64,000 bases of DNA from positions 9,274 through 73,273 of the forward strand of contig JABIJZ010000010.1 in the NCBI GenBank assembly GCA_018655275.1, in the 5' to 3' direction. This stretch comes from Candidatus Peregrinibacteria bacterium. GTDB lineage: Bacteria; Patescibacteriota; Gracilibacteria; UBA1369; LOWO2-01-FULL-3. A program made the position numbers and the translations under genes. The notes under the pieces were generated by a model. The model searched no databases and had not been told where the DNA came from. It was given only the letters and a program-made list of their open reading frames with translations. This document shows, piece by piece, positions 1 through 64,000 of the stretch (positions within the stretch are counted from its first letter, which is position 1; the number at the start of each line of letters is the position of its first letter).

Positions 1-557
1 TAAACCTCGCCATTCTCAGGATCCTTGACTTCATATGCAGGAATGAACTTATCCAAAGCCTCAAAAATATCATCCGAAATTCGGTGTACATCCTCAATAG
101 GAATCTCCAATGCATTAATTGGTCTCAAAACAAAAGGAATCTCATGCCCCTCAACTGGCTCAGAAATATGAGCTGTCGCCGCAAGCAAGTCCTCACGGAA
201 TTTCTCTTTTGGAATCTCACTCGGCCATTCTCCACGATAAATCTCCTTAAAACTCCACTCACCTTCACCACCAGCAGAAGCATCATACTTATACCCAATC
301 GCCCCATTTTCTCCAAAGAAATAAAAATTCTCACGAGCCTTATGCGAAAGCTGCTCAACATGAGGCCCAAAACGTCGTTGAAAAGACTCCAACTGCCGAC
401 CAGTACACACAGCAATCGGCACTCCGTTCTCAGCCAAATCATTCAACACAGCCACCAATTCATCAGACGGCACAAACTCACTTCTCATAGTGAGAGTCCC
501 ATCATAATCAAACATAGCAGCCTTTATTTTCGACAAAATTGAAAAATCAGATTTCAT
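1..557 (-). CDS. HAD-superfamily (Cof/IIB-like) hydrolase, partial; C-terminus runs off the window edge
   Basis: Absent from the ORF track because no stop lies in the window. Manual reverse-complement translation from the ATG at 557-555 gives MKSDFSILSKIKAAMFDYDGTLTMRSEFVPSDELVAVLNDLAENGVPIAVCTGRQ... It has HAD motif I (DYDGT) and a TGR motif II. The + strand ORF 84..542 is a low-complexity shadow. Confidence 0.6.
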   Translation of the reverse strand, partial: MKSDFSILSKIKAAMFDYDGTLTMRSEFVPSDELVAVLNDLAENGVPIAVCTGRQLESFQRRFGPHVEQLSHKARENFYFFGENGAIGYKYDASAGGEGEWSFKEIYRGEWPSEIPKEKFREDLLAATAHISEPVEGHEIPFVLRPINALEIPIEDVHRISDDIFEALDKFIPAYEVKDPENGEV

Positions 558-661
558 GATCCGTAGATTATCACATCTAATAAACTCGCACCAGTCGAGT
601 CAAAGGAGACTTGACAAAAAAGCAGCAAAATGTTAAAAAACTCTCTAATTAATTCTACCAA

Positions 662-1540
662 ATGGGAGAAGCACCACAAAAAGAAGTTTGGATCACAGCA
701 GGTTTGCCGGGTAGCGGTAAGTCTACTGTAAGTAAGCAAATTACAGCAAATAGAAGCTATGAAGCTTTTTCTCAAGATAAAGAAGCTGAAATCGCAAGAC
801 CAGAAATGTTGACATGGGACATGCATAGACTGGGACAAAGCATAGTAGAATTAAACGATGCTGCAGTACAAGCTGGAAGAGTTGATTTTCGTTTAGAAGA
901 ACAGGCGCGTGTATTAATAAAGCAAGCAGCCGTTCATATCCCGCATATTAGGCAATGGATAAGTGAACAAATCCAATACCTGCAAGACATGGCTGTGTTT
1001 GAGTCACCTGCTCAACACAAAACAACGCAAGGAGTGCTCCAATTTCTACATCGCCTGTATCACACAGATAATCCAATACAGCTAATTGCCGTAGGTTTAG
1101 GGGAAATGGATTATTTGATGTTAGCAGTTAAAACAATTTCTGAGAGGAATGCTGTAAACAAAACAGTCGCTTCACAAAGAGATGTTTTATTTGAATATCA
1201 TCGGAATAACTTCAGGGACGACAGGGCCAAATTTCAGAGATTTTTCAGGTTTGAAGGCATAAAGCCATGTTTACTTCTAGTTCAAAATACAAAAGAACAC
1301 TTGCAAAGAGTTCTAAAGGAAAGGACAAGGGCAACTCCAGCACATGCGGAAATCTTCGAAGAAGACTATGTTGAACAAATAATTTTACAAACAGATCCAA
1401 TCTCCCCAGATGAAGGCTTCGACAAAGTCGTAGTAGTGGACAATTCACAAAGACTTCCAATCCAAGAAATCATCCGAAGGATGCAAGGATCAACAACGCA
1501 ACAAATCACTGAAGAAATTCCTTTCGTAATCTCAGCCTAA
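662..1540 (+). CDS. P-loop NTPase / kinase-like protein, function unknown
   Basis: Walker A motif GLPGSGKST lies near the N-terminus (WITAGLPGSGKSTVSKQI). I do not recognise the rest of the protein. Confidence 0.5.
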   Translation: MGEAPQKEVWITAGLPGSGKSTVSKQITANRSYEAFSQDKEAEIARPEMLTWDMHRLGQSIVELNDAAVQAGRVDFRLEEQARVLIKQAAVHIPHIRQWISEQIQYLQDMAVFESPAQHKTTQGVLQFLHRLYHTDNPIQLIAVGLGEMDYLMLAVKTISERNAVNKTVASQRDVLFEYHRNNFRDDRAKFQRFFRFEGIKPCLLLVQNTKEHLQRVLKERTRATPAHAEIFEEDYVEQIILQTDPISPDEGFDKVVVVDNSQRLPIQEIIRRMQGSTTQQITEEIPFVISA

Positions 1541-3120
1541 AACGGCCTCACAACCTTAGGGAAGTTTCTCCAAACAGGAATCCCACACCAATGTGCTCCC
1601 TCAGGGCACGGCCCTTCACGACGCATCTCACCACTTTCATCACCACGAACACCTCCTCGATGCATAGTCAAACAAGGCGGCCCAAGATGCCGCGCAATTC
1701 TGGGATGAACCTCAGCAACTTGCTGAACCTCATCCATCGAAGCATTGTAGATTTCCAACTGTGCATTGAAACACGTTCGCAACCGCCACTTGTGCAGATG
1801 CCCAAGCAAATTCCCACTTTGTGTAAATCGCAGATTTAAAGCATTCGGCAAAATATAAACAGCAAACTCAGGCGAAACGCCCATTTCAATTAAATCATTC
1901 TTAGTCTTCCAAAGCATATCCATCGTCTCACGATACAACTCAGCCGCAGCAGGATTTTTCTCAACCACAGACGGAATATGATAATCCGGCATCTCAGTAT
2001 GCACACGCGATAGCATCGGTTTCGACGTCGGAGTCATTCTGTGACGTTGGTCCTGGCTATCCGCTGTATGTGTAATTTTTTTCTTAAAAGTATAAGAAAC
2101 GTGCTGCATCGCCCGCATAAGAGGGGAGTGCACAGAACTATTCAAAGTATCGACATGATAAGGATTCCGCGCAGGGTCCATCACAAGATCGATCGCATCA
2201 TCATCAGACAACTTCTCGTTAGAAACTCCCAAAACATCTCGCACAGCTCCAGCCAAAAGCAATTCTCCATTTCCCTGAAAAGACGCCAATTTCGAAACAT
2301 GTTCTCCCAAATCTTTATCGAATCTTTCCGCAAAATCGCCACCAACCCCATCCCCAGCCTCAATCCCCGCAACCTCTTTCCCGTACTCCAAAGTTTCTTC
2401 TTTATAAAGAGGTGTCTCGCCAATCATTTTCAAAAACTCAGGCGCAGCCTCTTTCAAAGCCCCCATCATCCTATCAACAATAATCTTCGCCTCATAAGGC
2501 ACATCGCAAGCATTCACCAGCCGAATATATCGAAGCAACGTAACTCCCGACACAGTGTGATAAAGCGTCGTCGCCGAACCAACCGGTAAGACATAACGCG
2601 CATTCTCAATAGCTTTCTTTTCAGAGTCGACCTTTACCTGTTTTTCGGTCTGTCCCTTTATCTTCCCAAGCTGACTCATTAATCGAAAATTATCTTCAAT
2701 CAACATCTCACCCAATTTCTCATATGCTTTGTACGCTTCCAAAAATGCTTTCTTATAAAGATTCTCCGCTTTCAAATTACCTTCAAAAGGCGGCACGAAA
2801 ACTTCTGGTTCATCGAAATACACATACCGCTGGCTTTGTTGCTCAGAATTATAAAAAGGATGACTATGCAAAAACGCCCAAACAAAATGCCGGCTCACTC
2901 CACTCAACCCAAAAACAAAAGTCGGATGTTGGAAAGGCGTATGATGCCCAGCATCATAAATCAAACCACCGATTCGTTCGCGTTGGCCTTCGTTCACTTC
3001 CATCGGCTTGATCAATCTCGAACTATAACAAGTCCGCGCACTCGCCACAGCGATATCATAAGGATCGCTTGTGTAAGAGATCAGCTCAACTTTCGGATTT
3101 AATGGTTTCAATGTCGACAT
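1537..3120 (-). CDS. thyX: FAD-dependent thymidylate synthase ThyX-like, long (527 aa) form
   Basis: ThyX signature elements are present: HHTPFQHPTFVF, SRHFVWAFLHSHPFYNSEQQSQRY (the SxxxxSQRY part of the ThyX motif) and a later ADSQDQRHRM segment. The protein is about twice normal ThyX length and has a Cys-containing C-terminal tail. Confidence 0.65.
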   Translation of the reverse strand: MSTLKPLNPKVELISYTSDPYDIAVASARTCYSSRLIKPMEVNEGQRERIGGLIYDAGHHTPFQHPTFVFGLSGVSRHFVWAFLHSHPFYNSEQQSQRYVYFDEPEVFVPPFEGNLKAENLYKKAFLEAYKAYEKLGEMLIEDNFRLMSQLGKIKGQTEKQVKVDSEKKAIENARYVLPVGSATTLYHTVSGVTLLRYIRLVNACDVPYEAKIIVDRMMGALKEAAPEFLKMIGETPLYKEETLEYGKEVAGIEAGDGVGGDFAERFDKDLGEHVSKLASFQGNGELLLAGAVRDVLGVSNEKLSDDDAIDLVMDPARNPYHVDTLNSSVHSPLMRAMQHVSYTFKKKITHTADSQDQRHRMTPTSKPMLSRVHTEMPDYHIPSVVEKNPAAAELYRETMDMLWKTKNDLIEMGVSPEFAVYILPNALNLRFTQSGNLLGHLHKWRLRTCFNAQLEIYNASMDEVQQVAEVHPRIARHLGPPCLTMHRGGVRGDESGEMRREGPCPEGAHWCGIPVWRNFPKVVRPF

Positions 3121-3171
3121 ACTCAGAATCTAAGAAATATCCCGAGCTTTGGCAATAGACCGAACGGAATC

Positions 3172-4593
3172 TCAGGCCTTTTTCGCTTGCGAACGTTTCT
3201 CCGATAGTGTCTTGTCGATAAATAAAAATGCCAAAAACATCCAGAACATAATGGTGTTTTCGGGGAGACTATAAGGAAGGTCAAGGAACCCGTGCCCCAA
3301 GAAATAAATCAAAACCAAAACAAACCCACTCCGTTTTTTTCTAAAAAATTCAACAAACGCCATCACATAAATCAGAAGCATCCCCACCATTCCAAAAATC
3401 CCAAGATCACTCCACCATCCAGTCAGAAGATTATGAGGATGTGGCGGAATCTCCAATTCCGGAATAACAGGATCCAAAAATCGTTCCTGATTCTCACGAA
3501 AATAACTTTGGTAATTTCCCGGCCCAATCCCAACAAATACATTCTCCTTCAATGCCTCATAATTAAATGTGTAAATTTGAGCACGCCGATGAAGCGACGT
3601 CTCCTGCGTATCATTCCCAATCAAGATCTGAAACTTCCTAGTATTGTACTGACTCGCAATCCCAACCATCAACAACACTACAAACCCAATCACCAAATAC
3701 TTCCGTGTTTTCTTCGGAACCGAAATGAAAACATAAAGCCCAAGGATCAAAGCCGTAATCCCAATTCCCGTATATGACTTAGTCAAAAGCAAAACCACCA
3801 ATGACACAACAATACATAAGCCCTCCAAAAAATAATCCTGCGGCTTCTTAAGCTGTTCAAAAAACTTATTCAACCATTTGCCCAATCCTTTACCAAGCTT
3901 CTCTCGCAAACTCACAACTCCCAATATCAATCCAGGCCCAAAAATATAAGACAGCCAATTCGCACTCTCATATTTCATATCAACAAAAGGGTCTATATAC
4001 GGCCAAACCAACCTCCCGAGGAAATCCAAATTGTCCCCAGGCAAAGCCCCCGAAAAATATTCATAAATCGCCAGCATCCCAAACAAACTCAAAACCCCCA
4101 TCAACGAGATTTGCAATTGACGAAAAACAACCCGGTCCTTAACAGCAAAAGCCAAAACAAAAAACAACGCCACAGGCGTCACATACAAATGATAAATCTC
4201 AAACCAAAAAGATTTGATGACAGGCTCAGAAGGATTATAAGAAACCCCAGCCACAATCAACCCAAGTACCACAAAAGCAATACTCAAGTATTGCCATCGC
4301 CACTTAAGCCGAGGCACAAAAATCTGCAATCCCAAAACGCCCAAAATATACAGCCCAAAAACAATCAACAAATAAAAATCCAAAATACTAAAAAAATCAA
4401 ACATCGCTAGCCCCGGATGCAGCCGAAAAAACAATTCGCCAGTCGCCCCACCCCCGCCGGCCTCTCCAGGCCAAAAATAATTGTGGAACCTGTAATCAAA
4501 AATCCCCAACACCACAAAAACCGGCAACAAATACAAAAACACATTGAAAATCGATGTGTAAGCCTTCCGGATCGTAGCGATAGCACCAGCCAT
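3172..4593 (-). CDS. Polytopic membrane protein, O-antigen ligase/polymerase (Wzy_C)-like
   Basis: Has 10 or more hydrophobic segments and a large loop followed by VGIGPGNYQSYF, as in the O-antigen ligase family. Assigned by pattern only. Confidence 0.55.
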   Translation of the reverse strand: MAGAIATIRKAYTSIFNVFLYLLPVFVVLGIFDYRFHNYFWPGEAGGGGATGELFFRLHPGLAMFDFFSILDFYLLIVFGLYILGVLGLQIFVPRLKWRWQYLSIAFVVLGLIVAGVSYNPSEPVIKSFWFEIYHLYVTPVALFFVLAFAVKDRVVFRQLQISLMGVLSLFGMLAIYEYFSGALPGDNLDFLGRLVWPYIDPFVDMKYESANWLSYIFGPGLILGVVSLREKLGKGLGKWLNKFFEQLKKPQDYFLEGLCIVVSLVVLLLTKSYTGIGITALILGLYVFISVPKKTRKYLVIGFVVLLMVGIASQYNTRKFQILIGNDTQETSLHRRAQIYTFNYEALKENVFVGIGPGNYQSYFRENQERFLDPVIPELEIPPHPHNLLTGWWSDLGIFGMVGMLLIYVMAFVEFFRKKRSGFVLVLIYFLGHGFLDLPYSLPENTIMFWMFLAFLFIDKTLSEKRSQAKKA

Positions 4594-4595
4594 AT

Positions 4596-5444
4596 TTATT
4601 CAGTTAACAAAACTTTAAAGCCCTCCTTTTCTAACATTTTTTTGATTTTTTGAATAGACTTTGGCGTCGGCGGTTTCATGTCTTTCAGTCGATATTTTAA
4701 TCCCAATTTTTTCCATTTATAAACGCCATAAGTGTGGTAGGGGAGCAATTCAATCAGCTCAAACTTCACCTCGTGCAGAAACTCAACCAACGCGTGCAGA
4801 TTTTCTTTAGTATCGGTCACCCCAGGCATAACAACATATCGGAAACGGATTTTTGTTCTACTCTTCGCCCCACGCTTTTGTTGTGCAACTTTTTTGTTCG
4901 ACGCGTCTGACGCGCTCAACGCGCGGCTCAAAAATCGCACATTAGAAAGGATCCTTTCATTTGGCACACCAGTCATGCATTTGTGAGTATCCGAATCAAA
5001 ATGCTTCAAACTAATCATAAACAAATCCGTATACGGCAACACAGACTCAATAACTTTTTCACTTGTAAACAGGGAAGTGTCCAACGCAACGTGAATCCCT
5101 TCTTTCTTGCACAACTTCAAAAACTCAACCAAAAACTTCGGCTGGAAAACAGGATCCCCTCCACTAACCGTAACTCCGCCACTCTTCCCAAAATACGCTT
5201 TGTATTTGTGAACCTCCTCAATCAAAGCTTTCGGAGACATCTTTAAATAGTTCTTCATGTCGAGCATATCCCGATTATGACAATACGCACATCGCAACGG
5301 ACATCCTTCAAAGAAAACAACAAATCTCACCCCAGGCCCGTCCAACGCACCAAAAGTTTCAAACGAATGAATCATCCCAGTAGCACGATTGATCGGGCGA
5401 ACTTTAGCTTTGTCGGTTTTTGTAAGATTTTTGCATTGTGCCAT
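4596..5444 (-). CDS. pflA: Pyruvate formate-lyase activating enzyme (radical SAM)
   Basis: IHSFETFGALDGPGVRFVVFFEGCPLRCAYCHNRD carries the CxxxCxxC radical-SAM cluster motif typical of PflA. It lies directly downstream of pflB. An alternative start at Met24 (about 5375) is possible. Confidence 0.85.
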   Translation of the reverse strand: MAQCKNLTKTDKAKVRPINRATGMIHSFETFGALDGPGVRFVVFFEGCPLRCAYCHNRDMLDMKNYLKMSPKALIEEVHKYKAYFGKSGGVTVSGGDPVFQPKFLVEFLKLCKKEGIHVALDTSLFTSEKVIESVLPYTDLFMISLKHFDSDTHKCMTGVPNERILSNVRFLSRALSASDASNKKVAQQKRGAKSRTKIRFRYVVMPGVTDTKENLHALVEFLHEVKFELIELLPYHTYGVYKWKKLGLKYRLKDMKPPTPKSIQKIKKMLEKEGFKVLLTE

Positions 5445-5445
5445 A

Positions 5446-7740
5446 CTAATAAAACTTCTTATGAAATGTTCTAGAAATAACTTCCTTCTGCTGCTCCTTC
5501 GTCAATTTAATAAAATTCACCGCATATCCAGAAACACGAATCGTAAGCTGCGGATATTTTTCAGGATTCTTCATCGCATCTTCCAAGGTCTCCCGATCCA
5601 AAACATTCACATTTATATGGTGGCCACCATTTTCGAAATATCCATCCAGCATGTTCGCCAGATTGTCAGTCCGCATCTCCGAAGTCTTTCCGAGGGTCTG
5701 AGGGGCTATAGAGAATGTGTTCGAAATCCCATCTCGGCAATATGCATAAGGGAGCTTTGCTATTGAATTTAATGATGCTAACGCCCCTTTGGTGTCGCGA
5801 TTGTGCATTGGGTTTGCACCAGGAGCAAAAGGCTCATGAGCTTTCCTGCCATCGGGCGTAGCTCCAGTGTATTTTCCATAAACCACATTCGCAGTAATGG
5901 TCAAAAGAGACAAAGAATGTTCAGCCCCACGATATGTTGGATATTTTTTCAAAGCAGTTGTGAATTTTTTGCAAAGTTCAATTGCAATATTATCGACTCG
6001 TTTATCGTCGTTCCCAAACGCCGGATAAGCCCCCGTGATTTTGAAATCCACAGCGATCCCACGCTTGTCATAGACAGGCCGAACTTTGGCATGTTTCATA
6101 GCACTTAACGAATCCGCAACAATACTCATCCCCGCCATCCCAAACGCCATAAATCTATGAATCTCAGGATCATGCAAAGCCATTTGGCTGTTTTCATAAT
6201 GATGTCGATCGTGCATGTAGTGAATCACATTCATTGTTTCGACATATTTTTTCGCCAACCAATCCATCAATTTATAAAACCTCTCACTTACCTCCTTGTA
6301 TTCCAAAACTTTTCGATTTTTCAAAGGCTTCAAGCCATCAACAACCAAATCTCCAGTCAGCTCATTACGACCACCGTTAATCAAAAGCAGCAAGAGCTTA
6401 GGCAAATTACATCGAGCTCCAAAAAACTGCATCTCCTCACCAATAGTCATCGCCGAAACACAACAAGCAATTCCATAATCATCGCCATGGTACTTCCTCA
6501 TCAAATCATCGTTCTCAAACTGCAACGATGAAGAGGCCACAGCAACTTTAGACGAATATTTTTTGAAAGCTTCAGGCAGTTTGTCAGCCCAAAGCACAGT
6601 AAGATTCGGTTCAGGCGCAGGCCCAAGATTCGTCAACGTATGAAGCAAACGATACGCCGTTTTCGTCACCATGTGGCGACCGGCTTTTCCCCCACGACCG
6701 CCGGCACCACCAACAGCCCGCATTCCACCAAGCACACAAGTCACCCAAGTCGGATCCCCAGCAAACAAAGCATCGTATTCAGGATGTCTCAAATGTCTCA
6801 CAATCCTCAATTTAATAACAAAATCATCAACAAATTGCTGCACCTCTTTTTCAGAATACTTCCCGCTCTTCAAATCCCTCTCAGCATAAATATCTATAAA
6901 AGCATCGATTCGACCCATACTCATCGCAGCTCCATCTTGCTCTTTGACCGCAGCCAAATACGCAAAATAAATCCACTGAATAGCCTCGCGAACATCGCCA
7001 GCTGGACGACCAATATCATGGCCATAAGACGCAGCCATCTCCTTCATGTCCTTTAATGCCTTTATCTGGCGGTGAAACTCAACACGCTTGTTCAAATTCT
7101 CTTCATTCATATACGCACCACAAATACGAGCCTCATCAGCCTGACGCTCAGCGATCAATTTATCTAGCCCATACAAAGCAACTCGTCGATAATCCCCAAT
7201 GATTCTTCCTCGCGAATAGTTATCTGGTAATCCAGTGATGATCCCTTCCGAACGGAAAAATTTCCCCGCAGGCGTCCGGAATTCGTCCCAACTAGAATAA
7301 ATATCAAACACAGAATCATTGTGAGTCGTCACATATTTAGTAAAAATATCATGTAGCTTAGGGTCGGGTTTGTGTCCGAGCAGTTCACATGTCTTCTCTG
7401 CAAGACGAATCCCTCCTCCAGGTTTTAATCCACGCACAAGAGGTTTGTCAGTCTGTACACCGACAATCGATTCGTTGGTCTTGTCGATGTATCCAGGCTT
7501 GTGACTCGTGATGGTCGACGCAGTCTTCGTATCGACACCCAGCACTCCACCTTTTTTGAATTCTCGATTCAACAATTGTTTCGTTTTACCCCAGACTTTG
7601 ACTGTTTTGCGAGTAGGTTTTTCCAAAAACGACTCATCGCCGCTATAAGAAGTGTAATTTTTTAAAATAAAATCGCGAACATCTATAGACGTCTGCCATT
7701 TGCCCTTTTTGAAGCCTCTGTGAGGTAGAAGTTTAGCCAT
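5446..7740 (-). CDS. pflB: Formate C-acetyltransferase (pyruvate formate-lyase)
   Basis: PFL-like along its full length, with the glycyl-radical motif [11 protein letters not shown] near the C-terminus and the active-site CCVS. The tracked ORF 5446..7992 has an 84-aa hydrophobic junk extension. [15 protein letters not shown] at 7740 matches PFL N-termini. Confidence 0.9.
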
Positions 7741-7875
7741 ATTGGAAGGAATTAGGAATGAGAAACAAAATAAGAAAGAAAAGACTGAAAGAATTATATC
7801 AAAATCTAATCTAAAAAACATTGCCAAATAGGCATATTTTGTGGTAATTCTATATCTCAATAAACCTAAAAGCCG

Positions 7876-10800
7876 ATGGGCAGTGAAGACCAACAAGATG
7901 GTGATCCAAAGATACCTCCAGTAGAGCAGGTTGCAGATCCACGCGCGATCGGGGAAACTCCTTTTGGAAATGAGGAGGTTGACCGAGTACAAGGCCTCGA
8001 TATGGAAAGCGCTTTGGATGACCTGTACGATACAGAAAACGGGTCAATAACAGCAGTACTGGGAATAGAAAAAGACAATATAATAAAAACATTCCCAAAA
8101 GGCTCAGCTGTTTTAGAGGTGTCTTACTACGGAGATATAGAAAGTTCAATCAGTCAACTTTGTAAAATCTTTGGAGGAGAGTCCCTGCCCAAAAATTGGG
8201 AAAGTAACGGAGACAAGAGCTCAACACAATTTGTGTTCAGAAACAAAGATCAAGCAGTAGCGGCAGCGGCAAAAATAAACCAAAACATAGGGAACATAAT
8301 GAGCTTTGGTATAGGTTTGGGGTCAGGAGGGATAACAACCTCTGGAGGTGTGGCCATAAAACTTGGACCGATTTTCGATAATGTAAGAACAGCAATACAA
8401 AATCCTCAGGACGGAATGGTGAGTGTGCATTCTGGACTAGGAGTGGCTGAAAATATCCCAATGAATGAAGAGGCATCACAAATAACAGAATTTAAAAAAT
8501 TTGATTTCAACGCTGTCACAGAACAATCAATAATACATTCGTTGAGTTTAGGGTTAATGGAGCCTTTGCCAACAAAAGAAGGTGTTGTCGCGACAGTAAT
8601 ATTTCCAGAATACGAGGTTCATCGATCTTCTGCTCCAACAATGAGAAGAATCAAGGGATTGGTAAATGTGTTTAGAAACAAAAACACAAGAGTTACGCAT
8701 GCAGGTCGACAAATGCAAATAGCAATAGGTGGAGAAGGTACTCCAGGCGAAGCATTGAAAACCTTACAAAAAGTTTACAGCTATATTAAACCCTACGGCC
8801 TAACAGTTTATTTAGATTATGGTGAAGTAGATATTTCCCAAAAAAAAGAAGATGGACGGTTTGAGCTTGCAAGTGGGTTGATAGATATATTTAAAATATC
8901 TGCATTAAAACCAGGATGTTTTGCGTCGGACAGATTCGTGGCGGTTAGTGGCCATGTTCGTAATGAAGAATTGGCACAAGCACAATACACCCAACACCAT
9001 CAAGATGTGCACGAAATAGATAGCATAAAAAGAATACTTTACCCAGACCCATCTGACATAGACGGTTGTAGAGTCACCGTTGGTAGATATACAGAATTGA
9101 AAGCAGTTCAAGACAACTTAGAGGCTTTCCAAGAAAATCAAACTGCCAGCGTAATAGTTTTCAAAGGTACTGGAGGTATAGGTAAAACAAAAATTGGAAG
9201 AGATGAAACAATGAAAAGAGCTGAAGATCTTGGTCTTTCAACTGTTTACTTTAAGCAATTTGAAAAGGAGAGGAACAATCAAGGATTTGTGCTCAAAGCA
9301 TTTATGAAAGAAATATTTGACGAAAACCCTCAATTCAAATCAACATTTGGAGATCTTTATTTGTTCGCAAACGGAATATCAACCCCTGAATACGAAGGAC
9401 ACATAAGGATGCTTAAACAAAACAAAGCCCACATGCTGAAGCGCTTTCATGCACTAATGCAAGAAACATCAGTAGTAATAAGTTTGGACGATTTGCATTG
9501 GGTCGATGCGTATTCATTGGATGTTTTAGTGGAAGGTTGGTTGCAATATTTTGATGAAAATAGTAAACAAATGCTAGTCTTAGCAGGAAGAACAGGCGAA
9601 GAAAGCATCCCTTATAGAATAATAGCTGTATTAAAGAAAAGATGCCCTGCACTTCTGAAAGAATTCAATCTTCAACCATTGGATTTCCAAGAAGAAGAGA
9701 AAGGTTTGAAAAAAATAGATGCGTTAGTTAGAAACACATTGCCAGAAGAATGGGTAGGATGGGAAACAGCCACAATTCCAGTCTCATTTTTAAGAACAAT
9801 CGCTGCAAAATCAGAAGGTATGCCATTGATAGCCGAAGAATTAACATTATTCCTAACAAGAGGAGACAACCCAAAAGTCACATACGATCCAGCTAAAAAA
9901 GAAGTCATAGCCCCAGCAGGAATCATAGACAAATCAATAGAAGGCAAGGGAGTGAGTGCCGTAGTAAACACAATACTTCAAGCAAAATTCAGCAGATTGA
10001 CAGACGAAGAAGAACGAATGGCTGACTACATAATAGCAACAGGAGAAATCTCTCTAGATTTGTTTGTAGTGCTTTTGGAGCATTTTGGAATGGACCCAGC
10101 AAAGGTTGATGAAGTTTTAAAAAGCTTAAAAGATAAAAAAATAATAAATCTTCAACCAGTTGTGGGATTTTCCCATGACCTCATGAGGGCTGCACGAGAA
10201 TCTCATCTAAAAGAACAGACAGGACGATTGGCCCAAATAGCAATTGAATGTCACAAAACTCTAGAAAACACATCAGCGGAAATAAAAGAAGTTACTCCCG
10301 CAAAATTATTTGAATTGTTGCTAAAAGCGTATGAAGGTCTAGCTCATATAGACCAAGAAGAAGCAATCGGTGTAAGAAAAATAATAGTGGAAAAAGGATT
10401 GGCAGCTGCACAACATCAGAAAAAACATCACGACAACGATGCAGCTTTAGCCACAATCAAAAAACTTTTTGAAATAATAATGCCACAAGAAGGCGTCGTA
10501 AATTGGAGTGTGGTTCCAGAACGTGAAGGAAAGGATGGGCTGGATAAAAAAATACCACTAGCAGAGATTCAATATGAGTTAAATAAACTTGCTGCAGAAG
10601 TGCATACAAGAAACGGTGACCACAAAAAAGCATTAAGCTGTATTAAAGAAATGGAAAAATTAGTGGTCGCTTACACAGAAGAAGGAGGGGGCGGTGAAGC
10701 AAATTTCCTGGATACAAGAGAGTTTCTAAGAAGGGGGATCTTGAAATTAATAGCAGCATTATCTTCAGCAGATAAAACAGTTATATTGCCAGCCAAGGCT

Positions 10801-12006
10801 GCATTAAGCGTTGCAATAGGACTGGCTCAAAAAGAAGGAGTTCAAGATATTAGTGTTGTGTTGGCTATCGGGGAATTGGCTATATTCAAAATACGTAGAT
10901 TAGCCAAAGTATCTGATATTGAAACCGAAGCAAGAAAGACAATATTAGCAATTCAAAAAATAGAAAGAAGCATCAAAGCTTCAAGCGGAAGCATGGAGCA
11001 GCTATACGACATTGAAGCTTTAAAATACAACATAAAGCGTACAGCAGCAGTAAGCATTGCAGATTGTATAGTAGACCAATCCAGCAAATTGGATAGAGAA
11101 GCAGCTTACCTGCAACGTCCATTATTGGAAGGGGAGACAGCATCTCAAGCGAGACAAGCTATCGCAGACTTAGCCCAGCTCAAAGAAAACTACAATAGAA
11201 ATCAAGATCTGATAAAAGATCCACAAGCCTTAGCAACATTATACGAGCAGTTGGCGAAACTTCATTTTCTAGTAGGCAACCAAGAATTGTCAGAAACCAC
11301 AATGGAAGAAGGTCTAAGAGCAATCAGAAATCTAAAAATTGTTCAGCCTTTAGCAAGATTAAAGAGAGTCAAGGTGGAACTCTCAATAGCAAAAGAACTC
11401 AGAAAAAGCATGAAAGATCAAAAAAAATGGGACGTAGGTGAGCTTGAAAAAACAATCGGACTTTGCAAACAAGCTGCAGTTGAAACGAAGAGGAATAATC
11501 CAGAAGATATCTTCGTAGCAATTAACACCCTGTACCAAGTCCATCCTACAGCAATGTATGCGCTTGCTAAATTAAAACAATTTGAACGAAGTTTAGATGA
11601 CCCGACAGTAGGTCCAGAAGTGATAGCAGATGTAAAAGAAAAAATTGAAAGCGCATGGGCAATAATAGCAGAATCATTTAACAAAGTGAGGGACTTTGTA
11701 AGATTGGCTTCAGATAGACCTGCCAACGCTACAGTTGACCCAGAAGAAGACAAAGATTACCTGATAGAGCTTCCTTGGGTAGGCTTACTCTTAGAGGCAG
11801 CAAAACATCCAAAAATAAATCTTGATTTAGAACTTCCAGAAGGAACTGTGAGCATATTAGATATACATGCCATAGAATCAATTCTTCACCAATTTAGAGT
11901 AGATACGCGAAAAATAGAGAAAGACACCTCTCTAGAAGACGAAAGATGGGTAGATCTAATGGAAAGAGGACTTCAAAATCTTGAAGCCCTCTACGGAATT
12001 GAATAA
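7876..12006 (+). CDS. STAND / AAA_16-type NTPase with N-terminal tandem cyclase-homology-like domains and a C-terminal helical (TPR-like) region
   Basis: Walker A is [11 protein letters not shown] (about 9166-9189). Walker B is [18 protein letters not shown] (about 9483-9510), typical of AAA_16. The roughly 700-aa C-terminus is alpha-helical and repeat-like. The N-terminal 400 aa aligns by eye twice to the class III cyclase fold pattern. Confidence 0.6.
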
Positions 12007-12026
12007 GTGAACTCTAAAAACAAAGT

Positions 12027-12242
12027 CTAATATCCTTTTGGATCAGGCATTGCAATATTTGTCACAGGCATTTGCATAGAGTAACTAGAATACATAGGCA
12101 TTCTATAAACTCTAAACACATCCGCTGACATGTCAGGAGTGTACGCTTTGTATAAGAACAAAAGCGATGTCACAAGTACACCAGTAAGCAATCCAAGCCA
12201 GAAAAGCATGAATTTGTGGTTTTGTGCTTTCTTTTCAGCCAT
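12027..12242 (-). CDS. Small single-pass membrane protein, hypothetical
   Basis: A 71-aa ORF with one clear TM segment (FMLFWLGLLTGVLVTSLLFLY). No homology recognised. Confidence 0.35.
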   Translation of the reverse strand: MAEKKAQNHKFMLFWLGLLTGVLVTSLLFLYKAYTPDMSADVFRVYRMPMYSSYSMQMPVTNIAMPDPKGY

Positions 12243-12553
12243 TTTTGTTTTGGTTAAATTTATTTTTATCTAACAATGTTATTATACAACAAAACGACTC
12301 AAGAAGCAACCCCTCAAGCTACTTAAAAAACACAACCCTGTATATAATTACAAACCTAATTTGGTCTTTGACAACTTACGTTTTTAAAATATCTCGCAGG
12401 GAGAAATTTGTTTGCTCGAGTATGGCATAAACCCCTTTAACCAGGAGGTTTGGGCCTCATTGATCTCAACAGATCAGAGAGTGGACAGACCGCTCTCTGT
12501 GAGAATATACAACTCAATCGAAACTTTAATTTAACCATTGGAAGGAGGAGCTC

Positions 12554-13879
12554 ATGCAGAGCCGACGCTTGTCGCGCCTGGGGCTCCTCGGAGCCCTTTA
12601 CTTCAGTCAGGGAGCCTCGCTTGGCTTCCTAACTGTTGCCATGATCGATTACCTCACTCGTGGTGGGGTACCGAAGGCAGAAATAGGGATGATGATTGGG
12701 CTCCTAACGATGCCCTTCGTCCTGAAGCTGTTTTTGTCCCCTGTACTGGGGCCAATCATGGATGCCAAACAAAACCACAAGAGATGGTTTATCGTCTGTA
12801 CGGTAGCGATGTCCGCTACCATCTTGGCGATAATACCAGCGATCGAGGGCCTGGCCCTCGGGTGGATCATCCTAGTGGGATGGATTCACAACCTGAGCAA
12901 GATGACCCAAGACGTCGCAACCGACGGCTGGGCCATCAAGTCCCTCGAAGATTCCGAGAAAGGTCTTGGCCAGACAGTCATGAACATGGCCAAACCACTC
13001 GGAAAGATCATTGGAGGCTCTTGGGTGCTGTACGTAACAGGTGTCTTGGACCTCAAGGAGGCTGGATACATCGTTGCCGGCGTAATATTGCTTCCCAGCA
13101 TTGTTGCGCTAAGCCTTCCTCGTGAGAAATCCGGGGAGAGCAAGGTACTCGAAGGCCTGAAAGAGATCCTTAGAGGTCTCAAGAAAGGCCCGTTCGCAAT
13201 CGCGTTCACAATGACCCTGTTGTCATTCGTGTATGCGATGGTGAGCCTTCCACACTCGGCTGGCCGTGTAGAAATACTTGGCCTGAACGAGGGAGACGTT
13301 GCGTTGCTTGAAACTCTCGAGGACGTGTTCGAGATCATCGGCACAATACTTGGAGGGATCCTTGCGGCTGTGATGGTGAAGAAGCTGAAAAAAGCTTTTG
13401 CCTACACTGTCGTAAGTCTCGCGGTAGCCTATGGCTCATTCGGAGTCATATGGTCAACCGTGGCCGCGACGTCCACATGGAAGATGTGTGGAATGGTCGC
13501 TATTTCCACCGGTGCGGGACTGGTGGATGGCATTTACAATATATTGTTCCTGACACTGTTGATGCTTGCTGCAGAGCAGATCAACAAGAAGAGCGTGGCG
13601 ACCGTGTTCGCCATCCTGATGTCGGGGATAAACATTTCACTGCTATCCATCTTCTACCCGCTAGGAGGATGGCTGGCGTCGAGTGGGAAAGTAACCTTTA
13701 CCGTACGGATGTTGAACCCCTTCGGTACATGGATAGACTTCCCGTACTCGACGACTCCGCTCATTGGTCAGTTGAGCATCACTGCTCCTGCAATGAGTCC
13801 AGGGGAAGTATTTGTTCTAGCAGCTGCATTGCAGCTCCTGATACTCCTCCCACTTCGGTGGTTCAAGCTCGGACGTTAG
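12554..13879 (+). CDS. MFS transporter, AmpG/PAT- or folate-biopterin-transporter-like
   Basis: Has 12 or so hydrophobic segments. LGALYFSQGASLGF and MTQDVATDGWAI resemble AmpG/PAT family motifs. A strong SD (GGAAGGAGGAGCTC) sits just before the ATG. GC is much higher than in the flanks. Confidence 0.75.
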   Translation: MQSRRLSRLGLLGALYFSQGASLGFLTVAMIDYLTRGGVPKAEIGMMIGLLTMPFVLKLFLSPVLGPIMDAKQNHKRWFIVCTVAMSATILAIIPAIEGLALGWIILVGWIHNLSKMTQDVATDGWAIKSLEDSEKGLGQTVMNMAKPLGKIIGGSWVLYVTGVLDLKEAGYIVAGVILLPSIVALSLPREKSGESKVLEGLKEILRGLKKGPFAIAFTMTLLSFVYAMVSLPHSAGRVEILGLNEGDVALLETLEDVFEIIGTILGGILAAVMVKKLKKAFAYTVVSLAVAYGSFGVIWSTVAATSTWKMCGMVAISTGAGLVDGIYNILFLTLLMLAAEQINKKSVATVFAILMSGINISLLSIFYPLGGWLASSGKVTFTVRMLNPFGTWIDFPYSTTPLIGQLSITAPAMSPGEVFVLAAALQLLILLPLRWFKLGR

Positions 13880-13905
13880 AGTCTGGGTACATATATAGAG
13901 TTTGT

Positions 13906-13940
13906 GGTGCGCGGGGGTAGCAAAAAAGCTCCCGCGCACC
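13906..13940. terminator. GC-rich hairpin between convergent genes, a candidate bidirectional terminator
   Basis: GGTGCGCGGG (13906-13915) pairs with CCCGCGCACC (13931-13940), giving a 10-bp stem. It lies between the MFS stop and the rubrerythrin stop. Confidence 0.5.
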
Positions 13941-13996
13941 TTCTGATTGTAGTGAAACTTTTTACAGAGAGCGGGATTCCTTTTTTTGTCGTACGA

Positions 13997-14572
13997 CTAA
14001 TAATTATCTTCTTTTATTTGAAAGTGAGCTTGCGGATGCAAACAAGCAGGACATTCTTCTGGAGCAGAACTTCCCTCATGCAGATAACCACAATTCAAAC
14101 ATTTCCAAGTGATTTTGTCCTCTTTCACAAAAACATTCCCCTCATCAAGATTTTTATATAATTTTTTGTATCTTTCCTCATGAGCCTTCTCAACTTTCGC
14201 AATAAGAGTAAACACAGCCGAAATTTCCAAAAACCCCTCCTCTTTGGCAATTCGTGCAAATTCAGGATATAGATCTGTCCATTCTTCATTTTCTCCCTCA
14301 GCAGATTCCTTTAAATTCTCAAGAGTTGTTCCAATTTTTCCAGCAGGATAAGTAGCAGTTACTTCAACTGGGCCACCCTCCAAAAACTTAAAGAATCTTT
14401 TAGCATGTTCTTTTTCATTCAATGCAGTTTCCGCAAAAATAGCCGAAATTTGCTCCAATCCTTCTTTTTTTGCTTGTTTAGCAAAATAATCATAACGCAT
14501 TCTCGCTTGAGATTCTCCAGCAAAAGACTTTAATAAATTTTGTTCAGTTTTTGTGTCTTTTAAGGTTGGCAT
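13997..14572 (-). CDS. rbr: Rubrerythrin
   Basis: The N-terminal ferritin-like di-iron domain (EQNLLKSFAGESQARMRYDYFA...EKEHAKRF) is joined to a C-terminal rubredoxin-like CxxC...CxxC (KCLNCGY...ECPACLHP). Confidence 0.9.
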   Translation of the reverse strand: MPTLKDTKTEQNLLKSFAGESQARMRYDYFAKQAKKEGLEQISAIFAETALNEKEHAKRFFKFLEGGPVEVTATYPAGKIGTTLENLKESAEGENEEWTDLYPEFARIAKEEGFLEISAVFTLIAKVEKAHEERYKKLYKNLDEGNVFVKEDKITWKCLNCGYLHEGSSAPEECPACLHPQAHFQIKEDNY

Positions 14573-14679
14573 ATGATTTGTATTAATTATTTATTAGACT
14601 TTGGTCTTGATTTTATGAGCCTATACATCATACAATATACATGTATCAACATGAAAAAGGGTGCAAACGGGGTTAGTCC

Positions 14680-15186
14680 CTAAGCCACCTTTTTCTTTTT
14701 GTATTCAATTTTGCTCTTGATGTTATCAACATCTAAGGATACACAGTACTTATTCCCAAGACTTTTATAAAGCGATGATGCAAATTTTTTATTTGGGAAT
14801 AATATTTTCTCAAAACGATTTTTCTTGATTAAATAGTCGACAACTTTTTTATAATCCCCATCACCAGAAACAAGGAGCACTCTATCGAACTCCACATCAA
14901 TCAGAGCTCTCATTATTTCAAAAACAACATCAGTATCAACATTTCCTTTTTTCTTTCCCATTAATGATTTTGTATGCTCCTTAAAAACAACAATAAATCC
15001 GGCTTTTTGCAGTTCATTGTATAATTCTTGTTGTTCCTCAGAAAGATATCCAAAAAAGTAATAAGCCTCTACAACTTTATACTTATCTCTCAAATACACT
15101 CGAAATCGCTTGTAATTAACGCTCCAGTTACTTTCATTAGTTCCAAGGTGCAAATTTTGCCCATCAATAAAGGCTATATTTTTCAT
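14680..15186 (-). CDS. NYN-domain (LabA-like) protein
   Basis: The start IAFIDGQNLHLG and the later LLVSGDGDYKKVVDYL are characteristic NYN/LabA acidic motifs. Confidence 0.7.
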   Translation of the reverse strand: MKNIAFIDGQNLHLGTNESNWSVNYKRFRVYLRDKYKVVEAYYFFGYLSEEQQELYNELQKAGFIVVFKEHTKSLMGKKKGNVDTDVVFEIMRALIDVEFDRVLLVSGDGDYKKVVDYLIKKNRFEKILFPNKKFASSLYKSLGNKYCVSLDVDNIKSKIEYKKKKVA

Positions 15187-15207
15187 TACTATTTTAAATA
15201 ATTAATT

Positions 15208-15283
15208 TGGTGGGCCTGGAAGGATTTGAACCTTCGACCAATCGGTTATGAGCCGACTGCTCTAACCCCTGAGCTACAGGCCC
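15208..15283 (-). tRNA. tRNA with CAU anticodon, either elongator Met or lysidine-modified Ile2; not an initiator
   Basis: The reverse complement folds as a cloverleaf: GGGCCTG TA GCTC AGGGGTTA GAGC A GTCGG CTCATAA CCGAT TGGTC GAAGG TTCAAAT CCTTC CAGGCCC A CCA. CCA is encoded. The anticodon stem lacks the 3 G-C pairs of initiators. The anticodon arm and variable region resemble E. coli tRNA-Ile2 as I recall it. Confidence 0.9.
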
Positions 15284-15431
15284 GAGAGAGCAACAAGAGA
15301 AAAGTTATTTTCTCTTGGAGGCGAACGAGGGCATAGTGTCGCAAGACACAGGCCCAAATTTTGAAAGAACAAATAAACAACGAATATCGCCAAATAGATT
15401 AGCAAATTCTCTCCCGAATAAAAAGAAAAAT

Positions 15432-15800
15432 TTATTCCTTAGTCTCCTCAGCAACCTCTTTAACAGGTGTTTCCTTCACTTCAGGCTCAGCTTTTGCAGC
15501 TGTAGGTGCCTCTGCAGGAGCAGATTTTCCTCCTTTTTTCTCCAACTCATTTAAAGCTTGTGCAATCCGCGATTTCTTGTGAGCAGCATTCTTAGGATGA
15601 ATGATGTTTTTCTTTGCAGCCATGTCGATGATCTTGTAAGCAAAAGGCAAAAATTTCTGCGCTTCCGCAAGTTTCCCCTCCTTTACAAGTGTCAAAGCTT
15701 TTTTAACAGTAGTTTTCAATTCTGCACGAACAGGGAAATTTCGAGCTCGATTTCTCTTATTTTGTTTGAGCTGTTTCTTGGCTGATTTGATAATTGGCAT
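15432..15800 (-). CDS. rpsT: 30S ribosomal protein S20 with an Ala/Glu/Lys-rich C-terminal extension
   Basis: MPIIKSAKKQLKQNKRNRARNFPVRAELKTTVKKA is a classic S20 N-terminus. Confidence 0.85.
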   Translation of the reverse strand: MPIIKSAKKQLKQNKRNRARNFPVRAELKTTVKKALTLVKEGKLAEAQKFLPFAYKIIDMAAKKNIIHPKNAAHKKSRIAQALNELEKKGGKSAPAEAPTAAKAEPEVKETPVKEVAEETKE

Positions 15801-15895
15801 TGAATTTTCGTTAAAATAAATAAACTAAATAAACGCGAGATGAGTTTATGCAAATGAAACTCCCAAGTCAACCTATTATATGATAAAATCTCGGC

Positions 15896-16483
15896 ATGTA
15901 TCAGTTAGTTTTAGCCTCAAAAAGCCCTCGAAGAATAGAACTCCTAAAAGAACTAGGAGCCAATTTCACCACATACAGCTCAAATTTCGAAGAAATAACA
16001 GGAGAAACCGCGCCAGAAGGCCATACAGCCGAACAAATAGCCATCCACAACTCCCTGGGCAAGGCCAAAGAGGCATCAAACCACTTCAAAAACGCCCTAA
16101 TAATAGGAGTAGACACTGTAGGAGAGTCCCACGGCCACATCCTAGGCAAACCAAAAGACCGAGAAGACGCAAAACGCCTCATCAGGTTGATTTCAGGCAC
16201 AACCCACAAAGTGGTCTCAGCAATCACAATCATCAATACCGTTTCCGGCAAATCCACCTCCACCGTCACAGAAACCCTCGTCACAATGGAAAAAATGGAC
16301 GAAAAAGACATCGAAGCCTACGTCCAATCAGGAGAAGGCGACGACAAAGCCGCTTCATACGCTATTCAAGGAAAAGGCGCATTATTCGTCCAAAAGATAG
16401 AAGGGGACTACTTCAACGTGGTTGGCCTGCCAATCTACACCTTAAAAAAACTTTTGAGGGAATTTGGGGTTGAATTGATCTGA
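15896..16483 (+). CDS. maf: Maf-like nucleoside triphosphate pyrophosphatase
   Basis: LVLASKSPRRIELLKELG, GKAASYAIQG and VVGLP are Maf family motifs. Confidence 0.85.
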   Translation: MYQLVLASKSPRRIELLKELGANFTTYSSNFEEITGETAPEGHTAEQIAIHNSLGKAKEASNHFKNALIIGVDTVGESHGHILGKPKDREDAKRLIRLISGTTHKVVSAITIINTVSGKSTSTVTETLVTMEKMDEKDIEAYVQSGEGDDKAASYAIQGKGALFVQKIEGDYFNVVGLPIYTLKKLLREFGVELI

Positions 16484-16504
16484 GTTGGAAATCCAAGTTT
16501 TGCC

Positions 16505-16590
16505 TCCCGGACAAGGGGGTTTTTTAAGTATTGTCCGGTACATGACCCCGGACAACACCTAGGAAAACGGGTCTTCCGGGACAAACACCA
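16505..16590 (+). promoter_or_regulatory. Conserved CCGGACAA-repeat element, copy A (second copy at 30176..30254)
   Basis: The core CCGGACAAGGGGGTTTTTTAAGTATTGTCCGGTACATGACCCCGGACAACACCTA matches copy B at 50 of 55 positions. It contains CCGGACAA-N16-TTGTCCGG (inverted) plus one or two further direct CCGG(G)ACAA copies. It sits just upstream of a TTGACA-17-TAGAAT promoter. Confidence 0.55.
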
Positions 16591-16610
16591 CAATTCCACC
16601 CCCAAACCCC

Positions 16611-16639
16611 TTGACAAAATCCACAAAAGAGTATAGAAT
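16611..16639 (+). promoter_or_regulatory. Candidate sigma70-type promoter for the SLH surface protein gene
   Basis: TTGACA (16611-16616), a 17-nt spacer, then TAGAAT (16634-16639), about 55 nt upstream of the ATG at 16693. Confidence 0.45.
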
Positions 16640-16692
16640 CGCCTCTTAATTTTAGTGCCTTTATTTCGTCAACACTCATAACCCTAAAAATT

Positions 16693-18396
16693 ATGAAACG
16701 AATAATATCAACAGTAATTGGGCTAGCAGTAATGCTCAGCTCAACAATCACAGCTTCAGCATTCGAGCTGATAGAGCTGTATTACAACGGTAGTTTGGAC
16801 AACATTATCCAAGTTCAACCAAACATACCAACAACAAACCCAATCATTACCCAAAATTCGAATCGAATCGTATTAAAAAACGTCGAGGCGAATCCATCGA
16901 AATTCGACCCATACGACGATGAAGAAACTGAAATCCAATTCAAGCTAAGAGAAAAAGCTAGAGTAAGCGTAAAAGTCTACGACGAAAGTTGGGACTACAT
17001 TACTTCACTAGCTAGAAACAAAAATCTAGGTGCCGGAACTCACGACTATGAGTGGGACGGACTTGATAACAACGATGATATAGTGGATGATGACACGTAT
17101 TACGTGAAAGTAATCGCAAAAACAACTGATGGCTACGAAGAGGATAGTTACATTGAAGTAGACGTAAAAGAAGGTTCAAGCCATTCAACAGTTGAACCAA
17201 GACTTCAGGATGTTTTTGTATCAAAAAAATCATTCGACCCAGGAAGAAACGAAGTAACTTTCTTCGGATTTACAGTTACAGCTGAATCTGACATAGAGGT
17301 TTCAGTATACGACGGAGGCAACAAAATCCGTGAGATTTATTACAAAAAAGACTACGACGAAGGAACATACGTAATAGCTTGGGATGGTAAAGACGACGAA
17401 GGAAACAAAGTAAAAGAAGACGAAAACTACAAGATCAAAATCGCTGTAGAAAACGACGAAGGCTCAGATAATGCGTCAGCAACAGTAAGAGTTGAAGATG
17501 ACTCAGAATACTCTACAAAACACCCAAACATCTACAACGACACAACACACCCTATAGCCTACACTCCAGACGAGGAAGACTATATGGAATTCGCATTCAA
17601 AACTTCAAAAGATGCATACGCAACAGTCATGATTTATGACGATGGCGAAAAGATTGCAGAGGTTTTTGAAGGCAACGTAGACCAAGGAAAAAGCGAAATA
17701 AAATGGTACGGTAACGACGAAGACGGTAACCAAATCACAGATGGTGTTTACGACTACAAAATCATCGCTGAAAACACAGCAGGAGACAGTACTGAATGGG
17801 GAAAATTCATGGTTGTAGACGGTTACAAAAACAACTACTCAAAGAAGTGTGGCGGATTCACAGATATCTACGAAGACGATGACTATTGTGAAGCTGTTAA
17901 ATGGGCTGCCGACGAAGGTATTTTCGAAGGATACGACGACGGATCTTTCCAATCATACAGAGGAATTAGCCGAACAGAAGCACTAAAAGTAGTTCTCGAA
18001 GCTCTAGACTACAAGATCTACGACTCAGACGGTTCAAGCCTTGGATTCTCAGACGTAAACAAGAACCAATGGTACATGAGATACATCCGTTCAGGGATGA
18101 GACAAGGTATCGTAGAAGGATTCAAAGACGGATCTTTCCGACCAAACAAACAAGTTTCAAAATCAGAAGCTATCAAGATGGTTGTAAACGCAGCTCGAAT
18201 AGCTATCCCAACTTGTACAGAGGCTCCATACTTCGATGTTCCTATGTTCAAATGGTTCACAAACGAAGCATGTTTCGTCAAAGATTTCGAATTAACAGAC
18301 GATGAATATTGGTTTAATCCAAAAGGATTGTATACTAGAGGCGAAATGGCGGAATTGCTCTACAACTTTTACAAAGAAGGTTTACTTGCGAAATAA
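16693..18396 (+). CDS. Secreted cell-surface protein: signal peptide, four FlgD-Ig-like repeats, two C-terminal SLH domains
   Basis: Signal peptide is VIGLAVMLSSTITASA. Repeats have the pattern VxVYD...G.H.Y.WDG.D..G..V.DG.Y.(K)I.A. The SLH motifs are FTDIYEDDDYCEAVKWAADEGIFEGYDDGSFQSYRGISRTEALKVV and FSDVNKNQWYMRYIRSGMRQGIVEGFKDGSFRPNKQVSKSEAIKMV. Confidence 0.8.
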   Translation: MKRIISTVIGLAVMLSSTITASAFELIELYYNGSLDNIIQVQPNIPTTNPIITQNSNRIVLKNVEANPSKFDPYDDEETEIQFKLREKARVSVKVYDESWDYITSLARNKNLGAGTHDYEWDGLDNNDDIVDDDTYYVKVIAKTTDGYEEDSYIEVDVKEGSSHSTVEPRLQDVFVSKKSFDPGRNEVTFFGFTVTAESDIEVSVYDGGNKIREIYYKKDYDEGTYVIAWDGKDDEGNKVKEDENYKIKIAVENDEGSDNASATVRVEDDSEYSTKHPNIYNDTTHPIAYTPDEEDYMEFAFKTSKDAYATVMIYDDGEKIAEVFEGNVDQGKSEIKWYGNDEDGNQITDGVYDYKIIAENTAGDSTEWGKFMVVDGYKNNYSKKCGGFTDIYEDDDYCEAVKWAADEGIFEGYDDGSFQSYRGISRTEALKVVLEALDYKIYDSDGSSLGFSDVNKNQWYMRYIRSGMRQGIVEGFKDGSFRPNKQVSKSEAIKMVVNAARIAIPTCTEAPYFDVPMFKWFTNEACFVKDFELTDDEYWFNPKGLYTRGEMAELLYNFYKEGLLAK

Positions 18397-18455
18397 TCGC
18401 ATCGCGCACAATGTGCGCACCGCGCGTTAACCACACGCACGAATACTGGAGGAAG

Positions 18456-18483
18456 AAAAAGACCCCTGAAAAGGGGTTTTTTT
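18456..18483 (+). terminator. Rho-independent terminator
   Basis: AAAAAGACCCCT-GAAA-AGGGGTTTTTTT: a stem with a GAAA loop followed by a T7 run, 60 nt after the stop at 18396. Confidence 0.7.
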
Positions 18484-18544
18484 CTAGCTCAATTCTATGG
18501 TACATTACGAGTTGATCAATAACCTCAACCTAACCTCACTCATT

Positions 18545-18973
18545 ATGGGAAAATTAAAAGGCTTATTCACAGGAGTAGTCCTTGGCGGAATCGCTGGGAT
18601 TTTATTTGCACCTAAAAAAGGTAAAGAACTCCGAAAAAACATCAAAAAAGACCTCGACGATGGAAACTACGGGCTCAATGTCCTAAAAGGCGCATTCGTC
18701 TCAATGGGCAAAGACGTAGGAAACTTCACAAGCGAAGTTGCAAAACACGAAGACGTAAAAGAATACCTAGAAAAGGGTAAAAAAAGCGCAAAAGATGTCC
18801 AAGACCGAGCAACACTTTGGCTAGAAGCAAACTACGGAATTACTAGAGAAGATGTTGAAGAAGTAAAATCTCAACTAAAAGACAAATCGAAAAAAGCAAA
18901 AACGAAAGCGAAAAAGACAATCAAGAAAGCCGAGAAAGTAGCAAAAAAAGCAGTAAAGAAAGCGAGGAAGTAG
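18545..18973 (+). CDS. YtxH-domain protein
   Basis: MGKLKGLFTGVVLGGIAGILFAPKKGKELRKNIKKDL is the canonical YtxH N-terminus. I chose the ATG at 18545 rather than the tracked 18497. Confidence 0.7.
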   Translation: MGKLKGLFTGVVLGGIAGILFAPKKGKELRKNIKKDLDDGNYGLNVLKGAFVSMGKDVGNFTSEVAKHEDVKEYLEKGKKSAKDVQDRATLWLEANYGITREDVEEVKSQLKDKSKKAKTKAKKTIKKAEKVAKKAVKKARK

Positions 18974-18976
18974 CCA

Positions 18977-20290
18977 CTACCCACGCACCTCCTTCATATG
19001 ATCAATCCTCTTCTGGATCAGCTCTGCTGTCCCGATATCTTCTCTGTAGAAGACAGGCCCGCTCACAGAACCAACCGCACTCTGGGCCAGTTTTTCAGCC
19101 TCCTCCAGGGTATCTGCAATCCCCACAAAAGCGATAGCCCTAGACCCGCTCAAATACAATCCATCTTCACGCTCATCGACTGAAGCATAATATGCCTTCA
19201 CGCCCTCAGGAACCTCTCCGACCTCAATCTTATCTCCTTTACAAGGATTATCAGGATATCCTTCCGGTACGACGTATTTGCAAACAGTAGCCTTCTTCTC
19301 AAATTCCACCTCCACCTCGTCCAACTTCCCAGAAATCTGCGCTTCACAAATCGCAACAAAATCCGACGTAAGCAAAGGCAAAGCATTCATCGCCTCAGGA
19401 TCGCCAAATCGTGCATTATATTCAATCAGCTTAACGCCACGCGAAGTCACAATAAATCCACCATACATAATTCCTTTAAATTCAACACCAGTCTCCTCCT
19501 TCAACGCAACAAGAACCCGGCTAGTAATCTCACGCGCATCCTCAACGTCCTTCTCTACCAAAAACGGCAACAAATGATCAGCATCACTATATGTCCCCAT
19601 TCCACCTGTATTTGGGCCTGTATCTCCTTCGTAAGCACGTTTGTGATCCTGGATAGAAGGCATTTCCACAGTATGAGAACCATCGGCAAAACTCATCAAA
19701 CTAAATTCTTCCCCAACTAATTTTTCCTCAACAACAACGCGATCACCATCTGCCAAACATTCTCGTGCATAAGCCAACCCTTCCTCACGACCATTCAAAT
19801 GATCGCCAGAAACCTTCACACCTTTTCCACCCTTCAAACCATCAGCCTTCACAACAAAATCATCTCCCAATTCATCAAAAATTTCCTCCAAACCATCTTC
19901 GGAATAAAAAATCTTAAACATAGGATTTCCAGGAATATCGTATTTTGCCAAAAGATCACGGGTAAAAGACTTCGACGACTCAAGCCGAGCAACAGTCTGC
20001 AAAGGTGCACAAGAATGCACGCCAATTTCCAAAAGCATGTCCACAACTCCAGCTGCAATAGGAGCCTCCGGCCCAGGAATTGCAAAGTCCGGTCGAATCT
20101 TCTCAGCGTATTCACGAACAACCTCAAGATCGCAAGGATCTTCAACCAAATAATCAGTCGCCAAATCCCGAAGAGCAGGATTCAACGCTCCGCCAACAAC
20201 ATAAATCTCAGTTTCCTGCGGAGATCGTTTCAAAGTCTCAGCAACGACATGCTCACGAGCACCATTACCAAGTAAGAGTATTTTTTTCAT
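18977..20290 (-). CDS. purD: Phosphoribosylamine--glycine ligase
   Basis: MKKILLLGNGAREHVVAETL, an ATP-grasp core and GDTGPNTGGMGTYS. Confidence 0.9.
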   Translation of the reverse strand: MKKILLLGNGAREHVVAETLKRSPQETEIYVVGGALNPALRDLATDYLVEDPCDLEVVREYAEKIRPDFAIPGPEAPIAAGVVDMLLEIGVHSCAPLQTVARLESSKSFTRDLLAKYDIPGNPMFKIFYSEDGLEEIFDELGDDFVVKADGLKGGKGVKVSGDHLNGREEGLAYARECLADGDRVVVEEKLVGEEFSLMSFADGSHTVEMPSIQDHKRAYEGDTGPNTGGMGTYSDADHLLPFLVEKDVEDAREITSRVLVALKEETGVEFKGIMYGGFIVTSRGVKLIEYNARFGDPEAMNALPLLTSDFVAICEAQISGKLDEVEVEFEKKATVCKYVVPEGYPDNPCKGDKIEVGEVPEGVKAYYASVDEREDGLYLSGSRAIAFVGIADTLEEAEKLAQSAVGSVSGPVFYREDIGTAELIQKRIDHMKEVRG

Positions 20291-20333
20291 AAGAATTTTT
20301 ATTTATAAAGGTGCTCACCATGGGCTCGCACTG

Positions 20334-21836
20334 TTAAACTAAACTCAATTGATCCTCGCCCATATCCTCTTCAATTTGCCCACACGCCTTCTCACACAAT
20401 CTACTTTCAGCAACTTTCTTCAGGGTATCGTCATCAACATCGCCAGTCTTATATTTCCCATCAAAACACGCCATACACATATCCTTCAGCTCTGGATTCC
20501 CCACAATACAAGCCTCAAAAACATCTTTCAAATCACCATAAAACAATTTATCAACACCAATATATTTCCCAATTTCCTCAACAGTATTTGCAGAAGCAAT
20601 CAGCTCCTCATGAGTTGGGATATCGATCCCGTAAACACAAGGATTTATTACCGGAGGTGAATAAGAAGCAAAATAAATTTTCTTAGCTCCAGCTTTGCGA
20701 CACATTTGAACAATTTGTTTTGATGTGTTTCCACGAACAATCGAATCATCTATCAATAAAACATTTTTCCCCTCAAATTCGAGAGGCATCGCATTTAATT
20801 TATACTTGATTGATTTTTTTCGAACGGCCTGGCCAGGCATAATAAAAGTCCGACCGATATATCGATTTTTGATCAATCCTTCACGATAGGGGAGCTTCAA
20901 TGCTTGAGCCAACGCAATTGCTGAAGTTCTGCTGGAATCCGGCACAGGCATAACAACATCTACTTTGACACCAGAAGCTTTGATTTGTTTTGTCATAGCT
21001 TCACCCATCCTCAATCGAGCTTTGTGCACAGAGATTTTGTCTATAACAGAATCTGGTCTCGCAAAATAAATATATTCAAAGATACAAGGGATATGTTTTT
21101 TGTTAGTCAAAACTTTACTGTGAACTTTTCGGTCCTCATCTATCCAAATTACTTCACCAGGAGCAACATCACGCACAACTTCAAATCCCAAAATATCCAA
21201 AGTAACTTGCTCAGACGAGAAAATATATTCATCGACCAAGCCAGCTTTTCGTTTACCAAAAATTAACGGACGAATCCCGTGAGGATCACGGAAAGCAACC
21301 ATGCCGTGTTTCGCTACATACGAAACAACACTGTAAGCACCTTGAGATCTATCAAAAACACTTTTAACAGCCTTACAAAAATGATCGAATTTAACATCTC
21401 CATCAACATTTTGTTTCGTCAAAGCCTTAGTGAAAACATTCAAAATAACTTCAGCATCACAATCTGAATTAACCAAACGATGATCTTTCTCAAAAAGTTC
21501 TTTTTTTAATTCATGAGCATTAAACAAATTTCCATTATGGGCTAAAGCGACTCCAAAAAACGCATTAGACAAAAACGGTTGAGCATCGAGAGCGCCGCCA
21601 GAACCAATAGTAGAATAACGAGTATGTCCAATCCCAACTTGCCCCTGCAATCTCATCATATTCTTTGTTCGGAAAACATCTTTTACCAATCCCATGCCCT
21701 TCTTCATCTGAAAAGCATTTCCATCATAAGTGATCATCCCAGTAGCATCTTGTCCACGATGCTGCAAAGTCGTCAAACCATCATATAAGTCCTGAGCTAC
21801 GTATTTACTTCCGAATATTCCTAGAACGCCACACAT
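20334..21836 (-). CDS. purF: Amidophosphoribosyltransferase
   Basis: MCGVLGIFG carries the Ntn Cys2. HRGQDATGM, the GHTRYST motifs and the PRTase loop LLIDDSIVRGNTS are present. Confidence 0.9.
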   Translation of the reverse strand: MCGVLGIFGSKYVAQDLYDGLTTLQHRGQDATGMITYDGNAFQMKKGMGLVKDVFRTKNMMRLQGQVGIGHTRYSTIGSGGALDAQPFLSNAFFGVALAHNGNLFNAHELKKELFEKDHRLVNSDCDAEVILNVFTKALTKQNVDGDVKFDHFCKAVKSVFDRSQGAYSVVSYVAKHGMVAFRDPHGIRPLIFGKRKAGLVDEYIFSSEQVTLDILGFEVVRDVAPGEVIWIDEDRKVHSKVLTNKKHIPCIFEYIYFARPDSVIDKISVHKARLRMGEAMTKQIKASGVKVDVVMPVPDSSRTSAIALAQALKLPYREGLIKNRYIGRTFIMPGQAVRKKSIKYKLNAMPLEFEGKNVLLIDDSIVRGNTSKQIVQMCRKAGAKKIYFASYSPPVINPCVYGIDIPTHEELIASANTVEEIGKYIGVDKLFYGDLKDVFEACIVGNPELKDMCMACFDGKYKTGDVDDDTLKKVAESRLCEKACGQIEEDMGEDQLSLV

Positions 21837-21851
21837 ATGGATTTGGTTAGA

Positions 21852-22721
21852 TTATTCTTTATATCCACTCAAACGTTTTGCTGCTTTCACAACATTCAAC
21901 ATGAGACAAGCAACAGTCATAGGGCCCGCTCCTCCAGGAACAGGCGTAATATAAGACGCTTTTTCACTTACACTCGCAAAATCACAATCTCCCACCAATT
22001 TCCCTTCATCAGTACGATTCACCCCAATATCTATCACAACAGCACCATCAGCAACCATGTCAGCCGAGATCAATCCAGCTTTCCCAACACCCACACACAA
22101 AATATCAGCACGCTTAGTATGGAAAGCCAAATCCTTCGTATCTATATGACAAGTCGTAACAGTCGCATTCCTATTCAGAAGCATAGTCGACAATGGTTTC
22201 CCCACAATATTACTGTGCCCAACGACAACAGCTTCCTTCCCCTTCATATTGATATCGTAATATTCCAGCATCTTGATCACTCCCAAAGGAGTGCAAGGCG
22301 CCAAATCCTCAAAATCCGCGCTAGTAAACATCTTCCCGAGATTGTATGCCGTAAACCCGTCCACATCCTTTTTCGGATCGATCGCCCGAATCACCAAAGG
22401 CACACTAATATGCTTCGGCAACGGCAACTGAACCAAAATTCCATGCACCAACGGATCCGCATTCAATTCCTCTATTTTCCCAACCAGCTCCTCTGTTGTC
22501 ACACTTTCATCGTAGTCGAACTGATCCCACTCAATCCCAGTTTTCGCACACGCTTTCTGTTTTTGCTTAATATAAGAAAGACTTGCTGGATCTTGCCCAA
22601 CAAGCATCACGACCAGTTTTGGTTTAACCTTAGCCCTTACCTCGAGTTTGCTTACCTCCCTTTCGAGGTCCGCATACATTTCTTCAGCGATTTTCCTCCC
22701 TTCTATTAGCTTTGCAGTCAT
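21852..22721 (-). CDS. folD: Bifunctional methylene-THF dehydrogenase / methenyl-THF cyclohydrolase
   Basis: MTAKLIEGRKIAEEM..., PASLSYIKQKQKAC, VQLPLPKHI, VVVGHSNIVGKPL and ITPVPGGAGPMTVA. The start is moved to 22721; the tracked 22805 start adds 28 implausible residues. Confidence 0.9.
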   Translation of the reverse strand: MTAKLIEGRKIAEEMYADLEREVSKLEVRAKVKPKLVVMLVGQDPASLSYIKQKQKACAKTGIEWDQFDYDESVTTEELVGKIEELNADPLVHGILVQLPLPKHISVPLVIRAIDPKKDVDGFTAYNLGKMFTSADFEDLAPCTPLGVIKMLEYYDINMKGKEAVVVGHSNIVGKPLSTMLLNRNATVTTCHIDTKDLAFHTKRADILCVGVGKAGLISADMVADGAVVIDIGVNRTDEGKLVGDCDFASVSEKASYITPVPGGAGPMTVACLMLNVVKAAKRLSGYKE

Positions 22722-22820
22722 CTTGATGCGTTTTAAAAAGAAAAAAGAAACGCCAACCAATTTCCACTTAACCGGAACTGCTGGTTGACAACTCAAACTT
22801 ACCAAAATTGGTGAAAAAGA

Positions 22821-23420
22821 TCAATGTTCACCTTGATCTAAATACCCCCACACCTCATCCCAAAGCAACTTTGCTGTATCCGTAACCTCTTCCTGCATTT
22901 CGACACGCTTCCATCCATATCTCTCAGCCAGCTCATCATGAATCAGCCGACACTTTTCCGCCAACTCATCATTTTGTTCATGTATATGTTTTTCTTCCTT
23001 GGCACTAGTATGTCTTTGGCCAACCAACATCACAGAAAAATCCTCTTTTAACAAAGGTTCATTTATAGATTCAAGCCATTCTCGCGAAAGACCTTTCGCC
23101 ATTCCCCAAGCAATCCCAGTCCCAATGTAATCTTCCACAATAAGAATTTTCCCATCAGCTAATTTTTTCTCAATCTCAGTTTGGAACTGAAATCGATTCA
23201 AAACAAACCACAATTGCAACTCATCTTCCGAAAGCTTCTGCTCTTCATGTCCACGCAACGCATGATCAAGAAAAGGCCCGGTCGGTTCCACGGAATAATT
23301 AGGATACTTCAGAAACTCAGCCTCATGTCCCTCACCGATCAACCTTTCAGTCAAAATCTGGGCATGAGTAGACTTCCCAATGTTATTAATCCCATAAATT
23401 GTAATAAATTTCCCTTTCAT
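22821..23420 (-). CDS. Thymidylate kinase-like P-loop kinase
   Basis: The P-loop is FITIYGINNIGKST, and length and layout are Tmk-like (VEDYIGTGIAWG). It sits between folD and dut. Sequence is divergent, so assignment is at family level only. Confidence 0.55.
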   Translation of the reverse strand: MKGKFITIYGINNIGKSTHAQILTERLIGEGHEAEFLKYPNYSVEPTGPFLDHALRGHEEQKLSEDELQLWFVLNRFQFQTEIEKKLADGKILIVEDYIGTGIAWGMAKGLSREWLESINEPLLKEDFSVMLVGQRHTSAKEEKHIHEQNDELAEKCRLIHDELAERYGWKRVEMQEEVTDTAKLLWDEVWGYLDQGEH

Positions 23421-23439
23421 CCAAAAAATGCATTAAAAA

Positions 23440-23868
23440 CTACCCCGTACTTCCAAATCCTCCTCGACTTTCTTCACGAATTTCATCTACCTCCTCCCAT
23501 TCAAATTTATCAACGCGAACAAAAACTCCCTGCGCGATTTTCTCACCACGCTCAATCGAAACATCTGAACCAGAAAAATTATAAACCTGGATTTTCACCT
23601 CGTCCTCAGGCCCACAATAATCATGATCAATAATCCCGAATCCATGAGGGGGAGTGAGCCCCTTCTTGCGAGGGGTAGAAGACCTAGAAGCAACAATCAA
23701 CATGTAGCCAACAGGAACTTCCACAACCACATTTCCAGGAATTAATTCGATCTCACCATCACTCACAACTACATTCTCACGAGCAAGAACATCAAAACCA
23801 ACAGACCCTTCCGTTTCATAAACTGGAAGAGGTAATTCTTTGTCGATTCTTTTAATTTTGACTTTCAT
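23440..23868 (-). CDS. dut: dUTP diphosphatase
   Basis: YETEGSVGFDVLA, VASRSS and the C-terminal RGGFGSTG are trimeric dUTPase motifs. Confidence 0.85.
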   Translation of the reverse strand: MKVKIKRIDKELPLPVYETEGSVGFDVLARENVVVSDGEIELIPGNVVVEVPVGYMLIVASRSSTPRKKGLTPPHGFGIIDHDYCGPEDEVKIQVYNFSGSDVSIERGEKIAQGVFVRVDKFEWEEVDEIREESRGGFGSTG

Positions 23869-23933
23869 AGTGAACCTAAGATAAAGTAAACCGGCTCAAC
23901 AATCAAACTGAAATTTCCTCGAAAATTCCCACA

Positions 23934-24884
23934 ATGACACCCTCAAAAGACCCAAAAAAAATAGACTTTGCCGTAGGTGGCCAAGCCGTAATTGAAGGCG
24001 TAATGATGCGTTCACCAAACAGCATCGTGATCTCTGTACGCAAATCCGACAAGACAATAAAAACCCAAGAAAAATTCTACAGAACCCTGACCCAAAGATT
24101 CCGAGCAATCAACATTCCGATCCTCAGAGGTATGGTGAATTTATTTGAAATGATGATAGTAGGTTTCGGCGCAATCAACTTTTCAGCAAACGAATTCATA
24201 GACGAAGAACCAACCACTACCAAAGAAGACAAACCAAAATCACTCACAGCAAAAATAGGGGAGGTGGTGATGTTCGCAATCTCAATAATCATCGCCATCG
24301 CATTCTCGATATTCCTGTTCAAATTTCTTCCACTCTGGATAACAACTTTCCTAGAAACAAAATTCGAAGCAATCAGTAGCAACTACATCCTATTCAACAT
24401 AATTGACGGCATTCTCAAAACAACAATTTTTATTCTCTATATATACATCCTGTCACTTTTTCCAAGTTTCAAAAGTATATTCGAATACCACGGGGCAGAG
24501 CACAAAGCAGTCTTCACATACGAAGCTTCACTTCCCCTAACAGTAGAAAACGCACGCAAACAATCACGATTCCATCCACGATGCGGAACGAGTTTCGTCC
24601 TCATCGTGTTTGTGATCAGCATCCTTGTTTATACACTCATCCCACGCCAACCAGACTTCACAACGAATCTTTTGATAAGACTCGCATTCCTTCCATTCAT
24701 CGCAGGTGTCTCATATGAATATCTGAAAATCTCAGCGCGCTATTGCCACAAATCATGGACACACCTTTTCGTAGCTCCAGGCCTTTGGTTGCAACGTCTC
24801 ACCACAAAAGAACCCAGAGACGACCAAATAGAAGTGGCACTCTACTCATTACAAAAAGCGTTGGACAAAGAAGAGAAAGCTTAA
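23934..24884 (+). CDS. DUF1385 family membrane protein (YqhQ-like)
   Basis: GGQAVIEGVMMRSPN, YHGAEHKAV and RFHPRCGTSF are hallmark DUF1385 motifs. Confidence 0.75.
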   Translation: MTPSKDPKKIDFAVGGQAVIEGVMMRSPNSIVISVRKSDKTIKTQEKFYRTLTQRFRAINIPILRGMVNLFEMMIVGFGAINFSANEFIDEEPTTTKEDKPKSLTAKIGEVVMFAISIIIAIAFSIFLFKFLPLWITTFLETKFEAISSNYILFNIIDGILKTTIFILYIYILSLFPSFKSIFEYHGAEHKAVFTYEASLPLTVENARKQSRFHPRCGTSFVLIVFVISILVYTLIPRQPDFTTNLLIRLAFLPFIAGVSYEYLKISARYCHKSWTHLFVAPGLWLQRLTTKEPRDDQIEVALYSLQKALDKEEKA

Positions 24885-25579
24885 ACAGCCTCCAATGTCG
24901 AACTATTCTCCAATCTGATTCCAGGCCCCATGCTTGTCGTCAAAGTGATCGATTTCACATAAACACCTTTTACAGTCGAAGGTTTCGCCTCCTTGATAGC
25001 TTTCACAACGGCCAACAAATTTTCTTTCAAAGCAGCTTCCTCAAAAGAAACTTTCCCGAAAGAACAGTGAACGTTACCAAGCTTATCAATTCTGAACTCA
25101 AGACGTCCTTTTTTAATCTCTTCGATAGTTTTCGCAACATCAGGAGTTACAGTTCCAGCTTTTGGATTAGGCATAAGACCTTTTGTTCCAAGAATCTTAG
25201 CAATTTTACCAAGACTTCTCATTTGAGAAGGATCAGCTACCGCTACATCGAATTCAAGCCAACCTCCTTCGATTTTCTCAATCAAATCATTGGTGCCAGC
25301 CTCTGAAGCTCCAGCTGTCTTCGCATCCTTTACCCCACCATCATCGACAAAAGCAATAACACGAACGTCATTACCAGTACCATGTGGAAGAGCAACAGTC
25401 CCACGAATATTTTCTTCAGCTTGTTTCGGATCCAGTCCTAGGTTGAAATGAACTTCACAAGTCGCATCGAACTTAACTTTTGAAGTTTGCTTAAGAAGAG
25501 TAACCGCTTCTTCAAAGCCATAATTCTCCTTCTCGATCAGCGCAACGGCCTCACGATAATTTTTTCCATGTTTAGACAT
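24881..25579 (-). CDS. rplA: 50S ribosomal protein L1
   Basis: MSKHGKNYREA..., FDATCEVHFNLGLDPK and VALPHGTG. Confidence 0.9.
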   Translation of the reverse strand: MSKHGKNYREAVALIEKENYGFEEAVTLLKQTSKVKFDATCEVHFNLGLDPKQAEENIRGTVALPHGTGNDVRVIAFVDDGGVKDAKTAGASEAGTNDLIEKIEGGWLEFDVAVADPSQMRSLGKIAKILGTKGLMPNPKAGTVTPDVAKTIEEIKKGRLEFRIDKLGNVHCSFGKVSFEEAALKENLLAVVKAIKEAKPSTVKGVYVKSITLTTSMGPGIRLENSSTLEAV

Positions 25580-25611
25580 GATTTTTTGGGTTAAGTGGTA
25601 AATGGCGGCAG

Positions 25612-25641
25612 GTCACTGGATCGCCTTCGGCTTCCTGTGAC
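25612..25641. repeat. GC-rich hairpin in the rplK-rplA spacer, related to the hairpin at 29117..29144
   Basis: GTCACTGGATCGCCTTCGGCTTCCTGTGAC has an outer stem GTCAC(T)GGA/TCC(T)GTGAC and an inner GCC-TTC-GGC. On the transcribed (-) strand it is preceded by GGGAGGCCA. Confidence 0.5.
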
Positions 25642-25664
25642 TGGCCTCCCACTAATAAATAAAT

Positions 25665-26090
25665 TTAATCTTTAACAACAACTCCCATACTTCTGCATGT
25701 GCCAGCGATAATATTGACTGCGTGATCCATATCATTCGCATTCAAATCTTTCATTTTCGCTTCAGCAATCTCCTCAAGTTGTTTCCGAGTAATTGTCCCA
25801 ACTTTTTCTTTGTGAGGGACACCAGAACCTTTCGCAAGATTGATAGCTTTTTTGATCAAAAAAGCCGCAGGTGGAGTTTTAGTAATAAACGTAAAAGAAC
25901 GATCTTCATAAACAGTGATAATCACAGGGACGATTGCGTCGCCCATCTCCTTTGTTCCGTTATTAAACTGAGTACAAAAATCTTGAATTGCAACTCCATG
26001 CTGACCCAAAGCCGAACCTACTGGAGGTGCGGGATTTGCCTTACCAGCTGGGATTTGTAATTTGATGACTGCTATAACTGCTTTTGCCAT
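25665..26090 (-). CDS. rplK: 50S ribosomal protein L11
   Basis: [33 protein letters not shown] is the canonical L11 N-terminus. Confidence 0.9.
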
Positions 26091-26184
26091 TTTTTTTGTT
26101 TAGTAAATAGCGAGTGCGTAACGCGCGTCATTCTACCTCAAAAAAAGGAAAAGTCAACGGAATTCAAGGTGTAAAAACAAAAAT

Positions 26185-26212
26185 TTGACAAAACACTCCA
26201 GACCTTCATAAT
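26185..26212 (+). promoter_or_regulatory. Candidate sigma70-type promoter for the 26237 orphan gene pair
   Basis: TTGACA (26185-26190), a 16-nt spacer, then CATAAT (26207-26212). Confidence 0.4.
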
Positions 26213-26236
26213 GACTTCCAAATTTAACCCCAGGCA

Positions 26237-26608
26237 ATGGTGGTAGACTTCGAGGAAATCAAAGGCTTAGAACTCAGCGCACCAGAAATAGAAAGAGCTG
26301 ACGTAGACACTCAGCTCGATATCTTTCGGCTAGTTTCAGCTACAAAAGAAGAAATTGCAAAAGTATACGCCACAGTAAAGGACAAAGATGACGACACAAG
26401 CAAACTCCTGACATCTTTACTTTCAAAATACTATCATATGAAGGGTGAAGTCAGCAGCAGATCAATGCCAAAAGACGACATCACCGCCCAGCTTTCCAAA
26501 GAAGACCTTCCAGAGGACATCTTGGACCAGTTCAACGCTTTAGCCTGTAGCGGAATCAGAATCATTAGCATTAAAGGTAGTCGAACACCAAAGAAAGGAC
26601 ATGTCTGA
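26237..26608 (+). CDS. Hypothetical acidic protein carrying one copy of the repeat module found in the next gene
   Basis: A 123-aa ORF whose stop overlaps the next start (ATGTCTGA). Its C-terminus DILDQFNALACSGIRIISIKGSRTPKK resembles the repeat ends of the 553-aa protein. Confidence 0.5.
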   Translation: MVVDFEEIKGLELSAPEIERADVDTQLDIFRLVSATKEEIAKVYATVKDKDDDTSKLLTSLLSKYYHMKGEVSSRSMPKDDITAQLSKEDLPEDILDQFNALACSGIRIISIKGSRTPKKGHV

Positions 26609-28262
26609 CGTCTTGAACTGGACAGTAGTAAATCCAAACGTAAAGGTCGTAAGCTATGTGCCAGAAGAAGTAGAAGCACTTCACAGACGAATAAGAACCC
26701 AAATAGATGCCCCAGAAAACAGATCAAATCAAATATGGCAAAAAGCCGAACATTTAGTAGGTAAATTTTCAGCTACATCATTAGATGAGTTAGAGGACGC
26801 ATTAGGCGCAGACGATATACAGAAGCTGTTGGCAAATATAAATAAATACGCTCTAAACAAAATAGGAGCAGAAATACACATCCGCAACGACATGGCAGTC
26901 CTAAGCGAAATGGGGCAAGCCCCAGTCGTAGTACTAGGTCACCACAAGCCGGCACCAGCTCCAGCAGAAGAAAGCGAAGATCCAGTGACTCACGAACTTT
27001 CCCCAAAAGAATACGAAAAAGCAGAAAATATAGCGGCTGCTTTAGTCGCAGAATCAAAAGCAGATCCAAGAGCAACAACAACTAAAAGAAGAGGAAAGCG
27101 AGACCACGCAGAATACACAAGAGAAACCGCCAGAGAAAGGCGATTAAAAATAGCAAGCAGATTCATAGAAGCAATGATCAAACACAAAGAAGGGGTGCCA
27201 ACAGCAGCGTTAACAAAACATTTAAATTATGTAGGCCTAACAGCAGAAGATCTAATGGGTAAGCCATTAAAAGAAGCGAACAAAGCTCTTAAAACAGTTG
27301 GATTACAAATAGAAGTCAGAGACGGTAAACTTCTCATCCTCACAAAAAAAGAAGAGAAACTGGAAACTCCAAAAAGACCACGTGGCTCACGTAAAAAAGA
27401 AGTTGAAGGCATACAAGGCGTAGAAATTCCTCTACGTGAAGGCCTAAAAAACCTCCCGGAAGAGTTCCTAATACTATTAGATCGAATGGGAAGAGTTTAT
27501 CCTCATTTGAAAAGAAACTATAAACGAGTCGGCGCAATAATGAGAGTAATGTCTCAATTTCACAAGGGGATTCATATAGAAGACATTCCTGTTCTTTTGA
27601 AAGAGCAATACAAAGTCAGGTCAACAAAAGAGCAAGCATTTAATGCACTAACGAATATAGTTGACAACCTTTTAAGGGATTTCGGAATAAGCTTGCAAGT
27701 CGAAGATGGATCTGAAAAAGCCCGATTAGTATTAGATTTAGAAGGAAACAAAGAGCTCAAGGTGGTATTTGAGGCATTTGCAAGAAATCTCAAGGAAAAA
27801 GAAGCAGCCCTGAAACTAAGGGCGGAAAGGGCAGCAACTTTAGCAGAAAGGCTTCAAGAAAAAAACACAGCTGCCATGTTGGAACGCCACGAAAAAAGAG
27901 CTGCCTACCTAGAATCAATAAAAATTGAAGGAACCAAACGTGAAGAAGTTTTAGCCTTCGCAGAAGAGAAACTAGCAAAGGGAAATTACAGGGGTGGAGG
28001 TTCATATAAATATGGAGCCATAATAAAAGAAATCGCAAGCCCCACCCGGAAGCCAATAACGCGAATGGGACTCATTTCAATCCTATCTCTTAGATACCAA
28101 ATAGAAATCACAAAAGCTGACCTAGCAAAAATGATAAATAATATAAATTTAAACGAGCTAAAACCAAAACTAAATGTCAAAATTTTAGCCCACCAAGACA
28201 AACTAAGGATGGTCAACGTAATAGAGGGTGATAAAGACGATGACGAAGATTCAGAAGACTAA
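26601..28262 (+). CDS. Hypothetical protein with four internal repeats, possibly winged-helix-like modules
   Basis: The repeats end in ALNKIGAEIHIRNDMAVL (aa 84-101), ALKTVGLQIEVRDGKLLIL (229-247), LLRDFGISLQVEDGSEKARLVL (357-378) and LNELKPKLNVKILAHQDKLRMV (517-538). Linkers are basic or coiled-coil and the tail is acidic. No known family recognised. Confidence 0.55.
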   Translation: MSDVLNWTVVNPNVKVVSYVPEEVEALHRRIRTQIDAPENRSNQIWQKAEHLVGKFSATSLDELEDALGADDIQKLLANINKYALNKIGAEIHIRNDMAVLSEMGQAPVVVLGHHKPAPAPAEESEDPVTHELSPKEYEKAENIAAALVAESKADPRATTTKRRGKRDHAEYTRETARERRLKIASRFIEAMIKHKEGVPTAALTKHLNYVGLTAEDLMGKPLKEANKALKTVGLQIEVRDGKLLILTKKEEKLETPKRPRGSRKKEVEGIQGVEIPLREGLKNLPEEFLILLDRMGRVYPHLKRNYKRVGAIMRVMSQFHKGIHIEDIPVLLKEQYKVRSTKEQAFNALTNIVDNLLRDFGISLQVEDGSEKARLVLDLEGNKELKVVFEAFARNLKEKEAALKLRAERAATLAERLQEKNTAAMLERHEKRAAYLESIKIEGTKREEVLAFAEEKLAKGNYRGGGSYKYGAIIKEIASPTRKPITRMGLISILSLRYQIEITKADLAKMINNINLNELKPKLNVKILAHQDKLRMVNVIEGDKDDDEDSED

Positions 28263-29080
28263 TTCAAAAGCTTAACCAGATTCTGTACCTGCAGATGATA
28301 ATCTTTTGCATAAGCAAAACCGTACATAGTTGCTCCCATTCTCACAGTCAAAAAGGCGACATGCTGCCTTCGCAAATCATTCATATAAAAACTAGCATCC
28401 CCAAATGTATTAGTTTCATTCACCTCAACTTCAAGTCCTTCCGAAGCTCTCACTTTCAAAACACTATAAAGCTCCCCAACAGTCCCAATATCCTGAGGAC
28501 GAATCACGTAGACTTTTGCATACGATTGCTGGCCATTCGTTATTGAATATTTATCAACATTAATCCCATACAAATCCCCAACAGTCACGGTCTTATACAA
28601 GAATCCATCGAAATCTTCAGGCTCAAGGTACGCTCCAGTAAATCCACTATTCTGAATTTGTTCATTGGTCAAATAAACCTTTGTAGCAGCATGATCGTAA
28701 CTACTAGAAAAATCCTCCAAATCAAAAGTAGAATCACCAAGTGAACCTCCACTCAACTCTCCAGTCGGCTCCAAAAACCCATCATTCTCAAAAACAAAAG
28801 TATCCAAAGAGTTTGAATCAAAACCAGTTCCAACAGGCGTTTCTTCTACAACTTCTCTTACAATTTCATTTGGGACATTAGTAAATTCATCAGCACCCAA
28901 AACATTCGCATTTATCGCTGCAGAAATATCCAACTCATTCGGCAAATTATACCCACCATCATCATTAGCATTCTCCGTTCCGCCCTGAACCTCAGGCAAA
29001 TATTCATTAACAAACATCTCAGCCGCAACGACCACAACGATTATTGTAAGTATGACTGTGAAGACAGTGAACTTTTGCAT
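28259..29080 (-). CDS. Hypothetical N-terminally anchored extracytoplasmic protein
   Basis: Has an N-terminal TM segment (FTVFTVILTIIVVVVAAEMF) followed by a 240-aa acidic, Asn/Gly-rich domain. No homology recognised. Confidence 0.5.
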   Translation of the reverse strand: MQKFTVFTVILTIIVVVVAAEMFVNEYLPEVQGGTENANDDGGYNLPNELDISAAINANVLGADEFTNVPNEIVREVVEETPVGTGFDSNSLDTFVFENDGFLEPTGELSGGSLGDSTFDLEDFSSSYDHAATKVYLTNEQIQNSGFTGAYLEPEDFDGFLYKTVTVGDLYGINVDKYSITNGQQSYAKVYVIRPQDIGTVGELYSVLKVRASEGLEVEVNETNTFGDASFYMNDLRRQHVAFLTVRMGATMYGFAYAKDYHLQVQNLVKLLN

Positions 29081-29116
29081 GAGGCTATTTTATATTGCTC
29101 GATAAAAAAGTGCAAT

Positions 29117-29144
29117 AGTCACAGGAAGCGAAGCGATCCTGTGA
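29117..29144. repeat. GC-rich hairpin downstream of nusG, related to 25612..25641 in inverted orientation
   Basis: GTCACAGGAAGCGAAGCGATCCTGTGAC has a 9-bp stem GTCACAGGA/TCCTGTGAC. A second hairpin, GCTTGCC-GCATA-GGCAAGC, follows at 29149-29167. Confidence 0.5.
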
Positions 29145-29176
29145 CAGAAGCTTGCCGCATAGGCAAGCGCAAAAAG

Positions 29177-29722
29177 CTATTTAGTCTTAACCTGAGTGAA
29201 GTCCAATTCAACAGGAGTCTCTCGTCCAAAGATTGTTATCAATACTTTGACTTTACCCTTGTCTTCATCAACAGTGCTGACCACACCATCGTAATTTGCG
29301 AAAGGTCCGTCCAAAACAGTGACAGGATCTTCAACTTTGAATTCGATTTTGAATTTAGGCTCAGCTTTACCCATAGTTTTCTTCACAACATGCCATTCTT
29401 CAGCTGAAACAGGCACAGGAATAGTTCCACTTCCCACAAATCCAGTGACATTTGGAGTATTTCGTACGGCATACCAACTATCATCATTCACAATCATATC
29501 TACCAAAACATACCCAGGAAAAATTTTCTTCTCCTCAGTAACGGGCTCACCCTTTTTGATTACAATCTGAGTTTCTTTTGGCACAACAACATCAAAAATC
29601 AAATCTTGCATTCCAAGAGATTCGATACGTTGTAGAAGAGCTTCACGCACAGCGTCTTCATATCCACTATAAGTGTGGATAACGTACCAATTCCTACCTG
29701 TTCCTTCGACTTGTCGAGCCAT
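29177..29722 (-). CDS. nusG: Transcription termination/antitermination factor NusG
   Basis: NWYVIHTYSGYEDAV forms the NGN domain. The C-terminal KOW is GDPVTVLDGPFANYDGVV. Confidence 0.9.
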   Translation of the reverse strand: MARQVEGTGRNWYVIHTYSGYEDAVREALLQRIESLGMQDLIFDVVVPKETQIVIKKGEPVTEEKKIFPGYVLVDMIVNDDSWYAVRNTPNVTGFVGSGTIPVPVSAEEWHVVKKTMGKAEPKFKIEFKVEDPVTVLDGPFANYDGVVSTVDEDKGKVKVLITIFGRETPVELDFTQVKTK

Positions 29723-29764
29723 AAATTAAGGGGTTAAACACGCCCAGCGCTAGAGCGCCAGTCA

Positions 29765-29986
29765 TTATTTTGCAGCGTACTCCAATAAAGATAAATATCC
29801 TTTGTTCGCAAGATAATCAACCAATGTCAAAAAGATCGCAAAAACAAATGTGAATCCCAAAACAATTGCGGTCAGTCTCACAGCCTGATTCTTGGTCGGC
29901 CAAGTGACTTTAGTCAACTCTTGGATACTACTTTTCACGTAGTTCACGAATTTGTTATTTTTTGCAGCGCTTTTTATATCAGCCAT
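29765..29986 (-). CDS. secE: Preprotein translocase subunit SecE
   Basis: A 73-aa protein with VKSSIQELTKVTWPTKNQAVRLTAIVLGFTFVFAIFL, lying immediately upstream of nusG in the conserved arrangement. Confidence 0.8.
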   Translation of the reverse strand: MADIKSAAKNNKFVNYVKSSIQELTKVTWPTKNQAVRLTAIVLGFTFVFAIFLTLVDYLANKGYLSLLEYAAK

Positions 29987-30175
29987 GGTTTTATTATTAA
30001 TAATTTCCGATTAATTCCAATTACTGCGATTTTAGACGCGATATCCTTTTTTTTCAACCATTTTAACCAAAAAAAGCCCCCGAGAACTTTATCTACGCAT
30101 CTGAAATACAAACAAAGTGTACAACCTTTGGAGAAAAAACGCAAGAAAATTCAAGTGGTGGTGTGGAATGGTGTA

Positions 30176-30254
30176 TTCCGGACAAAGGGGATTCTTAAGT
30201 ATTGTCCGGTATATCACCCCGGACAACACCTAAAAACACAAGCCTTCCGGGGCC
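30176..30254 (+). promoter_or_regulatory. Conserved CCGGACAA-repeat element, copy B
   Basis: CCGGACAAAGGGGATTCTTAAGTATTGTCCGGTATATCACCCCGGACAACACCTA matches copy A (16505..16590) at 50 of 55 positions. It lies about 170 nt upstream of the first pilin-module gene. Confidence 0.55.
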
Positions 30255-30292
30255 TTCTTTGCAAATTCTCACCCTCCACCATCACCTAACCC

Positions 30293-30321
30293 TTTACCCA
30301 AACCTAAAAAAATGATATAAT
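30293..30321 (+). promoter_or_regulatory. Candidate promoter with extended -10 for the pilin-module/PKD locus
   Basis: TTTACC (30293-30298), a 17-nt spacer, then TGATATAAT (TATAAT at 30316-30321). Confidence 0.4.
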
Positions 30322-30345
30322 AATACGATAAATAAAAACACAAAA

Positions 30346-31401
30346 ATGCTAAAAAAGATTTTCAAATTCCTTCTGGAGGCCGGAGTAATAACAGGCCTAA
30401 TCTTAATGTTTATCCAAGTTCCAATCACATTGGCGGCAACAGCTCATTCCGCAACAACTGCGGCAATCGCAACAGAAACAGAAGTTCAAGACTCAATGCT
30501 TCTGGCGGCAACAACTTCAAAAACTTCAATCCCGTTGCCAGACGGCTCAAGGTACGAATACATTCCAACACCTGCCGCAGGGCAAACAGCCAAGCAAACA
30601 ATATCAGTAGTAATAGAGCAAGCGATAGGTTATTTCAAAATTCTGATAGGAGGTGTGGCGATAGGATTTATAATCTTTTCGGGAACAAGACTAGTGGTAT
30701 CAGGAGGGGACGAAGAGGCAATCAAAAAAGGAACAAAAGGACTTTTATTTAGTATAGCGGCCCTCGCGATAATTTCATTATCCGAAGAGGTCGGAGTTTT
30801 GGTCGGATTTTTCCAAGGGGAAACCCCGACAGGAGGTATAATCAAAAGCCCAGGAGAAATCTTGAGACGAGTACACATTTTCGATAGACAGGTGGAAATC
30901 GTAATGACATTTATAAAATACTTAATAGGATCGTTGGCAGTACTCATGATTGTAGTCAACGGAGTGAAGTTGGTGGTAGGTGGCGGTGAAGAAGAAAATA
31001 CAAAAAAGGCGAGGAACGGAGTTGTATACTCACTTCTTGGATTAGTTTTATTGGTTTTCGGAAGCACTTTGATCAATGACGTTTTCTACAAAGTGGACAA
31101 AAACGTCTACTCTGGAATGGAATCAGTTACGCCAACAGTAGACCTAGCAAGAGGTGTGAACGAAATAGTCGGTATCACGAACTTCATAGTAAGTTATGTA
31201 GGTCCGGTGCTCCTATTGTTATTGTTAATTGGAGGGGTTCTATACCTGACTTCGGGAGGGGAAGAAGAGAATATGAATAGAGCAAAAAGATTGATAATCG
31301 CGGCACTAATAGGTGTGGTCGTAATATATGGGGCGTTTGCTGTCGTGAGTACGATAGTCTCAGGCTCATTTTCTGCAACCGCAAATGAATTAATAACTTA
31401 G
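30346..31401 (+). CDS. Membrane protein with three tandem VirB2/TrbC-like (CPR T4SS-pilin-type) two-TM modules
   Basis: The modules lie at aa 93-147, 185-243 and 276-336. Each is hydrophobic helix - GG(D/E)EE..(K/R)KA(K/R) loop - hydrophobic helix, for example FIKYLIGSLAVLMIVVNGVKLVVGGGEEENTKKARNGVVYSLLGLVLLVF. Confidence 0.7.
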   Translation: MLKKIFKFLLEAGVITGLILMFIQVPITLAATAHSATTAAIATETEVQDSMLLAATTSKTSIPLPDGSRYEYIPTPAAGQTAKQTISVVIEQAIGYFKILIGGVAIGFIIFSGTRLVVSGGDEEAIKKGTKGLLFSIAALAIISLSEEVGVLVGFFQGETPTGGIIKSPGEILRRVHIFDRQVEIVMTFIKYLIGSLAVLMIVVNGVKLVVGGGEEENTKKARNGVVYSLLGLVLLVFGSTLINDVFYKVDKNVYSGMESVTPTVDLARGVNEIVGITNFIVSYVGPVLLLLLLIGGVLYLTSGGEEENMNRAKRLIIAALIGVVVIYGAFAVVSTIVSGSFSATANELIT

Positions 31402-31408
31402 CAGCCTA

Positions 31409-32452
31409 ATGAAAAACCAAATTAAAAAATGGACAAAAAGATTCGTAATAGCGTTTTTGCTAATAAATTTGGGCCTAACAACTTACACAACATATGCGGC
31501 AGATGATGAAGCAAATCCCGCGGACGCACCTCAAAGCATGGGAGAAATAGACCCAAGAATGGCGCCATCGGGACAATTGCTGGAAGTCGGAGGGAGTACA
31601 GGATTACCTGATTTTAATCTCGGTAGTGGGCAGCACCCGGATGCACCGACAGACGCTGAGTACGCAGGTGCGGGAACAATAGGAAGTGTGATTTATTTCT
31701 TGTTAGATTTGTTCAAATATCTGATGAGCGGTGTCGCGATAGTGATGATTATTGTGTATGCGATACGATTCATTGTTCAAGGAAGCAACGAAGAGGACAT
31801 AAAGAAAGTTCAGAAAGGGCTGGGAGTTTCGATCGCTGGATTGATAGTGATTCAGTTGGCAGACATATTGGTGAAACAGGTCTTCTTTGGAGATTACGGA
31901 GAAGTTTTGGAAGATAAAACGAGCGCTCAGATGTTTGCTGAAGCAGGAAGTGATCAAATCAGAGGCATCATAGGGTTCATCCAATTTGGACTCGGTGCAA
32001 TTGCGGTACTTATGATAATTATAAACGGACTCAGGATAATGGTTACAGGTATGAATGAAGAAGGAAGGAAAAAAGCTTTGAAAAACATCGGATTTGCTGT
32101 TGGAGGATTGATACTAATAGCATTGTCAGAGGTTGTAGTGAGAGCATTCGTATTTCCGGACCAAGGAGATTCACTGCCTTCAGTTGATGCTGGCCAGTCA
32201 TTGATAATGATGCTTACCAACTTTATATCCGGATTTGTGGCAGTACTTTCATTCGTGATGTTACTATACGCAGGATACCTATATGTAGTTGCGGGAACAG
32301 ACGACACAACAAAGGACAAAGTAAAAAAAATACTAACAGGCGCAATTATAGGAATTGTTTTATCATTGAGCGCCTATGCAATAACAAACACGCTGGTCAG
32401 GTTTGAAGAACCAAACGAATACATACCAGCCGGAGAAAATATTGTGAATTAA
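31409..32452 (+). CDS. Paralogous membrane protein with three tandem VirB2/TrbC-like two-TM modules
   Basis: Has a signal/anchor, then three modules: LFKYLMSGVAIVMIIVYAIRFIVQGSNEEDIKKVQKGLGVSIAGLIVI, FIQFGLGAIAVLMIIINGLRIMVTGMNEEGRKKALKNIGFAVGGLILI and FISGFVAVLSFVMLLYAGYLYVVAGTDDTTKDKVKKILTGAIIGIVLS. Confidence 0.7.
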   Translation: MKNQIKKWTKRFVIAFLLINLGLTTYTTYAADDEANPADAPQSMGEIDPRMAPSGQLLEVGGSTGLPDFNLGSGQHPDAPTDAEYAGAGTIGSVIYFLLDLFKYLMSGVAIVMIIVYAIRFIVQGSNEEDIKKVQKGLGVSIAGLIVIQLADILVKQVFFGDYGEVLEDKTSAQMFAEAGSDQIRGIIGFIQFGLGAIAVLMIIINGLRIMVTGMNEEGRKKALKNIGFAVGGLILIALSEVVVRAFVFPDQGDSLPSVDAGQSLIMMLTNFISGFVAVLSFVMLLYAGYLYVVAGTDDTTKDKVKKILTGAIIGIVLSLSAYAITNTLVRFEEPNEYIPAGENIVN

Positions 32453-32512
32453 TTTTGAAAATATCACTTAGGAATATATAATTAACAATTGAAATAAATA
32501 GCCTCATATACT

Positions 32513-35500
32513 ATGAAAAAAATCAAGAAACTCTTACTAGCCTTAGGAATCAGTTCAATGCTGCTAGCTGGGTCATCTTTGGTGTTAGAACAAGTCCCAA
32601 ACACAGCACATGCTGGAGACGATATCTGCTCAGATATCAGCTCAGGATTTTTCCAATGTCCTACAGATGAAATTTCCTTCACAAAATACACAGGAGAATT
32701 GGTAAAAATTAGCCCAGAAGGCTACGACCCAGGTTTAACCAGAACTGGAAGTGTCCGAGAATTCATCCAGAAAATCGTGAATTATGCTCTGTCCTTCCTA
32801 GGATTAGTGGCAGTACTCTTGATTATATACGCTGGTGCAATGTATTTGACGGCAGGAAGTAATCAAGAAAATTCAGACAAAGCAAAGAAGACAATAGGAT
32901 ACACAGCGGCAGGATTACTTTTGATAATGGCTTCATATGCCATCGTCAACACCATCCTCACAGGCCCATTCGAAGGTGATAGGGCTACAGAGGGGGCAGT
33001 AGGAGGGTTGGCAGCAGAAGGCTTCAATGTCCACACAAAAGACATCATAGCTTCTGCGGAAAACGTAGTAAAAAGCTACAAATACCTAATAGACGGAGCT
33101 GAAACATTGAAAGTTTTGACAGAAGATGCACAAAAATCGAGTTTGGGCGGCTCACAAGTCTACGATAGTGGAAGTGAATCAGCCAAGATTTTTGGGGAAA
33201 CTAGTTCTATACCAAAAGTATCAAGATCATCAGTTTTGCAATACCTTAACGGAGCAAAAACAAAACTTCAAAATCTAAGATACCAAGCTCCAACATTCTC
33301 AAGCATACCAGTAAAAATCAATTTTATTACAAGATACATCGACCAAAAAATCGATGAAATCGAAAGTTTAAACAAAGTCGAGTATTTCAACGCAGATGGG
33401 CTAACAGCAACTGCGGACAAAGAAAACGACGCCTTTCTATGGATCGACAAACAAATCGACAAATCCGGCAAAGACATCGTTCTATACAAAGACGATCCAG
33501 GTAGCGCGAAACATCCACATGGAATGTATGACTACAACGGTGACAAAAAAGCAAATCTATACGAAATTTGGGACCACATAAGAAAAGAATTAATAGATGG
33601 ATCTCTCGTAGACGGAGAAAATTATTCAATTGCAACTATCATGGGCGAAATGAAAAAAGAATTCGCAGGTCCAAGCGACAAATTAGAAGCAGGCGGCTAT
33701 TTCGACACAGTAAGTTGTTCAGCTGCAGGGACACCAAAAGTAGACTCAGAAGGCAAGGTTGTTCTTGACGCAAATGGCAACGTCACATGGGAAAAAGGAG
33801 GAGAACCTGCGGAAGGAATGTTAGCTAAACAATATTGTGTACTTAAGAATGTATATACAGAAATAAGCCGGTTGGATATTTTCCAAAACACAGTAATCCC
33901 ACAGCTATACAATACATTGAGTGCCTCATTTGATTTACTGGGACAAGAAGTGTGGAATGAGAATTTTATAGAAAATCCATCATTTGCAAACGAGCATTTG
34001 GTATCAATTATCCAGACCGAAGACGAGCTGGTAAAATCGATAAAAGACATCAAGTTTGTACAAACAAAACTTGTTGCAAGTACAGTAGAGGGTACATCTC
34101 CATTGATCGTGCATTTCGACGTATTGAACTCACAAGATCCGTCAGGGGAAGCAGTCACAGAAGAACGAATTGCTTGGGATTTAATGGGCGATGGATTTAA
34201 CACAGCAGACACAAGATGTTACTCAACTTTCAAGACTCCAGCTGAGGCAGATGAGTCAGACGGATTCCTGAATTATTGCGTGTACGACAGGCCGGGATTA
34301 TACAGAGCTACAGCCAAAATCCTTTCAAGCAATCCAGCAGAATACGCAGCTGGAATAAGCACAATTGATATCAAAGTCCGACCTCCTGACACATTGATCG
34401 CGCTTAGCGCATCTCACAACGGAGTGGCCGAGCCAATTTGGCTAATAGACTACGGAAAAGAAGGCGAGGATGGATACGAAGGAGTTTTGAGAACTTCAAA
34501 AGACTCAATCAAACTCCCACTAAAATTCGCAGAAGACCCCGGAATAACATTTAGTGCTAAAAGAACAGCGGATCTTGGAGGCCAAGGCGACGGACAAACA
34601 ATCATAAACTACAAATGGGATTTCGGAGATGGAACTTCGGAAGAAGGCCCAACAAAAATAGAAGTGGAAGACAAAGAATATGACAACGAAGGCGTCTACA
34701 CAGTGACTCTTGAAGTTGTCGAAGCAGACGGTAGCAGCGCAAGAAAGATGTTCAACGTAGTTGTTGGATCGCCAGCTGCACACATCAAAATGTCTCCAGG
34801 CAAAAAGACATTCAATCTTGGAGAGACAGCCTCATTCGACGCTTCACGATCATCAACTGACGAAGGAAAAATCACTTCATACGAGTGGGAGTTAACAAAA
34901 AAAGCAGTAACTTTGGACTCAAATGGCGATGCCATCGTTCCAAACGATAACGACACAGTGGAAACATATAATGAAGAAGCAGAGAAATCTTCAGAAAAAG
35001 TATTTAATCACAAATTCACAGAAACCGGTCTCTACAAAATAGAGCTTAAAGTAACTGATTCATTGGACAATACAGACGACATAGATGTCTCAGAAATACT
35101 TGTTGTTTCTCAGCCACCAGTGCCTCTGTTCTCATATACTGTGCCGGACAAAAACACTCCATCTGAGTACCATTTTGACTCTTCAAAAACATATGATCCA
35201 GACGGAGATATCGATACGGATAGTGTGATCAAATACAAATGGACAATCGAACCAAACACCGAAGACAAAGTCACAGTAGAAGGCGGAGAGACCTCTCTCT
35301 TAAAAGAAAATCCAATAGTAACTTTCGAAGAAGCAGGTGATTATAAAGTCACTTTGACAGTTTCAAACGACGAACCAAACTCAGAAGAAGTTTCACTAGA
35401 AAAAACACTCACAATCGAAAACGTCCTCGACGTAAAGTGGTCGAAACAATCAGGCGAAGAGCTTACAACTTCTACAATAATGCTGGACGAAGAAGGCAAA

Positions 35501-37540
35501 GCTGAAGTCACAGTCGCTTTCGAAAGCAAAAGAGCAATCGCCTACGAAGTTAATTTCGGAGACGGCGAAACATCTACAGGCGAGATCGAAAAAAACGGCG
35601 GCCCAACAAAAGCTTTCCACACATACAGAGAGTCAGGAAAATTCAACATAAAAGTTACAGTCTACGATGAGACTGACGCCTCAAATGACATAATCAGGAA
35701 AGTATTCGTGGGGAACGGAAAAAGCCCAGTGGCTAAGATAAAAGTATTTATAAATGGAGAGGAATACGTTGGATACGAAGAGCCTCTAATGATCAGCAGA
35801 GCGGACGTTATAACATTCGATTCTTCTGACTCAAAAAACACAGACGGAACAGGCAGAGACTTGAAATACGTTTGGGATTTCGGAGACGGGGACAAAAGTA
35901 CAAAAAGAACAGTCTTCCACAAATTCGACGAAGTCAGCCCAACTCCTCCAGGATTTTATTGGGTAAAATTAATCATTTACGACAAAGACGATCCAACTCC
36001 AAGTCTAGACGACCTTGAGGAAGGAAAAACAGAAAAAGGCGACCTAGCCAAATTGAAGATAAACGTGGAACCAAAAGACCCACAATTCTCTTCACTACAA
36101 GCAATTCCAGCAATGGGAGAAGACTTGGTAACGCCAGTGGGAGTTAACCTTTCTGTATACGGTGCAAAAGACCCAGACGGGAAAATCACCCAATACAAAT
36201 GGTGGTACTACGACATCGAAAATGCTGACGAAGAGCTAGGACTTCAAGTTACACAGTCACCAACAGCAGCCATAACAATAGGTACAAACGGTGAAGAAGG
36301 AGAGCCAAAAACATACAGATTTGGTGTCGCAATTACAGATAACGAAAACAACACAGTAATGTCAGAAGGTGCAGACGACGAAGACAAGAATCAGCTTCCA
36401 CAAAACATGATTCCGGAGCAAGACGTGACGAACGGACCAAATTCAGTGCCTCTTGCGAAATTCTCAGTAGACAGAACAAAAGTCTTCGCGGGCGATCCAG
36501 TTAACTTCTCATCAAGCTCAAAAGACAAAGACGGTAAAATCGCAGAATACATTTGGGATTTCAAAGGAGACGGATTCTTCAATGACGCAGGGAAGCCAGA
36601 ATACAACAAAGCAACAGTCTCATACACATACGACGAGAAAAATCTAAACGGATACAAAGTTCGACTGAAAATTGTGGATAACGAAGGCGCAGAAGCTGTA
36701 TCTCAGCCAATTAGCGTGTTCATAGACTCAAATGCAAATCCACCAAAAGCGGCGTTCAAACACGAAGTCATAGGTGGTAAAACAGTCCAATTCACAAACA
36801 ATTCAGAAGCTGACTCAGAAGCCGACGCATCAATAAAAGAATACAAATGGGATTTCGACATCGCTTCTCAGTTCGATTCAGCCGATGCAGATGGCGACGG
36901 AACAAAAGACAACGATTTCGAATCTGATGAGAAAAATCCGACATTCACATACGATGAATTCGGAATCTATCAAGTAAAATTGACAGTCAAAGACGACAAA
37001 GGAAACGTTGAGTCAGTTACCAATATGGTGAACGTAACAGCCCTCTCAGGACCTGGAAGTGCAAGCGGCGGAACAATGGGCGACAGCCTACTTGGCACAC
37101 CAGCAGGCGGAACATCAACGCAAGATCCTCTGACACTAACAGGAGGAACTACATTAGGAGGTCTAGACGCTGAGCCAGGCGCAGGAATTGGCACATCAGC
37201 TGGCGCAGGAACAACTTTGTCAGGACTTCAAGCAATATTGATTTCAAACCCACTTCCAAATAATCAAGGAGTGGTAGCTCTTCCAGGAGACGCAGGCGAA
37301 ATCACTTTCGATTTCTCTCAATCAAACGGAAATATCGCATACTATATATTAGATAAAAATATTTATTTCGACACAAACGGTGACGGAATGAAAAACAATG
37401 ACGCAGATTTCAAAACTAGTCTTCCCGGACAATGGACTACCAATTTTGAGGAAGAATGGGGTAAGATCGTAGTAAAGTTAACCGTGACTGATTTGGATGG
37501 AAATTCTCATTCAACAGTACAAGAAGTCACATTTAAATAA
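32513..37540 (+). CDS. Giant (1675 aa) surface protein: signal peptide, one VirB2/TrbC-like two-TM module, then about 10 PKD-type Ig repeats
   Basis: The N-terminal module is at aa 83-150 (IVNYALSFLGLVAVLLIIYAGAMYLTAGSNQENSDKAKKTIGYTAAGLLLIMASYAIV). PKD signatures recur: WDLMGDGF, WDFGDGTSEEG, VNFGDGETS, WDFGDGDKS, WDFKGDGFF, YKWDFD, each followed by Y.V.L.V.D. Confidence 0.8.
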   Translation: MKKIKKLLLALGISSMLLAGSSLVLEQVPNTAHAGDDICSDISSGFFQCPTDEISFTKYTGELVKISPEGYDPGLTRTGSVREFIQKIVNYALSFLGLVAVLLIIYAGAMYLTAGSNQENSDKAKKTIGYTAAGLLLIMASYAIVNTILTGPFEGDRATEGAVGGLAAEGFNVHTKDIIASAENVVKSYKYLIDGAETLKVLTEDAQKSSLGGSQVYDSGSESAKIFGETSSIPKVSRSSVLQYLNGAKTKLQNLRYQAPTFSSIPVKINFITRYIDQKIDEIESLNKVEYFNADGLTATADKENDAFLWIDKQIDKSGKDIVLYKDDPGSAKHPHGMYDYNGDKKANLYEIWDHIRKELIDGSLVDGENYSIATIMGEMKKEFAGPSDKLEAGGYFDTVSCSAAGTPKVDSEGKVVLDANGNVTWEKGGEPAEGMLAKQYCVLKNVYTEISRLDIFQNTVIPQLYNTLSASFDLLGQEVWNENFIENPSFANEHLVSIIQTEDELVKSIKDIKFVQTKLVASTVEGTSPLIVHFDVLNSQDPSGEAVTEERIAWDLMGDGFNTADTRCYSTFKTPAEADESDGFLNYCVYDRPGLYRATAKILSSNPAEYAAGISTIDIKVRPPDTLIALSASHNGVAEPIWLIDYGKEGEDGYEGVLRTSKDSIKLPLKFAEDPGITFSAKRTADLGGQGDGQTIINYKWDFGDGTSEEGPTKIEVEDKEYDNEGVYTVTLEVVEADGSSARKMFNVVVGSPAAHIKMSPGKKTFNLGETASFDASRSSTDEGKITSYEWELTKKAVTLDSNGDAIVPNDNDTVETYNEEAEKSSEKVFNHKFTETGLYKIELKVTDSLDNTDDIDVSEILVVSQPPVPLFSYTVPDKNTPSEYHFDSSKTYDPDGDIDTDSVIKYKWTIEPNTEDKVTVEGGETSLLKENPIVTFEEAGDYKVTLTVSNDEPNSEEVSLEKTLTIENVLDVKWSKQSGEELTTSTIMLDEEGKAEVTVAFESKRAIAYEVNFGDGETSTGEIEKNGGPTKAFHTYRESGKFNIKVTVYDETDASNDIIRKVFVGNGKSPVAKIKVFINGEEYVGYEEPLMISRADVITFDSSDSKNTDGTGRDLKYVWDFGDGDKSTKRTVFHKFDEVSPTPPGFYWVKLIIYDKDDPTPSLDDLEEGKTEKGDLAKLKINVEPKDPQFSSLQAIPAMGEDLVTPVGVNLSVYGAKDPDGKITQYKWWYYDIENADEELGLQVTQSPTAAITIGTNGEEGEPKTYRFGVAITDNENNTVMSEGADDEDKNQLPQNMIPEQDVTNGPNSVPLAKFSVDRTKVFAGDPVNFSSSSKDKDGKIAEYIWDFKGDGFFNDAGKPEYNKATVSYTYDEKNLNGYKVRLKIVDNEGAEAVSQPISVFIDSNANPPKAAFKHEVIGGKTVQFTNNSEADSEADASIKEYKWDFDIASQFDSADADGDGTKDNDFESDEKNPTFTYDEFGIYQVKLTVKDDKGNVESVTNMVNVTALSGPGSASGGTMGDSLLGTPAGGTSTQDPLTLTGGTTLGGLDAEPGAGIGTSAGAGTTLSGLQAILISNPLPNNQGVVALPGDAGEITFDFSQSNGNIAYYILDKNIYFDTNGDGMKNNDADFKTSLPGQWTTNFEEEWGKIVVKLTVTDLDGNSHSTVQEVTFK

Positions 37541-37554
37541 ATAACCTTATTTCT

Positions 37555-39711
37555 ATGTTCAGTTTGCCTGACAAAAAACCAGTCAAGGCCTCTGAGAAAT
37601 TAGCGGCAAAGCCGCAAGCGCAAGAAGCGGCGAAACCGCAAGAAGCGCCACTTCTCAAGCCCCAAGAACAAGCAAAACCAAAATCAAAATTCAAAGAAAC
37701 TTTAACATTAGTAGGCGCAATATTAGGCGGACTTTCTGCCCTATACCTAGCCTTTACTTTTTATGTGATCGGAACCGCTAAAGAGGGCACAGAGCTCTCA
37801 ATCATCGGAGCTGGAACTCCAGCCTTCCTGAACGGATTAGTTGTTGGAGTATACATCGTATTATTCTTGGCAGCATTGGTCACATGTGTATGGGTTATCA
37901 TACCACTTTTCAAGATGCTTTTGGCGAAGAAAGAAGAAGTTGATAAGAAGAAAAAAGCAAAAAAACACGTGATAATCGCTGGAATCTTGTTGGGAGTACT
38001 TTTGATCGCATGGGGAACTGCATTTGTTTATTTGGAAAATAGAAGAGATGTTTTGAAAATAAACGTAGTTCATGCACCGATCGAAACTGAACCTTCAGAC
38101 ACACTTCAATTATCAGCTCCAGTTACAATAAAATTTGACGCAACTCACGCTGAAATAGATCCACAAAACTATAGAGTAGTTCTATATAATTGGGATTTTG
38201 GCGACGAAGAATCAGAAATCGGAGACGCGATAGTAACCCACGAATTCACACAAAAAGGAAGTTACATCGTCACATTAACAATCGAAAAAAGAAACGTCCA
38301 CACAGGAGAAACAGCAAAAGACACCCACACAAAAGAAGTCTCAATCACAAACCAATCTCTAACGGCAGCATTCACAGTCGAGCCACAAGCCGGGGAAGCA
38401 CCATTAGAAGCCATTTTTGACGCTTCTGATTCGATAGACCCAGACGGGAGAATCGGGAAATACGAATGGGACATCGACGGAGACGGCCAATTCGAAGAAG
38501 AATACGAAAACCAAATCACGGTTGAACACACTTTCGAAAAAATTGGAAACTACGAAGTTTTCCTAAGGATTACTTCATTAACAGGTGAAGATTACGAAAC
38601 AACAAAGAAGCAAGTTATCGTCACAAAAGGCGAAACACCCGCCGCAATAATCGAAGTACAAGGTGAACCTGCAACATACGAAACAGGCGTATCTTATATA
38701 TTTAAAGGCGGCGAATCAGTTTCCCCAAACGGAGACATCCTAGCTTATTCATGGGATTTCGATGATGGCTCAGCAATAGAAGATACAAAAACTGTTAGCC
38801 ACACATTCGACACAGAAGGTGTATACAACGTAATCCTGACCGTCACAGACGAGGAAGACAAAGAAGGAGAATCATTACTCGAGATAGTGATAGGAACAAA
38901 GCCTGGTACACCTCAAGCAAAAATGACTACAGATCCGGCTTTGGAGGACGGAGCACTAGCAATAGTAGGAGATTCTCCACTCACAATTTCCTTTGATGGA
39001 AGCGTATCAACAGACTCAGACGAAAATATCCTCGAATATGAATGGGATTTTGATAACGATGGTGAGGTCGATGAGTATGGCAAAAAATCAAGCCATACAT
39101 ATATAAAGGAGGGGACACACACCGCAAGACTTACAGTCACAGATGCTGACAACAACGTAGGAACAACAACAATTGGAATACAAGTATCAACTCCAGGAAT
39201 CAAAGCAAAATTAACAGCTGAACCAATCAACGGAGAAGTTCCATTAACAGTTAAATTTGACTCTACCGGGTCATCTCATCCAGGAGCTGAGATATCTAGC
39301 TACAAATGGGATTTCGGAGATGGAACAAGCCCAACCTTGGGTTCAGGCAAAATCAGCCACAAATACATAGAAATCGGAGAATATACAGCGATCGTCACAG
39401 CAATCGGTAGTGACAACACAAAAGCAACTGAAGAAGTTTATATAACTGTAAGGGCAGTCCAGGTTTCAGCTTGTTTCGATGCTTCACCCAAAACAGGTGT
39501 AGCACCTCTAAAAGTAAGTCTAGATCCAGATTGTAGTACAGGTACAATTACAGGTTATAACTGGGCATTTGGAGACGGTTCAAGTGCAGCAGAAGTCAAA
39601 CCTGAACACGAGTTCGACAAACCAGGAGTTTACCCTGTCACACTCGAGGTATCAGACAACGACAACAACGTATCGAGCACAACAATGAATGTCACAGTTA
39701 CAGCAGAATAG
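37555..39711 (+). CDS. Membrane-anchored protein with about 7 PKD domains
   Basis: A Lys/Pro/Gln/Ala-rich N-terminus is followed by three TM segments. PKD motifs then follow: WDFGDEESE, WDIDGDGQFE, WDFDDGSA, WDFDNDGE, WDFGDGTSP and WAFGDGSSA. Confidence 0.8.
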   Translation: MFSLPDKKPVKASEKLAAKPQAQEAAKPQEAPLLKPQEQAKPKSKFKETLTLVGAILGGLSALYLAFTFYVIGTAKEGTELSIIGAGTPAFLNGLVVGVYIVLFLAALVTCVWVIIPLFKMLLAKKEEVDKKKKAKKHVIIAGILLGVLLIAWGTAFVYLENRRDVLKINVVHAPIETEPSDTLQLSAPVTIKFDATHAEIDPQNYRVVLYNWDFGDEESEIGDAIVTHEFTQKGSYIVTLTIEKRNVHTGETAKDTHTKEVSITNQSLTAAFTVEPQAGEAPLEAIFDASDSIDPDGRIGKYEWDIDGDGQFEEEYENQITVEHTFEKIGNYEVFLRITSLTGEDYETTKKQVIVTKGETPAAIIEVQGEPATYETGVSYIFKGGESVSPNGDILAYSWDFDDGSAIEDTKTVSHTFDTEGVYNVILTVTDEEDKEGESLLEIVIGTKPGTPQAKMTTDPALEDGALAIVGDSPLTISFDGSVSTDSDENILEYEWDFDNDGEVDEYGKKSSHTYIKEGTHTARLTVTDADNNVGTTTIGIQVSTPGIKAKLTAEPINGEVPLTVKFDSTGSSHPGAEISSYKWDFGDGTSPTLGSGKISHKYIEIGEYTAIVTAIGSDNTKATEEVYITVRAVQVSACFDASPKTGVAPLKVSLDPDCSTGTITGYNWAFGDGSSAAEVKPEHEFDKPGVYPVTLEVSDNDNNVSSTTMNVTVTAE

Positions 39712-39724
39712 TCCCACTCAGGGA

Positions 39725-39753
39725 TTGATAAAAAACCTTAGATATGTTATAAT
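39725..39753 (+). promoter_or_regulatory. Candidate strong sigma70-type promoter
   Basis: TTGATA (39725-39730), a 17-nt spacer, then TATAAT (39748-39753), upstream of the 39811 gene. Confidence 0.5.
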
Positions 39754-39810
39754 TTAAGGATTAAGAAAGGATAAAAACAGGTTTAAAAACCAAAAAACAA
39801 AAACAAAAAA

Positions 39811-42800
39811 ATGGAGGAAAAGATATACCCTTTACAGGTAGCTCAATCCAAGGAAATCAAATCCTTGATGACCAAAAAGGCCAAAAAGCCTGGCTTCAAG
39901 GACTGGATAAAAGGCCGAAAAAGCATGGTCATTGCAGTATCTGTAGTGGCACTTTTGGCTTTAGGAACAGTAATGTACGCAAGTGGATTGGGAGGGAGCT
40001 TGATGGGTTTGTTAGGGGATGATGCAGCTTCATTAACTGCTGTGCCAGAACAATTTAAACCATCATCTAACCAAAGTGTCGAAATCCAATACACTCTTCC
40101 AGCTGAATTCGGCACAGCATATGGCCTTCCAACAGAAGAAGCAACAGTAACTCTAAAAATATTAGATCCAGATGGCACCGAAATTAAAAAATTTGAGAAA
40201 TTGCAAGCTACAAACACAGGCAGTTTTATATGGGGTGAGTCAGGCGAGCTAGAGTCTCTCTCTTCTGGGGAATACACATTATTCTTGAACGCATATGGAG
40301 GTCAAGGTACAGGTGTTGCTATAACTGCTTTCGAGACAATAACGGTTTTAGAAAAGACGGCAATAGAAGGTACAGCAGGAACAGCAGACCCAAAAACAAC
40401 TATTTCAGTAAATGTGGTGCCGGAGGAGTTTACACCATCAGAAGACGAAGAAGTTGAAATCCAATACTCACTTCCAGATGGATTTGGTGAGGCATCGGGT
40501 CCTTTAACATCAACAGTAACAGTAACTCTGGAAATATTAGGTCCAAGTGATAACAACATCTTAACTACATCGGAACCTTCAAGCCCAGGTATCTTCACAT
40601 GGGCTGGCTCAATTGGGGCAAATTATGTCTCACCTGGGGAATATTCAGTAAACTTAACCGCAACTGCAAACACAGGTGGTTTTGCATATGGTTCAACAAC
40701 TATGACAGTACTGGCAGCGGCGGAAACAGCAACAGCAGCTATTGAGCCACTAGCCTTAAATCTAGAGCTGGACAAAGCTACAATTTTAGAAGGAGAAGGA
40801 ATGGGCATAAATATAAATCCAACTCAATCTCTGTCTTTACATGAGATTCTTATAAAAAACAGTTCTGGGGCTTTAGTATTTTCTATACTAAAAAATAATT
40901 CAGAAGAGAACACCACAGGTAGTTATGCCTGGGATGGGAAAGATAGAAATGGGGAGTTTCTAGAAGTAGGTGTTTATAAAGTGGTCGTCACAGGAAAAGC
41001 TGCAGCAGGAGGTGAAGAAAAAACAGAAGAAAAAGCATTCACTATAACGGAACCAACACCAGGCTCAATCACAGTCTGGACAGAACCAGACACCATATGG
41101 CTCCCTGGGGAGATAACTGTCAAATGGGAAACAGAAGGGGACGTAAAACCAATAACCAATATAGAAATTTGGCATAGATACGGGATAGGAGGTCAAACAA
41201 TGGTAGCAAATCCAGGCTATCCTATTGAATGTTCAGAAAACATTTGTTCAAAAACATGGTTATGGGAAGAAACTGATGACACTGCGATTGAAACAGGGGC
41301 ATATTTTGTAGTAGTTGAAGATGAAAATGGAGTTAAAGGCCAAAGTGAAGATTTTCAAGTAAAAAAAACTTTAACCATAAATCTAAGCAAATACCAAGTA
41401 GAAGAAGGTGAAGGTTTCGAAATACAATTATCAACAGCTCCAAGGGGAACAATAACAGTATATGATCTAGCAATCGTAAGAGAGGATGGGTCTTTAGTTA
41501 ACAACCTAGTTCCAGGCACAGGGTCAATAACAGTGTCAGGAGAAACAACAGAGACAGTAATCTGGGATGGAACGATAGACCAAAGGGAACAGGGAACAGA
41601 TCCAGTAATAGCGGCTCCAGGCAATTATAAAGTTAGATACAAGCTAACATCAAAAGGTGATACTTATGAATACATTCCTTTCACAATCGTAGAAGAAGTA
41701 GTAATGGGGGTAACCATTGAGCCTTCAGGTTCAATAGAAATTTATGAAAGTGAAACAGTTTTTTTCATAGCTTTCATAAAAAACGGACAGAGCCCTTTGA
41801 CATTCGATATAAACTATGGAGATGGAGAGGAGGAGTCAATATCTTCAAACCAGGGAATGATAGACTTCTTTCACGAATTTTCATTACCTCCTAATACAAC
41901 CACAGAAACTTATACAGTCACAGTGGAAGTTACAGATGTTGAAGGGAAAATAGCCTCAATAGAAAAGCAAGTAACAGTAAACAAAAACGATTACCAAATC
42001 ACTATCAATTCAACTCCTCTTGCTCAACAATATCAAGATCAACCAGTAAATATAGCAGTTGCAGTGACAGACGGTCAAACACCGTACAACCTGTTAGTTG
42101 ATTATGGTGATGGCAGCCAAAAGGAAGCAAGAATGAATGTAGGTTCTGGTGTAGAATCTCATGATTTTACACACACATACGCAGAACCAGAAGTTTATAC
42201 ACAAACATTCACAGTAAATAAAGATGGTATAGGTGAAAAAGTAGCAACAAGAACATACACAATCCTAGAATCAAATGAAAATAAAACAGATCCTTTATTG
42301 TTCGATAAACTCACAATAGATCCTCCATTTCAACAAACAGTAGGCGGAGATGTAAGTATCACCGCAAAAGTAATAGGAGGCTCAGGAGAATACAATTACA
42401 CTTACTACAGCTCAGTTGCACCTGATCCATTTGCATTGGGGGCGAATTCATACGTTAAGGCCAAAGAAGACTTATTTGTAGTTAATGATTTCCCGATTGG
42501 AAACTATTCTATCTATGTAGAAGTTCAAGACGTAAACAACCCAGATACAATAGTAAAGTCCATCATATCAGCATACAAAATAGTATCCGTCGAAGAAAAT
42601 CCTTTAACATCAGTAGCCATTACAGCAGCCCCTCCAGGCCAACAAACATTAAATGGAGACGTCACAGTAACTGCAACTGCTACAGGAGGTTCAGGTAAAT
42701 ACAACTACACATACAAAGACGAAATGCCTAACGCAGTAGGTTTAATTCATCAAAATGTTGAAAACAATACAGATTCAAATATATTCCAACCTTTAAATGC

Positions 42801-43683
42801 AGGGGTTCATACTTTTTCTGTAACCGTAAGAGATGTAGAAACAGAAATAGAAATAAAAGAAACCATTACCTATACAATGGTGGAAGCAGACAACACAGCC
42901 AAAGCTTGCGCGAACGGAGTAGACGATGATGGTGACGGAAAAATCGATGCATACGACCCAGGTTGCGATTCCGACCAAGATGACGACGAACACAATACCG
43001 TTGACGACAACAACAATAACAATAACTATAACAACAACAACGACTACGAAATCTGCTCAAATGGAAAAGACGACGACGGAGACGGCAAAGTCGATTACCT
43101 CGACTCAGACTGTAAACTCCCAAAGAGTGCAGTGATGGACGTATACAACGCGACAGCTTCACCAAAATCATTCAACCCACACGTATACTCAAGCAAGATA
43201 AGTTGGTGGATGGACAAAGACGCATACGTTGACGTTGTAATAGAAGATCCACAAAGCAGCCTAGTTATTCAATTAGTAGACAATAAACTTCTAGACGATG
43301 GCTTCAACGAAGTTTGGTGGGAAGGAACAAAAGACAATAAAACAACAGGAACAATAGTTCCAGACGGAACATACAACTACGTAATAACAGCTACAAACAA
43401 AAAATACGAAACAGTCTCAGACACTCAAGAAGGAGTTATCACAGTTAGCACCTCAGACGGAGCTACTGGCGCACAAACTCAAGACATCGAAGACGTAAAC
43501 ACCGGCGGTGGAACAAGCGGTGTTGCTAGTGGAACAACAGGCGGTCAAACAACATTTGACCAAATCGCCCAAGCTTCAATGCAAAATGCACAAGCCGGCG
43601 AAACTGCAGGCACAGGTCCTGGAATCTTAGTATACTTCTTATTCCCATTATTTGCTTTCGCATTTAATCGGATTAAATCTTAA
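39811..43683 (+). CDS. Large (1290 aa) surface protein: N-terminal anchor, Ig-like/FlgD-Ig-like/PKD-like repeats, two Cys-bounded DDDGDG motifs, poly-Asn, C-terminal TM plus basic tail
   Basis: N-terminal TM is MVIAVSVVALLALGTVMYA. Repeats have the pattern VEIQY(T/S)LP..FG. Also present are YGDGEEES/YGDGSQKE PKD-like cores and CANGVDDDGDGKIDAYDPGC plus CSNGKDDDGDGKVDYLDSDC. A FlgD-Ig-like domain (FNEVWWEGTKDN..VPDGTYNYVITA) follows. The protein ends in GTGPGILVYFLFPLFAFAFNRIKS. Confidence 0.75.
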   Translation: MEEKIYPLQVAQSKEIKSLMTKKAKKPGFKDWIKGRKSMVIAVSVVALLALGTVMYASGLGGSLMGLLGDDAASLTAVPEQFKPSSNQSVEIQYTLPAEFGTAYGLPTEEATVTLKILDPDGTEIKKFEKLQATNTGSFIWGESGELESLSSGEYTLFLNAYGGQGTGVAITAFETITVLEKTAIEGTAGTADPKTTISVNVVPEEFTPSEDEEVEIQYSLPDGFGEASGPLTSTVTVTLEILGPSDNNILTTSEPSSPGIFTWAGSIGANYVSPGEYSVNLTATANTGGFAYGSTTMTVLAAAETATAAIEPLALNLELDKATILEGEGMGININPTQSLSLHEILIKNSSGALVFSILKNNSEENTTGSYAWDGKDRNGEFLEVGVYKVVVTGKAAAGGEEKTEEKAFTITEPTPGSITVWTEPDTIWLPGEITVKWETEGDVKPITNIEIWHRYGIGGQTMVANPGYPIECSENICSKTWLWEETDDTAIETGAYFVVVEDENGVKGQSEDFQVKKTLTINLSKYQVEEGEGFEIQLSTAPRGTITVYDLAIVREDGSLVNNLVPGTGSITVSGETTETVIWDGTIDQREQGTDPVIAAPGNYKVRYKLTSKGDTYEYIPFTIVEEVVMGVTIEPSGSIEIYESETVFFIAFIKNGQSPLTFDINYGDGEEESISSNQGMIDFFHEFSLPPNTTTETYTVTVEVTDVEGKIASIEKQVTVNKNDYQITINSTPLAQQYQDQPVNIAVAVTDGQTPYNLLVDYGDGSQKEARMNVGSGVESHDFTHTYAEPEVYTQTFTVNKDGIGEKVATRTYTILESNENKTDPLLFDKLTIDPPFQQTVGGDVSITAKVIGGSGEYNYTYYSSVAPDPFALGANSYVKAKEDLFVVNDFPIGNYSIYVEVQDVNNPDTIVKSIISAYKIVSVEENPLTSVAITAAPPGQQTLNGDVTVTATATGGSGKYNYTYKDEMPNAVGLIHQNVENNTDSNIFQPLNAGVHTFSVTVRDVETEIEIKETITYTMVEADNTAKACANGVDDDGDGKIDAYDPGCDSDQDDDEHNTVDDNNNNNNYNNNNDYEICSNGKDDDGDGKVDYLDSDCKLPKSAVMDVYNATASPKSFNPHVYSSKISWWMDKDAYVDVVIEDPQSSLVIQLVDNKLLDDGFNEVWWEGTKDNKTTGTIVPDGTYNYVITATNKKYETVSDTQEGVITVSTSDGATGAQTQDIEDVNTGGGTSGVASGTTGGQTTFDQIAQASMQNAQAGETAGTGPGILVYFLFPLFAFAFNRIKS

Positions 43684-43706
43684 AAATATTTTTAAACACA
43701 TTTATC

Positions 43707-44372
43707 ATGACTGATGAAAATACAACATTGCCACCAGAAGACCTAAATAAAGGTACTGAAGGCGAGGCACCAAAAACTGAAGCTCCAGCGGAAACACCCG
43801 TGGAAGCACCTGCTACACCAGCTGAAGCTCCGGTTGAAGCTCCAACAGCAACTGTCGAAACACCAGCAGAAACACCTGCTGCAGAACCAGCAGCTGACAT
43901 CGAAGTAAAACCAGCTGAGCCAGAAGTGCCAGCTGTCGAACCAGCGGCAACTCCAGAGGCACCTGCTGTGGAAGCGCCAGCTAAACCAGCTGAAGCACCA
44001 GCTCCAACTCCGGAAGCACCTGCTGCGGCAACTCCAGTCGAAACTGAAGCATCTGTTGACGCTCCTGCGCCAACTCCAGATGCTCCAGCAGTCGAAAGCT
44101 TGCTAGAACCAACAGAAGAACAAAAAGAAGAAGAAAGTTTCTTCAAGAAAAACAAACTTCTTTTAATAGGCGGAGTAATCGGGATTATCCTGATCGCAGT
44201 CACTGTAGGTGTTCTCTTGAGCTACAAAGATTCTGAAAATCTTGAAGGAATGATCAACAAGGTTATGCAGGAACAAGAAGCAGAGCAGATGACAGCACAA
44301 TCAGAAGCTGCTATTCAAGAAGCATTGGAGGAAGAAGCACCGAGAGGAAAAGTTAAAGTGAATATCAACTAA
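43707..44372 (+). CDS. Pro/Ala/Glu/Thr-rich low-complexity protein with a single TM segment
   Basis: About 130 aa of (P-A-E/T-x) repeats (APAETPVEAPATPAEAPVEAP...), then LLLIGGVIGIILIAVTVGVLL and a short charged tail. The antisense ORF 43673..44203 is a compositional shadow. Confidence 0.55.
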   Translation: MTDENTTLPPEDLNKGTEGEAPKTEAPAETPVEAPATPAEAPVEAPTATVETPAETPAAEPAADIEVKPAEPEVPAVEPAATPEAPAVEAPAKPAEAPAPTPEAPAAATPVETEASVDAPAPTPDAPAVESLLEPTEEQKEEESFFKKNKLLLIGGVIGIILIAVTVGVLLSYKDSENLEGMINKVMQEQEAEQMTAQSEAAIQEALEEEAPRGKVKVNIN

Positions 44373-44385
44373 ATCGCGCCCCGAA

Positions 44386-45471
44386 CTACTTCTCAACAAA
44401 AATTTTCTGAGTAGGATAAGCAAACTCGATCTTTTCTTTTGTGAAAGCGTCAAACAAACGATTATTCAGCTCCTGCTGAATATCCATGTACTCTTTGTAG
44501 TCATTCGAAAGGACGTAATATACGATCTCAAAATCCAAACTATGAGGGCCAAAACTCTCAAAATGAGCTCTATCAAACTCAGCTCCTTTTAGCTTTTTGA
44601 AAGCTCCCTCTATAATAGTAGGCACTTTTTTAACTTTGGCAGGCTTAGTCTCATAAGTTACACCCAGGTGGAACTCGACCCTTCTTTTCTTCATTCTCTT
44701 GTAATTCTTGATGACGGTGCTGACTAGCTTGTGATTTGGCATAATTAGCTCCTCTCCACTCAAAGAAGTGATACGAGTGGTCTTGATCCCAATATTTTTC
44801 ACCGTTCCTTGTTGATCGTCCACAATGATAAAATCACCAATCTTAAAAGGTTTGTCCAAATAGATAGTAAAAGAACTGAATAAATCTCCCAAAATATTCT
44901 GCACAGCCAAAGCCACAGCGATACCTCCAATCCCAAGGCCAGTCACAAGGGGAGTAACTTCAACCCCAAAATGCGAAAGCAAAATCACAACACCAACAAT
45001 CCAAACCACAGACTTAACAATCTTTGAAAAAACAGGTAGCAAAGCAGCTCCACCTTTTTCTTCTCGTTTTTTAGAAATCTTATCGAACCCATATTGAACA
45101 AAAGTGTTCGCAGCCTTGATTACTTCATACGTAACAAACAGTAACAAAATAATTTTCAAAGCAGCATCAGCCGTATCAGGAAGCTGGGGAAGGAAAGAAA
45201 TAGAGTAGATCACAATAATAAAAAAGATAGGCCATCTGGCCGCAAGAACCACATCAACAAAAACTTCATCAAAGTCATTCTTAGTCTTCAACGTCAAATC
45301 ATGCAGCTGTCTCAAAAACAGCGGAATGATAAGCCAAAAGAAGATGAAAACCACAAGAACCCCAATTCCAATAGCTACATAAACAGGGAAATTAGGACTA
45401 TTCACAATGCTAAAATATAAATCGTAGAAATATGTGGGAACGCCACCTACTTTTGCTAGCAAATTATTCAT
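44386..45471 (-). CDS. Small-conductance mechanosensitive channel (MscS family)
   Basis: N-terminal TM helices are followed by GIGGIAVALAVQNILGDLFSSFTIYLDKPFKIGDFI and GTVKNIGIKTTRITSLSGEELIMPN, the MscS pore-helix and beta-domain signature. Confidence 0.85.
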   Translation of the reverse strand: MNNLLAKVGGVPTYFYDLYFSIVNSPNFPVYVAIGIGVLVVFIFFWLIIPLFLRQLHDLTLKTKNDFDEVFVDVVLAARWPIFFIIVIYSISFLPQLPDTADAALKIILLLFVTYEVIKAANTFVQYGFDKISKKREEKGGAALLPVFSKIVKSVVWIVGVVILLSHFGVEVTPLVTGLGIGGIAVALAVQNILGDLFSSFTIYLDKPFKIGDFIIVDDQQGTVKNIGIKTTRITSLSGEELIMPNHKLVSTVIKNYKRMKKRRVEFHLGVTYETKPAKVKKVPTIIEGAFKKLKGAEFDRAHFESFGPHSLDFEIVYYVLSNDYKEYMDIQQELNNRLFDAFTKEKIEFAYPTQKIFVEK

Positions 45472-45591
45472 ACTATTATAAAACCATAATTCCCCTGATC
45501 AAAAAAGCCCAAGATTCTCCAAATACCCTCTTCTCATTGATAAAAAGAAAATAGGTTATATAATTCAACCTTATAAAGTTAAAAAAACAAA

Positions 45592-46593
45592 ATGCCAGAT
45601 CTTCAGGATAAAGATACAGAAGCAGGTAAAAGAGATGGGTACGATTTGGTAGATGCTTTAGATACCGCAGGTAAGAGGGACTACACAGGAAGTCTTCATC
45701 ACAGATTTGTGCCTCTCGACACAATGGCGGGAGATATGCGAGAAACAAGAGCTGAATACATGGGCACAGACGCAGATTTGGTAGAAAGACTCATAGAAGG
45801 TAAAGCTACACCAGCAGAGGTAGATGGGCTAGTCGGACAACATCAAGCAGCACTAGATCAAATAGATGTGACGTCTGTTATGAGTGGAAAGTTGCAATTG
45901 GAAAACTTAGAAGATCTTGGGCTGATGTATTTGCAAAAAATATGTCTCAATTCTGCAGGCAGGATAAGGAGAAAGAACCAACCAGAGCTAACAAGTGGCG
46001 ATCCAGGCAGCGCAGGCGCGCCCATAAGACAGGCAGAAATGGCAAAAATGGCAGAGATAAAAGCCGACAAATCATTTCCAGCTACAGAAAAAAAAGAACA
46101 TCTAACAAGGCTAGGTTTTAAAGCATTGAAGACACTTGTGGAAAAAAGCACAACTCCACCTGCTTTTCTGGCTACTGCAGTCCTGAACGGATCCTATGAC
46201 AAAAAACTTGGGGATATATGTCCGGGAGAATTCACAGAATTATTAGAGGTATGCGTGAAACGTTGCAACGATGTCGCATTTTTCGATGCATATTGCAGAT
46301 TTAGATTGGAGAGAGGTGAAACTTCCCAAGTTCAAAAATTTATAAGAGAAAATGCCAGCAGTTTGATAAATCTACCATTGCACCTCTCAAGAACATTCAG
46401 AGAATGTGGAGACAAAAGCGACAAAACCAGACTAGAGTGGGTAAAACAAGTTGCGAAAAAAAGAAGAGGATTTACGGATTTAGTAGAATACTATTTTACA
46501 TATCTGATCCAATACAAAGGCGACTACAAGGGTGCAAAAAAAAATCCTAAAAAGACTAAAAGAAAAACATGTTCCAGATGCAAGAACACATGA
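45592..46593 (+). CDS. Hypothetical protein (333 aa), orphan
   Basis: A long ORF with normal coding composition and no recognisable motifs. Its lysine-rich 3' end overlaps the next ORF across an A9 tract. Confidence 0.5.
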   Translation: MPDLQDKDTEAGKRDGYDLVDALDTAGKRDYTGSLHHRFVPLDTMAGDMRETRAEYMGTDADLVERLIEGKATPAEVDGLVGQHQAALDQIDVTSVMSGKLQLENLEDLGLMYLQKICLNSAGRIRRKNQPELTSGDPGSAGAPIRQAEMAKMAEIKADKSFPATEKKEHLTRLGFKALKTLVEKSTTPPAFLATAVLNGSYDKKLGDICPGEFTELLEVCVKRCNDVAFFDAYCRFRLERGETSQVQKFIRENASSLINLPLHLSRTFRECGDKSDKTRLEWVKQVAKKRRGFTDLVEYYFTYLIQYKGDYKGAKKNPKKTKRKTCSRCKNT

Positions 46594-46603
46594 AGGAAAA
46601 AGC

Positions 46604-49600
46604 ATGGGCAGGATAAAAGACAAAGCAGAAGAAGTTGGCAATGAATTAATTCCACCGTTCTTGCTAGATGCAGGGATAAACTTCGCAGCTGGAGAGGACG
46701 CTGACATAGACGCATCACGAAGTAAGTACGGAAGCAACATCAAAATTGTATTAGATAAACTGGGGGACTCTCCAGAAGAAGCTGCGGCCCTACTAAAAGA
46801 AATATACGATGATCCTCAAATGGGATTTTGGGAGTATCAACCGATAGTGGCAGCTTGTTTTGATAAATCTTTGGAAAAGAAAAATGGCCTTTTTGAGTTT
46901 AGAAATGCATTGACCGCACAAGAATTACCAATGCCAGCAGAATTACAGAATGTGTATTGGGCTAGAATGGTTGAGGATTGCTATACAACTGGTCAATACG
47001 ACTTGGCCATATACATGTATGATTCTGCAAAAGCCTCAGGAAATCCTGTATTGAGAGGAATGAGCTACTACGCAATGAAAAGTTACTTAGAGCTCCAAGA
47101 CAAAGATCCAGAGAATTTGGGCAAAGCAATAGATGTGGTTGTAGACAATATTGAACAATTCGAAGGAACAAAGTGGGAAGAGGAACTGTGGGAAAAAATC
47201 TTGCCATTATATAGAGAACACAGAGCAAGATTCGACGAACATCCAAATCTAGCCAAAATAGACGTACCAAAAAGAATATTTAAAAAAGCTTTGGCAGAGA
47301 ATCCAGGAGATATAGATGCACACCTTACGTTCATTTATCTCTTGTGGCCAAAGAAAAAGGAAAAGAGGGGAAAAGGCCGGGAACTTTTTCCATTAGCAGA
47401 ATTCAAAACAGCTCTAGGAGCAGTAGATCCAGAATCAATCAACGCAAAGGCCAAGAGAGAACTCACAGAACTTCACAAAGAAGCTCTAAATTACCTGATG
47501 GCTTCAAACAGACTCAAAGAAGCCTCAGAATTAATGACAGAACTTCCTTGGTTCGACCAAGATCCGGAACTGTTAGGAATATATTTCAAATTACTGACTC
47601 ACAAAGCAATAAGTACACAGGGGACAGTCACCACAGCTTCAGCATTGAGAGTCCCCGGCATGGATGAAGAGGAAAGAGATGCTGTAATCCTTGAGGCAAG
47701 ACAAAGGCACAGAATGGAAACACATCAAAACGCACACATAGGAGAGGTGCTTGCGACACACTTGCAAGATCATGGAGTTATAAGAGAAAAATTAAATGCA
47801 GTAAACTCAAGAAAAGCTTTCCTATCAAAAGAGCTCCACGAATTGATTAACGATATGGGTGCGGTCCTTAGTGATAACCACCTCAGGTCACAAATAGAAG
47901 CAAATTCAAATGAAGAATATCCCATAAGAAGCCAACTCCTAAGATCTCTTGGTGTAAGCAGTATGAGATTTGGAGTTACCGAAAGGGGGATACACGTCTA
48001 CCTCACAACATGTGTTAGCGAAACAAGAAAAACCAACTTCGTATCAGAGCTACGTTTTGACAAAAACTTCAACTTAGTCGAACCAGATGAAACAATGCTT
48101 ATGAACGCTGGAGACGTGAACCAAAGAATGGCATTTTTAATGTTGAGAGCAGGGGCATATCAAGAGCTCCTCAATATATGCATGGACACAGAGGATACAG
48201 CATTGGATAACATATTTTACGAAGACAATCCGGCCTTCACAGAGTTTACAAGAAGGTTCGAAAGTTACGGTGACGCTATGTCATGTCCAAGAGAAGATGT
48301 TCTATCATTAGTTGAACAAAACACCGCGACAAAAGAACTCGTAGAAGAACTTCTAGGAGGTTCTTACATGGAGTGGGCAGAAGCGTACGAGATAGACTTC
48401 ATGGGATTAATCGAAAGATACAAAGAAGAAATCGATTCAAAAAGAGACCTGGATGATCCAGCATATCAATATATAATGAGAGTTGACCCAGATTCCCCAC
48501 TGGCTTATTCAGCTGGCGCAAAAACTGTAACAATGTTCAACTCACAAAAAGGAGCAGAAATCTTAGCAGAAAAAGGAGTTTCCCCCGACATGATTGCAAA
48601 ACTTGGATTCCCAAAAACAGAAAAAAACAATTTTGTAGGTTATTTCGAAATAATGTTGGAAATAGACGGAGAACAAAAAATAATCTCAGTAGTTTTGGAC
48701 AAAAACGGAAACGCTGTGATTTTTGGAATAGGAGAAGAAGATCCATTATACAAAACATTGCATTGCGCAGTACTTGAAGCCTTTGCATTAAAAGTTGTTC
48801 CGGAATATAGGCCTTTTACAAGATTGTTCCTAGGAATGACAGACGAGGAACTCGCAGCCGACTCAGAAGTATCCGATCTAGAACGTGCCACAACGTTTAC
48901 AAAAAGATCTCCTGAAATAGCGAGTCAGAGAGTAGCGAGAACGAAGAGGCGAGCTGCAGCTTCCGCAGTGGCAGGTGGAGAAGGTCGAAAAAGAAGAAGA
49001 ACCCCAAAAACAAAGCTAGCATTGCTTGATGAAACCCAAGGAATGTTTAGCAGATTGGAACTTGCAGAAAGAGATATAAGTAAATGGAAGCTTTGCTTTG
49101 TAGTAAAAGGAGGTGAAGAAAAAGGACGATACGTGGATGTCCAAGGAATATTTGAGAGTATTAACGGGGCAAACCACGTAGATATAGAGATCTTGAAAAT
49201 GCTATACGGCAAAGAATTAAGTGGTCTAGAAAAGGAGGCTATCATAAAAAAAGGAGGCAAACAGTTGTACCCTACATTTGATTTACCTGAAGAACTTCAC
49301 AATTTCTTAAGGAAAAAACTGAGAGTACGTTTGAACAAAGGTGGAGTTTTGTATCGGTTGCCATTGGAAGCAAAACGTACAGAAAAGGAAGGAATAATTG
49401 TAGAAGAGAGAGAGGATGGATTCTACGAACTAAGACCTCTCATGGAAAGCAAAGGTAAAAAGATAAGAGGACGAAAGCCAAAAAATTCACGAAGAATAGA
49501 AAGAGACGGAAAGAAATACAACGAAAAAAAGATCCCAGTAGAAGCAAAAATTAAAATTGGTGGAAAGACATATTTCCTAGTTGTTTGGAAGATGTCAGGA

Positions 49601-50491
49601 CGTAACAGGAAATTTTTCGACGAAGATTCAACAATAAAATTAAACAAAGAATCTCAAGAATTTCTACATGCAATAATCTATGACAAAAAAACAGGAGTTA
49701 TCGTCCAACTAACAACAGCTGGCCCAACAGCAAAGCAACCAAACGGTGAATATCTTGATCTTCATTCAAGAGCATTTGCAAACATGAGTAAAAAGAAGGC
49801 TCCACCTGCTGCATTTTTGGATGCACGGGGTGCAAAAAAATTGAGAGAGTTGGTGAAGGAGGGAAAAGTTGTCCCAGAGGATTTGGCGGTTGAATTTTTG
49901 GAAATGGTTGTGCACACAGGATACAGGCAAGGTGAATTTGCAACACTAGGTGTCATGTTAGACACCCCAGGCAAAATAGAGAAATTTATAGTTACCAAAA
50001 TGGTAAATGGAGTGACAGGTCAGCCTAGAAATCTCAAAGAAAGATTAAAGGAAATATTATCAGCCACAAGTGAAGAAGAACTTCCAGATGACACAGAAGA
50101 GGTAATAGATGCATTAGGTAAGGGCACAGAAACCACAACTCCAGTTTCAGATCCAGCGCCAGTAGACGACGATGATGCAGATGATGATGAAGCAGACTTT
50201 GATGCTGATTCGGATTCAGACTCAGAAGTAGATGAACCAGCACCAGATGACGATGAGGTTGATGACGATGAGGTTGATGACGAAGAAGAACCAGAAGCAG
50301 ACGAACTTGATTTCGAACCAGATTCAAAACCAGCGCCAAAAGATGAAGAAGAGCCAGACACATCACCAAGATTAGAACCAAAACGACCACCACCTCGCAG
50401 AAAGGCCTCTCCACCACAAAGCACAACTGTTCTCGAAAGAGGTAAAACACCTGATTTCTTCAGGCAAATGATGGAAGATACGGATGACTAA
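46604..50491 (+). CDS. Hypothetical giant protein (about 1295 aa from ATG 46604, or 1319 aa from GTG 46532) with a basic region and a long poly-acidic C-terminal tail
   Basis: The reading frame is uninterrupted and shows no recognisable catalytic motifs. The C-terminus is DDDDADDDEADFDADSDSDSEVDEPAPDDDEVDDDEVDDEEEPEADELDFEPD followed by RPPPRRKASPPQ. The start is uncertain: ATG 46604 has AAGGA 8 nt upstream. Confidence 0.55.
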   Translation: MGRIKDKAEEVGNELIPPFLLDAGINFAAGEDADIDASRSKYGSNIKIVLDKLGDSPEEAAALLKEIYDDPQMGFWEYQPIVAACFDKSLEKKNGLFEFRNALTAQELPMPAELQNVYWARMVEDCYTTGQYDLAIYMYDSAKASGNPVLRGMSYYAMKSYLELQDKDPENLGKAIDVVVDNIEQFEGTKWEEELWEKILPLYREHRARFDEHPNLAKIDVPKRIFKKALAENPGDIDAHLTFIYLLWPKKKEKRGKGRELFPLAEFKTALGAVDPESINAKAKRELTELHKEALNYLMASNRLKEASELMTELPWFDQDPELLGIYFKLLTHKAISTQGTVTTASALRVPGMDEEERDAVILEARQRHRMETHQNAHIGEVLATHLQDHGVIREKLNAVNSRKAFLSKELHELINDMGAVLSDNHLRSQIEANSNEEYPIRSQLLRSLGVSSMRFGVTERGIHVYLTTCVSETRKTNFVSELRFDKNFNLVEPDETMLMNAGDVNQRMAFLMLRAGAYQELLNICMDTEDTALDNIFYEDNPAFTEFTRRFESYGDAMSCPREDVLSLVEQNTATKELVEELLGGSYMEWAEAYEIDFMGLIERYKEEIDSKRDLDDPAYQYIMRVDPDSPLAYSAGAKTVTMFNSQKGAEILAEKGVSPDMIAKLGFPKTEKNNFVGYFEIMLEIDGEQKIISVVLDKNGNAVIFGIGEEDPLYKTLHCAVLEAFALKVVPEYRPFTRLFLGMTDEELAADSEVSDLERATTFTKRSPEIASQRVARTKRRAAASAVAGGEGRKRRRTPKTKLALLDETQGMFSRLELAERDISKWKLCFVVKGGEEKGRYVDVQGIFESINGANHVDIEILKMLYGKELSGLEKEAIIKKGGKQLYPTFDLPEELHNFLRKKLRVRLNKGGVLYRLPLEAKRTEKEGIIVEEREDGFYELRPLMESKGKKIRGRKPKNSRRIERDGKKYNEKKIPVEAKIKIGGKTYFLVVWKMSGRNRKFFDEDSTIKLNKESQEFLHAIIYDKKTGVIVQLTTAGPTAKQPNGEYLDLHSRAFANMSKKKAPPAAFLDARGAKKLRELVKEGKVVPEDLAVEFLEMVVHTGYRQGEFATLGVMLDTPGKIEKFIVTKMVNGVTGQPRNLKERLKEILSATSEEELPDDTEEVIDALGKGTETTTPVSDPAPVDDDDADDDEADFDADSDSDSEVDEPAPDDDEVDDDEVDDEEEPEADELDFEPDSKPAPKDEEEPDTSPRLEPKRPPPRRKASPPQSTTVLERGKTPDFFRQMMEDTDD

Positions 50492-50496
50492 TAAAA

Positions 50497-51792
50497 CTAA
50501 TCCCCAAACCTCTCTATAGCCTTCGCCAACTCAGGCCTTGTCTTTGCATATTGAGCGATCGTCTTTTTCTTCTGCCAAGCCTCACAAGCCTGGACCAAAG
50601 CCATGGCTCCGGCACGAGTTCCATCAGGATGAGAATGACATCCCGCCCCCATAGTAGTGATAAAATCAGTCGAACCAAAAGCATCGATCAGACGAGCCAG
50701 TTTCGTAGGGTTTAGTCCACCAGAAGCGATAGGAGCACAAGGTTTCATTCCTTTCCAATCTTGTTCATAGAAGAATCCTTGAGATTTCTTATCAAAAGCT
50801 GAATGAACAGCAGTGATATCCTCACGAACATCGCCTTTCATTTTGCCAATACCAGCGGTTCCCGTATGAATTCCAGAAGAACCAGCCAACCTACCAAATT
50901 TAGTCAAAATCGGCACAGAATACCCAAACGCATTTTCAGGTCTAGTATAAGCACCGTGTCCAGCACGATGGAAATGCAAGAACACATCCGGAAATTTCCG
51001 ACGAATAGTCTGCACCGCAGTCCAACCCGCAGTAACCCCATCAACCAAGAAAGCATAGCTTCCGCGCTTCATAGTCTTTCGAACAAACTTCGCCCTTTCA
51101 ATCATAGTATCCAAATCCGAAGCTGAAATATTTATAGAAAAAACCTTTTTATGACCCGTCTCCTTCACAACTTTTCTCATTTGTTTATTGACCTCACGAA
51201 TCACATCCTTGAAGGGAGCAAAAACCTGATCAGCCTGAGGTTCATCAAATTTCACAAAATCACCACCACCTGCCCAAAATTCATAACACACCTTCGCAAA
51301 TTCAACAGGTTTCAATCCAATCTTAGGTTTAACAATAGTTCCAAGAATAGGGCGATTCCCAATCCCCAAATATTTTTTCAAATCTCTCAAAGTATAAGCA
51401 GGTCCGTCAAACTGATCCAAAAACCGTTTAGGAAACCAAACATCCTCCAGCCTCAAACCGTTCAACGTAGACATCCCGTAAACATTCCCCGCAATATAAG
51501 TCATCACATTCTGCACATTCCCACCCCGATCAAAAATCTCCAATGGATAAGCCAAAAACGCCAATTTCTTCTTTGGATCGATCTTGTACACACGCGCATT
51601 CAAATCATCAGAAAAAGAAGTCGCCGTAGAAACACGCATATTCGATCCAGTACTAGATTCAGCCGCGACCTCAGTCGCCAGCCCTTTGAAATCTTCACCT
51701 TTCGCCGGCAGCATAGTAAAAGCCGCGAGCAAATATTTACCTGAATAAAGTTCTTTTTTTGTTAGGCGTAAGCCAAGATACTGTTTTTGCAT
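50497..51792 (-). CDS. rbcL: Ribulose-1,5-bisphosphate carboxylase large-subunit homolog, form III or II/III type
   Basis: Catalytic motifs are AAESSTGSN, GNVYGM, GTIVKPKIGL, GGDFVKFDE (K-x-D-E, with Phe where canonical KDDE has Asp), HFHRAGHG, SGIHTGTAGIGKMKG, ASGGLNP and GAGCHSHPDG. At 431 aa with no small-subunit gene nearby. Confidence 0.85.
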   Translation of the reverse strand: MQKQYLGLRLTKKELYSGKYLLAAFTMLPAKGEDFKGLATEVAAESSTGSNMRVSTATSFSDDLNARVYKIDPKKKLAFLAYPLEIFDRGGNVQNVMTYIAGNVYGMSTLNGLRLEDVWFPKRFLDQFDGPAYTLRDLKKYLGIGNRPILGTIVKPKIGLKPVEFAKVCYEFWAGGGDFVKFDEPQADQVFAPFKDVIREVNKQMRKVVKETGHKKVFSINISASDLDTMIERAKFVRKTMKRGSYAFLVDGVTAGWTAVQTIRRKFPDVFLHFHRAGHGAYTRPENAFGYSVPILTKFGRLAGSSGIHTGTAGIGKMKGDVREDITAVHSAFDKKSQGFFYEQDWKGMKPCAPIASGGLNPTKLARLIDAFGSTDFITTMGAGCHSHPDGTRAGAMALVQACEAWQKKKTIAQYAKTRPELAKAIERFGD

Positions 51793-51828
51793 AGGAGGGG
51801 AGGGTTAGTTCGAAAAAGATTATAGCAC

Positions 51829-51864
51829 AAAAAAACAGCGATTGAATCGAAATCCAACCGCTGT
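51829..51864 (-). terminator. Rho-independent terminator after the RRM gene
   Basis: The minus strand reads ACAGCGGTTGGAT-TTCG-ATTCAATCGCTGT followed by T7. Immediately downstream, TGCTATAAT (-10 hexamer at 51819-51824) is a candidate extended -10 for rbcL. Confidence 0.7.
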
Positions 51865-51884
51865 CTTTTATTTTTAGAAAAGGA

Positions 51885-52139
51885 TTACTCTTCTCTTGGT
51901 CTAGCAACGTTAACTTTGATCTCACGACCATCAAGTTCTTTACCATCCCACATTTCAATCGCAGCTTGAGCTTCTTCTTCAGAAGCCATAGTTACGAACC
52001 CGAAACCTTTTGAACGTCCACTAGCTCTATCAGTGATGATAACAGCTTCTTCAACGGTTCCAGCTTGTCCGAAAGCCTCTGTGAGACTTTCTTGAGTAGT
52101 TGCCCATGCAATTCCACCCACGAATAATTTGTTGTCCAT
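51885..52139 (-). CDS. RRM-type RNA-binding protein
   Basis: RNP-2 is KLFVGGI and RNP-1 is KGFGFVTM. At 84 aa it is like bacterial Rbp proteins. Confidence 0.85.
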   Translation of the reverse strand: MDNKLFVGGIAWATTQESLTEAFGQAGTVEEAVIITDRASGRSKGFGFVTMASEEEAQAAIEMWDGKELDGREIKVNVARPREE

Positions 52140-52302
52140 CTAATGTACTGGTTAAAAAATAGATGAAGTGTAAAACAATCTATTTTCACCATACACTAGC
52201 ACAGGAAAACACTAGTTTTACGCAAGTTTAATACAGCAAATAAAGTAATAGCGCAAGGGGAAATTGTATTTTTGGCAAATTTGCCGAAAATTCCGAACTT
52301 GA

Positions 52303-52707
52303 TTAAGCCCGTCTTTTCTCCTCTTTTCCATTAACATATACCCTCATATCAGGTACGATTTGCACTCTCGCAGGCCCAGCCTCCATCTCAACATTCAGAT
52401 CAAAAGGCTTTGGCGGTAGTTTTCCAAGCGATTCAAAAAGCTTCTGATTTGCATGCGCAATATCTTCCTCAGCCTTCATTTTCATCTCTTTTAATTTTAG
52501 GTAAGATTCCTGATCCGTCAGGTCCCGCAGCGCATCATCCTCGAAATCTTTGACCTGGGCTTTCATTTCTTTAGCCCCTCTTTTGAGGTCTTCGTAGCGA
52601 TCGTCCTCGATTTTTTCTTCGTATTTAATGTCTTTTTTTATCTCTTTCAACTTTTCTTTAAGCTTCTCAATATCTTTGATAATAAGGGCAATTGTATCTT
52701 CGATCAT
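52303..52707 (-). CDS. Hypothetical coiled-coil protein
   Basis: A 134-aa Lys/Glu-rich ORF with heptad-like pattern. No family recognised. Confidence 0.45.
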   Translation of the reverse strand: MIEDTIALIIKDIEKLKEKLKEIKKDIKYEEKIEDDRYEDLKRGAKEMKAQVKDFEDDALRDLTDQESYLKLKEMKMKAEEDIAHANQKLFESLGKLPPKPFDLNVEMEAGPARVQIVPDMRVYVNGKEEKRRA

Positions 52708-52815
52708 AGGTGTAGGGGGTAAATGGGGTAAATAAAAAGGCCCAATGGGCCAGAAGTTGGAAATAAATTAACACAAACTGCGCACGATTTCAAAATCATA
52801 TGCTATCATTAAGCC

Positions 52816-54558
52816 ATGACAAAAATAACATCCATATTAGCATTTTTCATACTTTCGCTAGTAGCTGTGCAAAGCTCATTTCAGAGCTCATTCGCTTTTA
52901 CCGACGTCTCAGGAAATTCAAAATATTACGAGGCAATCTCAGGTCTAGAATCTTCAGACATCGTCGATGGAAACCCAGACGGTACTTTCGAACCAGCCGA
53001 ATCAATAAACAGAGCCGAGTTTCTGAAAATAATTGTCGAAGCCCAATACAACAACATCCAAGGCTCAGGATGTTTCCCCGATGTCCCAGCAAAATGGTTT
53101 GAGAAATACATATGTTTCGCAAAATCAGAAGGCATAGTGGACGGCTACGACGACAATACTTTCCGCCCAGGAGACACCATCTCTCTGGCAGAAGGAACCA
53201 AAATCTTACTAGAAAGCTTAAACATGAAGGTCTCTCCTGTACAAAACACAAAATGGTACACACCATACATGCAAGTAGCAGAGTCAATGTATCTGATCGG
53301 AAACCTAACCAACGATCCAAAAAAAGAACTAACAAGAGAAGAGGCCGCCCAATTGATATACAATTCTCAGGAAGAAACCATGCCTTCCACTCCGACCCCG
53401 GTCGAACCTCCAACCCCGACCGAAACCCCGACCGAAACCCCGACCTCAGGCCTATTCGATGAAGAATACACACATCTCCCACCAGGAAAATGGGATTGGA
53501 ACAACGCTGACAACGATTTCGCAAACTACAGAAACTTCGAAACAAACATCGGAAAATTCAACCCACTCAAAAACAACGATGGAGAGCAATACGGCTGGGA
53601 ACTCATCGGCAACAATCCAGATGCAATAGAATTCGACGGTCCAGCTATGTATTTCTACGGATCTAGCGGCACAGACCTCATAAATCTTGGAGCAAGAGGT
53701 TCAATCCACAGTTTTGGAGATGGAAACCTAGCAGGCGGTGATGACGTACTGGTTTTCGAAGAATCATACAGCCTCGATTTCAGGACAGGGTCAAGCCTAG
53801 ACAATTCCGACCAAGACGACGACTTAGTAATAGGAGGATGCACCCCAAACACAGACACAAGCTTCGATATAGAAACAACCACAATCCACACAGGTCCGGG
53901 ATCAGACACAGTATTCATCAGAGACATGGAGCGAGCAGCAATAGACGCTGGAAATGGGTCAAATGGAAGGACGGACTCAATCGATCCAAACGATGGAGAC
54001 GACGTCGTTGTATTCAGAGGCAACATGCTGGACTTCAGGTTTTTTGGAGGCAATGGAGATGACACAGCAGTATGGTACGTAGATGAACCAAACCAAGACA
54101 CAACTTGGCTAGGTCCAAATTTCTTTGGAGGAGGTGGTGATGGAGATGCGTTGTGGGAAGACGAAGGCACTGACACTCTGGTATTAGTAATCCCAACCGA
54201 CACAACCATCACAACCACAACTCCAACACAACCAGGCGAAGTATTGGTACGCACATTGGCAGGATATCCCACAGAGCCAGATATAGACGCACCAGTCGAC
54301 CACGACTCATACGCAAGATACTGTATGACTTGTGGAATAAGCCCAGAAGGCAAAAAAACAATCACAGTAGAATACAACAACAAAGAAGGCACAGTCCGTA
54401 CCGGATATTTCTGGCTCACAGATATGGAGCGCCTCCAAATAGGAGTAGGCTCAAATGCAAAAGTCTACGAGCTAGATTCAGTAAACGGAACAGCAACACT
54501 AAACACATCTCTTCCAAAATTCACACCTCCGGAAGTCCCAGAAGGGTATTGTAAATAA
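52816..54558 (+). CDS. Secreted protein with two N-terminal SLH domains, a PT-rich linker and a Gly/Asp-rich C-terminal domain
   Basis: Has a signal peptide. SLH motifs are FTDVSGNSKYYEAISGLESSDIVDGNPDGTFEPAESINRAEFLKII and FPDVPAKWFEKYICFAKSEGIVDGYDDNTFRPGDTISLAEGTKIL. The linker is PTPVEPPTPTETPTETPT. GGNGDD, GGGGDGD and GPGSD motifs suggest calcium binding. Confidence 0.75.
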   Translation: MTKITSILAFFILSLVAVQSSFQSSFAFTDVSGNSKYYEAISGLESSDIVDGNPDGTFEPAESINRAEFLKIIVEAQYNNIQGSGCFPDVPAKWFEKYICFAKSEGIVDGYDDNTFRPGDTISLAEGTKILLESLNMKVSPVQNTKWYTPYMQVAESMYLIGNLTNDPKKELTREEAAQLIYNSQEETMPSTPTPVEPPTPTETPTETPTSGLFDEEYTHLPPGKWDWNNADNDFANYRNFETNIGKFNPLKNNDGEQYGWELIGNNPDAIEFDGPAMYFYGSSGTDLINLGARGSIHSFGDGNLAGGDDVLVFEESYSLDFRTGSSLDNSDQDDDLVIGGCTPNTDTSFDIETTTIHTGPGSDTVFIRDMERAAIDAGNGSNGRTDSIDPNDGDDVVVFRGNMLDFRFFGGNGDDTAVWYVDEPNQDTTWLGPNFFGGGGDGDALWEDEGTDTLVLVIPTDTTITTTTPTQPGEVLVRTLAGYPTEPDIDAPVDHDSYARYCMTCGISPEGKKTITVEYNNKEGTVRTGYFWLTDMERLQIGVGSNAKVYELDSVNGTATLNTSLPKFTPPEVPEGYCK

Positions 54559-54640
54559 GCTTCACTTCGAAGGCAAAAACCCCTTGACATTTCTTCGCCA
54601 CCTGTGTTAATGTTTTAGCACGTTAAAACACTAAGCGACA

Positions 54641-54928
54641 ATGAATAAAGCAAAAAACAACAACCAGGCGTCCAAAGAATTGTACGAAGCTATTCTCGAA
54701 TTACAGTCTGTTGATGAATGTAAAAAATTCTTCAGAGATCTTTGTACGCTCTCAGAATTAACTTCAATGGTTGAAAGATTCCAGGTCGCAAAAATGGTGG
54801 ACAACAAAACTCCATATCGAGAAATAAACAAAAAAACAGGTTCAAGTACAGCCACTATCACTCGTGTAGCCCATTGGTTGCATCATGGAAAGGGTGGTTA
54901 TAACCTTGTACTTGATAGGATGAAATAA
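54641..54928 (+). CDS. TrpR-related YerC/YecD family DNA-binding protein
   Basis: ELYEAILELQSVDECKKFFRDLCTLSELTSMVERFQVAKMV...TGSSTATITRVAHWL matches the YerC/YecD (Trp repressor fold) pattern. Confidence 0.75.
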   Translation: MNKAKNNNQASKELYEAILELQSVDECKKFFRDLCTLSELTSMVERFQVAKMVDNKTPYREINKKTGSSTATITRVAHWLHHGKGGYNLVLDRMK

Positions 54929-54952
54929 ATCCAAGACACAAAGTTTATAACG

Positions 54953-54979
54953 ACCCTCCAGACGACAGAGGGTTTTTTT
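54953..54979 (+). terminator. Rho-independent terminator
   Basis: ACCCTC-cagacgaca-GAGGGT followed by T7, 25 nt after the stop at 54928. Confidence 0.55.
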
Positions 54980-55010
54980 ATTAATAAATTCAAATTTAAC
55001 CAAAATTACA

Positions 55011-56312
55011 ATGAAAAAAAATGAATCAAAAATCGAACCAAAAATCCTAAAAGGTACGAGAGACTTCACGCCAGTAGAAATGGCAAAAAGAAATCTCGTT
55101 ATGGCCAAAATCCGAAAAGTTTTCGAAAAATTCGGATACGACGCCATCGAAACCCCAATCATCTGCCCAGCAGAAACGATCCTGGGGAAATATGGGGATG
55201 AAGGCAATCGCTTAACCTATAATTTTGATGACGCAGGTGGGAGACGTATTGCGCTGCCATTCGACTTAACAGTCCCATTTGCCAGATTTTTTGCAGCAAA
55301 TTGGAGAGAGCTAACTCTTCCATTCAAAAGATACCAAATCCAAAGAGTTTGGCGCGCAGAAAAACCGCAAAAAGGACGACTCAGGGAATTTTATCAATGC
55401 GATATCGATATAATAGGGACAAGAAATCTCACTGCAGAAAGTGAAATAGCCGCAGTCGTAGTCGAAGTATTCAAAGAGCTCGGTTTAGAATTCAGAATAA
55501 AAATAAATTCTAGACGGCTAATGAATACAGTTCTAGAGCGTTTCAATATCCCCGAAGAAAAACGTATAGGAGTGATAACAATCATAGATAAGATACTGAA
55601 AATAGGAGAAGAGGCCGTGATAGCAGAAATTAAAGCTTTAGGCGTAGAAAACCCAAAAGAAATTTTAGAACTTCTCAAGCCTGAGAAAAACACAAAAACA
55701 ACTTTAGAAAAATTCAAAGAATACGACCTAAAGGAAATAGAAGAATTCTTCGAAAATTGTGAGAATCTTGGAATCTCAGCAGAATATTTGGAATTCGATC
55801 CGTCCCTAGCCAGGGGATTGGACTACTACACAGGAATCATCTACGAAGTTGTAAGCAAAGACTCAGATTTTGGGACAATATGTGCAGGAGGCCGATACGA
55901 CAATCTATGCGGACTTTTTTGTAAGGAAGATTTCTCTGGACTTGGAGTGGCATTTGGATTTGAAAGAATAATGCTTCTTTTAGAAAAAACAGGTGCATTC
56001 AAAGACATCCAACTCAATTCAAAAGTTTTGGTAACTATTTTCGATGAAGAATCTAAAAAAGATTCCTTGAAAATCTACGCAGATTTAATAAAAGCAGGCA
56101 TAAATTCTGAAATCTATTTTGAGCCTGAAAAATTAGGAAAACAAATGAAATATGCCGACAAAAAACGCATTCCTTTTGTTGTCATAAGGGGCTCTGAGGA
56201 AATTGAAAAAGAAGAAGTCACCATAAAGTTCATGAACAGCGGAAAACAGAAAACAATTCCTCGTACTCAACTAACATCATATCTATCAAATTATTATGAA
56301 TCAAAAGAATAA
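55011..56312 (+). CDS. hisS: Histidine--tRNA ligase; may also serve as the HisZ partner of short HisG
   Basis: Motif 2 is VWRAEKPQKGRLREFYQCDIDIIG. The His-binding peptides RGLDYYTG and GGRYDNL are present. A full C-terminal anticodon-binding domain (VLVTIFDEE...IPFVVIRGSEEIEKEEVTIKFM) is also present. It overlaps hisG by 17 nt. Confidence 0.8.
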   Translation: MKKNESKIEPKILKGTRDFTPVEMAKRNLVMAKIRKVFEKFGYDAIETPIICPAETILGKYGDEGNRLTYNFDDAGGRRIALPFDLTVPFARFFAANWRELTLPFKRYQIQRVWRAEKPQKGRLREFYQCDIDIIGTRNLTAESEIAAVVVEVFKELGLEFRIKINSRRLMNTVLERFNIPEEKRIGVITIIDKILKIGEEAVIAEIKALGVENPKEILELLKPEKNTKTTLEKFKEYDLKEIEEFFENCENLGISAEYLEFDPSLARGLDYYTGIIYEVVSKDSDFGTICAGGRYDNLCGLFCKEDFSGLGVAFGFERIMLLLEKTGAFKDIQLNSKVLVTIFDEESKKDSLKIYADLIKAGINSEIYFEPEKLGKQMKYADKKRIPFVVIRGSEEIEKEEVTIKFMNSGKQKTIPRTQLTSYLSNYYESKE

Positions 56313-56916
56313 AAAAATCAGAATTGCCATACAAAAAAGGGGGAGACTCCAAGAACCAAGCTTAAATTTCCTGAAAAACTTAGGACTAAAATTCAAGCCA
56401 AACGGGAGTAAACTCATAACTCTTTGTACAAATGCAAACGTGGAAATATTGTACGTGAGAAACAGCGACATCCCTCAATATGTGAAATACGGCGTCGCGG
56501 ACTACGGCATAGTTGGTGAAAATGTTTTGATAGAAAAAAAAGCCAAACTCAAAATAATAAGAAGACTTGGGTTTGGAAAATGCAAACTAATAATAGCCGT
56601 TCCAAAAAAATCTAATATCAAAACCATAAATGACCTGAGCGAGGAGCGAATAGCAACGTCATATCTGAATACCCTCAAACAATATCTCAAAAACAAAAAG
56701 ATCAACGCTTCAACCATAGAGATTAATGGCTCGGTAGAAATTTGTCCGACTCTCAACATGGCGGATGCAATTTGTGACATAACCCAGACAGGAACAACTC
56801 TAAAAGAAAACAACCTTGAAATCATAGAGAAAATTCTGGATTCAGAGGCTGTGCTGATAGAAAGCCCTTTTACAAATCAAAATTTAACCCCAGAGCAATG
56901 GAAAAATATTACCTAG
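56296..56916 (+). CDS. hisG: ATP phosphoribosyltransferase, short (HisZ-dependent) form
   Basis: IRIAIQKRGRLQE, DIPQYVKYGVADYGIVGENVL and CDITQTGTTLKENNL. At 206 aa it lacks the C-terminal regulatory domain. Confidence 0.9.
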   Translation: MNQKNKKIRIAIQKRGRLQEPSLNFLKNLGLKFKPNGSKLITLCTNANVEILYVRNSDIPQYVKYGVADYGIVGENVLIEKKAKLKIIRRLGFGKCKLIIAVPKKSNIKTINDLSEERIATSYLNTLKQYLKNKKINASTIEINGSVEICPTLNMADAICDITQTGTTLKENNLEIIEKILDSEAVLIESPFTNQNLTPEQWKNIT

Positions 56917-58202
56917 AAAATTTAACCACAACCCAAGTAGACGAACTTACAAAACGTCCGGCAATCGATTTCAAATCTGTATTCGCCACCGTTCGCAAAG
57001 TCCTGGAAGACGTGAAAGAAAACGGCGACAAAGCCGTAAAAGCGTACACAAAAAGATTCGATGGGGTCGAGGTTGAAAATATCGAAGTAAGTAAAGAAGA
57101 AATTGCCGCAGCATGCAGCAAAATCGAACCAAAAACCAAAGAAGCTTTTGCAATAGCAGCATCAAACATCGAAAAATTTCACGAAACACAACTCACGGAC
57201 ACCCAACCTATAGAAACAAGCAAAGGCGTAAAGTGCTTCAGACAATCCAGACCAATCGAAAAAGTGGGGCTATACATCCCAGGAGGAACAGCACCATTGC
57301 CATCGACTGTCTTGATGCTGGCCATACCAGCAAAACTCGCCGGCTGCAAAGAAATCACAATGTGCACTCCACCCGACAAAAACGGCAAAGTTCCGGACAT
57401 TATATTATACGCAGCAAAACTCGCTGGCATCGACAAAATATACAAAATAGGCGGAGCACAAGCCATAGCTGCAATGGGCTATGGTACAGAATCAGTCCCA
57501 AAATCATACAAAATTTTTGGACCTGGAAACCAATACGTCACAGCAGCCAAGATGCTCCTGTCCATAGAACCAGGAGGCGCTGCCATGGACATGCCCGCAG
57601 GTCCATCAGAAGTCCTTGTAGTGGCAGACGAATCCGCAAACGCAGAATTCGTAGCGGCAGACTTGCTCTCACAAGCCGAACACGGAACAGATTCTCAAGC
57701 TGTTTTGGTATGTACAGACAAAGAAAAAACTGCAGAAATCCTAGAAGAAACAACAAAGCAATTAGCAAAGCTACCTCGTCGCGAAATAGCAGAAGCTGCA
57801 TTGAAAAACAGCTTTGCGCTCATAACAAAAACCATAGAAGAAGCGCTTGGTTTCTCAAACAAATACGCACCAGAACACCTGATCCTAAACACAAAAAATG
57901 CAAAAGAATACCTAGCACAAATCGAAAACGCAGGTTCAGTATTCATTGGCGCATATTCCTGTGAATCTGCAGGAGACTACGCGAGCGGAACCAATCACAC
58001 ACTACCAACATACGGTTACGCAAGATCGTATAGCGGAGTAAGCGCAGATAGTTTTATCAAAAAAATCACATTCCAAGAACTAAATGAAGATGGCATCCGG
58101 AATCTCGGACCAGTAGTCGAAAAGATGGCCGAGGTAGAACAATTGCAAGCTCACAAAAATGCGATGACCGTAAGGACGAAGTCACTAACCCAAATGAAAT
58201 GA
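56898..58202 (+). CDS. hisD: Histidinol dehydrogenase
   Basis: GLYIPGGTAPLPSTVLM, GGAQAIAAMGYGT, AGPSEVLVVAD, SQAEHG and DYASGTNHTLPT. Confidence 0.9.
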   Translation: MEKYYLENLTTTQVDELTKRPAIDFKSVFATVRKVLEDVKENGDKAVKAYTKRFDGVEVENIEVSKEEIAAACSKIEPKTKEAFAIAASNIEKFHETQLTDTQPIETSKGVKCFRQSRPIEKVGLYIPGGTAPLPSTVLMLAIPAKLAGCKEITMCTPPDKNGKVPDIILYAAKLAGIDKIYKIGGAQAIAAMGYGTESVPKSYKIFGPGNQYVTAAKMLLSIEPGGAAMDMPAGPSEVLVVADESANAEFVAADLLSQAEHGTDSQAVLVCTDKEKTAEILEETTKQLAKLPRREIAEAALKNSFALITKTIEEALGFSNKYAPEHLILNTKNAKEYLAQIENAGSVFIGAYSCESAGDYASGTNHTLPTYGYARSYSGVSADSFIKKITFQELNEDGIRNLGPVVEKMAEVEQLQAHKNAMTVRTKSLTQMK

Positions 58203-59242
58203 CTAATTTAGCCAACCTAAACATACAGGAAATGAAACCTTATTCTCCGCCACTAGAAGGACGGCGAAGTTACGAAGGCAAACTCCTCGATTTTAACGAA
58301 AGAACTGTCCCAATAAGCCGAAAAGTTATAAAGGCCTTGAAGGGTTTTATGAAAAAAGACAGGATGCAGATATATCCAGAATACGAGGATTTATGCGAAA
58401 AGATTGCTGAATATTCAGGCGTGGTTCCAAGTCAAGTCATGCTCACAAACGGCTCAGACCAAGGAATAGATTTGATTTTCCGTACATTCACAACAAAAGG
58501 CAGCAAAGTGGTGATCCCTTCCCCAAGTTTTGCTATGTTTTATCAATGTGCCCAAGTCGAACAAAACGAAATAATAAAACCAGCTTACCAAGACGATGGA
58601 TCTTTCCCGAAAACTGAAGTTTTGGAAGAAATTGAAAAAGGTGCAAAGCTCATAATAATCTGCAATCCAAACAATCCAACCGGAACAGCAATCTCACTAG
58701 AAGAAATAGAAGAAATTACCCAAAAAGCTCTAAGCAAAAAAGCAATGGTTTACGTAGATGAAGCCTATTTTGAATTTTGCAAAATCACAGCCGTAAACCT
58801 TACAAAACAATATCCAAATCTGATAGTAACAAGAACATTTTCAAAAGCATTCGGACTAGCAGCATTGAGAATTGGATACACCATTTCCTCACTACAAAAC
58901 ATAGAAGAAATGCTAAAAGTCAGAGGCCCATATGACATCAACATGTTTGCGACCAAAGCAGCGGAGGCCTCCCTCGACGATATAAATTCTCTGAACAAGT
59001 ATGTAGATGAGGTCATGAACAAGGCAAAGCCAATGGTCGAAGATTTCTTCAACAAAAACAGAATAGAATTCATTCCATCAAGGGCAAATTTTCTGTTATT
59101 CAAAACAGATAATCCTCCTGATGTAACTGAAAAGCTCAAAAAAATGGGGTTTCTTACACGGCCTCGTAACGGAGCAATTCGAGTGACAATCGGAACCGTT
59201 AAACAAATGAAAAATTTTATTAACCAATTCAAAAATGTCTAA
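58199..59242 (+). CDS. hisC: Histidinol-phosphate aminotransferase
   Basis: Class II aminotransferase layout with NPNNPTG and RTFSKAFGLAALRIGY (PLP lysine). Confidence 0.9.
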   Translation: MTNLANLNIQEMKPYSPPLEGRRSYEGKLLDFNERTVPISRKVIKALKGFMKKDRMQIYPEYEDLCEKIAEYSGVVPSQVMLTNGSDQGIDLIFRTFTTKGSKVVIPSPSFAMFYQCAQVEQNEIIKPAYQDDGSFPKTEVLEEIEKGAKLIIICNPNNPTGTAISLEEIEEITQKALSKKAMVYVDEAYFEFCKITAVNLTKQYPNLIVTRTFSKAFGLAALRIGYTISSLQNIEEMLKVRGPYDINMFATKAAEASLDDINSLNKYVDEVMNKAKPMVEDFFNKNRIEFIPSRANFLLFKTDNPPDVTEKLKKMGFLTRPRNGAIRVTIGTVKQMKNFINQFKNV

Positions 59243-60287
59243 AAACTCAACATCAAAATACGCATTTATAGACAGGGACGGAACCCTGATATATGAACCA
59301 CCGGAAGATTTTCAAATCGACAGCCTTGAAAAGCTCAATATATTCCCAGGCGTCATAGAAGGTCTCAAAAAGCTGCTCAAAGATGGGTTTCGTCTTATAT
59401 TAATCAGCAACCAAGACGGCCTTGGGACAAAATCATTTCCGAAAGAAGATTTTGAAAAACCACAAAATGAAATGCTCAGGATTTTAAAAGAAGAGGGCAT
59501 AGAATTCGAAGAAATTTTTATTTGCCCTCACCTTCCAGAAGATAACTGTGAATGTAGAAAACCAAAAACCGGGCTCACCGACGAATTCATAAGGTCGGCA
59601 AACATAAATACAAAAGAGTCATTTGTTTGTGGAGACAGAGATAGTGACAAAAAATTCGCGAACAACTTGGGGCTAAAATTTGTAGAACCACAATTATTAT
59701 TTGGTAGAAACGCTGTCGTGGTAAGAAACACAAACGAGACCAAGATAAAATTGCAATTGAACCTTGATGGCACAGGTCTATACGACATCGACACAGGGAT
59801 AGGATTTCTGGACCACATGCTGGAACTCTTTTCAAGACACTCATTAATTGATCTCAAAATAGAAGCCAAAGGTGATCTCAAAACAGACGAACACCACACA
59901 GTCGAAGACATAGGCATAACACTCGGACAAGCCCTGAAACTCGCTCTCGGAAACAAAAAAGGCATCCAAAGATACGGATTCCTGCTCCCGATGGACGAAA
60001 GCCTGGCCGAAATCGCAATGGACCTAGGAGGACGTTCGTACTTGGTGTGGAACGCCGAATTCAAAAGAGAACGCATAGGCGATATGCCGACCGAATTATT
60101 CGAAGACTTTTTCCAAGCTATTGCGGACAATCTAGAGGCAAACCTACATATCAACCTGAAATACGGAAGAAATGAACACCACATGGCAGAGGCGATCTTC
60201 AAAGCATTCGCAAAAACAATGAGATTCTCAGCAGAAAAAGATCCACGTACCCAAAATTTATTACCAACAACTAAAGGAAAATTATGA
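59235..60287 (+). CDS. hisB: Bifunctional histidinol-phosphatase / imidazoleglycerol-phosphate dehydratase
   Basis: The N-terminal HAD domain (FIDRDGTLI, CxC Zn motif EDNCECRKPKTG) is joined to C-terminal IGPD motifs (GIGFLDHML, DEHHTVEDIGI, NEHHMAEAIFKAF). Confidence 0.9.
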   Translation: MSKNSTSKYAFIDRDGTLIYEPPEDFQIDSLEKLNIFPGVIEGLKKLLKDGFRLILISNQDGLGTKSFPKEDFEKPQNEMLRILKEEGIEFEEIFICPHLPEDNCECRKPKTGLTDEFIRSANINTKESFVCGDRDSDKKFANNLGLKFVEPQLLFGRNAVVVRNTNETKIKLQLNLDGTGLYDIDTGIGFLDHMLELFSRHSLIDLKIEAKGDLKTDEHHTVEDIGITLGQALKLALGNKKGIQRYGFLLPMDESLAEIAMDLGGRSYLVWNAEFKRERIGDMPTELFEDFFQAIADNLEANLHINLKYGRNEHHMAEAIFKAFAKTMRFSAEKDPRTQNLLPTTKGKL

Positions 60288-60892
60288 TCCAAATCATCGA
60301 CTACGGAGCGGGCAATATAAAAAGTGTCCAAAACGCTCTAAAAAAACTAGGGATAGAATCAAAAATCATCAGTTCAGTAGAAGAACTGAGAACTGACTGC
60401 AAAACAATTTTCCCAGGAGTAGGGGCTGCAGGAAACGCAATGAGCGAACTCGAGAAAAGAGGCTTCGCCCAAACCATTCCCCAAATTCAAGCTCCATTCC
60501 TGGGGATTTGTCTCGGCATGCAGTTGTTGATGGAGTCCTCAGAAGAAAACGAGACGGAATGTCTAGGAATCATAAAAGGAAAAGTCCGCAAATTTCAAAA
60601 CAAACCGCCAACCCTCATCAAAATTCCACAAATAGGTTGGAACAAAGTTTCAACAAAATCCGCCGAGCCATTATTCAAAGATATTCCCGACCAAAGCTAT
60701 TTTTATTTCGTAAATTCCTATTACGTAAGTCCAGATTCAGACCAAGTCTCAACTCAGATTGGCGAGACCGCCTACGGGATCAATTTCGCATCAGCCATAA
60801 ACAAAGAAAATTTCTACGGCGTGCAATTTCACCCCGAAAAATCGGGAGAAATAGGCCTGAAATTACTCAATAACTTTTGTAAATTATGTTAA
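60284..60892 (+). CDS. hisH: Imidazole glycerol phosphate synthase, glutaminase subunit
   Basis: IDYGAGNIKSV, GICLGMQLL (catalytic Cys) and GVQFHPEKSG. Confidence 0.9.
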   Translation: MIQIIDYGAGNIKSVQNALKKLGIESKIISSVEELRTDCKTIFPGVGAAGNAMSELEKRGFAQTIPQIQAPFLGICLGMQLLMESSEENETECLGIIKGKVRKFQNKPPTLIKIPQIGWNKVSTKSAEPLFKDIPDQSYFYFVNSYYVSPDSDQVSTQIGETAYGINFASAINKENFYGVQFHPEKSGEIGLKLLNNFCKLC

Positions 60893-62352
60893 TCATACCT
60901 GCAATAGATCTCATAGATGGGAAATGTGTGCGCCTAAGCCAAGGCGATTATTCTCAAGTCAAAAATTACGACCAAGACCCAATTGAAGTTGCCCAAAAAT
61001 TCAAGAAACAAGGCATCAACTTCATACACATTATTGATTTGGAAGGAGCAAAAGAGGGAAAGCCGATAAACTTTCCCAAAACAGCTGAAGTTGCAGAGAC
61101 AACAGGTTTAGCAATCCAAACCGGAGGAGGAATCCGAACCTTCGAAGATGCTGAAAAAATCCTAAATAGCGGAATTAAAAGAGTGATCCTGGGCACTTCA
61201 GCCCTAGCCAACCCAAAATTAGTCAAAGACTTGGTCAGCAAATTCGGTGCAGATAGAATCGTCGTCTCAATAGACGCAAAAGACGGAATAGTAATGATAA
61301 AAGGATGGATTGAAAAAAGTGATCTAACCCTCGAAGAAGCTTTTGAAAAACTAAAAGATACTGGCTTAGAAATCATAATATTCACAGACGTAAAAAGAGA
61401 TGGAATGCTCAAAGGGATAAATCCAGAAAACATAAAAAAAGTCCTCAATAAAGGTTTCAAAATCATAGTAGCAGGAGGTGTAACAACACAGGAAGATATA
61501 GACCAACTCGAAACCCTCAACGTATACGGGTGCATCATCGGAAAAGCTTTGTACGAAGGGAAAATCAATCTCCCAAACCCAAACCCAAAACCAAACACTC
61601 TCTCGAAACGCATAATTCCATGCATGGATATAAAAGAAGGCAGAGTCGTAAAAGGCACAAATTTCATAAACCTAAAAGACGCAGGAGACCCTGTCGAATT
61701 AGGAAAGTTCTACAGCGATATGGGTGCAGATGAACTGATTTTCCTCGATATCATGGCAACAGTTGAAAAAAGAGATACTCTCTATGAATTAGTAAGAAGA
61801 ATTTCAGAAAACATAAATATCCCATTTACTGTTGGCGGAGGAATAAATACTTTAGAAGATATCAAAATACTTCTACAAAACGGTGCAGACAAGATCTCAA
61901 TTGGCTCGAAAGCAGCAAAAAATCCCAACTTCGTAAAAGAAGCCTCTCAAAAATTTGGTTCTCAATGCATAGTCATATCAGTCGACCCAAAAAAAATCGA
62001 TGGGAAGTGGAAGTTGTTCATAAAAGGTGGACGTGAAAACACAAATATAGACGCAATAGAATTTGCAAAGCAGATGGAACAATCAGGGGCGGGGGAGCTA
62101 CTTGTAAACTCATTAGATCGCGATGGAATGAAAAATGGATACGACATCCCTTTATTGAAAGCCATCACAAGCGCAGTAAACATTCCCGTCATTGCTTCAA
62201 GTGGCGCAGGCTCAAAAGAGGATTTCCTAGAAGCATTTGAGGAAGCAAACGTAGACGCAGCTCTAGCTGCAAGCTTATTTCACTATGGAGAAATCCAAAT
62301 CCCAGATCTCAAAAAATATCTGGCCAAAAAAAACATAACCATAAGAATATGA
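60886..62352 (+). CDS. hisAF: Fused HisA (ProFAR isomerase) :: HisF (IGP synthase cyclase subunit)
   Basis: aa 1-238 are HisA (IIPAIDLIDGKCVRLSQGDY, GGGIRT, AGGV). A Pro/Asn linker NLPNPNPKPNTLS follows. aa 250-488 are HisF (RIIPCMDIKEGRVVKG, LDIMAT, VGGGI, SVD, ASSGAG). It is a single uninterrupted ORF. Confidence 0.85.
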   Translation: MLIIPAIDLIDGKCVRLSQGDYSQVKNYDQDPIEVAQKFKKQGINFIHIIDLEGAKEGKPINFPKTAEVAETTGLAIQTGGGIRTFEDAEKILNSGIKRVILGTSALANPKLVKDLVSKFGADRIVVSIDAKDGIVMIKGWIEKSDLTLEEAFEKLKDTGLEIIIFTDVKRDGMLKGINPENIKKVLNKGFKIIVAGGVTTQEDIDQLETLNVYGCIIGKALYEGKINLPNPNPKPNTLSKRIIPCMDIKEGRVVKGTNFINLKDAGDPVELGKFYSDMGADELIFLDIMATVEKRDTLYELVRRISENINIPFTVGGGINTLEDIKILLQNGADKISIGSKAAKNPNFVKEASQKFGSQCIVISVDPKKIDGKWKLFIKGGRENTNIDAIEFAKQMEQSGAGELLVNSLDRDGMKNGYDIPLLKAITSAVNIPVIASSGAGSKEDFLEAFEEANVDAALAASLFHYGEIQIPDLKKYLAKKNITIRI

Positions 62353-62966
62353 AACCTACTAACAAATTAAATTTCGAAAAACTAGATGGACTAATCCCTG
62401 CGATCGTGCAGGATAGCTCAACCATGCAGGTCTTAATGCTAGGCTTCATGAACAAAGAAGCATACGAGCAAACTATAGAAACCAAGAAAGTGACTTTTTG
62501 GAGTAGAACAAAAAAACGTCTTTGGCAAAAAGGCGAAACTTCGGGGGATTATCTTGAAATTCTCGACATAAAAACAGACATAAAAATCGACTGCGACAAT
62601 GACACCCTCCTGATTCTCGCCAAACCACAAGGTCCAACTTGTCACAAAGGATCAGCTTCTTGTTTTGGAGAAAAAATTCCCAGAGAAAACACATTCTTCC
62701 TCAAGGAATTGGCCAATCTGATAAAAGATCGCAAAGAAAAACGACCGGAAAATTCATACACGACAACTCTATTCGAAAAAGGACTGAACGAGATCGTCAA
62801 TAAAGTTGGAGAGGAAAGTACAGAAGTCATAGTTGCGGCATTAAACGAAACAAAACAAAGACTGATCGAAGAATCTGGAGATCTTCTATATCACCTGATA
62901 GTTTTGTTGGCCGAAAAAGACATCGAACTGGATAAGGTGATTGAAGAATTAAGAGGAAGAAGTTGA
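62349..62966 (+). CDS. hisIE: Bifunctional phosphoribosyl-AMP cyclohydrolase / phosphoribosyl-ATP pyrophosphatase
   Basis: The HisI part has LIPAIVQD, WSRTKKRLWQKGETSG and CDNDTLL...GPTCH. The HisE part has SYTTTLFEKG, KVGEESTEV and ESGDLLYHLIVLL. Confidence 0.9.
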   Translation: MKPTNKLNFEKLDGLIPAIVQDSSTMQVLMLGFMNKEAYEQTIETKKVTFWSRTKKRLWQKGETSGDYLEILDIKTDIKIDCDNDTLLILAKPQGPTCHKGSASCFGEKIPRENTFFLKELANLIKDRKEKRPENSYTTTLFEKGLNEIVNKVGEESTEVIVAALNETKQRLIEESGDLLYHLIVLLAEKDIELDKVIEELRGRS

Positions 62967-63301
62967 CTTCCACCACCCAACAACATACCATGGACCTATA
63001 CCTAGGGTGTAGGTCCATTAAACCAAACAACCATGAAAGAGCCATTCAAAAAAACTCACTTGCTCATCTCAAGAAAGCGCAAGGGATGATAAAGAAAGTG
63101 ATCACCATGATTGAAGAAGATGCGTATTGCATGGATGTACTGCAGCAAAGTTTAGCCGCGACAGGTTTCATAAAGTCGGCAAACAAAGTGATCCTCGAAA
63201 ATCATTTGAACTCGTGTTTCAAAGCTGGGATGCAAAGTAAGAGCGATGCTAAACAGCAAGCCCTGATAGACGAAGTCTTAAGGATTATGGACAAGACATA
63301 A
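62963..63301 (+). CDS. CsoR/RcnR/FrmR-family metal-sensing transcriptional repressor
   Basis: LAHLKKAQGMIKKVITMIEEDAYCMDVLQQSLAATGFIKSANKVILENHLNSC shows the DUF156 pattern with the conserved Cys and a C-terminal H...C. The true start may be internal (for example Met10 at 62990). Confidence 0.75.
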   Translation: MTSTTQQHTMDLYLGCRSIKPNNHERAIQKNSLAHLKKAQGMIKKVITMIEEDAYCMDVLQQSLAATGFIKSANKVILENHLNSCFKAGMQSKSDAKQQALIDEVLRIMDKT

Positions 63302-63304
63302 ACT

Positions 63305-63613
63305 ATGAAATATTTAGCAACATTTTTAGGAGTTTTAATATCATGGAGCGTAATGTTTGCTCCTATTGTTCATGCTGAAGATGTAGCCGAAGATTCTTGC
63401 GAGACAGAGGACGAATCGCAGATTGATTGTTGTTTCTCAAGCAACATGGATAAGAGCGTCAATATCTCATTCAACTTCAAACACAATTTCAAGCACGTAC
63501 CACCACCTCAAAACTTCAATCAAAACCCATTCCCAACAAAATACTACAAACCATCTCTAGTAAATAAACCGATGCCCGCCATCAAGGAAGAAAGAACCGT
63601 AAGATTGGAATAG
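63305..63613 (+). CDS. Small secreted hypothetical protein
   Basis: A signal peptide (LATFLGVLISWSVMFAPIVHA) is followed by an acidic, Cys-containing segment (DSCETEDESQIDCC). It lies between the csoR-like and DUF411 genes. Confidence 0.45.
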   Translation: MKYLATFLGVLISWSVMFAPIVHAEDVAEDSCETEDESQIDCCFSSNMDKSVNISFNFKHNFKHVPPPQNFNQNPFPTKYYKPSLVNKPMPAIKEERTVRLE

Positions 63614-63668
63614 AAATGTTTGCATCAAATTTGCATCAATTTCTAATCAATTCTTAATAAAAATTCGC

Positions 63669-64000
63669 ATGAAATTTAAAAAGATAAAATCATTATCACT
63701 AATTATAATTGGCGCTTTGTTCTTGGCCGGATGTCACACATCAGAGCTATCCGAAAAATTCGAAACAGACGTCGTAGTCTACAAATCTCCAAATTGTGGG
63801 TGCTGCGGACAACATAGTGCATACATGGAAGACGAAGGATTCAATGTAGATATCCTCCTCACGGAAGATATGGAGGCGATAAAGCAAAAGTACAACATCC
63901 CAAGAGAAATGCAGAGCTGCCACACAGCCATAGTTGGAGATTACTTTGTGGAAGGGCACATGCCTATCGAAGCAATAGTTAAACTTTTGGAAGAAAAACC
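63669..64000 (+). CDS. DUF411 (CopG-like) metal-binding lipoprotein, partial at the window edge
   Basis: Absent from the ORF track. Manual translation from ATG 63669 gives MKFKKIKSLSLIIIGALFLAGCHTS...VVVYKSPNCGCCGQHSAYMEDEGF...MQSCHTAIVGDYFVEGHMP. It has a lipobox (LAGC) and the DUF411 CGCC and CHTA...EGH motifs. Confidence 0.7.
   Translation, partial: MKFKKIKSLSLIIIGALFLAGCHTSELSEKFETDVVVYKSPNCGCCGQHSAYMEDEGFNVDILLTEDMEAIKQKYNIPREMQSCHTAIVGDYFVEGHMPIEAIVKLLEEK

Follow-up and report, generated by a model that had tools for sequence, protein, structure and literature searches.

Two copies of a CCGG-cored nested palindrome beside surface-protein promoters in a Peregrinibacteria genome

Introduction

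REP elements and REPINs are known from enterobacteria and Pseudomonas, and the miniature inverted-repeat elements (MITEs) described in other bacteria include the Correia elements of Neisseria, ERIC, and RUP/BOX. Palindromic sites are also known in a regulatory setting, as in the pap pilin switch of E. coli, where GATC sites lie inside regulator-binding sites between divergent promoters. To our knowledge, almost nothing is known about gene regulation and repeat dynamics in CPR bacteria, whose pili and surface proteins are thought to mediate host attachment. We know of no description of REP-like elements in CPR genomes, and our literature search returned nothing relevant on such elements in Peregrinibacteria or Patescibacteria.

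Here we analyzed a window of 64,000 nt (i.e., the whole stretch of DNA presented here) from a 1.2-Mb, 94%-coding CPR genome belonging to the Peregrinibacteria. An earlier note had drawn attention to a conserved repeat of about 55 nt upstream of an SLH-protein gene and of a pilin-module gene and had proposed that it is a shared operator or activator-site array co-regulating the two or, alternatively, a structured RNA leader. We found that the repeat is the core of a larger element present in two copies (A and B), and we compared both loci with those of relatives, namely, MAGs of Peregrinibacteria or Peribacteria. Proteins identical to those encoded in the window occur in GCA_018650345.1 and on a 1.2-Mb JGI contig. 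We propose with moderate confidence that the element is a fast-evolving palindromic repeat, of the REP/REPIN or MITE kind, and that the SLH locus received its copy from the pilin locus.

Results and Discussion

Two copies of one intergenic element

The reported repeat is real: both quoted sequences are in place, and the 55-nt cores of the two copies agree at 50/55 positions (90.9% identity; E value = 6e-14 by blastn-short). The similarity reaches beyond this core, with a gapless match of 74 nt at 85% and, for the full copies delimited in Table 1, 83% identity across 78 aligned bases (65/78). Both copies are intergenic. The CCGGACAA 8-mer occurs eight times in the window, compared with 0.99 ± 0.85 times in shuffled sequences, and none of 100 shuffles reached eight. 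Six of the eight occurrences are boxes 1 to 3 of the two elements, and the remaining two (35144 and 37425) are inside PKD-protein coding sequence. The repeat is nonrandom and common to both loci. The view that the flanking sequence is otherwise unrelated holds for the left flanks of A and B but not entirely for the other side, where a C-rich stretch and the promoter are weakly similar between the two loci.

No third copy was found in the 64-kb window by blastn-short, by an nhmmer profile, or by a covariance model, which scored copies A and B at 91.7 and 90.2 bits, respectively. The left flank of the window (L065) has no copy either, and the element is thus represented by only two copies in the window plus a flank of ~5 kb, or ~70 kb of the host genome. 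Contigs from other samples were 99.8 to 100% identical and offered no informative strain polymorphism, and a plasmid database gave no match to the element.

Table 1. Positions of the element, its parts, and neighboring features in the window
Feature	Position	Strand	Remarks
Copy A	16505..16581	.	Nested imperfect palindrome of 77 nt, with the maf stop codon (16483) on one side and the SLH-gene promoter on the other
Copy B	30176..30252	.	Same 77-nt element, between divergent secE-nusG and pilin-operon promoters
Box 1, CCGGACAA	16507..16514	+	Copy B equivalent 30178-30185
Box 2, inverted, TTGTCCGG	16531..16538	-	Copy B equivalent 30202-30209
Box 3, CCGGACAA	16548..16555	+	Copy B equivalent 30219-30226
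Box 4, degenerate inverted, TCTTCCGG	16572..16579	-	Copy B CCTTCCGG at 30243-30250; 41 nt after box 2
Inner dyad, TAAGTATTGTCCGG / 9 nt / CCGGACAACACCTA	16525..16561	.	14-bp stem; copy B equivalent 30196-30232
Terminator-like hairpin and T6 run	16502..16526	+	Left end of copy A, directly after maf
SLH/FlgD_ig gene promoter, TTGACA-17-TAGAAT	16611..16639	+	Sigma-70-like
FlgD_ig+SLH protein gene	16693-18396		Distance from the element to the ATG, 186 nt
secE	29765-29986	-	Diverges from pilin operon
secE-nusG divergent promoter, predicted	30029..30057	-	With pilin promoter, places copy B in a nontranscribed spacer
Pilin/PKD operon promoter, TTTACC-17-TATAAT, extended-10 TG	30293..30321	+	Sigma-70-like; conserved in many Peregrinibacteria
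T4SS_pilin protein gene, head of pilin/PKD cluster	30346-31401		Distance from the element to the ATG, 168 nt
TrpR-family protein	54641-54928		Small DNA-binding candidate; nothing links it to the element
CsoR-family protein	62963-63301		Small DNA-binding candidate; nothing links it to the element

Anatomy of the element and constraint on its symmetry

The 77 nt of each copy form a single nested, imperfect palindrome (centers at 16543 in A and 30214 in B) with arms of 34 nt that are 71% complementary around a 9-nt center. Four CCGG-cored boxes are present per copy, with core offsets of 0/28/41/69 in both A and B. The inverted pair and the direct repeat listed in the earlier note are there, but the fourth, degenerate inverted box of each copy had been missed; MAFFT aligns this box 4 with a TTACCCGGG box of an element in the sister species (L068; see below). 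The further CCGGGACAA that had been credited to copy A is probably the junction of the element end with older flanking sequence. Alternatively, each copy can be viewed as two 41-nt units of the form CCGGACAA-N16-T(TG/CT)TCCGG-N9. The ~34-nt arms, each bounded by an inverted pair of the CCGGACAA...TTGTCCGG type, have the size of REP units (20 to 40 nt).

The inner stem of 14 bp is nested within an outer stem of 7 bp (TCCCGGA/TCCGGGA), with internal loops of ~13 nt, and the nested fold was recovered on both strands. Perfect stems within the element reach 8 bp, and its folding energy as DNA is −14 to −18 kcal/mol. The inner stem has two A·C mismatches on the + strand, which are G·U pairs on the − strand. 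Hairpins are not generally abundant in the window, where only seven perfect stems of at least 9 bp occur and none is related to the element.

The 13 differences between copies A and B are unevenly distributed. None falls in the three exact boxes, while all 13 lie outside them (0/24 versus 13/54 positions, P value = 0.007), and the stems carry only 2 substitutions in 42 positions, compared with 11 in 36 outside the stems (P value = 0.0045). The CCGGACAA-type boxes are exact in six of six instances across the two copies, although the spacers have diverged, and the symmetric parts of the element are under constraint. Such perfect conservation of the boxes favors an operator array and, taken by itself, speaks against a dispersed repeat. 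Since both the dyad symmetry and the boxes are conserved, the element would act at the level of DNA or of a single-stranded hairpin. Because the spacers are shared as well as the boxes, A and B are related by copying and did not converge on a binding motif.

Promoters and gene context

The promoter sequences named in the earlier note are present exactly where it had put them, and the placement of the element immediately 5′ of two plausible surface-protein gene promoters was confirmed, with both copies ending 29 to 40 nt 5′ of the −35 box. By our gene count, surface-protein genes are served by ~6 of the ~31 promoters in or beside the window, and the chance that both copies would be found there is ~0.03 to 0.04. 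This coincidence favors an operator array directly 5′ of two sigma-70-like surface-gene promoters, and it counts against a dispersed repeat, as does the presence of only two copies in ~70 kb. On the other hand, intergenic DNA amounts to ~4 kb of the 64-kb window (~6%), and an insertion of 77 nt may be tolerated almost nowhere except in the bases just 5′ of a −35 box, which would account for the placement of the element even if it had no regulatory role. A genome this compact leaves little insertion-tolerant DNA, and therefore the promoter-side placement is weak evidence for regulation. Three other SLH-type genes of the same organism (52816-54558, P0034, and the neighbor of P0034) are without the element, which counts against a shared operator array.

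The distances between dyad centers and −35 centers are 70.5, 81.5, 81.5, and 123.5 nt (70.5 and 81.5 nt for the two window copies) and differ by approximately one and four helical turns. Spacing by nearly whole helical turns is what a promoter-facing protein site would show, and it is one more observation that does not sit easily with a dispersed repeat. No RAYT or transposase was detected among the window ORFs scanned against Pfam, and no methyltransferase was seen in the window. The two small DNA-binding candidates encoded in the window, of the TrpR and CsoR families, might supply a regulator in principle, but neither is linked to the boxes.

The left end of copy A as a putative terminator

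Copy A has an additional feature at its left end that copy B lacks. A hairpin at 16502-16520 followed by TTTTTT, 19 nt after the maf stop codon, has the form of an intrinsic terminator, and a terminator scan returned two terminator-like matches, both in copy A; copy B, which follows no gene, gave none. RNA folding likewise recovered this hairpin in A (−11.3 kcal/mol) and no hairpin in B. Four of the 13 A/B differences (positions 2, 11, 16, and 19) create the CCUCCC-GGACAA-GGGGG hairpin and the U6 run that follows it in copy A. Thus, as judged from sequence and predicted folding, maf appears to use the co-opted left end of copy A as its intrinsic terminator.

Empty and occupied sites in relatives

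At the SLH locus, orthologous sites without the element were found in two relatives. In one of them (L067), which encodes an SLH ortholog with 57% identity, only 36 nt separate maf from the gene, and the same promoter overlaps the end of maf. In the sister species (L074), ~60 nt follow maf, again with the same promoter and no element. The SLH promoter therefore predates the element, as the orthologous promoters of both relatives are present without it.

The pilin locus gives a different picture in the sister species, the closest relative of the window genome (L11, 95%; NusG, 91%; PurD, 87%; FolD, 85.5%). Here, an element built like that of the window occupies the same position of the secE-pilin spacer in L068, with boxes TTACCCGGGTG and CACCCGGGTAA at offsets of 0, 24, and 41, as in the window element. 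It consists of CCCGGAC..GGGGGGG and, after this, a 42-nt unit, TTACCCGGGTG-AGG-CACCCGGGTAA-CACC, that is present 2.5 times in tandem, and the center of its promoter-proximal dyad lies 81.5 nt from the −35 center, which is exactly the distance in copy B. The L068 element aligns without gaps with the window copies over 86 nt. In the inner stem, both sides have changed at pairs 22/56, 29/49, and 30/48 (A-U to U-A, G-C to A-U, and U-A to C-G), and, overall, 84.5% of cells are paired, compared with 39 to 48% when partners are slid by 1 to 3 columns. An nhmmer model built from A and B alone misses the L068 element, and a reciprocal search with the L068 element gave an E value of 1.9, which is not significant, although its best match in the window was copy A in register. 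Position, architecture, and register suggest that the L068 element is orthologous to copy B, whereas sequence similarity alone is nonsignificant, a point that weighs against a dispersed repeat. The retention of a dyad at one orthologous site in two species also suggests function rather than neutral junk.

In most relatives, the secE and pilin promoters stand back to back with nothing element-like between them. No element was found at the pilin locus of L063, L072, L167, L173, or 80 GTDB relatives, whereas the TTTAC-N17-TGnTATAAT promoter recurs at this locus in about two dozen relatives, and back-to-back TTGCAA-17/18-TATAAT promoters could be read by eye in relatives. The pilin promoter is therefore older than the element, since relatives without the element keep the promoter. 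One relative (L170) carries a different, perfect palindrome at the same spot, with 17-nt arms (CACTAGTGTCCCGTTAA..).

Related structures also occur at other sites. In L072, positions 19253-19340 hold an element of the same architecture at a nonorthologous site (35.8 bits, E value = 7e-5, by the covariance model), with four GCCCGGGC boxes at offsets of 0/29/44/73. The stop codon of a PKD gene precedes its start by ~25 nt, which gives it a 3′-end position, and the next promoter is ~180 nt away. Palindromes of a second CCGG-cored family, accompanied by ACAGGTTA direct repeats, are found at various sites beside housekeeping genes in six relatives and, 5′ of another SLH paralog, also immediately to the left of the window; the flanks of these palindromes differ between species.

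Wider scans and rejected candidates

The GTDB, metagenome, and viral collections that were scanned do not include the window genome or its sister genome. The exact three-box pattern was found at 5 loci in GTDB genomes, 53 in metagenomes, and 2 in viral contigs, all of which are unrelated repeats that contain the same 8-mer. These matches include tandem 46-nt marine repeats, 75-nt perfect palindromes in one high-GC metagenome, a locus that is Bacteroidetes-like by promoter type, and iteron-like arrays. The CCGGACAARGGGGA sequence or 42-nt period that some of the matches have in common with the element was judged to reflect query design and chance.

Several other candidates were set aside. Avoidance or enrichment of a restriction site received no signal, with 86 CCGG sites in the window compared with 80 expected. 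An invertible promoter was rejected because no box partner lies downstream of either promoter, and inverted pairs that do flank a promoter are only short, A/T rich, or imperfect. A DnaA box or a CsoR/RcnR-type operator matched poorly when compared by eye.

Origin and possible function

We consider the dispersed repeat a better fit than an operator array because the two copies are related by copy and paste, because SLH sites are empty in relatives, and because the boxes are uniform within a genome but different between genomes. It is also favored by the tandem amplification in L068, the nonorthologous site in L072, and the CCGG-cored palindromes found across the clade. The element may be one of a class of CCGG-cored palindromic repeats that evolve fast in the intergenic DNA of this Peregrinibacteria clade, and its two inverted arms of ~34 nt would let either strand fold back on itself. 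Copy B is probably the older copy because that spacer also holds an element of this architecture in the sister species. In this scenario, the pilin-locus copy would be ancestral to the window species and its sister, and copy A would have been pasted later between maf and the SLH promoter. We infer the mode of spread, the direction from B to A, and the lack of a dedicated regulatory function from these patterns. The folded element may serve as a recognition structure for its own copying or as a dyad that is bound by protein or forms a cruciform.

The reading that survives best after the dispersed repeat is the shared operator or activator-site array, which we regard as possible but unlikely. 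Here, a dimeric or tetrameric regulator would bind the CCGGACAA/TTGTCCGG boxes and co-regulate the SLH gene and the pilin/PKD genes, perhaps along with secE-nusG; the two 41-nt units, approximately four helical turns apart, would present their sites on one helix face, and duplication of the complete site array would have enlarged the regulon in this lineage. The boxes are indeed the most conserved part of the element, being conserved above the spacers, and to that extent the proposal of the earlier note stands. The box period of 41 to 42 nt is common to the window element and L068, the dyad is retained in the sister species, and its distance from the promoter in copy B is reproduced exactly in L068. 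However, growth of a regulon by copying arrays, spacers included, would be unusual in bacteria, and the box sequence differs between sister species (TTGTCCGG versus TTACCCGGG), so that the specificity of the regulator would have had to change with it. The same box sequence was not found at orthologous promoters, as the L068 boxes read TTACCCGGGTG and the boxes are absent from the SLH locus of L074 and from the pilin locus of >80 relatives. Thus, the sister species is without the element at its SLH promoter, and most relatives keep the pilin promoter without it. The L072 element is poorly placed for an operator, and the palindromes at the pilin spot of relatives have perfect, nearly spacerless arms of 13 to 17 bp and are thus longer and more perfect than typical operators. 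No cognate regulator could be named among the window proteins. Overall, copied spacers, divergent sister boxes, and the empty sister SLH locus leave the co-regulation part of the earlier proposal doubtful.

A broader version of the regulatory reading, which we rate as rather unlikely, is that the dyad truly serves as a cis-regulatory module for CPR surface structures in the secE-nusG|pilin spacer, either bound by protein or acting as a switch sensitive to CCGG methylation or supercoiling. The module would have been kept in at least two, possibly three, Peregrinibacteria lineages with co-evolving symmetric boxes and duplicated here to control an S-layer-type protein.

It is less probable still that the element is sequence-tolerant structural DNA, a reading to which we give little credence. 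Such DNA would act as a cruciform or supercoil sink between back-to-back promoters, or, by analogy with pap, as a switch sensitive to methylation of its four clustered CCGG sites, and would tune surface structures. At the same spot between the secE and pilin −35 boxes, the palindromes of the window species, L068, and L170 differ from one another, so that symmetry rather than sequence has been kept, and a conserved spacing of four CCGG cores is seen both in the window element and in L072, where they read CCCGGG. Under the twin-domain model, negative supercoiling is highest between divergent promoters, and by this analogy the spacer that holds copy B may be where it is strongest. Against this, the window version would extrude poorly, given its 8-bp perfect stems, mismatches, 9-nt loop, and modest folding energy; divergent promoters do not flank copy A; CCGG is present in the window at close to its expected frequency, and no methyltransferase was seen there; and most relatives are without any palindrome at the pilin spot.

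On the + strand, a structured RNA would be an attenuator or 5′ leader of the surface-protein genes; on the − strand, it would be a leader of secE-nusG, a small RNA, or an antisense RNA. This reading is very improbable, even though the − strand folds better than shuffled sequences (z scores of −2.5 and −3.05), at least two non-Watson-Crick positions of the inner stem are G·U on that strand and A·C on the other, the stem has changed on both sides relative to L068, and the L072 element is positioned to be transcribed as a 3′ untranslated region, because both copies lie upstream of promoters that element-less relatives also have. Copy B is upstream of both conserved promoters, which fire away from it; no other promoter was predicted to transcribe the element on either strand, and a − strand transcript at locus A would be antisense to maf. 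The + strand z scores are only −0.7 and −1.3, the outer-stem differences of copy B are wobbles on the + strand, opposite to the inner stem, and give no consistent strand signal, Rfam returned nothing above noise, and a DNA palindrome would be just as likely to show compensatory change. The RNA-leader alternative of the earlier note is accordingly not supported.

Significance

If the element is REP/MITE-like, even 1.2-Mb, 94%-coding CPR genomes carry fast-evolving palindromic repeat families, and such repeats are open to co-option, in this case probably as a terminator. For annotators, the case would serve as a warning that a "conserved motif upstream of a promoter" may reflect where insertions are tolerated. 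If the element were a true operator instead, the 77-bp sequence would provide a DNA bait for a CPR regulator of surface structures. A regulatory module would be the first regulon or operator to be defined in any uncultured CPR bacterium, and it would exemplify regulon growth by the copying of an entire site array.

Comparison with known systems

The likeness to the pap Lrp/GATC switch of E. coli is in layout. In both, the promoter of a pilin operon and a divergent promoter are separated by a spacer with several short, spaced sites, a potentially methylatable palindromic site (CCGG here) is part of each box, and spacing follows whole helical turns. The window element differs from pap in that no regulator or methyltransferase can be named for it and in that its sites belong to a copied palindrome; moreover, its box sequence is not conserved in the sister species, and copy A is not between divergent promoters.

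The MITEs offer another parallel. As in the Correia, ERIC, and RUP/BOX elements, a noncoding repeat of ~80 nt with inverted-repeat character is flanked by unrelated sequence and is missing from orthologous sites of relatives (L067 and L074 at the SLH locus; L063, L072, L167, and L173 at the pilin locus), and gene-adjacent copies are able to supply terminators or alter expression. The window element differs from MITEs in having no target-site duplication, as no direct repeat flanks either copy, and its only terminal inverted repeat is a weak 7-nt match (TCCCGGA/TCCGGGA); no parent IS element is known for it. The lack in the window of a transposase or RAYT gene, a target-site duplication, and a convincing terminal inverted repeat counts against a dispersed repeat of any mobile kind.

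With REP elements and REPINs, the differences concern number and position. These repeats typically occur in tens to hundreds per genome, compared with two copies in ~70 kb here, and are usually found at 3′ gene ends or between convergent genes, whereas the window copies are just 5′ of promoters; the window also has no RAYT gene. The resemblance lies in the structure and behavior of the repeat. Like REP elements, the window element lies outside genes and is composed of short, imperfectly palindromic units, and it has the doublet geometry of REPINs, in which two inverted units give one long hairpin (~80 to 100 nt). Both have a genome-specific consensus, diverging fast between species while the copies within a genome remain alike, and both form local tandem clusters, as seen here in L068. 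REP copies can likewise become terminators or 3′ hairpins. In sum, this would be an element of a kind already known, in a host phylum that has been little studied.

Palindromes between secE and the pilin gene in relatives

The spot that copy B of the window element occupies, exactly between the -35 boxes of secE and the pilin gene, holds in L170, one of the relatives, the perfect palindrome CACTAGTGTCCCGTTAA-CT-TTAACGGGACACTAGTG, each arm of which is 17 nt long; compared with the boxes of the window, the TGTCC..G core is the only common part. The element of the sister species is a 42-nt tandem repeat of 2.5 units that are 98% identical. Position 1 of L071, one Logan contig of that species, falls inside this repeat, which suggests that the assembly broke there.

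The interval separating the secE start codon from its predicted promoter contains a AAAAAGCC..GGC motif, which often forms a small hairpin. Conserved across Peregrinibacteria, the motif recurs at the corresponding position of more than 20 relatives and may represent a conserved leader of secE-nusG.

Other repeats

A second family of intergenic repeats consists of spacer-less CCGG-cored palindromes accompanied by ACAGGTTA / TAACCTGT motifs as direct repeats. The flanks of these palindromes differ by species (TCTCCCCGGGGAGA, TCAACCGGTTGA, TTAATCCGGATTAA, and ACCCCGGGGT), and so does the site, which is often the tmk-dut spacer. This family is absent from the window itself.

Arrays based on the 8-mer that is repeated as boxes in copies A and B were also observed in unrelated organisms, in the viral contig L178 and in L003/L050, L031, and L058, as well as in metagenome Ga0209628, where about 25 contigs carry them (e.g., L009, L013, and L029). 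One array type, found in the viral contig and in proteobacterial MAGs, has a small hairpin flanked by iteron-like runs of CCGGACAA/TTGTCCGG; another is a multicopy, 75-nt perfect palindrome that has CCGGACAARGGGGA in common with the window element. We judged the likeness of these arrays to the window element to be a coincidence arising from query design.

Positions of repeats, motifs, and genes in the window and in other contigs
Feature	Sequence	Positions	Strand	Remarks
Palindrome	L170	9878-9913
42-nt tandem repeat	L068 (sister species)	9810-9909
AAAAAGCC..GGC motif	Window	about 30062-30085	-
Second repeat family	L065	5565-5620		Adjoins left end of window, same species
Second repeat family	L063	1772-1843
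Second repeat family	L072	1416-1507
Second repeat family	L167	3046-3137
Second repeat family	L173	5029-5148
Second repeat family	L175	5166-5227 and about 9780-9900
8-mer array	L178	6000-6170
TrpR-family (YerC-like) protein, 95 aa	Window	54641-54928	+	Between SLH gene and hisS
CsoR-family metal-sensing repressor	Window	62963-63301	+	Downstream of his operon
Glycyl-radical enzyme (pyruvate formate-lyase-like) and activase	Window	4596-7821	-
RuBisCO large-subunit homolog	Window	50497-51792	-
his operon	Window	55011-62966	+
tRNA-Met (CAT)	Window	15208-15283	-	Only Rfam or ARAGORN match in window
123-aa and 553-aa genes	Window	26237-28262	+	Variable slot

Regulators and gene content of the window

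Apart from the two small DNA-binding proteins of the TrpR and CsoR families, the window encodes no obvious regulator. A DUF411 gene comes after the CsoR-family gene on the parent contig. Two genes without Pfam matches occupy a slot that is bounded by rplK on one side and by a conserved gene of 273 aa, adjoining nusG, on the other. This slot varies among relatives: it is empty in L068, whereas L167 has a LegC2C7-like gene of 685 aa there and L170 a gene of 235 aa. The histidine biosynthesis operon, which hisS precedes, looks complete; together with the RuBisCO homolog and the glycyl-radical enzyme with its activase, it gives the window a metabolism that is fairly rich for a 1.2-Mb CPR genome.

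What the first reader, a model, noticed from the sequence alone, without database searches (positions are those of the whole stretch)
30176..44372. 14-kb co-directional surface locus combining VirB2/TrbC-like pilin modules with giant PKD/Ig repeat proteins
Six consecutive + strand genes run from 30346 to 44372, separated by gaps of 8-99 nt. They encode 7 copies of a two-TM pilin-like module, at least 17 PKD-type domains, FlgD-Ig-like domains, a protein with a C-terminal sorting-like signal, and a PAE-rich anchored spacer protein. A conserved upstream element and a promoter-like sequence precede the locus. No VirB4/VirD4/VirB6-type ATPase or channel gene lies in the window, so this is not a recognisable type IV secretion system. 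Membrane-embedded pilin modules coupled to about 3,700 aa of extracellular Ig-fold repeats would fit a surface appendage or adhesion apparatus. In an episymbiotic CPR-type cell it could mediate host attachment. I do not know of a characterised system with this composition.
Basis: partly seen in the sequence, partly recalled or inferred. Interest (0 to 1): 0.8.

Follow-up and report, generated by a model that had tools for sequence, protein, structure and literature searches.

The report
Pilin-hairpin and PKD surface-protein locus
A four-gene core, found next to the same housekeeping genes in over a hundred species of Peregrinibacteria-type ultrasmall bacteria, joins membrane hairpins of the conjugative-pilin type to very long adhesin-like repeat proteins, and probably builds a cell-surface fibre or anchor that nobody has described.

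Summary
Six co-directional genes (30346-44372) encode seven strong PF18895 'T4SS_pilin' hairpins (3+3+1), about 18 PKD-type domains, FlgD_ig domains, a protein with a C-terminal hydrophobic tail, and a Pro/Ala/Glu-rich single-pass protein.

Only the first four genes form a conserved unit. The order secE-nusG | g1-g2-g3-g4 recurs in essentially all 80 fetched species-level loci of Peregrinibacteria/Gracilibacteria (129 relatives found). g5 and g6 are lineage-specific.

In a code-25 Gracilibacteria genome, g3 is split into a 143-aa pilin gene followed by a 985-aa secreted PKD protein. That fusion/fission event ties the pilin hairpin to the PKD arm.

No VirB4, VirB6 or VirD4 lies in the window or 10 kb beyond it. 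However, published work shows that Patescibacteria VirB2-like pilin genes are often detached from virB4.

Similarity to genuine VirB2 is only remote (hhalign probability 18-42%). A conserved TATAAT before g3 argues for more than one transcription unit.

Best reading: a membrane-rooted assembly of pilin-type hairpins that displays PKD arms, possibly built by a T4SS encoded elsewhere.

Verdict: a new variant of a known kind (Patescibacteria VirB2-like pilin arrays). The mechanism is inferred, not shown.

The parts
30175..30256 (.). Palindrome-rich upstream element: CCGGACAA-N16-TTGTCCGG-N9-CCGGACAA followed by CTTCCGGG. Function unknown. It lies upstream of the promoter-like site.
   Evidence: Inverted and direct repeats. 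A second copy, exact in all 24 specified bases, lies at 16507-16555. CCGGACAA occurs 8 times in the window against 0.99 expected. The element is not conserved upstream of g1 in other species. No Rfam match and fold z-score -1.56.
16504..16585 (.). Second copy of the same upstream element, in front of the FlgD_ig+SLH surface-protein gene at 16693-18396. Outside the locus; a possible sign of co-regulation.
   Evidence: The two upstream regions align at 75% mean column identity over 277 alignment columns, including a C-rich tract and the -35/-10 boxes.
30293..30321 (+). Promoter-like site with an extended -10 box (TTTACC-17-TGATATAAT) in front of g1.
   Evidence: Consensus scan, 10/12 with TG. 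A TGnTAnAAT box at a similar distance appears in many orthologous loci.
30346..31401 (+). g1: signal peptide followed by three tandem PF18895 pilin-type helical hairpins (6 TM helices), 351 aa.
   Evidence: Pfam 72.2 bits in 3 stretches. Hydropathy and module alignment. The AlphaFold2 model is all-helical with three hairpins, pLDDT 74. 69 homologues were found, all carrying PF18895.
31409..32452 (+). g2: paralogue of g1 with three pilin-type hairpins, 347 aa. It starts 7 nt after g1.
   Evidence: Pfam 74.4 bits in 3 stretches. Modules at matching positions are the most alike: g1m1-g2m1 42% identity. The median g1-g2 gap is 2 nt across 62 loci.
32455..32482 (+). Internal promoter-like site (TTGAAA-16-TATAAT) in the g2-g3 gap.
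   Evidence: 11/12 match. TATAAT is present in 48 of 66 distinct orthologous g2-g3 gaps, against a shuffle mean of 6.9 and maximum of 15.
32513..37540 (+). g3: signal peptide, one pilin-type hairpin (aa 79-153), a poorly conserved and mostly helical 'neck' (aa ~175-511), then about 10 PKD domains. 1675 aa.
   Evidence: Pfam PF18895 34.6 bits, PKD_4 205 bits. 10 PKD domains by local HMM. AlphaFold2 model of aa 1-640 has pLDDT 69.5; Foldseek recognises only the PKD part. Orthologues are 1367-2373 aa and always in the third position.
37555..39711 (+). g4: Lys/Pro/Gln-rich cytoplasmic tail, three TM helices (the last two form a hairpin of pilin-like topology but only marginal similarity), then six PKD domains. 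718 aa.
   Evidence: Pfam PKD_4 286 bits; PF18895 only 15 bits. NCBIfam NF045849 24.9 bits, below its cut-off. 9.7 bits against the module HMM. Topology. The median g3-g4 gap is 12 nt. A full-length orthologue exists in L089 (E 2e-82).
39725..39753 (+). Promoter-like site (TTGATA-17-TATAAT with TG) in the g4-g5 gap.
   Evidence: 11/12 match. Conservation in other genomes was not tested, because g5 itself is not conserved.
39811..43683 (+). g5: lineage-specific accessory surface protein. It has an N-terminal signal anchor, FlgD_ig-type and two PKD-like Ig domains, two acidic double-disulfide repeats, a Gly/Thr-rich linker and a C-terminal hydrophobic tail. 1290 aa.
   Evidence: Pfam FlgD_ig 53 bits; NCBIfam acid_disulf_rpt 42.9 bits against a cut-off of 41. 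Tail. tblastn matches occur mainly in the closest relatives: L001-L004 and L011, plus a short minus-strand match in L014.
43707..44372 (+). g6: lineage-specific single-pass membrane protein with a 145-aa Pro/Ala/Glu-rich N-terminal region that is probably cytoplasmic. 221 aa.
   Evidence: Composition and flanking charges. One TM helix at aa 147-176. No significant family match. No tblastn match in any related locus.

Best explanation
The locus encodes a cell-envelope apparatus that is inherited vertically throughout Peregrinibacteria and related Gracilibacteria. Its core is four genes.

g1 and g2 are Sec-exported proteins. Each is made of three concatenated helical hairpins of the Patescibacteria 'T4SS_pilin' (VirB2-like) type. 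g3 carries one hairpin of the same type, and its outward-facing C-terminus continues into a helical neck and about ten PKD domains. g4 is held in the membrane by an extra TM helix and a cytoplasmic tail, and displays six PKD domains.

I propose that the hairpins of the four proteins pack side by side, as pilin subunits do. g1 and g2 would supply the bulk of a membrane-rooted polymer or stalk. g3 would enter it as a pilin-fused adhesin, and g4 would act as the membrane-retained base. The PKD chains would be tens of nanometres long if extended (my estimate, assuming roughly 4 nm per PKD domain from general knowledge). That is long enough to pass through the wall and the SLH-protein layer to contact a partner cell or particle.

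The most likely assembly motor is the VirB4-type machinery that most Patescibacteria encode, here at another locus. g5 and g6 are lineage-specific additions with their own promoter-like site.

Shown: domain composition, predicted topology, clade-wide synteny, tight gene coupling, the fusion/fission of pilin and PKD protein, and faster divergence than neighbouring genes. Inferred: hairpin co-assembly, filament formation, dependence on a T4SS, and an adhesive role.
For: - Family membership of seven hairpins, well above the curated cut-off. They share an amphipathic helix, TM1, a G-G/S-x-E-E...K-K-A-K loop and TM2.
- Topology: a signal peptide puts the N-terminus outside, each hairpin returns outside, so linkers and the g3 ectodomain are extracellular.
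- The order g1-g2-g3-g4 beside secE-nusG recurs in about 80 fetched species-level genomes (129 relatives found) and in the most distant g3 homologues at 24-28% identity.
- Median gaps are 2 nt for g1-g2 and 12 nt for g3-g4.
- Rosetta-stone evidence: in L089 a 143-aa pilin that best matches the g3 module (E 2e-16) is followed 8 nt later by a 985-aa secreted PKD protein that aligns to g3 from aa 492 (E 2e-34). Next comes a full-length g4 orthologue, all inside an array of ten pilin genes.
- The locus proteins diverge much faster than their neighbours. Against L001: g3 41-48% and g1 62%, versus NusG 91% and L1 80%. This is expected for exposed surface proteins.
- The upstream region of g1 is shared with an SLH/FlgD_ig surface-protein gene.
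- Published context: pilin arrays inside the T4SS cluster are essential in Southlakia epibionticum (PMC10633639). VirB4 is present in 2,417 of 3,035 Patescibacteria assemblies, and pilin genes are often away from virB4 (PMC12102498).
Against: - No T4SS ATPase or channel gene lies in the 64-kb window, in 10 kb beyond each end, or within 10 kb of the locus in any related genome examined. I could not check the rest of the 1.2-Mb genome.
- Similarity to experimentally established pilins is weak. hhalign probability is 18-42%, the TrbC Pfam score is below its cut-off, and neither a PDB sequence-profile search nor Foldseek gave a hit.
- In what I read, no PF18895 protein has been shown to form a filament.
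- Three covalently linked hairpins (up to 17 in other public proteins) may be hard to extract from the membrane. They fit a permanently membrane-embedded role equally well.
- The g4 hairpin is not significantly pilin-like.
- There are no expression or localisation data.
Confidence: 0.5

Rival explanations
1. A T4SS-independent membrane scaffold. The hairpins never leave the membrane. g1 and g2 act as polytopic six-helix proteins that oligomerise with the g3 and g4 hairpins into a fixed platform. This platform anchors a coat of PKD fibrils, as part of the wall and S-layer architecture rather than a pilus.
For: - Concatenated modules (3 here; 4 to 17 in other public proteins) look like polytopic membrane proteins.
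- There is no T4SS gene anywhere near the locus in any genome examined.
- The locus sits in a fixed place beside core genes, like a housekeeping envelope component.
- The upstream module is shared with an SLH-domain protein gene.
- g4 has an extra TM helix and a cytoplasmic tail, which suits a fixed anchor.
- VirB6 is undetectable in class Gracilibacteria (PMC12102498).
Against: - The family is otherwise found inside T4SS clusters. Single-module, pilin-sized genes (107-159 aa) sit in the homologous Gracilibacteria locus L089.
- A simple anchor would not need seven conserved hairpins with a conserved charged loop.
- In L089 the 985-aa PKD protein has only a signal peptide, so it must bind something outside the membrane.
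Confidence: 0.3
2. g1 and g2 are a divergent channel or translocon component. For example, they could be the functional stand-in for the VirB6-type polytopic subunit that cannot be detected in this class. g3 and g4 would be its extracellular accessory or receptor-binding subunits.
For: - Six TM helices per protein.
- VirB6 homologues are reported absent from class Gracilibacteria, 'suggesting extreme sequence divergence' (PMC12102498).
- 'Extended VirB6' proteins with large hydrophilic domains exist in other T4SSs (PMC12857230).
Against: - No sequence signal for VirB6/TrbL or any transporter family. The only other hits are sub-threshold TM-composition matches (Cyt_bd_oxida_II, TctB).
- The repeat unit is clearly the pilin hairpin, and the same unit occurs as free 107-159-aa proteins.
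- Foldseek gave no channel-like match.
Confidence: 0.1
3. An ordinary cluster of unrelated surface proteins. Under this reading the hairpins are generic membrane anchors, the Pfam matches reflect hydrophobic composition, and the adjacency has no functional meaning.
For: - Foldseek and PDB sequence searches give nothing specific for the hairpins.
- One source annotated a g1 homologue as 'cytochrome bd-type quinol oxidase subunit 2', a typical TM-composition artefact.
Against: - E-values of 1e-20 with three full-length domain matches per protein.
- Conserved non-hydrophobic loop motifs.
- Strict order conservation across about 80 species, down to 24-38% identity.
- Translational-coupling distances between genes.
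- The pilin/PKD fusion-fission event.
Confidence: 0.05

Closest known systems
VirB2-like pilin gene arrays of Patescibacteria T4SSs (Southlakia epibionticum SEML1_0006-0019 cluster; 441 arrays of 2-11 genes reported in PMC12102498)
   Same: Same Pfam family (PF18895). Several divergent pilin-type modules lie side by side (15-42% identity between modules here; about 25% average in the published arrays). The host is a monoderm CPR bacterium. No relaxase or coupling-protein gene lies nearby.
   Different: - The modules are concatenated three per polypeptide rather than one per gene.
- One module is fused to a protein carrying a helical neck and about ten PKD domains.
- The array is always partnered with a second PKD protein.
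- The locus sits beside secE-nusG rather than beside virB4.
- None of this is mentioned in the papers read.
Canonical conjugative pilins VirB2/TrbC (Pfam PF04956; Agrobacterium VirB2 and relatives)
   Same: A signal peptide followed by two hydrophobic helices joined by a short cytoplasmic loop, with both termini outside. The hhalign alignment is in register across TM1, loop and TM2.
   Different: The similarity is only remote: 21.4 bits against a 27.9-bit cut-off, and hhalign probability 18-42%. The loop is 7-8 residues longer and carries an acidic-basic motif. The modules are fused and multimerised. No adjacent virB1, virB3 or virB4 is present, whereas all the real virB2 genes fetched sit between such genes.
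Mycoplasma ICE 'Mbov_0395 family pilin-like conjugal transfer protein' (NCBIfam NF045849)
   Same: It is the second-best family match for g1, g2, g3 and g4 (E 6e-8 to 1e-5). It belongs to a monoderm (MPF-FATA-type) conjugation system, the lineage from which the Patescibacteria T4SS is thought to derive.
   Different: All scores (24.9-32.2 bits) are below the 40-bit cut-off. That protein is a small single-module protein on a mobile element. This locus is chromosomal, syntenic and shows no GC anomaly.
Pam pili of CPR bacteria (PamA/PamB Ig-fold pilins, donor-strand exchange; bioRxiv 10.64898/2026.03.03.709456)
   Same: A CPR-specific surface filament built from Ig-like domains and anchored by a membrane protein, with no dedicated trans-envelope machine nearby.
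   Different: The PamR matches (35.7-45.7 bits against a 300-bit cut-off) only reflect Ig/PKD folds. No chaperone-like genes are present. The Pam system has no pilin-type hairpins. It is reported predominantly in Saccharimonadia and Microgenomatia.
Archaeal Ced DNA-import pili (VirB2-like pilins in monoderm archaea; PMC9905601, seen only as title and abstract)
   Same: A precedent showing that machinery homologous to the bacterial conjugation apparatus operates in cells without an outer membrane.
   Different: The Ced system works with VirB4-type machinery. The paper was not read here, so its pilin architecture was not compared.

Membership tests
Pfam PF18895 T4SS_pilin (Patescibacteria / monoderm VirB2-like pilins) | Profile match above the curated gathering score (26.6 bits) | tested here: met
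   g1 72.2 bits (3 stretches), g2 74.4 bits (3 stretches), g3 34.6 bits (1 stretch). g4 reaches only 15 bits, so it is not a member.
Pfam PF18895 T4SS_pilin (Patescibacteria / monoderm VirB2-like pilins) | Signal peptide followed by two hydrophobic helices with a short charged loop | tested here: met
   Hydropathy, module alignment and helical hairpins in the AlphaFold2 models.
Pfam PF18895 T4SS_pilin (Patescibacteria / monoderm VirB2-like pilins) | Small, single-module protein (about 100-160 aa), as in the published arrays | tested here: not met
   g1 and g2 each carry three modules in about 350 aa. g3 carries one module in 1675 aa. Multi-module relatives are common among the best-scoring hits in public data.
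Type IV secretion system (as a gene system) | VirB4-family ATPase, the hallmark of every T4SS, encoded with the pilin genes | tested here: not met
   No VirB4/CagE/TraG-type Pfam hit among the window's larger ORFs, among the genes 10 kb beyond each end, or within 10 kb of the locus in the related genomes whose called genes were listed.
Type IV secretion system (as a gene system) | VirB4 and partner genes (VirB3/PrgI, TrsD, VirB6/PrgH) present elsewhere in the same genome | not testable with these tools
   Only 64 kb plus 20 kb of gene lists from the 1,204,761-bp contig could be seen. The literature gives VirB4 in 2,417 of 3,035 Patescibacteria assemblies, and dispersed T4SS genes in class Gracilibacteria.
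Canonical TrbC/VirB2 pilins (Pfam PF04956) | Profile match above the gathering score (27.9 bits) | tested here: not met
   The g3 module scores 21.4 bits (E 2.9e-4). g1 and g2 give no hit. Several orthologues do carry precomputed PF04956 hits.
Canonical TrbC/VirB2 pilins (Pfam PF04956) | Profile-profile similarity to genuine VirB2/TrbC proteins | tested here: inconclusive
   hhalign of the window modules against six plasmid VirB2/TrbC proteins gives probability 17.8% (E 1.4e-3). The g1 family against the same set gives probability 41.9% (E 2.7e-4). The alignments are in register. A PDB sequence-profile search found no pilin.
Canonical TrbC/VirB2 pilins (Pfam PF04956) | Polymerises into an extracellular pilus | not testable with these tools
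   This needs microscopy, biochemistry or multimer modelling. Only monomer prediction was available.
Pam pilus system of CPR (NCBIfam NF058578 PamR and partners) | Match to PamR at its equivalog cut-off (300 bits), plus chaperone-like PamC/PamD genes | tested here: not met
   Scores are 35.7-45.7 bits, confined to Ig/PKD segments. The locus has no chaperone-like gene.
Sortase- or exosortase-type sorted surface proteins | C-terminal LPXTG or PEP-type motif before the hydrophobic tail, matching a curated sorting-signal model | tested here: not met
   No LPXTG-like or PEP motif in the last 60 residues of any of the six proteins. No NCBIfam sorting-signal model matched at E <= 0.1. The g5-type tail is unique in the window.
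PKD-repeat surface proteins (Pfam PF18911/PF00801) | Multiple PKD domain matches above the gathering score, in a predicted extracellular segment | tested here: met
   g3 PKD_4 205 bits (7 stretches) and g4 286 bits (6 stretches). Foldseek matches the first g3 domain to the PKD structure 4xed, but not significantly (probability 0.98, E 0.2).

The most novel reading that the evidence does not exclude
The g1-g4 cassette is a self-contained, T4SS-independent surface organelle. In this reading, concatenated VirB2-derived hairpins ('polypilins') have been co-opted as a self-assembling membrane or filament scaffold that displays PKD adhesins. That would be a previously unrecognised class of cell-surface appendage, universal in Peregrinibacteria and present in modified form in Gracilibacteria. 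It would also imply that the many 'T4SS pilin' arrays of CPR bacteria are adhesin-display modules rather than conjugative pili.
Probability: 0.25. Interest if true: 0.8.

Novelty: new variant of a known kind. Interest (0 to 1): 0.6.

Why it matters
VirB2-like pilin arrays are among the few CPR-enriched gene sets shown to be essential for epibiotic growth (PMC10633639), yet nobody knows what they build.

This locus gives a concrete clue. Across a whole CPR lineage the pilin hairpin is physically fused to, or encoded directly before, a long PKD-repeat ectodomain, and two further proteins each string three hairpins together. That points to the hairpins serving as an assembly and anchoring module for surface adhesins.

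It also offers testable targets: four conserved proteins and one fixed genomic address. These could be used for proteomics, cryo-ET and multimer modelling in Peregrinibacteria and Gracilibacteria, a group whose partners and attachment mechanisms are largely unknown.

If assembly proves independent of VirB4, it would define a new type of bacterial surface structure.

Tried and rejected
1. Foldseek of the g1 model and of the g3 (aa 1-640) model against the PDB gave no hit at E <= 0.001. Only the PKD part of g3 was recognised, and the helical neck (aa ~175-511) stays unassigned.
2. A PDB sequence-profile search with the seven modules returned only chance GPCR and transporter matches, and no pilin.
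3. A protein search with the N-terminal 545 aa of g3 returned only 2 proteins, a limit of the word index. The full-length query later gave 16 orthologues.
5. g4 as an eighth pilin module was rejected: 9.7 bits against the module HMM, with hits in only 7 of 58 orthologues (one of which, L009, was a mis-extracted g3).
6. Pam-pilus membership was rejected.
7. An LPXTG or PEP sorting signal in g5 was rejected.
8. The upstream element as a known RNA was rejected: no Rfam hit and fold z-score -1.56. As a clade-conserved operator it was also rejected: GC-rich palindromes occur upstream of g1 in only 3 of 78 loci.
9. A metagenome-wide scan for the element found nothing, so the regulon could not be defined.
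10. Supplement look-ups in PMC12102498 for T4SS content of Peregrinibacteria returned nothing useful, because the stored file is truncated.
11. Walking 10 kb beyond each window end found no T4SS gene. The rest of the genome could not be reached.
12. Literature searches for pilin-PKD fusions, PF18895, and Peregrinibacteria T4SS found no description of this architecture.

Full report
**1. What is there**

The six + strand ORFs are real and lie at the stated coordinates: g1 30346-31401, g2 31409-32452, g3 32513-37540, g4 37555-39711, g5 39811-43683 and g6 43707-44372. The gaps between them are 7, 60, 14, 99 and 23 nt. GC content is like the rest of the window.

Pfam places three PF18895 'T4SS_pilin' stretches in g1 (72.2 bits), three in g2 (74.4 bits) and one in g3 (34.6 bits). 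All exceed the 26.6-bit cut-off.

Each module consists of an amphipathic helix, TM1, a G-G/S-x-E-E...K-K-A-K loop and TM2. Modules in matching positions of g1 and g2 are the most alike (42% for the first pair), so g1 and g2 are whole-gene paralogues of an older triplication.

Signal peptides and hydropathy predict that every linker, and the whole g3 ectodomain, lie outside the cell. The AlphaFold2 model of g1 is a signal helix plus three helical hairpins (pLDDT 74).

- g3 continues into a poorly conserved, mostly helical neck (aa ~175-511) and then about ten PKD domains.
- g4 has a Lys/Pro/Gln-rich cytoplasmic tail, three TM helices and six PKD domains. Its hairpin is not significantly pilin-like.
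- g5 carries FlgD_ig domains, two PKD-like domains, two acidic double-disulfide repeats and a C-terminal hydrophobic tail with no known sorting motif.
- g6 is a single-pass protein whose Pro/Ala/Glu-rich 145-aa N-terminus lacks a signal peptide and is probably cytoplasmic.

**2. Surroundings**

The neighbours are housekeeping genes. Upstream on the minus strand are secE, nusG, a conserved unknown gene and rplA. Downstream is an MscS-family channel gene on the minus strand. The window also holds RuBisCO, histidine and purine biosynthesis genes, and SLH-domain proteins.

No VirB4, VirB6 or VirD4 appears among the window's larger ORFs or in the gene lists 10 kb beyond each end of the source contig (JGI 3300072015, 1,204,761 bp).

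**3. Comparative evidence**

g1 has 69 homologues in the protein collection, all carrying PF18895. A scan of one genome per species found 129 relatives, nearly all labelled Peregrinibacteria, Peribacteria or Gracilibacteria.

In essentially every fetched locus with enough sequence, the order is rplA - unknown - nusG on the minus strand, then g1-g2-g3-g4 on the plus strand. The same holds for the most distant g3 homologues, at 24-28% identity.

g5 matches mainly the closest relatives, and g6 matches none. Downstream of g4, about 30 of 41 loci carry some other secreted or membrane protein on the plus strand, and about 8 carry a minus-strand gene. The conserved unit is therefore g1-g4.

The median g1-g2 gap is 2 nt and the median g3-g4 gap is 12 nt. 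The g2-g3 gap has a median of 54 nt and contains TATAAT in 48 of 66 distinct cases (shuffles: mean 6.9, maximum 15). Together with 11/12 promoter matches in the g2-g3 and g4-g5 gaps, this points to three units: g1g2, g3g4 and g5g6.

The locus proteins diverge far faster than their neighbours. Against L001, g3 is 41-48% identical, versus NusG at 91%.

**4. A fusion/fission event links pilin and PKD**

In a Gracilibacteria genome that evidently uses the UGA-recoded genetic code (L089, GCA_028704165.1), the homologous region holds ten pilin genes: eight single-module genes of 107-191 aa and two multi-module genes. These flank two PKD proteins.

A 143-aa pilin that best matches the g3 module (38% identity, E 2e-16) is followed 8 nt later by a 985-aa PKD protein. 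That protein has only a signal peptide and aligns to g3 from aa 492 (E 2e-34). Next comes a full-length g4 orthologue (E 2e-82).

g3 is thus a pilin fused to a PKD protein. This is the strongest evidence that hairpin and PKD arm work as one physical unit. No VirB4 lies within 10 kb there either.

**5. How widespread is the module**

A profile of the seven modules, searched against 1.84 billion cluster representatives, matched 53,073 proteins at E <= 1e-3. The best hits include many multi-module proteins with 3 to 17 hairpins in one chain, such as P0093 (820 aa, 8 modules) and P0113 (1775 aa, 17 modules). Concatenation is therefore a general, and apparently undescribed, property of this family.

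**6. Relation to known families**

Membership in PF18895 is solid. The relation to experimentally established pilins is remote:

- TrbC/VirB2 Pfam scores 21.4 bits against a 27.9-bit cut-off.
- hhalign against six genuine plasmid VirB2/TrbC proteins gives probabilities of 17.8% and 41.9%, with in-register alignments and a loop 7-8 residues longer.
- The PDB sequence-profile and Foldseek searches gave nothing.

The NCBIfam PamR hits are Ig-fold noise, so the Pam pilus is a different system.

The literature establishes three points. VirB2-like arrays of 2-11 genes are frequent in Patescibacteria. They lie near virB4 in only 1,135 of 1,948 assemblies. T4SS genes are dispersed, and VirB6 is undetectable, in class Gracilibacteria (PMC12102498). 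Separately, the pilin array inside the T4SS cluster of Southlakia is essential (PMC10633639; PMC12857230).

None of the papers found mentions three-module pilins, pilin-PKD fusions or this locus.

**7. Explanation**

My best reading (confidence about 0.5) is a membrane-rooted assembly of pilin-type hairpins:

- g1 and g2 supply the bulk.
- g3 is a pilin-fused adhesin.
- g4 is a retained base.
- The PKD arms project through the wall and the SLH layer.
- Assembly is probably driven by VirB4-type machinery encoded elsewhere.

From general knowledge (not tested here), peptides fused to the C-terminus of F-pilin are displayed on the pilus surface. The position of the g3 ectodomain is therefore geometrically compatible with incorporation into a pilus.

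The main rival (about 0.3) is a T4SS-independent platform in which the hairpins stay in the membrane. A divergent channel role (about 0.1) and a meaningless cluster (about 0.05) are less likely.

Co-assembly, filament formation, T4SS dependence and adhesion are all inferred. Composition, topology, synteny, gene coupling and the fusion event are shown.

**8. The upstream element**

The 'conserved upstream element' is real but specific to this lineage. A palindrome-rich segment of about 85 nt (CCGGACAA-N16-TTGTCCGG-N9-CCGGACAA) occurs at 30175-30256 and again at 16504-16585. The second copy lies in front of a FlgD_ig+SLH surface-protein gene. The two upstream regions align at 75% mean column identity over 277 alignment columns, including their promoters.

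It is not a known RNA. It is not conserved in other species, although L001 has a different palindromic tandem repeat at the same place. It was not found in the metagenome collection. It may mark co-regulated surface genes or be a dispersed intergenic repeat.

**9. Verdict**

The locus is a new variant of a known kind, the Patescibacteria VirB2-like pilin arrays. It is notable for intragenic concatenation of modules, the pilin-PKD fusion, and clade-wide synteny away from any T4SS gene. Interest: 0.6.

Noticed in passing
window 16504-16585 and 30175-30256: The same palindrome-rich element of about 85 nt (three CCGGACAA half-sites), plus a similar C-rich tract and promoter, precedes both g1 and the FlgD_ig+SLH protein gene at 16693-18396. 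It could be a shared operator, a promoter cassette or a dispersed repeat.
   Followed up: partly
window 28259-29080 (- strand): A 273-aa protein with an N-terminal membrane anchor and no Pfam hit sits between nusG and rplK/rplA. It occupies the same place in nearly all related loci (25-52% identity). This is an unusual conserved insertion in the secE-nusG-rplKA cluster, directly beside the pilin locus.
   Followed up: partly
public proteins P0093, P0113, P0230, P0219: Proteins made of 8, 17, 11 and 10 concatenated pilin-type hairpins exist in public metagenomes. I saw no description of such 'polypilins' in the papers read. Their genomic context could not be looked up.
   Followed up: partly
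L089:9577-20160 (GCA_028704165.1): A Gracilibacteria genome with in-frame stops under table 11, suggesting an alternative genetic code. It has an expanded version of the locus: ten pilin genes around an unfused 985-aa PKD protein and a g4 orthologue. An MscS-family gene lies nearby, as in the window.
   Followed up: yes
g2-g3 intergenic gaps of 66 related loci; window 32455-32482: The conserved TATAAT often ends only 11-12 nt before the g3 start codon, and 30 nt before it in the window. No Shine-Dalgarno-like sequence is evident upstream of any of the six start codons in the window. This suggests leaderless or very short-leader mRNAs.
   Followed up: partly
window 16693-18396 and 52816-54558; two genes within 10 kb upstream of the window: Several SLH-domain proteins occur here, most of them with FlgD_ig domains (567, 792 and 919 aa with FlgD_ig; 580 aa with SLH only). 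The organism probably has an SLH-anchored surface layer that the PKD arms would have to cross. g5 shares the FlgD_ig domain type but lacks SLH.
   Followed up: no
window 26601-28262 (+ strand): A 553-aa charged protein with no Pfam hit is inserted in the ribosomal-protein/nusG cluster, on the opposite strand. It had no tblastn match in any of the related loci.
   Followed up: no
L001:9810-9910: At the position of the window's palindromic element, a relative carries a different palindrome (TTACCCGGGTG/CACCCGGGTAA) in 42-nt tandem repeats. This suggests a fast-evolving repeat or operator at this site.
   Followed up: partly

Follow-up and report, generated by a model that had tools for sequence, protein, structure and literature searches.

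VirB2-like pilins have lately emerged as common across the Patescibacteria and, in one instance, as essential, and the questions they pose are what they build in these wall-bearing monoderm cells and why they are encoded as arrays of divergent paralogues. These questions take a particular form in a 64-kb stretch of DNA from a Candidatus Peregrinibacteria bacterium (hereafter the window, meaning the whole stretch that was analysed), where two neighbouring genes, ORFs A and B, had been predicted from the sequence to encode tandem triplications of a pilin-like two-helix module, possibly as pilin polyproteins. Are these chains pilins, are they cut into single units, and what would they serve to build?

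Three hairpin modules in each of two paralogous chains

ORFs A and B were located as listed below, with ORF C (starting at 32513) next downstream. The three genes are consecutive, being separated by gaps of 7 nt (A-B) and 60 nt (B-C). Module boundaries were placed with an HMM built on the seven modules A1-3, B1-3 and C1.

30293..30321, + strand: promoter-like site TTTACC-17-TATAAT, TG-extended; a consensus match only, 25 nt upstream of the ATG of A
30346..31401, + strand: ORF A, 351 aa; predicted signal peptide (aa 1-30, TLA↓A) and three PF18895 hairpins
30598..30813, + strand: module A1 (aa 85-156); module HMM E 3e-25; its own position class in 68/68 genomes
30874..31089, + strand: module A2 (aa 177-248); module HMM E 7e-30
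31150..31359, + strand: module A3 (aa 269-338); module HMM E 7e-27
31409..32452, + strand: ORF B, 347 aa; predicted signal peptide (TYA↓A) and three PF18895 hairpins; paralogue of A
31676..31888, + strand: module B1 (aa 90-160); from module HMM and position class
31943..32155, + strand: module B2 (aa 179-249); from module HMM and position class
32186..32398, + strand: module B3 (aa 260-330); from module HMM and position class

The two proteins were shown to share 31% identity over 254 aa (E 2.6e-38) and are thus paralogues, while additional off-register alignments between them (E 3.8e-16 and 2e-6) proved the internal repeat. Together with the three separate stretches of each protein that matched PF18895, these alignments bore out the prediction of two paralogous tandem triplications, and the module ranges proposed there lay close to those placed by the HMM. 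The consensus originally drawn by eye was also recovered in a MAFFT alignment, namely as a lead-in F-I followed by G.VA.LMII..G, the turn G..EE, the basic patch KKA.K, and GL.LI. One Gly column alone was strictly invariant across the seven modules, and pairwise identity between module positions ranged from 16 to 34%. No further strong modules were found elsewhere in the 64-kb window.

Hydropathy analysis of A and B revealed in each an N-terminal signal-like segment and six TM-like segments; combined with inspection of the sequences, it pointed to signal-peptide-like N-termini with small-x-small sites. The turns between the helices are 12 aa long and dense in K/R. AF2 predicted for ORF A (pLDDT 75) six helices of 30-43 aa, arranged as three hairpins, and for module A3 alone a helical hairpin with a pLDDT of 85.9, so that the six TM helices anticipated for each chain were found as TM-like segments in both proteins and as predicted helices in A. 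The pTM of the whole-chain model was only 0.53, and the packing between hairpins is thus not confidently predicted. As for transcription signals, the promoter/terminator scan gave promoter-like matches in the region that in total were not above shuffled expectation, the three best on the + strand being those immediately in front of A, C and E.

Relationship to known pilins

Under gathering cut-offs of 26.6 bits for PF18895, 27.9 bits for PF04956 and 35.6 bits for PF02322, the family PF18895 (T4SS_pilin) matched A with 72.2 bits (E 3.7e-20) and B with 74.4 bits (E 7.7e-21), in three separate stretches each, and matched C once, at aa 79-148 (E 9e-10, 38.9 bits; 34.6 bits in the full-length scan). 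The layout typical of this family, a signal peptide and then a hairpin of two helices with a short charged turn between them, could be recognised in the sequences and the AF2 models. The pilin-like nature originally proposed was supported by PF18895, whereas the link to VirB2/TrbC turned out to be weaker: the module of C, at 26.1 bits, did not reach the gathering score of PF04956, A and B gave no match to PF04956 at E<=1, and an hhalign comparison of the modules with eight annotated VirB2/TrbC pilins was co-linear with an E value of 0.003 and a probability of just 10%. In Foldseek searches, the single module retrieved generic helical hairpins, all with E>1, among which the Aeropyrum pernix conjugation pilin (8dfu) ranked sixth (TM 0.55/0.60), and the whole chain found no match in the PDB (best E 0.13). 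A sequence search of the PDB with the module profile yielded chance GPCR4 matches only (E ~0.4). These comparisons place a homology with true conjugative pilins at the borderline.

That pilins were not significantly recovered by the fold searches might be taken to suggest that A and B are unrelated polytopic six-TM proteins, such as a transporter, a channel or cytochrome bd subunit II, whose likeness to pilins reflects convergent similarity of hydrophobic helices. Sub-threshold Pfam matches to Cyt_bd_oxida_II (PF02322; 22.7 bits, in B) and to TctB, as well as the label "cytochrome bd-type quinol oxidase subunit 2" given by JGI to two homologues, point in the same direction. However, the PF18895 scores lay ~45 bits over the cut-off, whereas PF02322 remained 13 bits under its own and covered a partial profile; the whole-chain fold search returned no six-TM family; and the same module occurs in single-hairpin proteins of ~105-135 aa encoded in gene arrays, as well as N-terminally in giant PKD proteins. 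We consider this explanation highly improbable, and no unrelated six-TM family, the outcome against which the original prediction had been staked, gave a better match. Cytochrome bd subunit II was rejected as a specific candidate, with its score in B under the cut-off, no match in A and no CydA in the window.

The modules resemble VirB2, TrbC and TraA in having a long leader, two hydrophobic helices, a short charged turn and a predicted ends-out/loop-in topology, and the profile alignment is co-linear from the lead-in through helix 2. The classical proteins differ in being single hairpins of ~100-120 aa, whereas A and B each comprise three, and in being encoded inside T4SS operons beside virB1/virB3, whereas A and B have no T4SS genes nearby. 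The original remark that such pilins are normally single-module proteins is borne out only in part, as chains of 2-8 modules proved to be widespread in metagenomes. Another VirB2-like hairpin of a monoderm lineage, the Mbov_0395 family of Mycoplasma ICEs (NF045849), matched A, B and C with E values of 6e-8 to 2.5e-7, at scores of 30-32 bits that are under its 40-bit cut-off; the Mycoplasma Mbov_0395 protein is a single-module ICE protein, whereas A and B are chromosomal multi-module chains.

VirB2-like pilin genes of Patescibacteria have been reported to form arrays of 2-11 genes with a mean within-array identity of 25%, found near virB4 in 1135 of 1948 assemblies (Quinonero-Coronel et al., 2025, PMC12102498), and six pilins are essential in Southlakia epibionticum (as reviewed in PMC12857230). 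A, B and C belong to the same Pfam family and phylum as these arrays, share with them the adjacent placement of divergent paralogues and the signal peptide followed by a hairpin, and form an array in the sense of at least two divergent PF18895 genes in tandem or one gene apart. They depart from the published arrays in several respects: the arrays were counted as separate genes, whereas the paralogues of this locus are linked covalently, three to a polypeptide (3+3); their number and order are frozen across the whole lineage; they are not near virB4; and A and B are genetically coupled to giant PKD proteins bearing the same hairpin. A full-text literature search found no description of intragenic tandem pilin modules, and pilins joined in one chain appear not to have been described previously.

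Constancy of the 3+3+1 arrangement and of the linkers

The genes downstream of A and B encode large proteins with PKD repeats or PKD-like domains, as follows.

32513..37540, + strand: ORF C, 1675 aa; predicted signal peptide, one PF18895 hairpin and a giant acidic extracellular region with at least six PKD domains
32750..32959, + strand: module C1 (aa 80-149); PF18895 match and module HMM
37555..39711, + strand: ORF D, 718 aa; K/P/Q-rich cytoplasmic tail, one TM (aa 49-74), probable divergent hairpin and six PKD domains
37837..38028, + strand: probable divergent eighth hairpin, in D (aa 95-158); module HMM 15.5 bits
39811..43683, + strand: ORF E, 1290 aa; N-terminal TM, FlgD_ig/PKD-like domains and hydrophobic C-terminal tail; co-directional neighbour

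The single module of C was closest to the third modules of the two chains (34% identity to A3 and 31.5% to B3), and the predicted topology of this hairpin would place the PKD-repeat region of C, ~1500 aa in length, outside the cell. A word-indexed search for homologues of the C N-terminus gave just three matches. In the case of D, hhalign of its N-terminal profile against the module profile (probability 75%, E 2.5e-5) suggested that it probably has a divergent eighth hairpin, serving as the same anchor as in C. D is kept downstream of C in the related loci L001, L004 and L006, where large ORFs follow D, and the membership of E in the pilin/PKD system is uncertain. From the conserved gene order, we infer a functional tie of A and B to C and D.

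Among 80 related Peregrinibacteria/Peribacteria GTDB loci, 68 displayed the same arrangement of three modules, three modules and one module on a giant protein, and most of those departing from it were visibly broken by a contig end or fragmented ORFs. In these 68 genomes, an orthologue of C of ~1400-2000 aa follows A and B. All database homologues of A (69/69) have exactly three modules, and module number and order were unchanged despite deep lineage divergence, with homologues of A down to ~34% identity. Furthermore, the best cross-genome match fell in the same position class for every module compared (476/476); by sequence, each of the seven module positions is a distinct orthologous class. 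Such paralogues, covalently joined while their number, their order and the length of their linkers stay unchanged, suggest that distinct pilin paralogues function next to one another in a set geometry, which argues against the published suggestion that they are alternatives serving antigenic or host-range variation.

The linkers, which had been put at 35-45 aa, are actually 10-19 aa long in A and B once the amphipathic lead-in is counted within the module. Across the 68 genomes, the medians of the four linkers were 16, 19, 17 and 10 aa (ranges 16-33, 17-22, 16-20 and 9-10, respectively), the B2-B3 linker measuring 9-10 aa in all 68. Conservation of the linkers was 0.53-0.59 and nearly gap-free, compared with 0.53-0.72 for the helices and 0.29-0.35 for the C-terminal tails; the N-terminal variable regions were gappy.

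VirB2/TrbC pilins undergo N- and C-terminal processing, a precedent for the idea that A and B are polyproteins from which signal peptidase I or some other envelope protease, acting within or close to the linkers, releases three different single-hairpin pilins in equimolar amounts. Helix 2 is signal-peptide-like, with a basic n-region, a hydrophobic core and a small-x-small motif; in several modules this motif, resembling a SPase I site, stands ~15 hydrophobic residues past the basic patch (I-S-x-S and then E in A1; A-F/Y-A in A3, B3 and C1). Conserved linker sequences are likewise what would be expected of a cleavage site, and linkage may not matter for function, given that single genes, three tandem genes and chains of 2-7 modules share the T4CP-linked position described below. 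However, the hydrophobic helix runs 8-12 residues beyond the candidate site, linker length is near-invariant, and conservation spans the whole linker instead of a short site. In some chains (L173), only 2-5 residues lie between module envelopes, which leaves little room to cut out a spacer. Moreover, no protease domain was detected among the operon proteins scanned, and the freezing of module number and order across deep divergence likewise speaks against cleavage. The polyprotein reading is thus disfavoured, and we rate it as quite unlikely.

Proposed surface assembly and its genomic setting

We give about an even chance to the reading in which A and B are uncleaved concatenated pilins that co-assemble with the hairpins of the PKD proteins and display their PKD arms. 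A and B would be exported via Sec, lose the N-terminal signal peptide, and remain membrane-embedded, each as an intact chain whose three VirB2-like hairpins are not cut apart. Each hairpin would have both ends outside the cell and its acidic/basic turn (GG-EE...KKAK) facing the cytoplasm, with short linkers of fixed length connecting successive hairpins on the extracytoplasmic side. All six A and B hairpins would pack side by side with the N-terminal hairpin of C, and probably also with the divergent one of D, giving a membrane-rooted hetero-oligomer that resembles a pilus and has a fixed stoichiometry. Its role would be to anchor the long PKD-repeat arms and display them at the cell surface, presumably for attaching to other cells.

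A parallel is offered by the proteolipid c-subunits of A/V-type ATPases, which carry two, three or up to thirteen hairpins per chain. In both cases, hairpins that are usually separate subunits are covalently concatenated by intragenic duplication, and, by analogy, concatenation in one chain would fix the stoichiometry and the neighbour order in the assembly; the chains of A and B may work like multi-hairpin c-subunits. The c-subunits differ in their loop motif, and the partners of A and B are PKD surface proteins, not an ATPase. Homology to c-subunits was rejected, PF00137 (ATP-synt_C) giving no match in the Pfam scan at E<=1.

Alternatively, A and B could be pre-linked pilin trimers that are extracted and polymerised into an extended T4SS-type pilus by VirB4/T4CP machinery encoded elsewhere, with C (and D) as minor adhesin-bearing pilins. 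The module does belong to a family annotated as T4SS pilin, the predicted helices of A exceed a plain TM span, and the pilin gene arrays of Saccharibacteria are essential and T4SS-linked (PMC12857230, PMC12102498). In Peribacteraceae, a VirD4-type T4CP and PG-binding proteins are encoded 4-6 kb away from the pilin/PKD gene pair, and the MAG Go_SlDig_bin_464 contains both the 3+3+1 operon (L048) and, on another contig (L177), a VirD4-type T4CP and a PG-binding gene. Nevertheless, no T4SS gene, VirB4 and VirB6 included, was seen in the 64-kb window or, for the related loci that were inspected (L001, L004 and L006), within 10 kb, and VirB6 homologues are absent from the class Gracilibacteria according to the cited survey. 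The extra N-terminal TM and cytoplasmic tail of D are hard to square with extraction into a fibre, and a 3+3+1 stoichiometry as constant as this one speaks more for a defined complex than for an open polymer. We therefore regard such a pilus as unlikely.

Returning to uncleaved chains that anchor PKD arms, the repeated fusion or pairing of the hairpin with giant PKD proteins, together with its position beside a coupling ATPase and PG-binding proteins at another locus, points to a model of a host-attachment structure in uncultivated episymbionts. Still more broadly, we put forward as a tentative possibility that covalently pre-oligomerised VirB2-like chains of 2-8 hairpins across Patescibacteria constitute an unrecognised class, and that in Peregrinibacteria the non-interchangeable 3+3+1(+1) hairpins build a dedicated surface organelle with a hairpin core and giant PKD adhesin arms, independent of the canonical T4SS. 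If this were true, the conjugative-pilin fold would have been co-opted as a general membrane/filament anchor for adhesins in episymbiotic bacteria, and the divergent paralogues of patescibacterial arrays would be obligate co-assembling partners, not antigenic variants.

The pairing with PKD proteins recurs outside the 3+3+1 operons. At most pilin-bearing Peribacteraceae loci, a homologue of the PKD protein is encoded directly downstream of the pilin gene; in L097 a PKD protein comes after a chain of 7 modules, and L095 encodes a chain of 8 modules together with a pilin, a pilin-PKD fusion and a PKD protein. The T4CP-linked Peribacteraceae locus was considered as a gene-fusion "Rosetta stone", in which three genes would equal one three-module gene, and this was rejected because there was no one-to-one orthology of modules. 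At this locus the module copy number is 1, 2, 3, 5 or 7, and the chains reflect recent intragenic amplification with 60-79% identity between modules. On these sequence comparisons, it shows alternative expansion states of one locus.

Modules of A, B and C and their relation to known pilins

Two-helix VirB2-like hairpins (modules, designated by protein and position as A1-A3, B1-B3 and C1) were located in three consecutive ORFs:

A, 30346-31401, + strand, 351 aa; modules at aa 85-156, 177-248 and 269-338
B, 31409-32452, + strand, 347 aa; modules at aa 90-160, 179-249 and 260-330
C, 32513-37540, + strand, 1675 aa, giant PKD protein; module at aa 80-149

These boundaries were assigned with a module HMM built from a MAFFT alignment of the seven modules, which reproduced the consensus drawn in the original prediction. 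Pfam PF18895 (T4SS_pilin; cut-off 26.6 bits) matched three stretches of A (72.2 bits, E = 3.7e-20), three of B (74.4 bits, E = 7.7e-21) and the N-terminal part of C once (aa 79-148), and membership of all three proteins in this family is solid. A and B aligned in register with 31% identity over 254 aa (E = 2.6e-38) and also when shifted by one and two modules (E = 3.8e-16 and 2e-6), and all six of their modules were alignable to that of C. The three ORFs and the module triplication are thus real and far beyond chance, and the threefold match in A and in B supported their pilin-like nature. Hydropathy analysis revealed a signal-like N-terminus and six TM-like segments in A and B each, and a scan of all ORFs in the window identified no further strong module.

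The link of the modules to classical VirB2/TrbC was no more than borderline. PF04956 was matched by C only (26.1 bits versus a cut-off of 27.9), and the NCBIfam Mbov_0395 pilin-like model scored 30-32 bits against a cut-off of 40. The proposed HMM-HMM comparison, conducted with hhalign against eight annotated VirB2/TrbC genes located between virB1 and virB3 on conjugative plasmids, gave a co-linear alignment of 62 columns, but only with an E-value of 0.003 and a probability of 10%. Fold searches with chain and module were non-significant, the Aeropyrum pernix conjugation pilin being the sole near-full-length small target among generic hairpins. No unrelated six-TM family, whose better match would have spoken against the original prediction, was found to fit better, and it is very unlikely that A and B are unrelated polytopic membrane proteins.

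The leaders of A, B and C are basic and then hydrophobic and end in a small-x-small site (TLA/A, TYA/A and AHA/G, respectively), followed in A and B by a gappy, variable low-complexity stretch preceding the modules. An AF2 model of A based on a 68-sequence alignment (pLDDT 75.2, pTM 0.53) comprised three hairpins with helices of 30-43 residues (82-118/123-152, 169-211/216-247 and 267-302/307-342), and module 3 modelled alone gave a confident hairpin (pLDDT 85.9). Judging from the sequence and the VirB2 paradigm, with the leader cleaved each hairpin would run from the outside to the inside and back; the K/R-dense turn (GG-EE-x-KKAK) would face the cytoplasm, and the linkers, as well as the PKD region of C, would be extracellular.

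Conservation of the 3+3+1 arrangement

In a collection of 5.8 billion proteins, 69 homologues of A (270-389 aa) were identified, every one of which (69/69) possessed PF18895 and exactly three modules in register. Their sources were labelled Gracilibacteria or Patescibacteria, and one was named 'pilin'. Two of these three-module chains (P0004 and P0013) carry the JGI label 'cytochrome bd-type quinol oxidase subunit 2', likely a misannotation; B itself showed a partial, sub-threshold match to PF02322 (cytochrome bd subunit II).

GTDB representative genomes yielded 121 relatives, of which 80, almost all labelled Peregrinibacteria or Peribacteria, were fetched as loci. In 68 of the 80, a three-module ORF, a second three-module ORF and a one-module ORF of approximately 1400-2000 aa and no other arrangement of modules followed one another on the + strand, and most of the exceptions showed truncation at a contig end or fragmented ORFs. 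Three loci (L001, L004 and L006; A identity 62%, 60% and 41%) shared the order divergent SecE-NusG, A, B, C and a protein of ~725 aa with about six PKD domains, with no T4SS gene within 10 kb.

Across four genomes, modules at the same position were 45-65% identical, as against 16-34% between positions, and in the 68 complete loci all 476 of 476 modules found their best cross-genome BLAST match in their own position class. A1 pairs with B1 and A3 with B3, and the third modules are the closest to C1, indicating that the triplication is older than the A/B duplication.

Linker lengths, measured between full module spans (median; range)
A1-A2: 16 aa; 16-33 aa
A2-A3: 19 aa; 17-22 aa
B1-B2: 17 aa; 16-20 aa
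B2-B3: 10 aa; 9-10 aa

The linkers were almost gap-free, with conservation of 0.53-0.59 (helices, 0.53-0.72; C-terminal tails, 0.29-0.35), and the N-terminal variable regions were gappy. Conserved motifs were VFY.VDK..Y.G..GV.P..D...G in the A linkers, and FFG..GE and FP..G...P in those of B. Processing of A and B into separate pilins, as originally suggested, would be consistent with the small-x-small motifs after helix 2; however, the near-invariant length of the linkers and their conservation from end to end, the frozen module order, the very short linkers of other chains and an operon without a protease argue, inferentially, against such a polyprotein, which is unproven, disfavoured and in our estimation quite improbable.

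Multi-module chains in other genomes

An exhaustive search of 1.84 billion cluster representatives with the seven-module profile (E ≤ 1e-3) retrieved 46,781 proteins. The best 150 of them held 2-8 modules per chain, as in P0073 (820 aa, eight modules), P0076 (606 aa, seven) and P0074 (552 aa, six). Two six-module proteins (P0143 and P0152), which differ in their turn motif (DDPGAR/EDPGAR) and are extended C-terminally by Cys-rich sequence, may form a branch of their own among multi-hairpin proteins.

Multi-module chains lay within classical pilin gene arrays at two loci (L094 and L098). At L095, an eight-module chain was accompanied by a pilin of 155 aa, a pilin-PKD fusion of 383 aa and a PKD protein of 718 aa. 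At L097, a seven-module chain was accompanied by an 803-aa PKD protein, and 4-6 kb away lay genes for a VirD4-type coupling protein (T4CP; PF02534/TrwB_AAD_bind) and for two proteins with DPBB_1 and PG_binding_1 domains, respectively. With this T4CP as a probe, 80 Peribacteraceae loci were fetched; the syntenic position was defined by the order T4CP, PG-binding gene, pilin gene and PKD protein homologue.

State of the pilin gene at the T4CP-linked position
One module: 33 loci
Two modules: 6 loci
Three modules: 3 loci
Five modules: 1 locus
Seven modules: 1 locus
Three separate single-module genes: 2 loci (consecutive in L122; one ~1.3 kb from the other two in L137)

Modules 1-6 of the chain in L099 were mutually 60-79% identical, and the last was ~40% identical to those; such module-by-module identities indicated that the T4CP-linked chains arose by recent intragenic amplification, and ruled out fusion of orthologous genes. 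In some of these chains, only 2-5 residues separated the module envelopes. There are therefore two regimes, a plastic, recently amplifying T4CP-linked chain and the ancient, frozen 3+3+1 of the window.

Earlier work has described VirB2-like pilins of Patescibacteria and arrays made up of 2-11 pilin genes, the array paralogues (mean identity 25%) being read as possible antigenic or host-range variants (PMC12102498), and a six-gene pilin array is essential in S. epibionticum (PMC12857230). In contrast to these arrays, the modules of the window are joined within chains. The keyword-matched parts of the Peribacteria genome paper report large extracellular proteins, type II secretion and type IV pili, and make no mention of a T4SS (PMC4736985). 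A full-text literature search of incomplete coverage returned no description of intragenic multi-module pilins, which are thus provisionally regarded as undescribed.

Operon neighbours and genomic context

Three further co-directional genes follow C, the intergenic gaps from A to F being 7, 60, 14, 99 and 23 nt:

D, 37555-39711, + strand, downstream of C; six PKD domains
E, 39811-43683, + strand, downstream of D; 1290 aa, FlgD_ig/PKD-like
F, 43707-44372, + strand; Pro/Ala/Glu-rich, one TM

The N-terminus of D consists of a K/P/Q-rich cytoplasmic tail, a TM segment (aa 49-74) and a hairpin (aa 95-158; 37837-38028), whose turn (KKEEVDKKKKAKKH) and helices could be matched to the profile of the modules (hhalign, E = 2.5e-5, probability 75%). 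This hairpin is likely an eighth, divergent module, and both PKD proteins of the operon thus seem to be anchored by one module type (3+3+1+1). E showed a weak CHU_C match and has a TM near its N-terminus; its C-terminal tail (PGILVYFLFPLFAFAFNRIKS) is hydrophobic and resembles a sorting or anchor signal. The best three sigma-70-like matches on the + strand (30293-30321, 32455-32482 and 39725-39753) immediately precede A, C and E and hint at transcription units A-B, C-D and E-F, the overall number of such matches not being above chance.

The best-supported reading, in which we place about even confidence, is that A and B would stay as uncleaved concatenated pilins, whose six distinct hairpins would co-assemble with the hairpin anchor of C, and probably also that of D, into a fixed-stoichiometry, pilus-like structure rooted in the membrane and bearing PKD arms. 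A true extended T4SS pilus made of covalent trimers appears unlikely. Domain scans of the window detected neither VirB4, VirD4 or VirB6 nor a relaxase, and tblastn with a Peregrinibacteria T4CP gave no match there. Nevertheless, in the MAG Go_SlDig_bin_464, which has the 3+3+1 operon (L048), a second contig (L177) carries a gene pair encoding a T4CP (above the PF02534 threshold) and a PG_binding_1 protein, in a DnaE/AspRS housekeeping context with no pilin genes nearby, so that a T4SS component could act in trans.

The other genes of the window are those of an ordinary chromosome, encoding SecE, NusG, L1, ThyX, pyruvate formate-lyase, RuBisCO and SLH-domain proteins as well as the biosynthesis of purines and histidine. 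ThyX (1537-3120, - strand, 526 aa), a flavin-dependent thymidylate synthase, is duplicated internally, with two Thy1 (PF02511) stretches. Two His_biosynth stretches mark a 488-aa protein (60886-62352) as an apparent fusion of HisA and HisF; it belongs to a complete his operon, a biosynthetic capacity unusual in a CPR genome. The G+C content, ~0.41 in the background, shifts sharply within 12001-16000: it is 0.48 at 12-14 kb, where an MFS transporter gene lies, and drops to 0.36 at 14-16 kb, and this region may be foreign DNA. The RuBisCO large-subunit homologue (50497-51792, - strand, 430 aa) presumably corresponds to the nucleotide-salvage type described for CPR bacteria.
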